Shown: piece by piece, positions 1 through 32,000 of the stretch
How positions within the stretch are numbered: position 1 is the first letter of the stretch
Layout of the letters: each line of letters opens with the position of its first letter
Assembly: GCA_000091165.1 (NCBI GenBank)
Contig: FP565575.1
Coordinates: forward strand, 1,740,001 to 1,772,000
Direction: 5' to 3'
DNA: 32,000 bases
From: Candidatus Methylomirabilis oxygeniifera
GTDB lineage: Bacteria > Methylomirabilota > Methylomirabilia > Methylomirabilales > Methylomirabilaceae
Notes under the pieces: model-generated
Told to the model about the DNA's origin: nothing
Database searches by the model: none
The model's input: the letters and a program-made list of their open reading frames with translations, nothing else
Position numbers and translations under genes: made by a program

Positions 1-197
1 CCAGGAACACGCACATAGTATCCTCCGTCACTGAATGATAGGGCGAGACCCGGAAGCGATTTATGTGGTACGCTCAAACGATGAGGAAGGCGAGGGGGGT
101 GAAATCAGATGCTCCTTCCTATCCCCCGCAAAAGGGGTGCTATATCATGCTCTCCGACAGGAAACGGAGTATCATGTCGAGACATGGAGGGAAGGTC

Positions 198-344
198 ATG
201 AGATTGATGGTGGAACAACAGACATATCCGTACATCACGACGAATCGGAGAATCGCGGGGGGCTCCCCCATCATCAAGGGGACCCGCATCACCGTCCGTA
301 CTATCGCCGGCTACTACCAGATGGGAATGACTGTCGACGAGATA
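198..344 (+). pseudogene. DUF433-family protein, 5' portion, interrupted by an IS element
   Basis: The translation ...YPYITTNRRIAGGSPIIKGTRITVRTIAGYYQMGMTVDEI matches the DUF433 core pattern (GG.P.I.GTRI.V). GGAGG lies 7 nt upstream of the ATG at 198. The ORF runs into a stop created by the first bases of the IS at 345-347. Confidence 0.6.
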
Positions 345-378
345 TGACTGTCAAGACCCCCATTTTCTGTACCAGGTG

Positions 379-1284
379 CTATGAGAGTATCGGTTCCAGT
401 TGGATGTTCAACTCGTCCTCCCAATGGTGGAGATCGGACGCTGTCGTGTCATCGAGCACAGAGGTAACTGGATGAGGCTGACGCCATGCGTGCTCGGTCG
501 CAAACTCTGCCGGGGTGCGATAGCCCAGAGCACTGTGCGGCCGCTCGTGGTTGTAGCTCAGGCGGTACTGTTCGACGAGCACCTGCGCCTCGGTCACACT
601 CGAGAAGCTCTCTCGGTTCAAGAGCTCGTCCTCGAAGCGGCTATTGAACGACTCACTGTACGCGTTCTCCCAGGGGCTTCCGGGTTCGATGTAGAGGGTC
701 TGAACCCTCGAGAGGGCCAACCACTCCTTGACGGCGGTCGCGACGAACTCGGGTCCGTTATCGGAGCGGAGGTACGTCGGCTCGCCATGTACCCGGAACA
801 GCGAGGCCAGCAGTTCGACCACATCCTCGGCCCGGATGCTGCGGGCTACCAGGATTGCGTGCGCCTCTCGAGTAAACTCGTCCAACACCGGCAACAGCTT
901 CAGCCGTCGCCCGTCTTCCGTCTGATCCATCAGGAAATCGTAGCTCCAGACATGGTTCTTGTGCTCGGCACGCCGGCGTCGACAGCCCTGGTCGCTGCTG
1001 CCCAGGCGCTGCCGTTTCCGTTGCGCCTGCGGCACGCGAAGCCCCCCTTGTCGCCAGAGTCGCTGCACCCGTTTCCGATTCACGCGCCACCCTTCCCGCT
1101 GCAAGAGCGCCCAGACCCGCCGATACCCGTAGCGCGGATGACGTCGCGACAGCATGACGAGCCGCTCGCTCAAGGCCTGGTCCCGCTCCCGCTTGCGTCC
1201 CACAAACCGCTGGCTCGACCGCGGCTGGCCAAGCACCCGGCATGCCCGACGCTCGGCGACGCCCAGCCGCTGCCGCACATGCAC
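379..1284 (-). CDS. IS3-family transposase OrfB (rve/DDE integrase core), probably made as an OrfAB fusion
   Basis: WSYDF...DEFTRE...LRSDNGPEF...PGSPWENAYSESFNSRFEDE...YNHERPHSALGY are canonical rve-domain DDE transposase motifs. The frame is -1 relative to OrfA. Confidence 0.9.
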   Translation of the reverse strand: MHVRQRLGVAERRACRVLGQPRSSQRFVGRKRERDQALSERLVMLSRRHPRYGYRRVWALLQREGWRVNRKRVQRLWRQGGLRVPQAQRKRQRLGSSDQGCRRRRAEHKNHVWSYDFLMDQTEDGRRLKLLPVLDEFTREAHAILVARSIRAEDVVELLASLFRVHGEPTYLRSDNGPEFVATAVKEWLALSRVQTLYIEPGSPWENAYSESFNSRFEDELLNRESFSSVTEAQVLVEQYRLSYNHERPHSALGYRTPAEFATEHAWRQPHPVTSVLDDTTASDLHHWEDELNIQLEPILS

Positions 1285-1310
1285 GACAGCGGCCCGCCTC
1301 CGGGTCGGGC

Positions 1311-1589
1311 TCAGAAGTTTCCCTTCGTCACCTCGCGCAGGATACTGAGGTCGACCGCCTGCTCAGCGACGATCTTCTTCAAGCGCGCATTCTCTTTTTC
1401 GAGCGCCTTCAGCCGCCTCGCCTGGCCCGCCTGCATGCCCCCGTACTGGGCGCGCCAGCGATGGAAGGTGTTCTCGCTGATCCCTAAGGTCTTGCTCACA
1501 TCGGCGACGGTGGCGCCTGTGGCCAGGTGGGCGTCTGCGTCGCGCAGCTTCCGGATGATCTGCTCCGGGGTGTGTCGCTTCCGTTTCAT
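1311..1589 (-). CDS. IS3-family transposase OrfA (HTH and leucine-zipper part)
   Basis: MKRKRHTPEQIIRKLRDADAHLATG...FHRWRAQYGGM...RLKALEKENARLKKIVAEQ is the typical IS3/IS407 OrfA pattern. Confidence 0.9.
   Translation of the reverse strand: MKRKRHTPEQIIRKLRDADAHLATGATVADVSKTLGISENTFHRWRAQYGGMQAGQARRLKALEKENARLKKIVAEQAVDLSILREVTKGNF
1317..1323 (-). promoter_or_regulatory. Candidate -1 programmed ribosomal frameshift heptamer G GGA AAC
   Basis: The minus strand reads acg aaG GGA AAC ttc tga in the OrfA frame, which fits X XXY YYZ. After a -1 slip the reading GGG AAA CTT CTG AGC CCG ... GTG CAT GTG CGG runs open into the OrfB frame. Confidence 0.55.
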
Positions 1590-1661
1590 GGAGAGTCCTC
1601 CTGCCCGTGTGGGCGGTTGAGACTCCCATAATACCTGGATCTATTTTAGGGGGTCAGGTCA

Positions 1662-1843
1662 TGACCACCCTACAACACCTGTCGCCGTCACAGGTCCATT
1701 CAGCGTTAGCTTACTATTTCGACCATCAGAAGGAGATCGATCGCGAACTGGAGATCTCGTCTGATGTCAAACGGTGGAAACAACAGGTCGTTCCGCATCC
1801 CAGAGCGGCGACCACGCAGCAGCCAGCTCAACAGACTGCTTGA
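1662..1843 (+). pseudogene. DUF433-family protein, 3' portion
   Basis: (M)TTLQHLSPSQVHSALAYYFDHQKEIDRELE matches the DUF433 C-terminal pattern (YP.L....I.AAL.YY), and it starts directly at the right end of the IS. Confidence 0.55.
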
Positions 1844-1928
1844 TCCCACCACCCACTCCGTTACGTTAGAGACACTGACCCGCGCGGCCCACGCCGTCGA
1901 ACGTCGGGTGAAGCTGGAACTGGTTTAG
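1764..1928 (+). pseudogene. Possible C-terminal remnant of an XRE/HigA-like antitoxin
   Basis: My own translation of a frame not in the track gives ...SSQLNRLLDPTTHSVTLETLTRAAHAVERRVKLELV*. It resembles the usual ...SRLLDP..HS.TL.TL.R.A.ALG..L...LV tail of XRE antitoxins. No N-terminal HTH half is present. Confidence 0.3.
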
Positions 1929-2163
1929 GACGCAAATATGCCCACTCTTGCCCAACGAATTACTGTCGCCTGCGCCAACCGACCGTTCAGCGCCTCAATG
2001 AATGGCAGGACATCACCGAGGCGCTAACAGGGAGAGGGGGGCCAAATCAAATAATCAAAGTGGGCCAAATGAGAGTATCACACTCGCGCATAGACGCGAC
2101 GTGAGCGATCCCAATAATGCCCGCGCGCTTCACGTGCCTGGCAACCGTATCCCAATCCAGGTG

Positions 2164-2192
2164 TTGCGTGACGAGAAGAGTGGTACTATACT
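2164..2192 (+). promoter_or_regulatory. Sigma70-like promoter of the RHH-ParE operon
   Basis: TTGCGT (2164-2169), a 17-nt spacer, then TATACT (2187-2192), about 40 nt upstream of the ATG at 2233. It is followed by the direct repeats GTGTTCTATC/GTGTTATC (2193-2212) and by a CAGGAGG Shine-Dalgarno sequence. Confidence 0.4.
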
Positions 2193-2232
2193 GTGTTCTA
2201 TCGTGTTATCGTAAATACAGGAGGACCACAGT

Positions 2233-2496
2233 ATGCCGCACACGACTACTATGACCGTGAGGCTGCCCGCCCCGGTGAAGGCGCGCCTCGAACAACTCGC
2301 CAAATCCACAGATCGCTCCAAAGCGTACCTCGCAAGCCAAGCCATCCAAGATTACCTGGACGTCCAGGAGTGGCAGGTTCAGGCCATTCAGGACGCCATC
2401 CGCGAAGCCGACTCGCAGAACCCAGTGTTTTACGACCATGAGGACGTGCAGACCACGCTTAAGAAGCTGACCGCCAAGAGACGTAAAACGGCGTGA
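2233..2496 (+). CDS. Ribbon-helix-helix (CopG/ParD-like) antitoxin
   Basis: MTVRLPAPVKARLEQLAKSTDRSKAYLASQAIQDYL is a classic RHH N-terminus. Its stop overlaps the toxin start in GTGA. Confidence 0.8.
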   Translation: MPHTTTMTVRLPAPVKARLEQLAKSTDRSKAYLASQAIQDYLDVQEWQVQAIQDAIREADSQNPVFYDHEDVQTTLKKLTAKRRKTA

Positions 2497-2771
2497 GGAT
2501 CCGTTGGCTGTCCCGCGCCGTAGAGGATCTGGCGCACCTCCATGCGTATATCGCGCAGGACAACCCGGAGGCTGCCGCCAGCGAAGTGGACAAAGTGGTG
2601 GAAGCCGTGAAGCGACTCGAAGACCATCCTGCCTCCGGACGGCCCGGACGGGTCCCGGGAACCAGAGAACTGGTACTCGCCCGGTATATCGTGGCCTATC
2701 GAGTCAAAGAGCAAGTCGTCCAGATTCTCCGGATCCTCCATGCAGCTCGTAAGTGGCCCGAGCATTTCTAA
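2493..2771 (+). CDS. ParE/RelE-superfamily toxin
   Basis: The 92-aa product reads RIRWLSRAVEDLAHLHAYIAQDNPEAA...GRPGRVPGTRELVLARYIVAYRVKEQVVQILRILHAAR, a typical ParE-like pattern. It is translationally coupled to the upstream RHH gene. Confidence 0.85.
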   Translation: MRIRWLSRAVEDLAHLHAYIAQDNPEAAASEVDKVVEAVKRLEDHPASGRPGRVPGTRELVLARYIVAYRVKEQVVQILRILHAARKWPEHF

Positions 2772-3062
2772 CCGGTCCCCCTGAAAACGATCCCTTCCCC
2801 AATAGCCGTAGTACCCGCACTCGGTCCGGTAGTTGTTTTGACAACGCAAAAGGAACCCGCCGTGATAAAGCAAAAGGGACCCACCCATGTTCAGTGGTAT
2901 TCATAGCTGAGGGAAGTGCGGGAGAGCCGGTAGAGCCAGCGCCGGTCAGCCACTTGCTGTTGGACTGTCGACCACGCTAGCTCAAGGAAGACGCTGACGC
3001 CATTGAGCAGGATCGCGAGAAGTTTGAAATACGCCGTGAGCTGTGGTTTTTCCGACGGGCTC

Positions 3063-3082
3063 CTAGCCCAAGTTCCGCAGTT
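3063..3082. repeat. Left terminal inverted repeat of the IS1634-like element
   Basis: CTAGCCCAAGTTCCGCAGTT. The reverse complement of 5142-5161 is CTAGCCCGAGTTCCGCAGTT. Confidence 0.8.
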
Positions 3083-3232
3083 GCCCACTGATTTGGGGAT
3101 ATTTCAGGCATTGTGAAGCGTCAACTCATTGAGATGGTAGCGGCTGGTCTTTGAAAAGCCGATGTAGTGCCGACCACCCTCTTGCGCTCGTTGTGTGCTC
3201 TGGTAGTATGGCGTAGCGCAGGAGGATGATCG

Positions 3233-4033
3233 ATGTATCTGCGGCGGCGATGTCGCAAGAAGAACGGCGAAGAATACGAGTCCTGGGCGCTGGTCGAAAC
3301 GATCCGTACCAGCCGAGGCCCGCGCCAGCGAACCGTGGCCACCATCGGCAAGCTTCCCGGTCTGGATCAGGAAGAGCGGATGGGGTGGGAAGAGATCGGC
3401 CGTGTGCTGGACGGCAAACCACGCCCTCAGCCCGACCTCTTTGCTCCCGACGCCGACGCGCCTCTTTGGGCGACGGTCGATCTCAAGAGGATGCAGATCG
3501 AGCGCCTCCGGCAGTTCGGCGACGTGTACCTCGAGCTCGTGCTGTGGCACCGGCTGGGCCTCGAGGATTTCTGCAATGAGCACATGCCTCCCGGCCGGGA
3601 AGAGATCCCCTGGTCGGTCATGGCCGCCGTGCTCACCCTGGCCCGGTTCTGCGCCCCGTCATCAGAGCTCCAGATCGCCGAATCGTGGTACGCAAAGACC
3701 GCCCTGGACGATCTTCTGGGCGTGCCTGCGGAAAAGATCAATGACGACCGGCTCTACCGCGCCCTGGACAGTCTGCTTCCGCATAAGGACGCTCTGTGCC
3801 AGCACCTGCAGCAGCGCTACGGCGAGCTGTTCGGGACCACCTTCGATGTTCTCGTCTACGACGTCACCTCAAGCGACTTTGAGGGGAGCGGACAGCGCAA
3901 CAGCAGGGCAACACGCGGGTATAGCAGAGACGGCCGGCCTGACTGCGTCCAGGTCTGTATCGGGCTCGTGACCAGCGCCGAAGGCCTGCCGCTCGCCTAT
4001 GAGGTCTTTGACGGCAACCGGGTGGATGTGTGA
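3233..4033 (+). pseudogene. IS1634-family transposase, N-terminal fragment (frameshifted)
   Basis: MYLRRRCRKKNGEEYESWALVETIRTSRGPRQRTVATIGKL... is the characteristic N-terminus. VLVYDVTS holds the first DDE Asp. The fragment ends ...VFDGNRVDV* inside a GTGTG run at 4028-4032. Confidence 0.8.
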
Positions 4034-5040
4034 CCACCGTGGAGGACATCATCGATCTCATGGAGACCAAATACGGCAAGGCCCGGCGGGTCTGGGTCAT
4101 GGACCGGGGCATGGTGAGCGAAGAGAACCTGGACACATTGCGAGTACGCAACGCTCACTACATCGTGGGCACGCCCAAGGCCATGCTCAGGAAGTTCGAG
4201 CGCGAGCTGACCGAAGCTGGCTGGGAAGCGGTCCAACCGGGCGTGGAGGTGAAACTCTGCGCGTCGCCGGACGGATCGAACGAGACGTTTGTCCTGTGCC
4301 GGTCCGAGGGCAGACAGGAGAAGGAGCAGGCGATCCTGAACCGCGTCATGACCCGGCTGGAACAGGGGTTGAACACGCTCAAAGAGCGGGCGGAGAAAAG
4401 CAAGCGCCCTGAGCGGCAAACGATCGAGCGCAGGATCGGCCGCCTTCTGGAGCGAAACAGCCGGGCGGCATCCCTATTTGATGTGACGGTAGAGGAGCGG
4501 ACCGGAGACGAGACGCCGAAGCTTCGCGTCACCATTACGAAGCAGGAAGATCACGCAGGCTGGGCGTTTCAGACCAGCGGCCACTACCTGCTTCGGAGCA
4601 ACTGGGAAGGCCGAGACCCCAAGGCGATCTGGAAGCTCTATATCCAGCTCACCCAGGCGGAAGACGCCTTCCGGACCACCAAGAGCGACCTGGGACTGCG
4701 GCCGATCTTTCACCAGACGACCGAGCGCACCGATGCCCATATCCTTGTCTGCTTCCTCGCGCTGGCTATGTGGCGGACGCTGCAGCAGGGGATGGAATGC
4801 GCGGGCCTCGGCACGGCGCCACGGAAGCTTCTGGAGGAGATGCGGGAAATCAGATCGCTGGACGTGGTGCTTCCGGCGAAGGACAGACAGATCAGGCTGC
4901 GGACCGTTTCCACCGCGCCGCAGGAACTGAAAATCTTGCTACAGCGAATGAACTACCCCGCAGCAAGCTACGGGGTATCAAATGCCAGAACAAAAAACCT
5001 GCGCGGCAAGCCCGCGGGGTATCAACCCTCAACGGAATGA
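4030..5040 (+). pseudogene. IS1634-family transposase, C-terminal fragment
   Basis: TTVEDIIDLMETKYGKARRVWVMDRGMVSEENL holds the second Asp, and YIQLTQAEDAFRTTKSDL is the Y..E..FR..K block. It continues the upstream fragment in the -1 frame. Confidence 0.8.
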
Positions 5041-5141
5041 AACTGCCGCTGCCGAACAGACCGAAAATCATCGAAAATGTAGTGCCGACTTTTGCTGATT
5101 GAGTATGCGAACGTACTGATAATCCAACACTTGGCTTCTTG

Positions 5142-5161
5142 AACTGCGGAACTCGGGCTAG
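5142..5161. repeat. Right terminal inverted repeat of the IS1634-like element
   Basis: AACTGCGGAACTCGGGCTAG, with one mismatch to the left repeat. Confidence 0.8.
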
Positions 5162-5584
5162 CCGAACTCCAGCGCCACAAGTTCCTGAAAAGCCCATTCA
5201 CGAAACCGATCATTTCCGCGTCGCATTCAAGCGGCTCGTCACCTCTCTGAATGCGTCAGAGGGACGTCAGGTCACGCTCGAACTGATTTAGGGCGACGAG
5301 CTGGGTACCAACCAGCGGCGACCCCCCTTGCTATTCGATGCCGACCCCTGAAGCATCTATGACACGTACTGTGCCGCGCGGTTCCTCGTTCCCGTTATCC
5401 GAATCGGCCTGGCGCAAGGTCTGGCACTGGATCACCCCAACGCTTCAAGACGCCATGCGGCAGACTCCCTCGCCTCCCCCCGCAGGTCGTCTGCCCCTGG
5501 AGCCTGCTGCTCAACTGGCTGGCCGTTACACGGCGCGGTCTCTCAGACCTCGAGCAGATCGCAGCGACGACCCGACGCCGGCGC

Positions 5585-5929
5585 TTATGGTCGTTGAGCG
5601 ACAGCGAGCGTCAGGTGTCCGACCGGCTCGGTTGTGGGCTTGACCGTAATCTCGATATCGTAGCCAGGCCGGTTCAGGCAGTCCATTAACTTGCGCTCGG
5701 ACAGGTTGGCGAAGTCGCCACGCAGCAACGTCGAGACCTTCGGTTGCGGAATACCCATGCGTCCGCCGGCCTCTTCTTGTGTCAGGCCGAGCTTACGTAT
5801 GGCGCGGGCGATCTCGATCACGAGGCCGGACTTGATCTTGAGCTTGTCGGTATCGGGCAGGTTCAAATCGGCAAAGACGTTGCCGGAGCTAGGTTCAACC
5901 GCGACGCCTTCAACGGTACGCTGTGCCAT
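5585..5929 (-). CDS. XRE-family HTH antitoxin (HigA-like)
   Basis: NVFADLNLPD...GLTQEEAGGRMGIPQPKVSTLLRGDFANLSERKLMDCLNRPGYDIEI is the typical HigA/XRE antitoxin pattern. Its ATG overlaps the end of the HigB-like remnant. Confidence 0.8.
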   Translation of the reverse strand: MAQRTVEGVAVEPSSGNVFADLNLPDTDKLKIKSGLVIEIARAIRKLGLTQEEAGGRMGIPQPKVSTLLRGDFANLSERKLMDCLNRPGYDIEITVKPTTEPVGHLTLAVAQRP

Positions 5930-6083
5930 CTCGTATCTCCTTCGCGATCATCTCGGCTACGTTGAGTCGCGCGCGAATGATCTCTCTGTCCTTCTTCGGG
6001 GTAGCGACACCGCTCTTGCTCTTCTTCTGGAAGCAGTGCAAGACGAACACCGCTTCCGCGAACGTGACGGTGTAGACCGCCCG
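5910..6083 (-). pseudogene. HigB/RelE-family toxin, C-terminal remnant only
   Basis: My own translation, too short for the track, gives RAVYTVTFAEAVFVLHCFQKKSKSGVATPKKDREIIRARLNVAEMIAKEIRDGTAYR*. An in-frame TAG (6084-6086) comes immediately before it. About 60 nt upstream carries no recognisable N-terminal half. Confidence 0.6.
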
Positions 6084-6465
6084 CTACAAAGAAAGGCGCG
6101 CCGGGGTGTCTACGTGTTCACGATCGAGCGATTTTGGTATTCATGATGACCCGAAACCCGCACCGAGAAACGTCCCCGAAGGAAAAGGATAGGGAGACAG
6201 CAAGATTATCAGGGCTAATGGACTAGTTGGTGGGTCCAAAGGAAAATCAGACGGATGGGTGGAGAAGGGCGATCGGAAACTCCTGGTCTCGCTGCCGCAT
6301 TTCCCCTTGATCTGCGTCTCGCACCTCAGGCCACACCGCCCCTACTGAGCGTCTTTGCGGCGGCCGGTCCGGCCACGGCAGCTGTGATCCGAGGGCTCGG
6401 ACTCGCTGCGTAAATCCTTGGCGCATTCGTGGGGGCTATGGCGCTACAAGCCTGCGAATGCCCGC

Positions 6466-8097
6466 TCAATCAGGCGCAGTTTCCTCCAAATGCGCGAGCG
6501 ACAAGCGATCTAGCTTACCCGTAACGGTGCGAGGCAGAGAATCTGAAACAATGATTTCGTGGGGGCACTTGTACTCTGCGATCTCACCCTTTACGAATTG
6601 TCGGATCTGTCCCACCATCTCTACTTGCCGAGTCAGTCCCTTCCGCAGCACCAAGATAGCGCGGATCCGCTCCCCGCGCATCTTGCCTGAAACCCCAACG
6701 ACGGCAGCATCAAGGACAGCGGGATGCTGCATCAAAACCCCTTCAACCTCGGCAGGGGCAATCTTGTATCCGCCACTGACGATTAGATCGTCGGTTCGGC
6801 TGATATGCCAGTAACGCCCTTCGGCGTCCCGCCGGAATCGGTCACCGGGAAGCGTCCAGCCGTCGCGGACAATCTCCTCCTGAAGATCCGGCCGCCGCCA
6901 GTAGCGGCAACCTGTCGGCCCGCGCAGGGCAATGATTCCCTCCGCCTCCCGTTCCTGAATCTCCGCGCCGCTATCGGCGAGAAGCCGAGCCTCATACAAT
7001 CCAACTGGGCGACCTGTGCAGTCGCCAATTGCTTCCCCTACTCGCTGCGACATCCAGATGTGCAGCATCTCTGTTGAGCCACAACCATCAAGGATCTGGA
7101 CGCCTGTTGTCTCCTGCCATCGTAGAAATGTATCGCGGGGCAACTTCTGGCCAGCGCTCACGGCTAAACGGACGCTCCGCCAAGTGATCCTCTCGCGGCA
7201 AGGAGCCTCTTCCATCAGCAGACGGCACGCGGTCGGTGTGCTGAACAAGATGGTCGGACACTCACGGCGGACCAGTTTAAGCCATTCCGCCGCGTCGAAA
7301 GGGGCTGATTCCAGCAAAACTGACGCACCGAATCGAAGCGGAAAGATCAGGAGGCCGCCAAGCCCATACGTAAACGCCAATGAAGAATGACCAGCAAATC
7401 GATCCTTCGGTTCGGGGGCGAGTACTTCTTGTGCGTAAGTGTCGGCAATGGCCAATAGATCACCGTGCGTGTGAATCGTGCCCTTGAGTGTGCCGGTCGT
7501 ACCCGACGTGTAGGCGACGATGGCCACGTCGTCAACGCTGGTCGGCGCCGGTTCACACGACCCGCTGCCTGCCGTAAGAAACCTTTCGTATGCGCTCTCC
7601 CCAAGGTCGTTCTGCCCGACCAGGATGCACAACCTCGGCACAGGCGCACACGCATCGAAGAGCGGGTAGAGATCGCCGGAGGTAACCACCGATGATGGTT
7701 CGCACTCAGCAAGGATGTGGTGCAGCTCGCGCCGTTTGAGCATCGGCATGGTTGCTACGACGACGGCGCCAATCCTGAGTGCAGCCAGCCACGTTTCGAT
7801 GAACTCCGGAATGTTCGGCAAATGGACAAGCACCCTATCCCCAGGCTTTACACCATTGGCGGCCAAGGCATTCGACAGACGATTGACTCGCTCAGCCAGA
7901 AAGCCATACGTCCAAGTCCTGTCACGGTGTATGATGGCTGGCCTGTTCGCTCGACCAACCCGCAAGTTGGAATCCAACAATGCGGCGCTCGCATTCAGGA
8001 GTCCGGAATAACCCAATATGTGGCGGGCATCCCGATAGGGCCAAAGCCTGGGATCGGGTAGGGCATCGGGGGGCAGTGCATGGTTAACCAAGCTCAC
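6466..8097 (-). CDS. AMP-forming acyl/aryl-CoA ligase (ANL superfamily)
   Basis: YTSGTTGTLKGTIHTHGDL is the AMP-binding signature. GYKIAPAEVEGVL and PRTVTGKLDR (A10 Lys) are also present. The overall pattern resembles benzoate/aminobenzoate-CoA ligases. Confidence 0.9.
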   Translation of the reverse strand: MSLVNHALPPDALPDPRLWPYRDARHILGYSGLLNASAALLDSNLRVGRANRPAIIHRDRTWTYGFLAERVNRLSNALAANGVKPGDRVLVHLPNIPEFIETWLAALRIGAVVVATMPMLKRRELHHILAECEPSSVVTSGDLYPLFDACAPVPRLCILVGQNDLGESAYERFLTAGSGSCEPAPTSVDDVAIVAYTSGTTGTLKGTIHTHGDLLAIADTYAQEVLAPEPKDRFAGHSSLAFTYGLGGLLIFPLRFGASVLLESAPFDAAEWLKLVRRECPTILFSTPTACRLLMEEAPCRERITWRSVRLAVSAGQKLPRDTFLRWQETTGVQILDGCGSTEMLHIWMSQRVGEAIGDCTGRPVGLYEARLLADSGAEIQEREAEGIIALRGPTGCRYWRRPDLQEEIVRDGWTLPGDRFRRDAEGRYWHISRTDDLIVSGGYKIAPAEVEGVLMQHPAVLDAAVVGVSGKMRGERIRAILVLRKGLTRQVEMVGQIRQFVKGEIAEYKCPHEIIVSDSLPRTVTGKLDRLSLAHLEETAPD

Positions 8098-9470
8098 GTA
8101 CTTACGCTCGCCGGACTCTCGACCGCATCAAATATGCCCCGATCAAGCTTGAACTCCTCGGGGCGCATACTCTCAAACCGGTCCCACGCGCTTGGGTGAA
8201 AGAACGTGCGCTTCACCGCTGCCGTGTAGTACACACCGTCGGGGGTCAATTCCAGGTCCGCGCCGTTCATCCGCGCCAATCCGAACTCCTCCAGGAGGCT
8301 GATCTCTTCGGGAAACGCTTCGCGAAGGCTCCTCCCGAATCGTGCGGCGAAATCCTTACCGTCTAGCCGTAAGTGCTCGATCCGCCGTACGGCGTAGTTG
8401 TACGGCTTCTCTTCCTCGGGGAAGATATGCCCCGTGTGCAGGGGCGGTTCCCCGGTAGAAACGGCCGTCTCATACTTCCCCAGGTGTGAATGATTCTTGT
8501 AGATACAGTCCTTCGCCTGGCTTATACTGTGGGCGCCCAACCCGATCACTGGTGCCAAATCCGCCATCAGCCTCTCATAAGTGAAGTCCTGCTTCCCGAG
8601 GCGGAAGTTATGGCGGGTGGTGCGCTGATAGCCCGCCTCTAGCAGGAACTGATAGGCTTCTTCGTACGTCTGCCGCGACCGGCTTGGCCGCAGGAGTGCG
8701 GCCCGATAGTTGTACAGGGCGATCCCCTCATGGCGGACAGAGACTGGGAACACACACACGTGAGGAGGGTGTAGGCGGAGAATCTCCTGACACGTGTGAC
8801 GCCATGACTCTTCCGTCTGTTCCGGCAAGCCGCACATCAAGTCCACGCTGAAGTCGTCAAACCCAGCCTCGCGGACACTCCGCAAAATACGCAGGATCTC
8901 TTCCGTCGTATCCTCACGATTCAACTTCTTCTTCAGGTCGTCGTCCAGGAACTGCACCCCGAAGCTCAGCCGGGTGATTCCCTCACGCTTCCAACCAGCC
9001 ATCAAGTTCGTCGTAATGCTGGTGTCCGGAAGTACCTCCATCGTGACATCCGCATCGGGACTGAACCGAAACCGTGCACGGACGCCGTCCATTATGGCAG
9101 CAACCTGTTCCACTGAAAGCAGTGAGGGGGTCCCGCCACCGAATTCCATGGATTCCACGGCCACATGGCCGGCCATGCCCGCCACGACGCGAATATCCTG
9201 TCGCAACAAATCCAGATATCGTTCGATTTCCGAGTCGGACCGCCCGTAGTAAGCCAGGAAATCACAGTAGGTGCATTTCGTTCGGCAGAAGGGAATATGC
9301 ACGTGCATCGCAGCATGCTCGCCTGGTGGTACCTCCGACCAGCTTTGCTGGACGGACTTCCTCGAAATCTCGCGCCAGGTCCGCGCATACGGGTAAGCGA
9401 GAATGAGGATGCCAGGATCGCGGCTCAAATCGCGTAGCAGCCGCACGCGCTTAGATGTTGATTCGCTCAT
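8094..9470 (-). CDS. HemN-like radical SAM enzyme (coproporphyrinogen III oxidase family)
   Basis: HVHIPFCRTKCTYCDF is the CxxxCxxC cluster motif. GGGTPS follows, and the length fits HemN-like proteins. I prefer the ATG at 9470 (GAGG 5 nt upstream) over the GTG at 9476. There is a 4-nt overlap with the ligase gene. Confidence 0.9.
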   Translation of the reverse strand: MSESTSKRVRLLRDLSRDPGILILAYPYARTWREISRKSVQQSWSEVPPGEHAAMHVHIPFCRTKCTYCDFLAYYGRSDSEIERYLDLLRQDIRVVAGMAGHVAVESMEFGGGTPSLLSVEQVAAIMDGVRARFRFSPDADVTMEVLPDTSITTNLMAGWKREGITRLSFGVQFLDDDLKKKLNREDTTEEILRILRSVREAGFDDFSVDLMCGLPEQTEESWRHTCQEILRLHPPHVCVFPVSVRHEGIALYNYRAALLRPSRSRQTYEEAYQFLLEAGYQRTTRHNFRLGKQDFTYERLMADLAPVIGLGAHSISQAKDCIYKNHSHLGKYETAVSTGEPPLHTGHIFPEEEKPYNYAVRRIEHLRLDGKDFAARFGRSLREAFPEEISLLEEFGLARMNGADLELTPDGVYYTAAVKRTFFHPSAWDRFESMRPEEFKLDRGIFDAVESPASVST

Positions 9471-9579
9471 AAACACCTCTCGGGCGCAGATGCCTCATTT
9501 GGTTCACTTACCCTGACGCAACCTTGCTCAAGACTGACGAACACCGCACAACGAGGGGCTGAGCGGTAATCGCAAACTC

Positions 9580-10662
9580 CTAGACGACCCTGTTGATCTT
9601 TGGACTACCCAACTTTTCCGCGTGGTGCTCAAACGCTCTAACCAATTGGTGGACCGTTGCACCATCGCCCGTGTCACTCCCGATCACCTGGATTCTAGAC
9701 GGCGGGTCCTTATCGCCAAACGGGAAGTCAAGGACATGGAAAAGCAGTGCGCGATCCGTTGTGACCACCATATGGAAAGGGGCATGTCCGTCCTTGAATA
9801 CCCAAACCTGCTTCTGAATCTCCAGCAGGCGATTAGGCTCAGAGCTTTGCAGGGCACCTAGTAGCGCTATTGCCTGATAGTAAGGTTTCCTTAGTCGCAG
9901 GTCGTCCCAACGGCCGCTCCCGCTCCAAGCCCAGTAGAAGCCTCCCAGGCTCGTATTCTTGACAGTGTTCAGGTCCGCTTCTTGCACATCGCGGGGCTGG
10001 AGGGAGACCTCTTTATCCCTCTCGTCCATATCTCTAGGGATAACCCATTCCCAGTCTCTGCAGATTACGCGCACCGTGATCCGCGGGTTGTTGAACGCAT
10101 GGGAGAGTTTGTCCAGGACTTTCGGATATCTCTCGTGCGCCGATATGTTTCCGAATGAAACCGCATTGGCGACTATGAGTATTTGTCCTGCCCCATCCTT
10201 CGCTCTCTCAACCTCTGCGTCCACCATCCTGCCAACGTGTTCAAGGAGAACGTCATAGGAATAAATCCGAGACAGGATATCGTCCAACTTATTCAGGGTG
10301 AAGAAGAAGCTTGCAACAGTTACAACAGCGATCCCAATAGGCAAGACTACCCCAACCGACCCCAACCATGTATTCGGTACAGCCAATGAAACCGACAACA
10401 GGGCCACGGCCAGCAGAAAGAGGCAAGGCGCAATGAACTGCTTACGATTCACAGTCCGGCCGAATACACCGAGACTGCGGTGGTAGTAGTAAACAGTTCG
10501 CCATGCTGCTGGTATTGCTATCGCGACAGCCACTGAAACGGCCAAACCAGCTCCTATCATTTTCGCAGGACCAAGATATGAAGAAATAAGAAACAGCATG
10601 CCGAGGAAGCTACCTAGCCCAATGAGGAGGTCAGCCTTGCTAAACCCCTTGTGGTTCACCAT
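9580..10662 (-). CDS. Polytopic membrane protein with an uncharacterised cytoplasmic C-terminal domain (paralog B)
   Basis: There are about four hydrophobic helices in the first ~150 aa, then a soluble domain (ILIVANAVSFGNIS...ITVRVICRDWEW...PFHMVVTTDRALLFHVLDF...VRAFEHHAE). This domain aligns with 12624-13796. I prefer the ATG at 10662, just after the stop of the upstream chimeric ORF (GGAAGGTGAGGCAATG). Confidence 0.75.
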   Translation of the reverse strand: MVNHKGFSKADLLIGLGSFLGMLFLISSYLGPAKMIGAGLAVSVAVAIAIPAAWRTVYYYHRSLGVFGRTVNRKQFIAPCLFLLAVALLSVSLAVPNTWLGSVGVVLPIGIAVVTVASFFFTLNKLDDILSRIYSYDVLLEHVGRMVDAEVERAKDGAGQILIVANAVSFGNISAHERYPKVLDKLSHAFNNPRITVRVICRDWEWVIPRDMDERDKEVSLQPRDVQEADLNTVKNTSLGGFYWAWSGSGRWDDLRLRKPYYQAIALLGALQSSEPNRLLEIQKQVWVFKDGHAPFHMVVTTDRALLFHVLDFPFGDKDPPSRIQVIGSDTGDGATVHQLVRAFEHHAEKLGSPKINRVV

Positions 10663-10666
10663 TGCC

Positions 10667-10867
10667 TCACCTTCCCACCCAATGGACAAATCGCCGTTCG
10701 GCAAATTCGATTCCCTTGTTCAGTACGTATCCCATCAATCTCACTACCAGAATCGACGCGCGCATCTCCGCCGAGCGAAAAATGAGATGGAAGTCGTAGA
10801 GGCGCATGCCGGGGTCGCGGCTCAAATCGCGTAGTAGCCGCAGGCGCTTAGAATTCGATTCGCTCAC
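10667..10867 (-). CDS. Chimeric 66-aa ORF: radical SAM 5' end fused to ABC permease 3' end (duplication junction)
   Basis: The N-terminus MSESNSKRLRLLRDLSRDPG matches the rSAM MSESTSKRVRLLRDLSRDPG. The remainder, MRLYDFHLIFRSAEMRASILVVRLMGYVLNKGIEFAERRFVHWVGR, matches the permease C-terminus MRIYDFHLMFRSAEMYASVLVVGIIGYVLNKIVEVAEKHFVHWSGR. Confidence 0.45.
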   Translation of the reverse strand: MSESNSKRLRLLRDLSRDPGMRLYDFHLIFRSAEMRASILVVRLMGYVLNKGIEFAERRFVHWVGR

Positions 10868-10891
10868 AGTAGCCTCGACAGAATCGCGGCC

Positions 10892-11377
10892 TCATCTGCA
10901 CGACCAGCACAGTTCAAACGCTGTCTCCAGAAACCGAATGAATGGCTGGTCGGTCGTCTCGAAAACAGACGCCTCAAACTTCTGTATTGCTCCCCAAGCA
11001 CCGAGAAACAACACGGCACGCTCCCCGTCCGCAACTGCAAAGCTCAGCTCTGGTGCGGGGCCGCCGCCAACTCGCCGAACATGCCCTCCCGCGGTTTCAA
11101 GCGCAGCGATCATCGCCTCGGTGCGCTCGAAGTACGGGGTGTCTGCCATCTTGCTGCCAACGCGAGCGAAAAAGGCTTGAGAAGACTCCGGGTCAAGGCA
11201 AATGAGACGGCACCTCACGCCGGCTTTTGCCTTGCGGACCAGAACGTGCTCCGGGTCAATAAATTTGCGGAGTTCCGGCCGATCAACAACCTGGCCTGGG
11301 TACGGGCTTCTCACCTTGATGTCCAAGGCTGTCGAAGCCGACTCCACCAACTTGTAGAAGCTATCAGCGATGGACAT
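10892..11377 (-). CDS. Hypothetical soluble protein related to the C-terminal domain of the two membrane paralogs
   Basis: AGGAGG lies 9 nt upstream of the ATG. VRCRLICLD, ELSFAVADGERAVLFLG and SVFETTDQPFIRFLETAFE parallel EVQTLCLDW, PLHFVLTSRASIVFNTL and AFESTDGALRRRLRAAFEYH in paralog A. Confidence 0.65.
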   Translation of the reverse strand: MSIADSFYKLVESASTALDIKVRSPYPGQVVDRPELRKFIDPEHVLVRKAKAGVRCRLICLDPESSQAFFARVGSKMADTPYFERTEAMIAALETAGGHVRRVGGGPAPELSFAVADGERAVLFLGAWGAIQKFEASVFETTDQPFIRFLETAFELCWSCR

Positions 11378-11404
11378 GGGAACGGCCCTCCTGAAAAGAA
11401 ATCA

Positions 11405-12178
11405 TCAAGTCAGAATTCCAGCAACCTGTATAATCTTCGAAATTTGCCGCGAGACATCCTTGTCGGGGTGAGGATGCTCACCGGGAACGGATATCACTAC
11501 CACCCTTGCACCGGCAGACGTGATCACCTTCTCAGTCTCTTCTATCAAGCGCTCAGGGACTACGCTGTCGTCTTGGGCGCAGATGATGACATGTTGCCGA
11601 GTCGGAACAATCCAGCTCTTGATCTCTTCGTCACTTGGGTCTTGGAGCGACGCAATGAATTGTGCGTCCACCTTCGCATTGTCGAACTCAGTAAAGCCGA
11701 GACGGCGGATCTCATGCAGTCGGTACCGTATCTCCAGCGAGGTGCGTAGCCATATGATAGGTGCCCACATGATCAATGGCACATCAGGCGCTTCCAGCAG
11801 CGCTTCCATGGCGATTCTTGCGCCGTATCCGCGTGCGATTACGACGTCCGGCATCCGTCTGCTTTGCCTGTGCAACGCGGCCATCGCTGCTTTCGTGTCT
11901 GCGACCATGGACACCGCCGTCCTCAACGATTCCCCTACCTCCGGCTTCAGGCTGTGCCGGTAATCAAACCGAAGCGATGACCAAAATTCCACGTCTAGGC
12001 TGTCGGCAAGGTCATCGAGCGACGACCGGCATTCCAAACTTCCCGTGAGACCTCGACAGATAAGTGCCCATTTCCTCCCGACCGTCGTACGCCGGAGTTT
12101 GCCGGCCAGCGAGCCCTTATCCTCAACAAGAATCTGAATGGGCTCATCCCCCGCTACTGCGCTTGACTCGTTTGACAT
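11405..12178 (-). CDS. Alpha/beta-hydrolase-like protein with a non-canonical nucleophile elbow
   Basis: The strand/helix pattern is ALICRGLTGS ... FDYRHS ... VVIARGYGARIAMEAL ... ICAQDDSVVP ... VPGEHPH. I chose the start at 12178 (AGGAGGTGACTATG) because the longer track ORF overlaps the thioesterase gene. Confidence 0.65.
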   Translation of the reverse strand: MSNESSAVAGDEPIQILVEDKGSLAGKLRRTTVGRKWALICRGLTGSLECRSSLDDLADSLDVEFWSSLRFDYRHSLKPEVGESLRTAVSMVADTKAAMAALHRQSRRMPDVVIARGYGARIAMEALLEAPDVPLIMWAPIIWLRTSLEIRYRLHEIRRLGFTEFDNAKVDAQFIASLQDPSDEEIKSWIVPTRQHVIICAQDDSVVPERLIEETEKVITSAGARVVVISVPGEHPHPDKDVSRQISKIIQVAGILT

Positions 12179-12180
12179 AG

Positions 12181-12630
12181 TCACCTCCTGGGAATCTCCG
12201 CTGTACTCATCGCCATTTCCTGCTTTCTGATCACGGCCAGCGTACAACGCGAAACGCAGATCAAATCGCCAGCCTCGTCCGTAATCCTGACGTCCCACAC
12301 CTGAGTCCGGCGGCCGATGTGAAGCGGCGTTGCGGTAGCCGTTACCACGCCGTCCCGCTTCGTGCGCAAGTGATTCGCGTTAATCTCCAGGCCGACGACG
12401 CACTCCCTCGACTTGTCAACATGCAGCATTCCGCCGATAGATGCGGCGGTCTCGGCCAGCGCCACTGATGCACCACCATGAAGGAAGCCTAGAGACTGGT
12501 GAATCTTCTGCGTAACGGGCATATGGGCAACCACGCGTTGTTTCGTCGCTTCATTCACGGCAATCCCAAGAGCGCGACGGAGGCCCATTTGACCCGTATG
12601 CCTGTGTGTTATCATGAAACGTCCTACCAT
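12181..12630 (-). CDS. PaaI/YdiI-type hotdog-fold thioesterase
   Basis: QSLGFLHGGASVALAETAASIGG ... GRRTQVWDVRITDEAGDLICVSRCTLAV is the typical PaaI-family pattern. Its start overlaps the upstream stop (ATGGTAG). Confidence 0.85.
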   Translation of the reverse strand: MVGRFMITHRHTGQMGLRRALGIAVNEATKQRVVAHMPVTQKIHQSLGFLHGGASVALAETAASIGGMLHVDKSRECVVGLEINANHLRTKRDGVVTATATPLHIGRRTQVWDVRITDEAGDLICVSRCTLAVIRKQEMAMSTAEIPRR

Positions 12631-13796
12631 GGCGACGGAATCAAAGTGGCCCTGCTTTCATCCGCGTGATACTCGAAAGCGGCCCTGAGCCTCCGCCTTA
12701 GCGCTCCGTCGGTACTCTCGAAAGCGGCCACATGAACTTCTTCTCCCTTCCTGTCCCCCCCGTTATTTGCCGGAAGATCCAGAGTGTTGAACACAATGGA
12801 TGCCCTCGATGTGAGTACAAAGTGAAGAGGAACTCTTTTTGGTTTCTGATCGGGTTTTCCCAACGCGACGGTACGTCGCGGAGCCTTCTGGCGCTGAGCC
12901 GACGTTTGGGAGACATGTGTCACGGCACCCAAAATCCCCAGTGCTTCAGTTAGCGCCAACGCTGCATCAGCTTTCTTGTTCAAGTGTTCAGCGACCTCGC
13001 GGTAGAACTCCGCCAAAGGCGTCTCGATTATGTCCAACTCCCTTTCCACTGAATCTGATGGACGTTCCGGAACATGACTCCGCTGGTCCGCCGATAGTGA
13101 AGGATAGAGCCAATCCCGTTGCCCACCGGCATCGACTGACGTCCAATCCAGACAGAGCGTTTGAACTTCTAAGCTCCGGTTGCCGAGTGCGTCATGCAAT
13201 GTCTCATAGAATCGCAAGAAACTCATGCGATCCGAAAGATTCCCAAAAGTCGGAGCATTCGCCATGATCCAGACGAACCGGTTTCCGCGATGTGCGTCCC
13301 TTGCTTCGTCGTTGATGAGTTTTGCGACGCGCTCATGAAGCGTCGCGTAGTCGACAGCGCGCCCTTCGATCTCCTGAAGCCGCACCAGTGTTGCAAAGAA
13401 CCCAAGTATCGTTATCAGGCCCAGAAGTGCGGCAAAGATCGTGCCAGGTCCGCCAAACAAGGTCTTCCCAAGTTCTGAGAGATCAATGCCGGGAGGGACG
13501 CACGCAGGGCGTCGTTGTCCTACGACAAACAAGAAGAGCAGCGACATGCCAACAATACCTGTCCAAATGGGAACGGCATGCCAACTCCTTCCCCCGCCGA
13601 ACAGGAGAAAGAGGACACTGCGATACCCGCGCAGCAAGTTGGACAAGCCGAAAAGCGCGATACCGAGGAACACGACGAAGATGACGTGCGCAGACAACGG
13701 AAGGCTATCGGGCACCAACCAAAAAACAGTCACGATCCACGCCAGACCCGCGATGATGCCAACCAACAATACCAAGAAAAGGCTGGTTCGCAGCAT
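12624..13796 (-). CDS. Polytopic membrane protein with an uncharacterised cytoplasmic C-terminal domain (paralog A)
   Basis: The N-terminus is hydrophobic, followed by the domain FVWIMANAPTFGNLS...LEVQTLCLDW...PLHFVLTSRASIVFNTLDL...LRAAFEYHADE. I prefer the ATG at 13796 (TAGGGAGAAACCTATG, directly after the permease stop). Confidence 0.75.
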   Translation of the reverse strand: MLRTSLFLVLLVGIIAGLAWIVTVFWLVPDSLPLSAHVIFVVFLGIALFGLSNLLRGYRSVLFLLFGGGRSWHAVPIWTGIVGMSLLFLFVVGQRRPACVPPGIDLSELGKTLFGGPGTIFAALLGLITILGFFATLVRLQEIEGRAVDYATLHERVAKLINDEARDAHRGNRFVWIMANAPTFGNLSDRMSFLRFYETLHDALGNRSLEVQTLCLDWTSVDAGGQRDWLYPSLSADQRSHVPERPSDSVERELDIIETPLAEFYREVAEHLNKKADAALALTEALGILGAVTHVSQTSAQRQKAPRRTVALGKPDQKPKRVPLHFVLTSRASIVFNTLDLPANNGGDRKGEEVHVAAFESTDGALRRRLRAAFEYHADESRATLIPSPW

Positions 13797-13806
13797 AGGT
13801 TTCTCC

Positions 13807-14556
13807 CTATCGGCCACTCCAATGAACGAAATGTTTCTCGGCGACCTCAACGATCTTGTTCAGTACATATCCGATAATCCCCACCACCAGAACGGAGGCG
13901 TACATCTCGGCTGACCGGAACATCAGATGGAAGTCATAGATACGCATGCCCAGTCCTGTCCGAGTCCCGATGAACATTTCCGAGACCACAACAATGATGA
14001 GCGAAAGAGAGAGCGTGATGCGCCACCCGGCGACCAATCCGGGAAGGACACTAGGCATGAGAACGCGAACGAAGAGAAACAGACCATTTGCACCCGCGAT
14101 ACGCGCCCCAAGAACGCGATATCGTGGGATCGTCCGCACAGCATAGGCTGCTTGGATCGCGTTGATGAGCGAACACGTGAAAGCGGCAACGGCAATGCGC
14201 GACAAGTCGCCCAGGCCGAAGAGAAGCATCGCCAAAGGGATCAACGCGGGCGACGGCATGGATCGGAAGAAATCAAAGATGACCTCGACCGATTCATAGA
14301 GTCGCGCCCATACCCCAAGGGGAACGCCCACGACGACGCCCACGATGGCGGCGATCACGAACGCAATTCCCGTCCGATACAGAGTCGCTCCCGCATCACG
14401 CCACAGCGGACCATCCGCTAGTAGCGCTCCCAAGGTCGCCAGTACACGCCACGGGGAGGGAAGGAAGATCGGACGGACAAGGCCAAGGCCCGTGACTGCG
14501 GCCCACAGCGCCAACAGGACCAAGGGGCCGAGAACGATCCACCATTTCCTTATCAC
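13807..14556 (-). CDS. ABC transporter permease (NitT/TauT, SsuC-like)
   Basis: It has six predicted TM segments and a binding-protein-dependent permease loop pattern (IQAAYAVRTIPRYRVLGARIAGANGLFLFVRVLMPSVLP). There is a 4-nt overlap with the ATPase gene. Confidence 0.9.
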   Translation of the reverse strand: MIRKWWIVLGPLVLLALWAAVTGLGLVRPIFLPSPWRVLATLGALLADGPLWRDAGATLYRTGIAFVIAAIVGVVVGVPLGVWARLYESVEVIFDFFRSMPSPALIPLAMLLFGLGDLSRIAVAAFTCSLINAIQAAYAVRTIPRYRVLGARIAGANGLFLFVRVLMPSVLPGLVAGWRITLSLSLIIVVVSEMFIGTRTGLGMRIYDFHLMFRSAEMYASVLVVGIIGYVLNKIVEVAEKHFVHWSGR

Positions 14557-15320
14557 CGCCCCACCTCCTGCAGGAAAGTAGCAACGACTTCGCGTCGCAG
14601 GTTCGAGAACTCGACGCTCGTCAACAGGTCGTGCTGCCGGGGACGAAGGAATGGGACGGGAAACCGCTTCAGCACGCTCGCCGGGATCTTGCTGAGCATG
14701 ATCACCTCGTCGCTGACGTACAGGGCCTCATCCACGTCATGCGTGACGAACAGGACTGCCGTGGAGTTCGTTTTGACGATGGACTCGACGAAGTCCTGCA
14801 TCCTGAAGCGCGCCCGGTTATCCAAGGCGGAAAACGGCTCATCGAGGAGGACATTGGCCGGTTCCTGAATGAGCGTGCGCGTCAGGGCGACCGTCTGTTG
14901 CTGCCCGATACTGAGTTGGTAGGGATAGTTGTCGCGCGGGAAACCGAAGCCGTGCTTGTCGAGGAATGCAACGGCCAGTTCGCGTGCGACGGCAGGGGCG
15001 ATACCCATTGCGCGGAGACCGAAGGTTACGTTGTCGAGTGCCGACTCCCAGGGAAGAAGCACGTCGCGGAAGTTCTGGAAGGCGTAACCCACCACGGGAG
15101 CATGAGCGTGTTTGCCTGTTACGGAAACGTCGCCTCCGTCGGCCGTTTCGATTCCCGCCACGATGTTCAGGATCGTAGTCTTGCCGCAGCCGTTCGGTCC
15201 GAAGAGCGCCACCACCTTGCTTTCCGGTACGTCCAGGTCAATGCCGTCGAGCACCGTAACTGACTCTCCGGTCTCCTTTGACCGAAAGCCTTTCCTCACG
15301 CTCTTCAGACTGATCGCCAT
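14553..15320 (-). CDS. ABC transporter ATP-binding protein (NitT/TauT family)
   Basis: Walker A is GPNGCGKTT, the signature is LSIGQQQ, Walker B is VLLDEPFSALD, and the H-loop is VTHDVDEA. Confidence 0.95.
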   Translation of the reverse strand: MAISLKSVRKGFRSKETGESVTVLDGIDLDVPESKVVALFGPNGCGKTTILNIVAGIETADGGDVSVTGKHAHAPVVGYAFQNFRDVLLPWESALDNVTFGLRAMGIAPAVARELAVAFLDKHGFGFPRDNYPYQLSIGQQQTVALTRTLIQEPANVLLDEPFSALDNRARFRMQDFVESIVKTNSTAVLFVTHDVDEALYVSDEVIMLSKIPASVLKRFPVPFLRPRQHDLLTSVEFSNLRREVVATFLQEVGR

Positions 15321-15344
15321 AGCGCCTCTCGTCTCTGAAACGGG

Positions 15345-16322
15345 CTATCTGCCGGCAACGAAGTACAAGCCGGCGGTAGCGACACGCTTGGGCAGGACGC
15401 CCTTCTCCGCGTACAGATCGGCCAGTGTCTGAACCGAATCGCGGTCCATGGTATCGGGGCCCCAGTTGTCATAAAGGGCCACCTTCGCCACGATGTTGGA
15501 GTCAACCGGCGCGTACTTCAGGAACGTGAGCGCCGCTTCCTCTGGATGCGCCTTGAGGAACTGGTGTGCCGCCGTCAGTCCCGCAATGATCCTTCCTACG
15601 ACCTTCGGTTTCTCGGTGGCCATGCGTGCCGAGACAACACTGACCGCGGTCGGGAAGGGCTTCTGGATGAATTCATAGAGGGGGTTGACCGAGATTGTGC
15701 GTGCGAGACCTTTTGACTCAAGAAGCGTCCCGGTCGGTTCCAGACAGAACAAGGCGTCCACCTGTCCGCTCTCAAGAGCTTGCGGTTGCAGTGGCGGTTT
15801 CAGTTGAACGATCTCGACTTCGCGCTCGGCGTCGAAGTACCGTCCGAGGATCAACTTCAAGAAGACCACCATTTGCGAGCCGGGGAAGGTTCCGACCTTC
15901 TTGCCCCTCAAGTCGGCCAACGTCTTAATGGGCGAATCCGTCTTGACGACGATCCGGTGAACCTTCGTGTCCGCGGTCGCCGCAGTCATTTCGATGATGC
16001 GGAACTGGTCCGGGGTGTTTGCCTCAAGGGCAAGGGCCGCTTCAAGAGCGACTATGGCGGTTGCGTCAATCCGTCCAGCGATCAGCGCTTCCAACGCCTG
16101 ATTGCTCGTCTCGAACTTGATCGGCTCGACCTGTAGTCCCCGCGCCTTGAAGAGGCCCTTCTCGACGGCCACAAAGAAACTCGCGTCCGAGGTGATCGGC
16201 AGATACCCCATGCGGACGCTCTCCATCGTCTCCGGCGGTTGACTGCGCCGGCAAGAGAAGACGAAGATTGCCGCACAAGCCAACCCGACGACCAGTAGAC
16301 GAACGAACGCTCTCCTATTCAT
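15345..16322 (-). CDS. ABC transporter substrate-binding lipoprotein (NMT1/SsuA/TauA-like)
   Basis: MNRRAFVRLLVVGLACAAIFVFSC is a signal peptide plus lipobox. VRMGYLPITSDASFFVAVEKGLFKARGL ... LRGKKVGTFPGS is a typical NMT1/SsuA-like pattern. I placed the start at the internal ATG at 16322. Confidence 0.88.
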   Translation of the reverse strand: MNRRAFVRLLVVGLACAAIFVFSCRRSQPPETMESVRMGYLPITSDASFFVAVEKGLFKARGLQVEPIKFETSNQALEALIAGRIDATAIVALEAALALEANTPDQFRIIEMTAATADTKVHRIVVKTDSPIKTLADLRGKKVGTFPGSQMVVFLKLILGRYFDAEREVEIVQLKPPLQPQALESGQVDALFCLEPTGTLLESKGLARTISVNPLYEFIQKPFPTAVSVVSARMATEKPKVVGRIIAGLTAAHQFLKAHPEEAALTFLKYAPVDSNIVAKVALYDNWGPDTMDRDSVQTLADLYAEKGVLPKRVATAGLYFVAGR

Positions 16323-16983
16323 ACCGCTTCCTTTCTGCCAGAACCAAGACTGACCATACCACACCTTCAAATCCGGATCACCGCCTAACCGACCTCGTAG
16401 TCGATCTATCTTCTCCATGGCAAGGGGTGAAGGTTCTCCATAATGTGTTACTTATGTCCCTGAACATCTGTCACTCTTGACTCCGGTCTGTACACCTTCT
16501 GGGGGAGGGAGATCAACTGCTTCAGGGAGAAGAGGCCGGAGACGGTCAAGGGCCGAAACTTGACATGCAACGAGGCCAGGAACTCCCACACCCTTCCCGT
16601 TGCCGCCTGTTCTCGCTCCTCGAGGAGCACCCAGAAATCCTAAGATGACTCGCTTCTCGGGGACGGTTAGCGGTGTATACACCTCGAAGCTATAGCCTCA
16701 TGACGGTCTTCTGCGGCATCTCCAGCCGACGACGGGCAATATGGCCTTTCCTCAGATTCTCGGCGTCCTCAGACACTCGACATCATAACGACTCCATCTT
16801 CAATCAGCCTAGTACAGATTACGGAGTAATCTATACCCTCTGCAGCAGCAAGCGCGATTCCCGAGAGCACCGTTAACCTACACTCCAGCGCCTGACACTT
16901 ACGATCAACGGCCACGAAAAACGGGCCGCCGTATCGCTTTGTTGGGCATCAATCCCCATTAACAAATCGTCTACATTCAGCCA

Positions 16984-19900
16984 TTATCGGTCGTCGAAGA
17001 TATCTCTTTGCGACTCTCTCTCAGCATCACGTTCGTATCCTTCGGCCAAGCTGCGAACTGCGTCAGCCACTCTGTGAAAGCCACTATCGGAAAGCGCCTT
17101 GGCTTTCACCCGATAATCTACTGCGATCTGTCTTTCCTGTTTACCATGGGAGAAGCCATGGGTCCCACGTTTGTTAAATAGGCCAGCTGTAAAGCCTCGC
17201 CGCATCTCTGGTACATCCCTTACGTCCAGAGCCGCCGCGATAGATTTGTGGATCCAAAGGCCTCCGGGGTCTTGCGGCGCATACGCCAGCGCTTGTCCCA
17301 ACTGATCCATAGCGATCCGAAAATATCCAGACTCCTTACAGCGCCTCTTCACCTCGTCCAGCCACTTCGCAAATCTATCGCCATCGAAGCTGCCGTCCGG
17401 CAACGAACCAGGAAGGATGCGCCATCCGTGCAGCAACGAATACGCATTTTGAGCGATTCGCTTCTGGGCCTCGCTGATTTCTCGCTTCGTTTCCTGATCC
17501 TCCTTGTCCGAACAAAATACGACTGCAAGAACTTCGCAGAAGAACGTCGGGGATGATGCCAGCTTATGTTCGAGCACCTTAGGTTCGCCACCGTATAATC
17601 GATTTAGGAGCGGTAGATAGTACCATTCAATCTTAGAGAGATCGTCCGAATCCGGGGGCGCATTTTCTTGCAGCCATTTAACCACCTCGACAATGTGGTA
17701 TTGATCGATTTGTTTTTGTTGTTCCTCTGCACTCAATGCACCTAACAAGGCGGCTGACGCGAGCGGCATCGGGATGGGCACCTTCCCGTCCGCGAGCAAG
17801 TAAAGGCAATCTATGGCCCTCGCTGGCTGCCCATTTGAGGTCAACTTTTCGGCAGCTTCCAGTAAGTCGTCCGGCTCCATACCCCACGGGCTGACCTGAA
17901 CCTGCTTCCAGTAGCTATGGGCCTCGCCCCCAAGGATTCTTTCTGCCCGGCGCCAAGTCTGCTTCTCAGAAGGCACTAGTAAGAGGAAGGCCAAGAGCTG
18001 TTCCTTCCGCCAAGGTTGGCTCAGTTGTTGATCAACCCATGGCCACTTTTGCGTCCAAAATCGCCGCCATACAAAGTTGCCCAGAAACTGCTTGATGGGT
18101 CTATCGCCGTGCTCTAGGAATGCCGGCAACAGGAATGCATCTATGTTGGAATCTTCTATCGCGCCTAACGCATCCCCTACCTTTTGTGGTGACTCAACCT
18201 GTTGTGCGAATTGAATGACTCCATCCACGCCTTTGACGCCCAGGATTGCTTTAATTGCATCCTGTCGAATGTGATCTAGCCTCTGTCGTTCCTGCTCATA
18301 ATTTCCCTTTTCTTCGTACAAATCAAAATCACGCTCGGTGAATAGTCGCCGGTTGGCAAGCTCGAAAGACGCTGGAGCTAACCAGCGCGCCACCTCCTCA
18401 ATCTTCGCGACACGCTCCGCTGGCATCGCCCATTGAGCGTCTGCATACTTCCGGTGCTTCAATGCGATGTCCTTTAACGCCTCCCAGAGCGGCACGCGAT
18501 CCGCTTCAGGAAGCGACGTAACAGCTGAAGACGATAAGTGATTCAACACCTGAGAGTGCGCTGGTTCAGGCAAGTCTCCCAGGCGATCTACCAGCTGGGC
18601 AAGTTTGTCCAGCTGGCGTGCGGCGATCTGTGTACACATCTCAGCATAGAGCTGAACTTGTGCCCAATATTGAGCGATCGTAACTGTTTCCTTCCATCCG
18701 GGCGGGATAAGTGATCGCCAAATCGGCTTGCGTGTACCGGACGTTGCCCCATGGAAGCTGGGAAGTAGGCTGACCAATACATTCCAAGCAACCTCAGGGT
18801 GTTCGCGAAGCAATGATTCCAGCGCGCTTCTCCGGACCGGTAGGTCGGCGAGCGTTTGGGCAAGCCATGGAAGAAAGATATCGACCAGTGAATTGCGAGG
18901 TCGATTGGCCCAACTACCGCCAGGATCTATAGAGGCTAAGTCTCCGAGCAGAGTAGTTACGCGTCCTAGATAATCTGGATGCCACGCAAGGGTCTCAAGC
19001 GCCCAAAGGGTCCCAGTAATGTAATTCTGGCCGCCCAAGGGGCCTCCGCCCTCCTGCCGAAAAATGTCAATAAAGGGGCTGGTGGCTGGATCTTCGACTG
19101 CCGCCTCGACAGCATCGAGAAACTCGTCAGGCGCAGCCTCAGCAAGAAGTGGCATCTCATTGTTGAGGCTCGCCCATGTTAGCCAGTCCGCCTCGTGTAA
19201 TAGCTTGCGCACGACAAGCCTTGCAGTTCCTTCAGCCTTGCCCTGTGAAGTGGATGACAGGGCGTTTGCTTTTGCTCCGAGTAAGGTTAACGACTCGACT
19301 ACTCCTTCACGAATTAAACGCGAGTGGGCCAGCACCTTTCCATGTATAGAAGCCGCATAGCGTTCATCCTTTGGAAGGTCAAATTGCGGGTCCTTCTCCC
19401 CCAATATCCGCAACGCCATCTTTTGAAAGCGATCAAGGTCTTCGTCGGTCATCCTCGGTCCGAGCGCCGACCACGCTTCACCGCGAGAGATGACTTTCCA
19501 TACTTCATTTCGCTGGATAAGGGGAGGGTCCGCGCGCAATGTCTCAGCTCTGACTTCCTCGATCCACTCCCCGTAGGCTTTTCCCAGGAGAATCTCCATC
19601 GCTTCTCTGTCCGCCGCACTGTCGCCTTTCCATTTTCCAACCATGGATGCCTGTGCCAACAGGCGTGCGTTTTCCCAAGTGGCATAGGGCGGCAGTTCGC
19701 CCAGTCCGCGAAGGAAGCGTTTCAATGCAGCCAGGCTCTGCGCTCCAGCGCTCGCCAATTCAGCAGCCCGTTCTTGGGCAAAGCCGCTATCAATTAGAGT
19801 CGTCTCGATCAGGCTACGTGAGGGGCTCATTATTGGAACGAGTTTTTCAGCGCCGTGTGACCAGGCGCCGGAAACCGAGAAGATGATGCCGTGACCTCGT

Positions 19901-20793
19901 GTACGCGCCGCCAGGTGTAGCTGCTCATTCGAATCAGCTAAGTCCAGTCTCGGACTTGCCACCAGGATGTGAAAGCACCGCAAATTGGAAAAGGTATGCC
20001 ACGCGTCGGGGTCGGAGATGAATAAACACCGGCTGCTAAAGGCACGCCGCGTGTTCTCATCCAACGACTCCAGAAATGCGGCGACGAAATCTTCTGCATC
20101 GTTTTCACTCTCCACGGAAAGAATCAATTGCTGAGTTTCGTGACGGAAGAGGCGCTCAAGTTGCAGGCAGGCGTTTTCTCGTCCCGCGAGGAAAATCTTG
20201 GGCGGTAACGGGGGGTCGTCCTTGCCACCCAACTGCGCGAGGTGCGACCAGTGCTCAGCCGGTGTTTGGAATCCTGCGAGAGCTTTGACTAGGCCGATGC
20301 GCTGAAGCAGCCATTTCCCCATAGCTGGGAATTCGCGCAGCCACTCGCACAGTTGCACTCCATCAATGACCTTGACCTCCTTCCAGCCATCCCCCTGCCG
20401 CTTCTGAATCCAGGCAGCTTGGGATGGCTGGTCCCAGCCCCTGCTTCTTGGTGTTACAAAGACAAACGTTACGTCCGCCCGCTCCGCTACCGGCGTTTCG
20501 TCAGTTCGCTTCGTGTAGTTTTCTGTTGCCCTACCCTGAGCATCTGCGCCACGACTAATTTCCCAATAACTCGTTTGCTTGGGAACGAATTGCCGAAAGC
20601 CGCCTTCCGTTTGAACCATGCCATCAAGTCCTGGTAATCCGATTGCGTCGCCGTATGGAATTCGGCACAAGGTCAAATCTGGCACGGAAAAGTTTACGAG
20701 TTGAGCGACTAGCTCCGGTATTACCGGCTCACTGTCGCGTCGATCAGCGAAGTCTTCTAACTCGCTTGCCGTAACTAGCTTCGTATGCTCCAT
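16984..20793 (-). CDS. 1269-aa hypothetical protein: N-terminal alpha/beta domain plus long helical-repeat-like body
   Basis: It is a long uninterrupted ORF with AGGAG 6 nt upstream of the ATG. I found no Walker A, DEAD, HxH, HKD or other catalytic motif by eye. After about residue 170 the composition is Leu/Ala/Glu-rich. Confidence 0.85.
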   Translation of the reverse strand: MEHTKLVTASELEDFADRRDSEPVIPELVAQLVNFSVPDLTLCRIPYGDAIGLPGLDGMVQTEGGFRQFVPKQTSYWEISRGADAQGRATENYTKRTDETPVAERADVTFVFVTPRSRGWDQPSQAAWIQKRQGDGWKEVKVIDGVQLCEWLREFPAMGKWLLQRIGLVKALAGFQTPAEHWSHLAQLGGKDDPPLPPKIFLAGRENACLQLERLFRHETQQLILSVESENDAEDFVAAFLESLDENTRRAFSSRCLFISDPDAWHTFSNLRCFHILVASPRLDLADSNEQLHLAARTRGHGIIFSVSGAWSHGAEKLVPIMSPSRSLIETTLIDSGFAQERAAELASAGAQSLAALKRFLRGLGELPPYATWENARLLAQASMVGKWKGDSAADREAMEILLGKAYGEWIEEVRAETLRADPPLIQRNEVWKVISRGEAWSALGPRMTDEDLDRFQKMALRILGEKDPQFDLPKDERYAASIHGKVLAHSRLIREGVVESLTLLGAKANALSSTSQGKAEGTARLVVRKLLHEADWLTWASLNNEMPLLAEAAPDEFLDAVEAAVEDPATSPFIDIFRQEGGGPLGGQNYITGTLWALETLAWHPDYLGRVTTLLGDLASIDPGGSWANRPRNSLVDIFLPWLAQTLADLPVRRSALESLLREHPEVAWNVLVSLLPSFHGATSGTRKPIWRSLIPPGWKETVTIAQYWAQVQLYAEMCTQIAARQLDKLAQLVDRLGDLPEPAHSQVLNHLSSSAVTSLPEADRVPLWEALKDIALKHRKYADAQWAMPAERVAKIEEVARWLAPASFELANRRLFTERDFDLYEEKGNYEQERQRLDHIRQDAIKAILGVKGVDGVIQFAQQVESPQKVGDALGAIEDSNIDAFLLPAFLEHGDRPIKQFLGNFVWRRFWTQKWPWVDQQLSQPWRKEQLLAFLLLVPSEKQTWRRAERILGGEAHSYWKQVQVSPWGMEPDDLLEAAEKLTSNGQPARAIDCLYLLADGKVPIPMPLASAALLGALSAEEQQKQIDQYHIVEVVKWLQENAPPDSDDLSKIEWYYLPLLNRLYGGEPKVLEHKLASSPTFFCEVLAVVFCSDKEDQETKREISEAQKRIAQNAYSLLHGWRILPGSLPDGSFDGDRFAKWLDEVKRRCKESGYFRIAMDQLGQALAYAPQDPGGLWIHKSIAAALDVRDVPEMRRGFTAGLFNKRGTHGFSHGKQERQIAVDYRVKAKALSDSGFHRVADAVRSLAEGYERDAERESQRDIFDDR

Positions 20794-20802
20794 GGGAGAC
20801 TC

Positions 20803-20988
20803 CTAGTTACGGGGGTGGAATCTACACTTCGCTCGGTAGTAGACGCGGTTCTCGTAAGCATCACTAACCTCCACTTTGACACCTCGCGTGCGGCCTCCAG
20901 AGAGCCTCCAGATGATCACTTCGAGCCGGTGCACTGCGCTCAACAGGTCCTGGCCCTCTTTCTTGCGTATTCCGATCAAAGTTGCCAC
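20803..20988 (-). CDS. Possible 61-aa protein between the helicase and the giant gene
   Basis: It starts at a GTG 20 nt after the helicase stop. Its TAG stop overlaps the AGGAG Shine-Dalgarno sequence of the 1269-aa gene (aacTAGGAGtctcccATG). Its composition is more protein-like than the alternative frame, but its own RBS is weak. Confidence 0.3.
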   Translation of the reverse strand: MATLIGIRKKEGQDLLSAVHRLEVIIWRLSGGRTRGVKVEVSDAYENRVYYRAKCRFHPRN

Positions 20989-21008
20989 TCATTCCGGCTT
21001 TCCACACC

Positions 21009-23081
21009 TCACATCCGCAAATCATCCAGGAATTCCGATGCCGGGGCGACGCTGGTGACGAGCAGATGATCCCTTGCGCGGGTGCATGCGACATAGAGAA
21101 GGTGGCGTTCGGTGTTGTACACATCTTCCAGATCCGCGTCGTCCGTCACTGTCTCGATTCGTTCCTGCAGGGGAATGACCTCATCATCACAAGCCATCAC
21201 GACGACTGCTCGGAACTCGAGGCCCTTGGCGAGATGCATGGTGCTGATCGACACGTGGCCGCTGGTTGTTTCGACTTGTTCATCCAGTATCTTGAAGGTG
21301 AGCCCCGCTTCTTTGACGGCTGCAAGCGCTCGGTCCAGCTCCGCCGCAGATCGAACAAATACACCGAACTCGTGGGGTGCTACGCCGTCCTTCTTGAGGT
21401 CCATAATCCATTTGCTGACCGTAGCCTTCTCGGTTTCGAGGCTGTCACAAACCCTGATTGTCGGTGCGGGACCGTTGAACACAGAGATGGTGTTGCTCCG
21501 ATCCTCCGTATTGCCGTCCGCATCGGTCACTTCTGGAGCCAGCAATCGATCTGCCTGCATGCGGATCTGGTGGGAGGTTCGGTAATTGACGTGCAGGGTC
21601 CGGGCACGCCCGCGGATATCGATGCCCAGTGCGAGCCACGAGAAGGGTTGTTGGAAGATGCGTTGACCAAGATCGCCTGCAAAGAACAGGCTGTTCGGTC
21701 GATCCGCCCCGAGCGCAGCAATGAACCGCAAATGAGCCACGCTCATGTCTTGGGCCTCGTCCACGACGGCAAAGTCGAAGGGCGGATGTTTACTTTCGGC
21801 TACAACAGCGGCCAGTCTGCTGAACATGCCCGAGCCTGTGATCAGGTTCCCTGCCGCCAGGCGCGCACGGACATGATCGAAAATAGACCAGAGCACAACG
21901 CGCTGCTTCTCCGGTAGCCGCGTCTTTCTGCCCAGCCGCCTGACATCGCGATACGCCTCCCATGTTTCCAACTGCCACGCATCGACGACTTGCTTCCACT
22001 CCGTCAGCAAGAAGGGCAGGCTAAATTTATGGCCGGTAACTTCTGCGGCTGCCTCCTTCAGGAGTTCCAGCACTGTGACCTGCGACACGATCTGCGATTG
22101 GCCGAGGTGAGGTTTGAAGAGCCGATGGCCAATGGCATCGATGGAATGCACCTCCAGACGTTCGGCCAAACGCGGTTCGTTGCTGACCAGCCGCCTGAGT
22201 TGTATTCGGAGAGCATTCGCCAGGATGTCTGAAAAGGTGGTGAGCAACACTCTGGCATCGGGGTTGGCGCGGGTCAGAAAGACGGCCCGATGCAAGGCGA
22301 CGATGGTCTTTCCTGTACCCGCCGAGCCGGAGACCCGCGCGGGGCCGTTGTAGTCGCGCTCGACCCATTGGCGTTGTGCCGGATGGAGAAAGACCGTCCA
22401 TTTGTCCCAGGGATAGTCGAGGGCCCGCTGCAACTCCTCGATGTTGTTCATGACCCGGAATCGACGCTGAGCATCCGGGTGAGCAAACGGATCGGTTCCG
22501 GTGGGGACGGGCTTGGCGACGTCCGGCTTCCCGCCGGTGGCGAGTTCCAGCAGCGCTTCAGCCGCTTCACTCGGTAAATGATCCGCCAATGCCAGCAAGG
22601 TGTCCTCCGTGGCTTGTCGAACATCATTCAGCCACCCCAGTGGCACACCGTAGTTCAGCAGGCAATCGTCGGACACCTCAGCGAATAGGCGCGGTTTAGG
22701 TGGAGCCGGCTGTTGAGTCTCGACGTATGCAGGGATAATGATTTCCTGGACCGTCTCCCGCACCTCAACCAACTGAGCAGCCCCGGTCTTTGGGTGTGTC
22801 TCCAACTTCCGGCGCTCAGCCCAGCGATAGGCGTTATCGTGGTGATCGACATAGCAGAGCAAGAGGCTCTCATCGCTCCTGTGGACAATGAGCCGGATAT
22901 CGTCGTTGACATACACCGACCAGAATTTCTTATCCCTGGCCTTATCGAGCTTGTGGAAACTCATGCCGGGATGAGCCGGATTCATTTGCAAGTCAAAGGC
23001 CGTAGTCTTTACGGCCTTCTGCTCGTCACCGGTCAACCGGGCCAGGCTGTCGGTGAAGGTGTCTGCGATTCGAAAGTCCAT
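21009..23081 (-). CDS. UvrD/Rep-like SF1 helicase with an N-terminal RelE/ParE-like domain
   Basis: Walker A is GSAGTGKT (aa 252-259). Motif II is FAVVDEAQDMS. FFAGDLGQRIF, VNYRTSHQI, TMHLAKGLEFRAVVV and YVACTRARDHLLVT are also present. The N-terminal ~95 aa read FHKLDKARDKKFWSVYVNDDIRLIVHRSDESLLLCYVDHHDNAYRWA. Confidence 0.9.
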   Translation of the reverse strand: MDFRIADTFTDSLARLTGDEQKAVKTTAFDLQMNPAHPGMSFHKLDKARDKKFWSVYVNDDIRLIVHRSDESLLLCYVDHHDNAYRWAERRKLETHPKTGAAQLVEVRETVQEIIIPAYVETQQPAPPKPRLFAEVSDDCLLNYGVPLGWLNDVRQATEDTLLALADHLPSEAAEALLELATGGKPDVAKPVPTGTDPFAHPDAQRRFRVMNNIEELQRALDYPWDKWTVFLHPAQRQWVERDYNGPARVSGSAGTGKTIVALHRAVFLTRANPDARVLLTTFSDILANALRIQLRRLVSNEPRLAERLEVHSIDAIGHRLFKPHLGQSQIVSQVTVLELLKEAAAEVTGHKFSLPFLLTEWKQVVDAWQLETWEAYRDVRRLGRKTRLPEKQRVVLWSIFDHVRARLAAGNLITGSGMFSRLAAVVAESKHPPFDFAVVDEAQDMSVAHLRFIAALGADRPNSLFFAGDLGQRIFQQPFSWLALGIDIRGRARTLHVNYRTSHQIRMQADRLLAPEVTDADGNTEDRSNTISVFNGPAPTIRVCDSLETEKATVSKWIMDLKKDGVAPHEFGVFVRSAAELDRALAAVKEAGLTFKILDEQVETTSGHVSISTMHLAKGLEFRAVVVMACDDEVIPLQERIETVTDDADLEDVYNTERHLLYVACTRARDHLLVTSVAPASEFLDDLRM

Positions 23082-23115
23082 GAGTATGTCTCTATACCCT
23101 CGCGCCTACGGCTCG

Positions 23116-26100
23116 TCAGAGTCCATATTTCCGCTTCCGATTAACGAAGGCTGGCTCTGTTCCTTCAAGAATCTCCACGACTCTGGCCTTGATCTCGCTG
23201 GACTCGATAGCGCCTGAGATGTATCCAAATAGATTGTTGGCTTTGTCGCAGCTAGCGCAAATGATCTGCTCGGCATCGCAAACCACTGCCAAATTCGGAT
23301 TGTGCGTGACCATGATTACTTGGCGGCGCTGCTTCGCCGCTTTGATACACGTAACGAGAATCTTGTAAATCGTCTGGTTGTCGAGATTCTCCTCCGGCTG
23401 GTCGATAATCAGAGGTATGTCGTCCTTATCCACCAAGAGATAGAACACCAGCAGGAGCAATCCGCGCTCGCCTGGAGAGAGTCGCCCGATCTCTTGACCG
23501 CCATAGGTCAATGAATATCGCGGCTGTAAATAGCTCAATCCAAACAGGAAGTCATATACGTCTTTCACCTCACTGTGTTTCCGAAGCTGATCGCTCGGCT
23601 GCATCTCGTTTCCACCGCCGTCTTCGCGACGGTCAACGTGCAACATGTCATCGATGCGACTCACAAACTGAACCGTTTCTTCCGAATCGCCGAAATCTGT
23701 TTCCCGGAGAATGCCGTGAATCAGTTGATTGCTTTCCTCGATGCCCGAGAAGCTCCCCCGCGTTTGACGATTGATCATGGCCAGAAAATGCTGCTGGAAT
23801 CCCTCCTCCGCGATCCTCACGTTGAAAGCAAGGGGCAACGGCATCTCCATGTTGGCGGCGGACTGAACGAATCCTTGCACCGGCTGGTATAGCCGCTTAT
23901 ATTCCGCAACCGTCTTTTCGATCTGCTCATGTAGGCGTCGAACCACCGCAATACGTTCCTCTCGCAACTGATTGCGCTTCGCTGGAAGCTGAGCAAGCTC
24001 CTGTATTTCCGCTTCGAACCACGAAATCGAGTGGACTTTCTCTCTCGCGCCGATTAGTTCCGCTTTGGCACGCTTCCACTGCGAGACCTGTTCCTGATAC
24101 ACAACGTAAAGACGCTGCTTCTCACTAAGCTTGCTCTTGATTGCCTTGACCTCGGATTCAGCGGTCTCTCGCCGCTTGGTAATGCCGGTTGCTTCTTGGC
24201 TGTTGAGGATCTTATCTTGCGCTACGATCTCCGCTTTCATCGCAGCGCCGATGCTGTCCAGCTTCGAGGTATCCACTTTGAGCGAAACAACGTCATCGGT
24301 CGAAAGACTGCTATCGATCTCGACGAGTGTCATTTTCAGGTTGGCCAAGAATTGCTCATGCGCCTTCTCATGATTTGTGAGTGCCTGCAAGACGCGATTC
24401 ACTAAGGCCGCACGTTTGGTCGCACCCGCTTTCTTTTCGCGAGCCACCCGTTCCTCATCGCGGATCGCAGCAAGCTGGCCTCCCAGCTCCTGTAATCTGG
24501 CCGTCGCAGCAGCGGCTTCGGCTTTCGCGGCGTCGGACGCGGTCGGATCCTCAACTACCGCAGGCCTTGCGCTCTCCAGTGCCTGCAACTCTTTGCGCTT
24601 ACCTTCGAGCTGGGTTTCCAGGCTGAGCCGAAAATTCGGCGCCAGTCGCCTTTCTATGGTGTTTATTTCGTCGTTGAGCTTGGATAGCTGTTGCGCTACC
24701 TGCTCGCGCTCGCGCTCGATCTCCTCGACCTTGAAATTCAGAAGATCATCGAGGGAAATGAAATCGAGCTTCTCTTCCTCTGGCACATGCGTATAAATAA
24801 TCTTTCGCAATTCGCTGTCGAAGGTAGACGAACCGACGCCGCCGAGTTCATTGCAGAGTGCTTCGAGATAGCTTTGCGGAAGATATTTGACCCGTTCTAC
24901 ATCCGACGGTGCGGGGTTCTGGTGAAGTTCGCGCGTGGAGTCGGTTCCGTCCTGCCATCGAAGGGTGCCTGCGAACTGGGCTGCGAGCCTGCTCTTCGGG
25001 TCGCGGAATCGATCCTCAGTCAGAAAGGAGAACTTCTCATAGTTCTTGGTATTCCCAGCGAGCGCTGCTATGTCGGCTAGGGCGCTCTTACCACTGCCCT
25101 TGTTCCCGATAATTGCGACGAGATCATGATTCAGCGGCAGGTTAACGTCGAACCATGTATCGGGCAGGGCAGACCCTGCCTTCTTCTTGATCGTGATGGC
25201 AGAGGCATATTTGGTTCGATTTGCGGCAACGAGTTGATACTTCGGAGGCACATCGCCGACGAAGACGCGCTGATCGAATTCCGTTACGGCCTGACGCAGA
25301 CCCTCGAACGTCGAATCCGCTTTTATCCAGGTGAAGCAATGGCCAATTCGATCTTTGCTTTCAGACGTGCTCAGGGCGTGAGCATCTGAGCAATCGAGAA
25401 GCTTGCTGTTGACGTGTGAGTCCGCAAGCCGTTTTCGCGCGGTCTCGTAGGACTCGGGATTCGGAGCTGCGGTGAATACAAGCTGAACACCATTGATGAC
25501 GTTGCGCTTCTCGGCTATCGATTGATCATCCCACTTCATGTTCTCCCATTCGGTCTTGCCAACGGCTAACAGATAGCGATTCGTCAGTGTGTGATTGTCT
25601 AGAGCCTGAACGATTGATTCCAAACTTACGCAGAGGTTGTTGAAGCCCTCCTGCAATGGGGCGCCGTAGGCTGCTTTCTTATCGGCCGGAGCAGCGCCGA
25701 TAATCCTCTGTCCAAGATCCTTCAAACTGGCCAGGGTAATCACCGCCTGCCATTTCCCTTTCAGGTGGGTGGAATCCGGGATTAGATTATAATAAGGTGC
25801 AAGCGCATTCAGGAATTGTTGGCGGATAATCTCTGGATCGAGCTCGTCGAAGATGACGTGGAGATTGATCCTATTCCAGTCCGATTGAGAATAGTTTCCG
25901 TGTTCGTCTTTCTTGACTACGCCGGCAAATTTGTCCAAGCGGAATTCAACGACTGGAAGAATCAGGTCAATGTTCGTCAAACGGCCTCGTTCACGCTTTT
26001 CTATCAGGACTCGCTCGTAGCCCTCTATGAAAATGTAGTCGTTGATGCCGATGACTTTGAACTCAGGTGAAAGCTTTTCGAGGTCGGCTAAGAAAGCCTC

Positions 26101-26208
26101 CCACGCTACCTCCGTATTACCACCGTAGTTCTGCACGATTGAGGAGGGGCTGTGGACGTGGAGATCCCACTTCTTCCATGTTGAGCCAGCAGGATTGTTG
26201 TTGCTCAC
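23116..26208 (-). CDS. PHP-domain phosphoesterase fused to an ABC/SMC-like coiled-coil ATPase (Ppl/TrlF-like architecture)
   Basis: The PHP HxH motif is WDLHVHSPSS (nt 26152-26160), with GINDY and CSDAHA. Walker A is IIGNKGSGKS (nt 25084-25107). A segment of about 280 aa is coiled-coil-like and rich in E, K, A and L. The signature-like motif is LSPGERG, Walker B is PLIIDQPEENLD, and the H-loop is VIMVTHNPN. Confidence 0.9.
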   Translation of the reverse strand: MSNNNPAGSTWKKWDLHVHSPSSIVQNYGGNTEVAWEAFLADLEKLSPEFKVIGINDYIFIEGYERVLIEKRERGRLTNIDLILPVVEFRLDKFAGVVKKDEHGNYSQSDWNRINLHVIFDELDPEIIRQQFLNALAPYYNLIPDSTHLKGKWQAVITLASLKDLGQRIIGAAPADKKAAYGAPLQEGFNNLCVSLESIVQALDNHTLTNRYLLAVGKTEWENMKWDDQSIAEKRNVINGVQLVFTAAPNPESYETARKRLADSHVNSKLLDCSDAHALSTSESKDRIGHCFTWIKADSTFEGLRQAVTEFDQRVFVGDVPPKYQLVAANRTKYASAITIKKKAGSALPDTWFDVNLPLNHDLVAIIGNKGSGKSALADIAALAGNTKNYEKFSFLTEDRFRDPKSRLAAQFAGTLRWQDGTDSTRELHQNPAPSDVERVKYLPQSYLEALCNELGGVGSSTFDSELRKIIYTHVPEEEKLDFISLDDLLNFKVEEIEREREQVAQQLSKLNDEINTIERRLAPNFRLSLETQLEGKRKELQALESARPAVVEDPTASDAAKAEAAAATARLQELGGQLAAIRDEERVAREKKAGATKRAALVNRVLQALTNHEKAHEQFLANLKMTLVEIDSSLSTDDVVSLKVDTSKLDSIGAAMKAEIVAQDKILNSQEATGITKRRETAESEVKAIKSKLSEKQRLYVVYQEQVSQWKRAKAELIGAREKVHSISWFEAEIQELAQLPAKRNQLREERIAVVRRLHEQIEKTVAEYKRLYQPVQGFVQSAANMEMPLPLAFNVRIAEEGFQQHFLAMINRQTRGSFSGIEESNQLIHGILRETDFGDSEETVQFVSRIDDMLHVDRREDGGGNEMQPSDQLRKHSEVKDVYDFLFGLSYLQPRYSLTYGGQEIGRLSPGERGLLLLVFYLLVDKDDIPLIIDQPEENLDNQTIYKILVTCIKAAKQRRQVIMVTHNPNLAVVCDAEQIICASCDKANNLFGYISGAIESSEIKARVVEILEGTEPAFVNRKRKYGL

Positions 26209-26268
26209 TTGTCCCTCTTTATGAAGTGCCCCCTCGCATGAACGCGAGGCCGCGTCAATGCCTCCACC

Positions 26269-29091
26269 TCATACCCTAAACACCTTCATCACTTCGTCGC
26301 CGAGGTGGTTGATGACCTTCACGGCAATACGGCCGGATTTCGGTTTAGGGAAGGATCGCGAGGTGTCGCTATTGAGCGTGGCCCAGGCTTCCTCATTGAT
26401 CTCGGCTTTGAGCGTGGTCTTCAGCGCGCTGTAGGGGTCGTTCGCACCGAGGAAATAGGCGTGGCGAACGAAGAAGCTCTCTTCGTTGTAGTCGGTATCG
26501 ATGAACCAGCAGGCGATGCCATCGGCGCTGTCGCTGCGGACTTCGCCGGTTTGGGGATGGAAGACGTCCACGCCATTGACCTTTACCCGTATCTGGCCGT
26601 CTTCGGCCGGCAGGATGTCTATGTCAGGCTCGCCGAAGATCACGAAGAGGTTGCCTTTGCCGGTGTTCTTGAGATCGTCGGCCATGTGCAGGTCGGCATT
26701 CATCCGCGCCTTGAGCACGGGAATGCGGCCGAGTTTGGTGAACTCTGTGGCGTGAGCCTCGTAATTGAAGGCGCAGGCGATCAACACGTCGAAATCGGCA
26801 TCGCCAGCCTCGCGGGCGGCAGCTACCAGATCGGGTCGGGTGACGGTGCCGAATTCCGGACCGATGAAGATGGCGGCGCGCTTTTCGGTACCCGATTCCG
26901 GATTGCCTTCGAAGTAGCGGCCTTCGGCGCACACGAAGTAGCCCGGCCATGGCGTGAGCGCGGTAAAGGTGATGCGATCTTCCTTATGCGCTTGCTGGAC
27001 TCCGGCGGTCTTGAGGTTCTCCAGAATCATCTGGGGAAAGGTCTGCTTCTCTCCGTAGCCGGTGCCGATATCCGACACGCGGTCGATCAATTCATCGTTT
27101 TCATCCACCCCGAGTACACGATGCGGCGAGAGGCTTTCGACGGTGAAGGGACCGGCCACGCGGACCTTCTTCCTGTCCTCGTAGGGCTTGTCGTAGAGGT
27201 ATTCACACTCAGCCTTAGCGGCGATGGAGGCATCGATCTCCTTCTGTCGGGCGATGCGGGCCTCCCACCAGTCGGCGTGCAGCTTTTTGGCGGGCGCGGG
27301 CCACGCGGTCTCCGCTTCGCGTGGTATCTCCCATTCCTGCCAGGTCTTCTTGAGTGCGGAGTTCAATGCCTCGCGCAACGGCTCCAGCTTCGCCTGCCAC
27401 TTCTCCCAGATGACGTCGATCTCCGCGTTGTTGGCGATGGACTTGAGGGTGATGTGCGGCACACGCTCATAGACGAAGCCGTGGCGGATGTTCCCCTGCA
27501 CCGGCTGAGAACTCGCCAGAGTGCGGGTGACTTCGGCTTCCTTAAGCTGGCCTTCGCGAGAATCGGCCAGCAGGTAAAACGGATACCGCGCGCCCATGAT
27601 GCGGGCACGGGCCAGCGCCAGCGCTACGCGCGAGGTATCGATGGTGATCCAACGCCGCCCCCATTGTTCGGCGACATAGGCTGTGGTGCCAGAACCGCAG
27701 GTCGGGTCGAGCACGAGGTCGCCGGGATCAGTGGTCATCAAGATGCAGCGCTTGATAACTTCTGCGGCTGTTTGAACAACGTAAATTCTCTCCGTTCCGA
27801 TTTGAGTTGATTCCCACCGATCCGTAATTGGCAACATCGGAACATCGCCCACAAACCTTTTGTAGCGTATTGTGTTTGCTGTCCGCTCGATGCGCGACGA
27901 CTGCGCGATGCGCCGCAGGCCGATCTGTGTAGTTTTCCAATGGGTACCCTTGCGGATGGAGAAGGATTCTCCAAACCAGTTGAACGTCCGTGAACCGCCC
28001 TCAGATTCACCCTCCGAATAGAGCGGAAATAGTTGGAACCTCTTTAACTCGTCGATGCCAGAACCAGGAAGTTTCTCGTCCCTTGTCAAAGGGCGACTCG
28101 TGAACTCGTCGTCCTGATATTGGTCGTACCGATCAAGTGAGGTGTGTCCTGCTCTTCGATCAGTCAGCAAGCCTCGGTATTTTGCTGAGTTTCGCTCCTT
28201 CAAGTACCACAAGACGTAATCGACGGTGTTTGACAGAAATTCGCTCTCGAAGCCGCCTGTTTTCTGGAACGAGATAAGGACAACGAAGTTCTTTTCCCCA
28301 AACACCTCATCCATCACCGCCCGAACGCGATGCACGTTTTCATCACCGATCTGCACGAAGATGGAGCCGGAGTCGGTGAGGAGGTCGCGGGCGACGGCGA
28401 GGCGGTCGCGGAGATAGGTGAGATAGCTGTGGATGCCGTCGCGCCAGGTGTCGCGGAAGGCCTTGACCTGCTCCGGCTCGCGGGTGATGTGGTCGGCCTT
28501 GCCGTCCTTCACATCGCGGCTGGTGGTGCTCCACTGGAAATTGCTGTTGAATTTGATGCCGTAGGGCGGGTCGAAGAAGATGCACTGCACCTTCCCGCGC
28601 AGGCCCTCGCGCTCGGCCAGGCTGGCCATGACCTGGAGGGAGTCGCCGAGGATCATGCGGTTCGACCAGTTCTGGTCGTGCCGGTAGAATTCGGTCTTGT
28701 CCACGCCCTCGGGGACGCCGTTGAAGTCGGCGAACAGATCGAATTGCGGGGCCGCAGCCTTTGCGTCGAGCTTGGTCTGACGTATGAGGTCATCGATCAG
28801 CGCCTTGGGGTGGACTTTTTCCTGGATGTAGAGCGGCGGGGCGTGAACGACGAGGTCGCTCCAGTCCTGCTCATCCTTGCCGCGCCAGACGAGCTGTGGA
28901 TCGAGATCGCGGTTTCGACCTGCCTTTTCTTCTTTCAGCCCGGCTACGCCGCGCTGCAGGGCCACGCGCACCGGGTCCTGCTCCGCCTTTTGCAGGACCG
29001 ATTGGTACTCGGCGGTGGGGATGTTCTTCCTCGTGGCCTCGTCGTGCTTGAGCGCTTCAACGGATTTGCTGGTGGTTGGTTTCTTGGCCAT
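26269..29091 (-). CDS. mod: Type III-like DNA methyltransferase (beta-class N6A/N4C), Mod subunit
   Basis: Motif IV FFDPPYG comes before motif I LDPTCGSGTT, which is the beta permutation. About 440 aa follow motif I. I placed the start at the ATG at 29091 (MAKKPTTSK..., AAGGA upstream). The longer track ORF start lies inside a 9-mer repeat array. Confidence 0.9.
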   Translation of the reverse strand: MAKKPTTSKSVEALKHDEATRKNIPTAEYQSVLQKAEQDPVRVALQRGVAGLKEEKAGRNRDLDPQLVWRGKDEQDWSDLVVHAPPLYIQEKVHPKALIDDLIRQTKLDAKAAAPQFDLFADFNGVPEGVDKTEFYRHDQNWSNRMILGDSLQVMASLAEREGLRGKVQCIFFDPPYGIKFNSNFQWSTTSRDVKDGKADHITREPEQVKAFRDTWRDGIHSYLTYLRDRLAVARDLLTDSGSIFVQIGDENVHRVRAVMDEVFGEKNFVVLISFQKTGGFESEFLSNTVDYVLWYLKERNSAKYRGLLTDRRAGHTSLDRYDQYQDDEFTSRPLTRDEKLPGSGIDELKRFQLFPLYSEGESEGGSRTFNWFGESFSIRKGTHWKTTQIGLRRIAQSSRIERTANTIRYKRFVGDVPMLPITDRWESTQIGTERIYVVQTAAEVIKRCILMTTDPGDLVLDPTCGSGTTAYVAEQWGRRWITIDTSRVALALARARIMGARYPFYLLADSREGQLKEAEVTRTLASSQPVQGNIRHGFVYERVPHITLKSIANNAEIDVIWEKWQAKLEPLREALNSALKKTWQEWEIPREAETAWPAPAKKLHADWWEARIARQKEIDASIAAKAECEYLYDKPYEDRKKVRVAGPFTVESLSPHRVLGVDENDELIDRVSDIGTGYGEKQTFPQMILENLKTAGVQQAHKEDRITFTALTPWPGYFVCAEGRYFEGNPESGTEKRAAIFIGPEFGTVTRPDLVAAAREAGDADFDVLIACAFNYEAHATEFTKLGRIPVLKARMNADLHMADDLKNTGKGNLFVIFGEPDIDILPAEDGQIRVKVNGVDVFHPQTGEVRSDSADGIACWFIDTDYNEESFFVRHAYFLGANDPYSALKTTLKAEINEEAWATLNSDTSRSFPKPKSGRIAVKVINHLGDEVMKVFRV

Positions 29092-29183
29092 AGTTTTTAT
29101 CCTTGCTGTCCCATATTTCTTATATCTACAGTGCTGTCCTGCCCCTTTGTTGCCCCTTCGCAAAAGGTCTGCCATGTTTTCCC

Positions 29184-29274
29184 ATGAGGCGTTTGTCCTC
29201 ATGAGGCATATGAGGCATTCTTGAGGCATTTGGAATGTCTATGCCATGAGGCATATGAGTCATAATTGAGGTAT
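29184..29274. repeat. Array of seven WTGAGGCAT 9-mers (two triplet units of about 29 bp plus one solo copy)
   Basis: The copies are at 29184-29192 (ATGAGGCGT), 29201-29209 and 29210-29218 (ATGAGGCAT twice), 29221-29229 (TTGAGGCAT), 29246-29254 (ATGAGGCAT), 29255-29263 (ATGAGTCAT) and 29266-29274 (TTGAGGTAT). Confidence 0.75.
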
Positions 29275-29673
29275 CACCTTTGCCTTGACATAAAAAGCTC
29301 CTCGGCGTTCACCTCGCTGTTCAAGGATTCCTTTCTTCACCATATCGTCCAAGTCGCGTGTTGCTGTCTGACGACTTATCCTCGTCTCTTCCTGATACCT
29401 TCCGCTTGTGAGTCGTCCTTCTGACCCCAGAAGGGCCAGCCCGGCTAACTGCCTCTCATTCAGATGAAAACTGGCCAGCACCTCCGCCGTCAGCCAATCT
29501 CGCCAGAGGGTGATGACGAACGAGCCCGCGCGTTGTTCGAATTGCGGCTCGGGCAGTCCGGCCTCGCGGTGCAGGAAGGCATCGCCGAGAAGAAAGGCCT
29601 TCAAATCCAGGCGAATTTGTTTGAATTCCTTCTGAATGCTGCTGATGAATATTTTCAGACGTACCGGCTTCAC
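29260..29673 (-). CDS. Small winged-HTH protein, apparently an internally deleted relative of larger AlbA_2/HATPase_c_4-type regulators
   Basis: The N-terminus reads KIFISSIQKEFKQIRLDLKAFLLGDAFL. It joins directly to EAGLPEPQFEQRAGSFVITLWR and then LNERQLAGLALLGSEGRLTSGRYQEETRISRQTATRDLDDMVKKGILEQRGERRGAFY (wHTH). Its GTG start overlaps the res stop (GTGA). Confidence 0.6.
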   Translation of the reverse strand: MKPVRLKIFISSIQKEFKQIRLDLKAFLLGDAFLHREAGLPEPQFEQRAGSFVITLWRDWLTAEVLASFHLNERQLAGLALLGSEGRLTSGRYQEETRISRQTATRDLDDMVKKGILEQRGERRGAFYVKAKVIPQL

Positions 29674-32000
29674 GCTGCGCCCTTCACGATGCCTTCGATC
29701 ATTTTACTGAACTCGCTTTCGACCTTTGCTTTGAAGTCGGCCTCGATCTGATAGACCTCGGTGAACTCGGCAAAGGCCCATCGGCCATATTGCGCGGCGT
29801 GATTGACGCCGGGGACCCAGTAGGTGTCCATGGTGGATTTCTTCTCTTTCGCGTCCTCGCGCCGATAGCCTTTGATTTCGACGATCAGGTGCAGCAGGTC
29901 ATCGTCACCGTGACCGTCATCCACCAGCACGATGAAATCGGGCAGATACTTGCGCATCTCCGAGCCGTACCGGTAGGGTACCTCAAGACCGAGGTTATGA
30001 TTTTTGACATAGGCCCTGACGCGCGGGTGAGCTTCGACGATGCGGCAGAATTCGCCTTCCCAGTCGCTGTCGAGGATCACCCAGTTGAGGTGACATCGAC
30101 GAGCATCTGTCTCCCATCGGTCGGTTTTCGAGGTATTGAAATTGACGTGGATGGTGGAGCCGGTGGGATTATAGGGGTCGAGCACGGCCATGATGGGTCG
30201 CTGTCCGACGAACGCGCGCGTAATCCCGGCAGTGATGCGTTCGCAAGCCATGTCGGCCAACGTCTTGTATTTCAATTGCGCCGGATAGGTGCCGCCCTTG
30301 CAGATGAGGTACCCGTCGATCCATTGGCGGGCGATGCGCTTGAGTTGACCAAAGAGATGGAGCTTGGGGTCTTCGCCCGGGTCGCGCCACTTGGTGAGAA
30401 CGAGGTGAGACACCAGCTCATATAGAACCTGCGAGGGTCGAACGTCGCCGGTGTGAACCAGATTGAGATCCACCCTTTCGCCAATGATCCCCGAGTTTTG
30501 GGTCTCCGTTGCGCCGACCAGGTCCGGGGTCAACTCCAGCACGGAGTCCTCGTTGAACTCGGCGGTCAGCCGTTCCTCGGGCAATTCGATGCGGTAGCCC
30601 ACGACACGGGGGAAGCGGATTTCGAGCGGATCGCGTTCGGGCCGCACGGCCCTGACGTGGATAGTCTCCCGCGGCGGCTGCGGGGGCGCGACCACCGGCT
30701 TGGCGGTAAAGTCGAAAGGAATGCCCAAGACGTCGGCGTATTCCACATTGAACAGCTCCTCTTCATTCAAATCGTAGGACTGGCGACGGAGCGCCCGGCC
30801 GATGACCTGCTCGCAAAGGAGTTGGGTGCCGAAGGCCCGGACGCCCAGCACATGCGTGACCGTTCTTGCGTCCCAGCCCTCGGTGAGCATGGAGACGGAG
30901 ACGACGCAGCGGATCGATCCGCCCAACTGGCCATACTTGCCCACCGTATTCATGACCTCGCGGAGAAGAGTCACGTCATCGAGTTCTTTGCCCATTTGAA
31001 GTTGATCGGCGAGTTTCCCGCCGCGTTCGATGATCTCGCGGCGGAAGCGTTCGATTTCGTCGGCGGCCATGCCACGGAAGTTGTCGTCGAGCGGTTCGCC
31101 GGATTCGAGTTGCTCGCTGTCGATGAGCAACGTGTTTGGCCTGGCGAACGGGTTGCCATGCTCATCAAAGTTGCGAAACAGCGCAAGGCGGCCGGCTATC
31201 GGTGTCTTTGAGCCATCATCGTTCTCGCGGAGAAAGCCGGAGATGAAGTCATACACCAGTTTGGAGATGGCGGTGTTTTGGCAGACGACGATAAAACAGG
31301 GCGGCACGCGGATGCCGGCTTTGTCCCACAGATCGAAGGTCTTCTCGTAGTGACCGTAGAGGGCTTCAAGGGCGGTCTGCAGTTGCGGCGGCAGACTGAG
31401 TGGATCGAGTCTGGCCGACTTGCCCCGCCCTTTCTTGGGCATGTGCGACCGGATGTGTTCCCACAGATTGCGGAACATGGGCATCTCTTCGCCGGGGATG
31501 TTGTCGGCCACGGGGACGCGCGGCAGTTTGACGATGCCGCACTCGATGGCGTCCATGAGCGAGAAGTCGCTCACCGTCCACGGAAAGAGGGTGCCCTCTG
31601 CGTACCCTGAGCCGCTCAGGAAAAAAGGTGTCGCAGACAGGTCGATGACGCACGCGACGCCGAGTGTGCGGTGTACCGCTTCAAGGCCGGAAATCCAAAG
31701 GCGGGCGGCCTCCTTGTTTTTCTCGGCCTCTTTCTTTTCCTCCCCCTTCAAATCCTCCTCGTCGTCTTCTGCTCCGGATTTCTCGCGGTAGCAATGATGC
31801 GCCTCATCATTGAACACGACGATGTTCTTCATGCCCATCAGGTCGGGCATCACCCGCTGAAGCATCTGTCCCTCAGTTTCGAGGGTGTTCAACTCTTCGC
31901 CCCGACCTTGCAGGAGAGAACGCCCGCCCTTCGAGAGATCAATCCGTTCGCGGAGCTTGAAAGCGTGGTAGTTGGTGATGACGATTTTGGCCCGATTCAC
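29670..32000 (-). CDS. res: Type III restriction enzyme Res subunit (SF2 DEAH helicase plus C-terminal PD-ExK nuclease), 5'-truncated by the window edge
   Basis: Motif II is VVFNDEAHHCY. LSATPF, VSMLTEGWDARTVTHVLGVRAFGTQLLCEQVIGRALRR (motifs V and VI) and the C-terminal YLPDFIVLV...LIVEIKGYR (D...ExK) are all present. Confidence 0.9.
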   Translation of the reverse strand: MNRAKIVITNYHAFKLRERIDLSKGGRSLLQGRGEELNTLETEGQMLQRVMPDLMGMKNIVVFNDEAHHCYREKSGAEDDEEDLKGEEKKEAEKNKEAARLWISGLEAVHRTLGVACVIDLSATPFFLSGSGYAEGTLFPWTVSDFSLMDAIECGIVKLPRVPVADNIPGEEMPMFRNLWEHIRSHMPKKGRGKSARLDPLSLPPQLQTALEALYGHYEKTFDLWDKAGIRVPPCFIVVCQNTAISKLVYDFISGFLRENDDGSKTPIAGRLALFRNFDEHGNPFARPNTLLIDSEQLESGEPLDDNFRGMAADEIERFRREIIERGGKLADQLQMGKELDDVTLLREVMNTVGKYGQLGGSIRCVVSVSMLTEGWDARTVTHVLGVRAFGTQLLCEQVIGRALRRQSYDLNEEELFNVEYADVLGIPFDFTAKPVVAPPQPPRETIHVRAVRPERDPLEIRFPRVVGYRIELPEERLTAEFNEDSVLELTPDLVGATETQNSGIIGERVDLNLVHTGDVRPSQVLYELVSHLVLTKWRDPGEDPKLHLFGQLKRIARQWIDGYLICKGGTYPAQLKYKTLADMACERITAGITRAFVGQRPIMAVLDPYNPTGSTIHVNFNTSKTDRWETDARRCHLNWVILDSDWEGEFCRIVEAHPRVRAYVKNHNLGLEVPYRYGSEMRKYLPDFIVLVDDGHGDDDLLHLIVEIKGYRREDAKEKKSTMDTYWVPGVNHAAQYGRWAFAEFTEVYQIEADFKAKVESEFSKMIEGIVKGAA

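Follow-up and report, generated by a model that had tools for sequence, protein, structure and literature searches.

Two genes of the window, as we call the whole 32,000-nucleotide stretch of Candidatus Methylomirabilis oxygeniifera DNA analysed here, encode clear paralogues, proteins A (12624–13796) and B (9580–10662), which belong to an undescribed and very rare protein family that is contained in no curated family. Each combines an N-terminal membrane anchor with a C-terminal domain of about 240 aa, and the presence of two copies of this domain is certain. All parts of the window given with coordinates below are located on the minus strand.

A rare membrane-anchored family encoded behind an importer permease

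A BLASTP comparison of A and B gave an E-value of 2e-26 with 27% identity over 280 aa, and the match spans the last TM helix and the entire C-terminal domain, in agreement with the original prediction that the C-terminal domains of two polytopic proteins align; the coordinates and sequence blocks quoted there were all found in the sequence. In A, the anchor covers aa 1–138 (13383–13796) and the domain aa 139–390 (12624–13382); in B, which belongs to a subfamily other than that of A, they cover aa 1–124 (10291–10662) and aa 125–360 (9580–10290), respectively. Hydropathy analysis revealed about four N-terminal hydrophobic segments in each protein, and the AF2 model of A places helices at residues 2–27, 34–56, 75–93 and 117–144. 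The domain of A contains IMANAPTFGNLS, VQTLCLDW, FY, VPLHFVLTSRASIVF and AAFESTD, and both proteins carry the motifs P-x-x-G-N-x-S, C-L-x-W, F-Y, P-F-H-L-x-x-T-x-x-R-A and G-F-E-T-x-D. Across the family, loops on the domain side contain 233 Lys and Arg residues versus 104 on the other side, and the fused or adjacent partner proteins lack a signal peptide, which suggests that the domain is located in the cytoplasm.

An exhaustive scan of 1.84 billion representative (cluster) sequences with a profile of the A domain recovered 52 members, nearly all consisting of three to five TM helices and one domain, and only 2 of 185,579 species genomes contain a member. Polar loop residues (G-N-x-S/T, C/D-x-W, F-Y, H, T, R-A and E-T-x-D) are kept down to about 20% identity, with the conserved His replaced by F, Y, R or N in several distant members. 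No Pfam or NCBIfam family matched the domain of A, B or C (the 161-aa protein described below) at E-values up to 1, no Pfam family was assigned to it in any of the 52 members or was common to them, and sequence searches of the PDB as well as PADLOC searches with A, B, C and the hydrolase-like protein were without match. The statement that the family could not be named thus held.

The operon is headed by the genes of a NitT/TauT-type ABC importer: an NMT1-like periplasmic substrate-binding protein (15345–16418; Pfam NMT1_2, E = 1.4e-24; NMT1, E = 1.9e-20), an ATPase (14553–15320; ABC_tran, E = 8.7e-23) and a permease (13807–14556; BPD_transp_1, E = 5.5e-13), which lies directly upstream of A. 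Downstream of A are genes coding for a hotdog-fold aryl-CoA thioesterase of the MenI/EntH/PaaI type (12181–12615; Pfam 4HBT, E = 1.1e-18; NCBIfam MenI_Listeria, E = 2e-47 but under the cut-off), an alpha/beta-hydrolase-like protein, C and B, followed by a HemN-like radical SAM enzyme containing CRTKCTYC (8094–9476; Pfam Radical_SAM, E = 3.5e-22, and HemN_C; the NCBIfam matches STM4012, HemN and ChuW are all under their cut-offs) and an aryl-CoA ligase of the benzoate-CoA ligase family (6466–8097; Pfam AMP-binding, E = 1.2e-69; NCBIfam TIGR02262, E = 7.7e-104, scoring 348 bits with the cut-off at 375). The operon is flanked by a defence island (GajB-like UvrD helicase, AAA protein and type III methyltransferase) and by IS and toxin-antitoxin genes.

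A tie between the domain and a transporter/rSAM/CoA-ligase operon had been proposed from the window, and a survey of other loci bore this out: the TM-domain gene directly follows a NitT/TauT-type permease gene in nine of nine other loci from several lineages. The order holds even in L022, despite a transporter identity of 32–39%, and the permease of a Pirellulales MAG (L019) is 92% identical to that of the window. The stop of the permease gene lies close to, or overlaps, the start of the TM-domain gene (the two are 10 nt apart in the window; also L021), and a substrate-binding protein gene is likewise found upstream in L005 and L019–L023. Genes usually present downstream encode alpha/beta-hydrolase-type proteins, a hotdog thioesterase, a HemN-like radical SAM enzyme and an aryl-CoA ligase; in L021 and L025, no rSAM or CoA-ligase genes were present within 2–3 kb. 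The motifs, the TM anchor and the position behind a NitT/TauT-type permease are all found in A, and B lies behind a permease remnant.

The alpha/beta-hydrolase-like protein (257 aa, 11405–12178), which has a weak Pfam match to Hydrolase_4, is linked to the family by gene fusion. P0025, P0038 and P0039 consist of TM segments, the domain and an alpha/beta-hydrolase-like part, and the C-terminal half of P0025 and the separate protein of the window share 47% identity (E = 1e-80). In L020, L021, L023, L025 and L026, a hydrolase-type gene is likewise found behind the TM-domain gene. When aligned with canonical GxSxG hydrolases, the window protein has Gly at the nucleophile position (ARGYGA in place of GxSxG).

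Protein C and the resemblance to the PLD fold

Protein C (161 aa, 10892–11377), in which hydropathy analysis found no TM segment, is probably a soluble, insert-less relative of the A/B domain. It had been put forward as a third occurrence of one domain, a claim that stands for A and B and has moderate profile–profile support for C. Pairwise BLASTP of C against A and B was not significant (E = 0.024 and 0.44), nor was the shallow profile pair A2 versus A3 (probability 3%). By contrast with these pairwise searches, HHalign comparison with a profile of 48 family sequences yielded a collinear, nearly full-length match that pairs the same blocks as had been noted earlier (VRCRLICLD with LEVQTLCLD, ELSFAVADGERAVLF with PLHFVLTSRASIVF, and FLETAFE with LRAAFE). 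A three-sequence profile of C scored 33.5 (E = 8.6e-5), and a four-sequence profile scored 40.6 (E = 2.6e-6, probability 89%, 153 columns, z about 5.3).

If C were instead unrelated to A and B and the likeness reflected convergent beta-alpha-beta patterns, the domain would be present only twice and nothing would link A and B to PLD. We consider this decidedly unlikely. The non-significant pairwise results would fit it, as would the modest E-values of C against subfamily profiles (5e-4 to 0.02), the one of 100 block shuffles that did as well as the four-sequence profile or better, and the shift of 1–2 residues in the register near the His between alignments. Against it speak the length, collinearity and significance of the four-sequence alignment, the score of just 12.2 for the reversed profile, the earlier test with the three-sequence profile, in which none of 150 column shuffles and none of 150 block shuffles (0 of 300) was as good, and the finding of C only in these operons (the window, L006 and L020).

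C also has a probable PLD/Nuc-like fold that lacks the HKD residues, a conclusion of moderate strength. Against a home-made reference profile of 16 PLD sequences, including Nuc, Cls and Pss, the four-sequence profile of C gave a probability of 88% and an E-value of 3.3e-6 over 131 columns, full-length for C, and none of 100 block shuffles was as good (z = 5.3). Elements of the Nuc/Cls/Pss profile in register with C comprise the helix-strand 'SAxxxLDIKV', the 'AKAGVRCRLICLD' strand, two motif positions (the Asp of HxKxxxxD and the Gly of GSxN) and a C-terminal 'E...D...F...W' element. C is also similar in size (about 160 aa) to the single-lobe PLD proteins Nuc of IncN plasmids and NucT and probably shares their order of secondary structure elements. 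In this register E110, S112, D117 and G126-A127 occupy the His, Lys, Asp and Gly-Ser positions, so that C has E110 and S112 in place of the catalytic His and Lys of Nuc and NucT.

For A and B, the suspected PLD-like fold could not be recovered directly: the 48-sequence A/B profile did not match the PLD reference significantly (E = 0.06–0.16), and merging C into either side did not improve this. Pfam PLDc and PLDc_2 matched none of A, B and C, and no Pfam PLD family matched the 52 members at E-values up to 10. The AF2 model of A (pLDDT 50.9, i.e. low) shows the order a-b-a-b-[insert]-b-b-b-a, and in the Foldseek search that had been suggested, PLD3, PLD or F13 recurred near the top of the PDB matches (ranks 1, 3–6, 9, 11, 20 and 33) but were not significant (E = 0.24–3.5, TM about 0.2; every Foldseek E-value was at least 0.24); in BFVD, a poxvirus F13-like protein ranked ninth. 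The model of C was unusable (pLDDT 41). By transitivity through C, together with these non-significant matches from a model with a pLDDT of 51, A and B are tentatively assigned to a remote PLD/Nuc-fold branch in which HxK(x)4D has been lost; compared with Nuc and NucT, they bear a four-TM anchor and an insert of about 50–100 aa after strand 2.

The absence of the catalytic motif was confirmed, since HxK(x)4D(x)6G(S/T)xN is found in none of A (PLHFVLTSRASIVFNTLDL), B (PFHMVVTTDRALLFHVLDF) and C (ELSFAVADGERAVLFLGAW); A and B retain a His, with no reproducible HxK register and no Lys. The analogy to cardiolipin synthase did not hold up. A and B resemble ClsA-type enzymes in that a membrane anchor at the N-terminus precedes an alpha/beta domain, presumably cytoplasmic in A and B, whereas Cls enzymes contain two HKD lobes per chain and A and B a single lobe without HKD; the A/B family showed no significant similarity to Cls lobes (E = 0.39).

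Possible roles of the TM-domain proteins

The best explanation, which we offer tentatively, is that A and B are HKD-less, membrane-tethered cytoplasmic modules that assist the importer in ligand handling or docking. As single-lobe modules beside the permease, they would act as accessories of the NitT/TauT-type importer and not as a phospholipase or nuclease. They would probably bind the imported substrate (likely aromatic and anionic) or its CoA derivative, putatively by means of the conserved P-x-x-G-N-x-S loop and the H/T/R/E-T-x-D cluster, and would dock the soluble alpha/beta-hydrolase-type partner, which could couple uptake to the downstream aryl-CoA ligase, HemN-like radical SAM enzyme and thioesterase. 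The aromatic-acid theme is suggested by the matches to the benzoate-CoA ligase family and to MenI/EntH-type thioesterases. PLD lobes pair, with one site at their interface (PMC10690185), and an A/B-type protein would be expected to form a dimer, like single-lobe PLD-fold proteins. C may be a degenerate soluble second lobe able to pair with A or B; since C is confined to some operons, pairing of A or B with C as a heterodimer cannot be the rule throughout the family. A conceptual precedent is the pseudo-PLD domain DUF1669 of FAM83 proteins, a PLD-like domain without PLD activity described as an anchor or docking module (PMC6008594). FAM83 proteins, known from vertebrates only, are soluble, unlike A and B, and no relation by sequence was found, with Pfam scans yielding no PLD-type or DUF1669 family.

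The conserved polar residues would be at least as compatible with an enzyme as with a docking module. As an enzyme in its own right, the domain may use a new active site, on a scaffold of PLD-like or other alpha/beta type, to perform a membrane step on the imported compound such as cleavage of an ester or phosphoester or acyl transfer from an aryl-CoA; candidate residues are the N and S of the GNxS loop, the Cys of CLxW, the His/Thr/Arg strand and the Glu and Asp of GFETxD. We regard this as possible but doubtful. Family-wide conservation of the polar loop residues at about 20% identity and an operon otherwise composed of enzymes argue for it, and the loss of the nucleophile in the fused hydrolase-like partner (Ser to Gly) means that the chemistry might reside in the domain. 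It is at odds with the replacement of the His in several distant members, with the absence of HKD and of any known catalytic motif, and with the lack of a match to an enzyme family. A more specific version, to which we assign a low likelihood, would place the domain within the PLD fold as a new branch with catalytic activity of its own, the GNxS loop, Cys, His/Thr/Arg and Glu-Thr-x-Asp taking the place of HKD. A or B, the degenerate lobe C and the nucleophile-less partner would then form a membrane-bound enzyme complex docked to the transporter, and this complex would be the first to act on an imported aromatic compound, by an undescribed reaction, before CoA ligation and radical-SAM modification.

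We give little credence to A and B being a regulatory subunit or sensor of the importer, with a domain that would bind a product or intermediate and gate transport (trans-inhibition) without catalysis or scaffolding; the unvarying place directly after the permease gene and the combination of a membrane anchor with a cytoplasmic ligand-type domain are compatible with this, yet a protein that only regulates transport would not be expected to be fused to, or encoded next to, hydrolase-type proteins, and the probable soluble paralogue C adjoins the rSAM gene. It is highly improbable that A and B are membrane effectors of the neighbouring anti-phage defence island, as the location of the operon between this island and the IS/toxin-antitoxin genes might suggest, because PADLOC matched none of A, B and C and the link to ABC, rSAM and CoA-ligase genes is kept in lineages without those defence neighbours.

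A comparable set of enzyme types is known from nosiheptide biosynthesis, where NosI (an adenylate-forming ligase), NosK (an alpha/beta-hydrolase-fold transfer protein) and NosN (a HemN-like class C radical SAM enzyme) act on an aromatic carboxylic acid. The analogy is silent on the TM-domain protein, and the operon described here differs in that it contains no carrier protein or thiopeptide genes, encodes a hydrolase-like protein without the Ser nucleophile and is headed by an ABC importer. If confirmed, the accessory module would extend the PLD-fold superfamily by a membrane-tethered branch without HKD and would constitute a component whose gene is tied to a single type of ABC importer. The family flags a compact cross-phylum operon of importer, TM-domain protein, hydrolase-type proteins, thioesterase, HemN-like radical SAM enzyme and aryl-CoA ligase; as it is very rare, its impact would lie in protein-family and pathway discovery and not in general biology.

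Separate histories of A and B

A and B are old, separate subfamilies, and the domain was not triplicated in place, so that the term triplication used in the original prediction is misleading. At 27% identity to each other, both have closer relatives elsewhere: B shares 61% identity with the TM-domain protein encoded by a Verrucomicrobiia MAG (L020), and the nearest non-identical relatives of A are metagenomic (P0002, 60%; P0003, 40%). In the near-identical operon L006, C is directly followed by the rSAM gene, and B is absent. In the window, B lies behind a recombination scar, a 66-aa ORF (10667–10867) in which 21 aa copied from the rSAM N-terminus (17 of them identical to the start of the window's own rSAM protein) are joined to 47 aa copied from the permease C-terminus, as seen from its translation and from DNA alignment to 13807–13950. 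The permease part matches the end of the L020 permease at 36 of 47 positions and that of the window's own permease at 34.

A shared domain in the membrane proteins A and B and its family

The two membrane proteins of the operon, A (12624-13796) and B (9580-10662), each carry about four N-terminal hydrophobic segments and are, judged from their sequences, clear paralogues: BLASTP aligned 280 residues of the two, reaching from the final TM helix to the C-terminal end, at 27% identity (E 2e-26). The sequence blocks quoted in the original prediction were all found where it had placed them. For the soluble protein C (10892-11377), pairwise BLASTP was not significant with either A or B (E 0.024 and 0.44), and a pair of shallow profile alignments comparing C with A/B (A2 and A3) gave no significant match (probability 3%). 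Using a family profile of the 48 usable members from an exhaustive HMMER scan, HHalign produced a collinear, almost full-length alignment with the C family that pairs the same blocks as the original prediction. With three sequences in the C profile the score was 33.5 (E 8.6e-5), a value reached by none of 150 column shuffles and none of 150 block shuffles; with a fourth, a homologue from the Verrucomicrobiia locus L020 (53% identical), it was 40.6 (E 2.6e-6, probability 89%; reversed control, 12.2), and 1 of 100 block shuffles attained the real score. The predicted threefold presence of the domain thus holds for A and B, and the profile comparison makes a third copy in C quite probable, short of proof.

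In word-indexed searches of 5.8 billion clusters, A/B and C each had just three or four near relatives. When 1.84 billion representatives were scanned exhaustively, 52 proteins passed an E threshold of 1e-3 and 31 one of 1e-10; in nearly all of the 52, the domain comes after 3-5 TM helices. Members were found in 2 of 185,579 species (one genome each), a Pirellulales MAG and a Verrucomicrobiia MAG; narrow patterns derived from A2 had no match in the first genome and metagenome scans, and the 52-sequence alignment was too diverse for deriving search patterns. Several motifs are kept down to about 20% identity, namely P-x-x-G-N-x-S/T (after strand 1), C-L/I-x-W, F-Y, P-F-H-L-x-x-T-x-x-R-A-I and G-F/Y-E-T-x-D, the His of the P-F-H-L motif being missing from some of the most distant members. 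In agreement with the original description of the domain as uncharacterised, the domain region of family members matched no Pfam family, A, B and C had zero matches in NCBIfam and PADLOC, and PDB sequence searches with A2, A3 and a further alignment (A5) gave no credible match. A tblastn search of plasmid records with the A domain and C detected no relative, and literature searches for the operon and the assembly accession retrieved no description. The family is real, coherent and unannotated, with a clear genomic signature, and is very rare; the family, its linkage to NitT/TauT importers and the operon itself appear to be undescribed.

Operon organization and the origin of B

The genes form one operon on the minus strand (16418-6466), which reads from an NMT1-type binding protein (15345-16418), an ABC ATPase (14553-15320) and a permease (13807-14556) through protein A (390 aa), a hotdog thioesterase (12181-12615), an alpha/beta-hydrolase-like protein of 257 aa (11405-12178), protein C (161 aa), a 66-aa ORF (10667-10867) and protein B (360 aa) to a HemN-like radical SAM enzyme (8094-9476) and a benzoate-CoA-ligase-family enzyme (6466-8097). 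From the permease through to C, neighbouring genes lie 0-27 nt apart, a spacing consistent with translational coupling. Mechanically called ORFs at 12181-12630 and 11405-12298 (minus strand) overlap each other and the stop codon of A; gene callers chose shorter starts for the thioesterase and the hydrolase-like protein (144 aa and 257 aa). The radical SAM enzyme scored highest in NCBIfam with the 'STM4012 family' model (203 bits against a cut-off of 380), the HemN, ChuW/HutW and HemW models scoring about equally; since all of these are below their cut-offs, it falls outside the named HemN-like subfamilies.

When the window's proteins were mapped onto ten related loci, the gene for the TM-anchored domain protein lay directly 3' of a permease of the same type in all nine loci with upstream sequence, among them one where the transporter is just 32-39% identical; the original question whether homologues always neighbour NitT/TauT transporters is answered positively for these loci. 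The downstream genes occur in varying combinations of a hotdog thioesterase, a canonical GxSxG alpha/beta hydrolase, a nucleophile-less hydrolase-like protein, C, a radical SAM enzyme and a CoA ligase; two loci (L021 and L025) stop after the canonical hydrolase. C was seen only alongside the hydrolase-like protein and just 5' of the radical SAM gene (window, L006 and L020).

The hydrolase-like partner is also found fused to the family, as three proteins of about 600 aa (P0025, P0038 and P0039) combine TM anchor, domain and hydrolase-like module, and the 257-aa protein of the window is 47% identical to the C-terminal half of P0025 (E 1e-80). The module has Gly at the position of the nucleophilic Ser and retains the Asp and His positions, and is likely a pseudo-hydrolase or a non-canonical enzyme. 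In the window protein the site reads A-R-G-Y-G-A where G-x-S-x-G is expected; the same Gly-type module occurs at L020:11140-11844, L023:5127-6725 (fused behind a canonical Ser hydrolase) and P0025 aa 342-599.

B shares 61% identity with the TM-domain protein of L020, and sequence comparison places A and B in different old subfamilies. A recombination scar, the 66-aa ORF, separates C from B and marks the entry of the B-containing segment: the N-terminal 21 residues of this ORF reproduce the beginning of the radical SAM enzyme (17/21 identical) and its C-terminal 47 residues the end of a permease, with 36/47 identities to that of L020 and 34/47 to that of the window, its DNA being about 75-80% identical to 13807-13950. 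In L006, a near-identical operon (radical SAM enzyme 97% identical), C is followed directly by the radical SAM gene. From this gene order and the composition of the scar it follows that B came from a B-type operon as a segment running from a permease end through B to a radical SAM start. A simple in-place duplication of A was rejected given the 27% identity, the distinct subfamilies and the scar, and the proposed triplication within the operon is not an in-place one. With their counterparts in the Pirellulales MAG (L019), the binding protein, ATPase, permease and thioesterase share 75-92% identity, but the radical SAM enzyme and CoA ligase just 52-56%; the latter two are 97% and 94% identical, respectively, to L006 and 60-71% to the Verrucomicrobiia MAG. 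Such a mosaic (6466-16418) suggests recombination or horizontal transfer among operon variants.

Possible likeness to the PLD/Nuc fold

Of the kinds of protein already known, those with the single-lobe PLD/Nuc fold come closest. Their defining HKD motif, HxK(x)4D, is missing from A, B and C, as originally noted; for this reason the three proteins are not filed as PLD enzymes. A purpose-built PLD reference profile of 16 sequences (eight single-lobe proteins of the Nuc type, of plasmid or phage origin, and eight HKD lobes from E. coli ClsA, ClsB, ClsC and PssA) aligned with C in the expected register across 131 columns, with a probability of 74% and E 2.9e-5 for the three-sequence C profile (0/120 block shuffles equalled it) and 88% and E 3.3e-6 for four sequences (0/100). 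The positions of the catalytic His and Lys are Glu and Ser in C, whereas the Asp and Gly are retained. The A/B family itself did not match the PLD profile significantly in direct HHalign comparison (E 0.06-0.16), nor with C merged into either side or by subfamily. The PLD-like order of blocks in the original prediction is thus moderately supported for C but not by a direct match for A/B. C likely has a PLD/Nuc-like fold without HKD; the same fold is plausible for A and B by transitivity, with the balance somewhat in its favour. Equating the family His with the PLD His or Lys position was rejected: its register relative to HxK moves by 1-2 residues between alignments.

AF2 models, for which the input alignments contained only window and word-search sequences, were of low confidence. 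That of A (pLDDT 51) has the domain order alpha-beta-alpha-beta-insert-beta-beta-beta-alpha, and in Foldseek PLD3, a bacterial PLD and vaccinia F13 recurred among its top matches (E 0.24-3.5), a poxvirus F13-like protein ranking ninth in the viral library. The model of C (pLDDT 41) was unusable, its glyoxalase and GNAT matches (TM about 0.2) being meaningless. The modelled structures are weak evidence for a PLD fold. Published work describes catalytically dead PLD-like domains serving as anchors in FAM83 (PMC6008594) and establishes that PLD lobes pair to form one site together (PMC10690185).

Possible function and flanking regions

Across the family, K+R residues number 233 in loops on the side of the domain and 104 on the other, which, together with partners lacking signal peptides, would place the domain on the cytoplasmic side. 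Obligatory permease adjacency, this anchoring, the fusion or adjacency to hydrolase-type proteins and conserved polar loop residues without a known catalytic motif lead us to favour, tentatively, a module tethered to the membrane that handles a ligand or serves for docking. Working as a dimer of PLD-like lobes, in which C would be an optional, degenerate second lobe, it would link uptake of an aromatic acid or ester to the reactions of the hydrolase, the CoA ligase, the radical SAM enzyme and the thioesterase. The aromatic-acid theme derives from benzoate-CoA-ligase-family and MenI/EntH-type thioesterase matches, both below curated equivalog cut-offs. Among TauT-family importers are systems for phthalate and phthalate esters that go together with an ester hydrolase. 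Alternatively, the domain may be an enzyme in its own right, with a novel active site, which is nearly as likely as the docking module. A role as a regulator of transport is less likely, and we consider it improbable. A defence role is very improbable and was rejected, since A, B and C lack a PADLOC match.

Upstream of the operon, a defence-island-like block (16984-32000, minus strand) contains a 1269-aa protein with no match in Pfam or PADLOC, a UvrD/GajB-like helicase (21009-23081), a 1030-aa protein whose C-terminal ATPase matches Ppl-, AriA- and GajA-like proteins (23116-26208), a type III methyltransferase (26269-29229) and another large ORF, truncated by the window edge (29670-32000). 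The other flank (379-5929; coordinates mapped from the gene calls of L001 and L002) holds mobile-element and toxin-antitoxin genes: an rve integrase/transposase (379-1284), an RHH and ParE pair (about 2233-2771), DUF4277 and DDE_Tnp_1 transposase genes (3233-5040) and an HTH_37 protein (about 5585-5929).

Follow-up and report, generated by a model that had tools for sequence, protein, structure and literature searches.

The question raised by this locus is what a 1269-residue protein does that is encoded downstream of a Type III restriction-modification (R-M) system and that resembles no characterised family by sequence: searches of Pfam, NCBIfam, PADLOC and the PDB gave zero matches, both for the whole protein and for its C-terminal part. 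The gene occupies positions 16984..20793 on the minus strand of the window, i.e., the 32,000-nt stretch of DNA that was analysed, and we annotate it as a complete gene and putative autonomous single-gene cassette. Its ORF (1269 aa plus stop codon) starts with ATG and is intact, without frameshift or internal stop, and the sequence shows a Shine-Dalgarno-like AGGAG at 20800..20804 (minus strand), 6 nt ahead of the start codon. No other complete ORF in the window is as long, as a preliminary description of this DNA had said, and its product, which has the same sequence as the Ca. Methylomirabilis oxygeniifera MAG protein F9K13_06980, is indeed rich in Leu (11.6%), Ala (10.9%), Glu (7.7%) and Trp (3.2%). 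A literal motif scan found no Walker A, DEAD/DEAH, HKD or SIR2 GAGxS motif, and no NTPase domain was found, in agreement with that description; the PD-(D/E)xK regex matches in the protein all lie within helical regions and are attributed to chance.

A large family with a constant alpha-solenoid

The protein had been called an orphan, which it is not. The target matches PHROG 18693 over its full length, a word-indexed search returned at least 569 homologues (nearly all full-length among the matches listed), and a sensitive search at E ≤ 1e-3 returned 6,232 cluster representatives at 50% identity. Relatives occur in at least 464 species-representative genomes from many bacterial phyla and some archaea, in a patchy distribution resembling horizontal transfer; 24 plasmid records, 11 of them conjugative, and 13 viral or prophage contigs carry homologues, and most copies are chromosomal. 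The target's family is very large, unnamed and horizontally mobile, and we found no experimentally tested member of it in the literature.

In 59 of 148 representatives, only residues ~375-1269 are shared with the target, and the N-termini are unrelated. The domains found on the C-module of relatives were PNP_UDP_1, SIR2_2, Metallophos, Trypsin_2 and GT4-conflict, as well as FRG, Abi_C, SMEK_N, SLFN_AlbA_2, NNH5 and DUF4062, so that the recognised effector or adaptor domains of conflict systems that are fused to it number at least 11. Among these, the SIR2 domain of relative P0175 matches the SPARSA NADase, and DUF4062 has been demonstrated experimentally to be an NADase defence effector (bioRxiv 10.64898/2026.05.01.722283). 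No STAND NTPase occurred in the best 150 of the 6,232 representatives. The family is built as a constant alpha-solenoid of ~900 aa behind interchangeable N-terminal domains.

The constant module of the target (residues ~375-1269; 16987..19671, minus strand) lies within a region that AF2 models as all-helical from residue ~340 onward (pLDDT 84), and Foldseek matched it to HEAT/ARM-like alpha-solenoids, which bears out the helical repeats suggested earlier, from that residue on. The top PDB matches were CAND1, FANCI, karyopherins and SF3B1 (E 2e-5 to 1e-3, TM ~0.2), i.e., generic eukaryotic HEAT proteins with housekeeping roles. Together with several homologues that have housekeeping genes as their only flanks, these matches would fit a housekeeping HEAT-repeat scaffold without any role in conflict; yet the patchy distribution over phyla and archaea, the copies on plasmids and prophages, the swapping of N-termini among toxic effectors and the embedding of the gene in R-M operons (see below) all speak against such a scaffold, and conserved synteny with a housekeeping pathway was not seen. 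Given the swaps, the mobility and the R-M embedding, we consider it very unlikely, to the point of being nearly negligible.

Within the solenoid, conservation was uneven. Invariant columns concentrate at residues ~540-700 (18694..19176, minus strand), with a peak in the bins covering 551-650; this stretch holds LWALETLAW and IDPGGxWANRPxNS, the two motifs that we chose for scanning genome and viral collections. The most variable stretch spans residues ~701-1050 (17644..18693, minus strand), and the mean pairwise identity was 0.30 at residues 701-1000 versus 0.43 at 375-700. From this variability, residues ~701-1050 could be considered a candidate ligand-facing region of the solenoid, whose putative role as a sensor we assign from the architecture and by analogy.

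[quoted passage not shown]

The first ~170 residues (20284..20793, minus strand) had been described as a mixed alpha/beta domain, and the AF2 model agrees (pLDDT 86). Its elements (H24-36, E40-43, E59-62, E73-79, H85-99 and E108-113) form a predicted alpha-beta-beta-beta-alpha-beta core, which is a restriction-endonuclease-like topology. Foldseek matches of this domain were all non-significant (E ≥ 0.07), with restriction-endonuclease-fold proteins recurring as a share of them: Mus81/XPF, EcoT38I, Can2, Rpb5, a viral "restriction endonuclease", an Mrr-domain protein and, among the better matches, the N-terminal region of Avs4 (TMq 0.46, E 0.76). No Pfam PD-(D/E)xK match was obtained for the domain, and the canonical Lys two residues past E78 is missing, Gly or Ser being found at that position. 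The putative active-site residues span 20530..20715 on the minus strand and are conserved in relatives: E27 (20713-20715) in 114 of 115 close relatives, D57 (20623-20625) in 66/66 diverse and 115/115 close relatives, E78 (20560-20562) in 65 of 66 diverse relatives, and Lys at position 88 (20530-20532) in 63/66 diverse and 111/115 close relatives, whereas the target carries Arg88. A homologous N-terminal domain also occurs on another scaffold, where EDG...FQCK aligns with LDG...WEIS of the target. Because of the predicted topology and the conserved residues, we assign the domain as a putative nuclease; it sits where relatives carry enzymatic effectors, a position that in the target is very probably occupied by an enzymatic head with the restriction-endonuclease fold. 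The statement that the protein has no recognisable catalytic motif accordingly stands only in the literal sense, the REase-like topology and the conserved E27/D57/E78/K88 set having escaped it.

Since this copy has Arg88 instead of the family Lys88, its nuclease may be attenuated. It might even be a catalytically dead or decaying relic, marked by K88R, D92N and G80S: Arg88 is unique among the 115 close relatives, even the 91%-identical P0002 having Lys88, while position 92 is Asp in 97/115 and position 80 is Gly in 107/115. However, the ORF is full-length, every other invariant residue is kept, K-to-R is a conservative change, and an error in the MAG consensus is possible. Moreover, N92 and S80 are also present in the close relatives P0002, P0004 and P0006, as if these changes reflected variation within the lineage and not decay. 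We thus regard a relic as unlikely, though worth keeping in mind.

Between head and solenoid lies a second alpha/beta domain at residues ~195-340 (19774..20211, minus strand), delimited by AF2 secondary structure, which the preliminary description had missed in treating the remaining ~1100 residues as helical repeats throughout. It is modelled as a small parallel beta-alpha fold (AF2 model residues 26-140, i.e., protein residues 206-320), in which an acidic loop, ESENDAED, occupies the position of a P-loop; the motif scan found no Walker A there. Relatives that begin with a Metallophos (P0159), SIR2 (P0256) or trypsin (P0181) domain keep this middle domain, and most other relatives with swapped N-termini lack it. 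It is the least conserved region of the protein, with a mean pairwise identity of 31%. [quoted passage not shown]

Genomic neighbourhoods

In the window, the gene lies directly downstream of a UvrD-like gene, on the same strand as UvrD, TrlF, Mod, wHTH and Res. The shared orientation, the gap of 215 bp behind this gene set and a GC content that drops across 16-26 kb could indicate that the target is a third or fourth component, acting as a scaffold, of a system with the Type III Mod/Res, the TrlF-family ATPase and the UvrD-like helicase. The gap is consistent with the target having its own promoter, and a consensus scan of these 215 bp found none. A tblastn search of ~100 loci carrying relatives, however, found no homologue of the window's UvrD, TrlF, wHTH or Res, and for Mod it found distant MTase matches only, at 23-28% identity in two loci (L041 and L047). 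Relatives at 85% and 81% identity reside in other islands with entirely different neighbours, and unbiased neighbour clustering across 87 homologue loci yielded no conserved partner gene. The absence in tblastn and the differing neighbours largely refute such a multi-gene system, which we regard as highly improbable: because TrlF and UvrD are near none of the ~100 homologue loci, the position of the target beside the genes for the Type III R-M, TrlF and UvrD reflects co-location within an island and not a conserved system.

R-M genes nevertheless adjoin some of the homologues. By raw count, Type I or IIG genes flank the homologue on the same strand in 17 of 87 loci, and in several (L021, L052, L074 and L091) it lies between hsdS and hsdR of Type I operons, which we take to be the place of prrC in the EcoprrI locus. 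The target could thus be a PrrC-like guard that senses the R-M complex or phage anti-restriction proteins and fires when restriction is disabled, and its own position downstream of a Type III R-M would fit. Yet PrrC, which combines an ABC-ATPase with an anticodon nuclease, has zero domains in common with the target, most homologues are not R-M-linked (~80% of loci have no adjacent R-M gene), and close relatives are found in R-M-free contexts. That the linked R-M types vary (I, IIG and III) speaks against one specific physical partner, and R-M operons are known as general landing sites for defence genes. A guard of R-M is therefore improbable in our judgment.

At other loci, genes found near the homologues include TA pairs, Fic, integrases, nSTAND, AAA_13, Mrr, Abi and RES-Xre. 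Plasmid homologues, with the plasmid counts given above, adjoin ParA/ParB and TA modules, some subfamilies have an XRE-type HTH fused to or beside them, as in TA systems, and some copies lie within transposon-like regions. This would suit a factor by which mobile elements enforce addiction or exclusion, i.e., a toxin-like plasmid stabilisation or anti-plasmid function rather than phage defence. Such a factor is quite improbable, with the chromosomal location of most copies and the lack of a conserved antitoxin-like partner counting against it. In addition, the N-terminal repertoire of phage-sensing Avs/NLR-like proteins (SIR2, nucleases, proteases, Schlafen, NNH and DUF4062) is the same as that of this family. 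Finally, an E. coli split form, a 930-aa protein consisting of the C-module only, is paired with a gene of the anti-phage GapS6a family in the P2 ogr/gpD prophage defence hotspot, and the same pair occurs on two plasmids; the window itself contains no GapS6a gene.

Proposed mechanism and known systems

With moderate confidence, we propose that the target is an autonomous, single-polypeptide, NTPase-free sensor-effector defence protein. The solenoid would keep the N-terminal domain switched off as long as it has not bound a ligand that arises from infection, most likely a phage protein; ligand binding and/or ligand-driven oligomerisation would then release the nuclease, which would degrade DNA and stop phage replication directly or by cell death (abortive infection). 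No ATP hydrolysis would be involved, as in Dsr1 and DSR2 and unlike in STAND/Avs proteins, and the gene would have landed in a defence island behind the Type III R-M and the TrlF/UvrD pair while working independently of them. The earlier suggestion of a defence-island sensor or scaffold lacking a STAND NTPase fits the swapped effectors, the R-M, TA, plasmid and P2 contexts and the missing NTPase, and falls short where the head is very probably enzymatic.

A more specific version of this explanation, rather than a true rival to it, is that the C-module belongs to the Avs7/Dsr1 sensor superfamily (Lee et al., Nature 2026, PMC13581612); its ligand would then be the phage major capsid protein, which has the HK97 fold, and EF-Tu might serve as a co-factor. 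According to that paper, a ~960-aa TPR-like sensor is common to STAND proteins (Avs7) and STAND-less ones (Dsr1 and a Streptomyces HEPN protein); the paper also describes extensive horizontal transfer, split forms and, for Avs7, 20 or more types of N-terminal effector. Like the target, Dsr1-type proteins join their effector straight to a helical, TPR/HEAT-like sensor of ~900 aa in a single polypeptide that lacks an NTPase. Both groups have many swapped effectors, SIR2 and HEPN-type versions (Abi_C in the target family), split forms and wide transfer, and the target's family is likewise huge. The target's subfamily differs in having a restriction-endonuclease-like head plus an extra alpha/beta middle domain, which the main text of PMC13581612 does not describe. 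If this version were true, the target would already be among the 9,097 proteins of Supplementary Table 8 of PMC13581612. We consider it possible but doubtful. Neither a sequence link nor a fold link to Dsr1 emerged, and profile searches of PDB sequences gave nothing at E ≤ 10. PADLOC, which presumably holds a full-length Dsr1 model, gave no Dsr1 match in 37 diverse members at E ≤ 1, and neither PADLOC nor NCBIfam labelled the SIR2-bearing P0175 as Dsr1. No Avs or DSR protein appeared in the Foldseek PDB top 50 of the C-module, although the searched copies may lack 9N00/9N01, and the best 150 representatives, as noted, hold no STAND NTPase.

GAPS6, a system of GMT islands with experimentally demonstrated anti-phage activity in which GAPS6b is described as TPR+PIN (Mahata et al., bioRxiv 10.1101/2023.03.28.534373), is linked to the family through the split form paired with a GapS6a-family gene. 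It differs in that the 1116-aa large partners of distant GapS6a homologues, presumed to be GAPS6b-like, are not homologous to the C-module (hhalign probability <1%).

Avs and other bacterial NLR-like STAND proteins, such as Avs4 with its Mrr-like nuclease (PDB 8DGF), have the same order of effector, central alpha/beta domain and helical sensor as the target. The target differs from them in lacking the defining STAND NTPase, with no AAA_16, NACHT or NB-ARC Pfam match and with ESENDAED in place of Walker A. DSR2 differs in its SIR2 NADase effector, its length of ~1000 aa and its trigger, the tail tube protein (PMC11850899); the target has no PADLOC match of any kind, a Dsr2 model was not among the PADLOC families listed for the 37 relatives, and no DSR2 chain was in the Foldseek top 50 of the C-module. 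In outline, however, DSR2 resembles what we propose here: an N-terminal enzymatic effector is followed by a C-terminal alpha-solenoid that directly binds a phage structural protein, with no ATPase in activation (PMC11850899).

The gene and its family

The gene under study occupies positions 16984-20793 of the minus strand and reads without interruption from an ATG start to encode 1269 aa, with an AGGAG visible by direct reading of the sequence 6 nt 5' of the start codon. Its product, hereafter the target, is identical to a hypothetical protein from a Candidatus Methylomirabilis oxygeniifera MAG. A scan for promoters and terminators around the gene returned nothing informative, and the window holds no tRNA genes. 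The 565 bp between the stop codon and the next gene (16419-16983) contain no ORF of at least 80 aa on either strand; that next gene (15345-16418) encodes an NMT1-type ABC substrate-binding protein, and the downstream genes look housekeeping. The GC content is 0.52-0.56 over the target, UvrD and TrlF genes (16000-26000) versus 0.58-0.63 in most of the flanks, a dip that is consistent with a horizontally acquired island.

The preliminary description had presented the target as an orphan protein rich in Leu, Ala, Glu and Trp, with no P-loop, DEAD/DEAH, HKD or SIR2 signature. A composition check bore out the residue bias, and a literal motif scan likewise found no Walker A, DEAD/DEAH, HKD or SIR2 signature, the pattern [GA]xxxxGK[ST] occurring nowhere in the protein. 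Neither the target nor its family profiles matched Pfam, PADLOC, NCBIfam or PDB sequences, including the Pfam models AAA_16, NACHT, NB-ARC and nSTAND, so that these libraries did not assign the protein to any characterised family. The sole database family match was PHROG 18693, of unknown function, which aligns with the target over its full length.

The label "orphan" did not survive. A word-indexed search recovered 569+ homologues. Of these, 120 were listed, almost all of them ~1265 aa in length, from sources that include Nitrospirota, Omnitrophota, Geobacter, Verrucomicrobiota and Gallionella. Among 50%-identity representatives, an exhaustive HMMER search yielded 6,232 proteins with E ≤ 1e-3, of which 2,909 reached E ≤ 1e-30. 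When one genome per species was scanned with sequence patterns, at least 464 loci were confirmed; they are spread over many bacterial phyla, with a few in archaea. Relatives were also present on 24 plasmid records, 11 of them conjugative, and on 13 viral or prophage contigs. Searching the literature by accession, PHROG identifier and architecture, we found no earlier description of the family; models in Pfam, NCBIfam and PADLOC do not cover it and, to our knowledge, it has neither a structure nor an experimental study. Current defence-annotation tools miss it entirely, so that islands with members are under-annotated. Were our reading true, this would be among the more abundant immune-receptor-like protein families still unnamed. 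The hypothesis can be put to a direct test, and the target merits experimental work, because E. coli, Shewanella and Rhizobium all have tractable homologues; family members include Shewanella WP_014615232.1 and a 1182-aa E. coli homologue (NZ_CP060748.1, 3598027-3601575).

Domain architecture and exchange of N-termini

The strongest clue to function came from comparing relatives with one another. Among 148 representatives (P0121-P0268), 59 have only residues ~375-1269 of the target in common with it, i.e., the constant helical part that we call the C-module, and carry unrelated N-termini. The swapped N-termini comprise PNP_UDP_1, SIR2_2, Metallophos, Trypsin_2 and GT4-conflict, as well as FRG, Abi_C, SMEK_N, Schlafen/AlbA_2, DUF4062 and NNH5, the last being a NACHT N-terminal helical domain. 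Such domains are effector or adaptor domains found on bacterial NLR-like proteins. The SIR2 domain of one representative (P0175) matches the SPARSA NADase, and DUF4062 was recently shown to be a NADase defence effector (bioRxiv 10.64898/2026.05.01.722283). Swarozyc, which carries DUF4062, was considered and rejected, its sensor being a small winged-helix domain and not this solenoid. In the largest swapped group (37 of the 59), the N-terminus is a ~290-aa domain that carries no annotation and has a canonical DD...QIKHS motif. An N-terminus of this type (P0183, GGGGxxFE...DD...QIKHS) was rejected as a homologue of that of the target (hhalign prob 0.2). Separately, the PADLOC model PD-Lambda-4_A matched 5 of 37 diverse relatives in a family alignment (A5; best E 3.5e-5), with members and regions unspecified; this match may correspond to the ~290-aa D...QxK N-terminus. 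In one sub-clade, the middle domain and the solenoid stay together while the first domain is REase-like, Metallophos, SIR2 or trypsin, and some relatives carry an extra N-terminal XRE-type HTH. Judged from sequence comparison, we regard this modularity as the decisive evidence for reading the protein as a putative sensor-effector fusion.

AF2 models built on the family alignments were confident and resolved three parts. The first (residues 1-200, pLDDT 86) is predicted to be an alpha/beta domain with a core of helix 24-36, strands 40-43, 59-62 and 73-79, helix 85-99 and strand 108-113. The remainder (residues 181-1269, pLDDT 84) comprises a parallel alpha/beta domain at ~206-320 followed by helices only. 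The previously proposed layout of ~170 alpha/beta residues followed by helical repeats was thus correct for the start and for most of the rest, and overlooked the second alpha/beta domain.

The earlier framing of a protein without a catalytic domain is likewise not supported, since the N-terminal domain is likely restriction-endonuclease-like and its residues E27, D57 and E78 are near-invariant. Across 66 diverse and 115 close relatives, D57 is kept in every one; E78 is kept in 65/66 diverse and E27 in 114/115 close relatives, and K88 in 63/66 and 111/115, respectively. R44, Y47, K95, R96, T114 and D144 are conserved as well in these relatives. In the model, E27 lies on the first core helix, D57 before beta2, E78 at the end of beta3 and K88 at the start of the next helix, and position E78+2 is Gly or Ser, not the Lys of PD-(D/E)xK. 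The predicted layout is that of a PD-(D/E)xK nuclease with its lysine shifted off the beta3 strand. Residues 1-200 matched nothing in Pfam, NCBIfam or PADLOC even at E ≤ 1, and the domain did not fit any curated nuclease family profile. Fold-search matches were weak throughout (E ≥ 0.07), with restriction-endonuclease-fold proteins recurring as a share of them: Mus81/XPF, EcoT38I, the N-terminus of Avs4 (TMq 0.46), Can2, a "restriction endonuclease" from a phage (prob 0.75), an Mrr-domain protein and Rpb5. When 3,566 ORFs were searched with an HMM of the domain, the N-terminus of a 1281-aa Rhizobium protein, otherwise unrelated, was matched (E 1.4e-6), and a weak pairwise alignment (E = 0.014) sets EDG...FQCK of that protein opposite LDG...WEIS of the target. 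Taken together, these observations make the predicted nuclease fold likely, not proven. The Rhizobium protein is the second of three tandem genes within a Tn-like region (TniB, Mu transposase) of R. leguminosarum plasmid pPR4 (L011, 7656-17027): the first encodes a full-length homologue with a fused HTH_3 (1372 aa), the second the 1281-aa protein whose N-terminus is homologous to that of the target and has the canonical EDG...FQCK motif, and the third a protein of 415 aa that weakly matches a CAP12/Pycsar TIR. The window copy itself has Arg at position 88 (20530-20532), unique among the 115 close relatives, N92 where 97/115 have D, and S80 where 107/115 have G. These substitutions could mark an attenuated nuclease, could be lineage variation, or could stem from a consensus error in the MAG.

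Within the middle domain (residues ~195-340), the series FLxGRE...ESExDAEDF...CLFISDxDAW had suggested a degenerate STAND NTPase. We do not claim this. In the model, the domain is a parallel alpha/beta one whose beta1-loop-alpha1 reads ESENDAED, so that an acidic loop takes the place of a P-loop; conservation of D261 and D263 is not strong. The only profile signal there is a weak Pfam TRI4_N match to residues 217-249 (~20047-20145), seen in 12/34 family members (best E 0.0017), which spans beta1-loop-alpha1.

For the helical part, the fold search proposed in the preliminary description gave a generic answer: all 48 PDB matches at E ≤ 1e-3 in Foldseek were HEAT/ARM proteins with TM ~0.15-0.22, among them CAND1, FANCI, karyopherins and SF3B1 (E 2e-5 to 1e-3, TM ~0.2). 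No Pfam HEAT or TPR repeat model matched at the gathering threshold. The residues past the middle domain are predicted to form an extended stack of anti-parallel helix pairs, as in the HEAT/ARM alpha-solenoid fold class. Mean pairwise identity peaks in the N-terminal domain (0.41) and over residues 375-700 (0.43) and is lowest, 0.30, over residues 701-1000. From these values we conjecture that residues 375-700 might be a conserved structural or relay half and 701-1000 a more variable recognition half.

Genomic neighbourhoods and the split form

We clustered the neighbours of 87 loci without bias, taking four ORFs per side, and found no universal neighbour; on long contigs, the homologue stands alone in seven distinct contexts. 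Three candidate partners were considered and dropped: a small downstream ORF, which the 87-locus data showed not to be conserved; an upstream HTH, likewise not conserved; and the tandem 1281-aa protein of Rhizobium, which is missing in Thalassospira, so that the tandem arrangement is not conserved. Restriction-modification is the sole recurrent theme. At 17 of the 87 loci, Type I hsdM, hsdS or hsdR or Eco57I-type IIG enzymes are adjacent on the same strand, and several homologues sit between hsdS and hsdR; a family devoid of defence or R-M associations, which the preliminary description had named as evidence against its reading, is not what we observed. Other neighbours include TA pairs, Fic, integrases, nSTAND, AAA_13, Mrr, RES-Xre, Abi and AbiEii. 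Beside one homologue (L005/L006, 14421-18128) lie a PGAP1-like hydrolase with CTD8, an MC4 protein and a 661-aa protein, whose Pfam names are those of a ternary conflict system.

In the window, the target is preceded, in order, by Type III Res, a wHTH gene, Type III Mod, a TrlF-family ATPase and a UvrD-like helicase. Across ~100 homologue loci, TrlF, UvrD, wHTH and Res had no match, and the matches of Mod were confined to distant MTases (23-28% identity) at two of the loci. Because these partners do not recur and the relatives at 85% and 81% identity lie in other islands, the target and the TrlF/UvrD/Type III R-M genes are co-located in one island and do not form one system. The TrlF-family AAA-like ATPase (23116-26208, minus; NCBIfam NF045780, 703 bits; Ppl-like in PADLOC) takes its name from the Photorhabdus trlG-trlF-trlR "temperature restriction locus". 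The UvrD-like helicase (21009-23081, minus; 690 aa) has a ~230-aa N-terminal extension, and its best PADLOC model is "NERD+UvrD", with many GajB models matching too. Together, TrlF and UvrD (21009-26208) resemble a two-gene defence module in their own right, similar to Gabija or Ppl. The Type III R-M unit (26269-32000, minus) consists of Mod (26269-29229, minus; PADLOC MTase_III, 1463 bits), a 137-aa winged-helix/MarR-like ORF between mod and res (29260-29673, minus) and a Res-like ORF that starts at 29670 and exits the window end past 32000 (minus; weak RE_endonuc and REase_III matches only).

In a split form of the protein, the N-terminal domain is missing altogether; in its place, a GapS6a-family gene comes before the coding sequence. 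In E. coli O39:NM F8704-2, GapS6a (106 aa, NF047935) and a 930-aa C-module-only protein (L107, 5681-8799) occupy the hotspot of the P2 prophage that lies between ogr and gene D; the pair is also present on plasmids NZ_CP033075.1 and NZ_CP146976.1, and the loci compared further include L098-L102. In Vibrio and Pantoea, the large partner of more distant GapS6a homologues is a different, unrelated protein of 1116 aa. It thus seems that GapS6a is portable, a small subunit that serves at least two different large partners. No homologue of GapS6a was found either inside the window or next to a full-length homologue.

Comparison with known systems

The preliminary description had proposed a defence-island sensor without a STAND NTPase. 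This proposal is supported by effector swapping and defence-type contexts, which we demonstrate here together with the architecture and gene autonomy of the family, and by the lack of an NTPase motif or domain in the target. In such a scheme, the solenoid would act as a ligand sensor that keeps the N-terminal domain inactive; an infection-derived protein would bind to it, possibly with oligomerisation, and binding would release the nuclease, with no ATP involved in activation.

GAPS6, a validated anti-phage system (bioRxiv 10.1101/2023.03.28.534373), has only its small-subunit family in common with the target family, and this only in the split form. The target is not the two-gene GAPS6 unit (GapS6a, NF047935, plus the large subunit GAPS6b), and GAPS6b was rejected as a C-module homologue, the 1116-aa partners of distant GapS6a homologues, presumed to be GAPS6b-like, being unrelated to the C-module. 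STAND, Avs and other NLR-like proteins have the same layout of effector, central domain and repeat sensor with swapped effectors, whereas their defining P-loop NTPase (Walker A, Walker B) is missing from the target. By analogy, the likeness supports "works like", not membership.

The nearest functional analogues would be Dsr1 and DSR2. DSR2 has a SIR2 NADase N-terminus, whereas the target has no SIR2 motif or Pfam match and, with no PADLOC match at all, none to Dsr2. According to a 2026 Nature paper (PMC13581612), the ~960-aa TPR sensor of Avs7 is common to STAND-less proteins including Dsr1 and a HEPN protein; for Avs7 itself, 20 or more types of N-terminal effector are reported, and the sensor set, 9,097 proteins, detects the phage major capsid protein. 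That description fits our family well and would favor placing the C-module in the Avs7/Dsr1 sensor superfamily (PMC13581612), which we nevertheless consider doubtful. The Dsr1 model, presumed to be present in PADLOC, matched none of 37 diverse members at E ≤ 1; family profiles A1 and A4 matched no PDB sequence at E ≤ 10 in copies that may lack SeAvs7 (9N00/9N01); and no Avs or DSR chain was among the Foldseek top 50 for the solenoid, where 9N00/9N01 may not be included. Likeness to the SeAvs7 structures (PDB 9N00/9N01/9YIX) was sought and no similarity was detected, the inclusion of 9N00/9N01 being uncertain. As a credible if tentative possibility, the C-module may instead constitute a second, hitherto undescribed superfamily of NTPase-independent intracellular pattern-recognition modules, unrelated to the Avs7/Dsr1 sensor and with its own conserved trigger. 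It would span thousands of protein clusters in bacteria and some archaea and be joined to over a dozen kinds of effector, among them a new head of restriction-endonuclease fold and an alpha/beta adaptor that has no P-loop.

Overall, the target is probably an NTPase-free effector-sensor fusion, a kind of protein already known, in a new form that has an uncharacterised head of likely restriction-endonuclease fold, a further alpha/beta domain with no P-loop and a solenoid outside every curated library. The STAND NTPase has long been thought central to NLR-type immunity; if our reading is true, the family would add to the recent evidence from Dsr1 and DSR2 that large helical sensors can link pathogen recognition to many different effectors without it.
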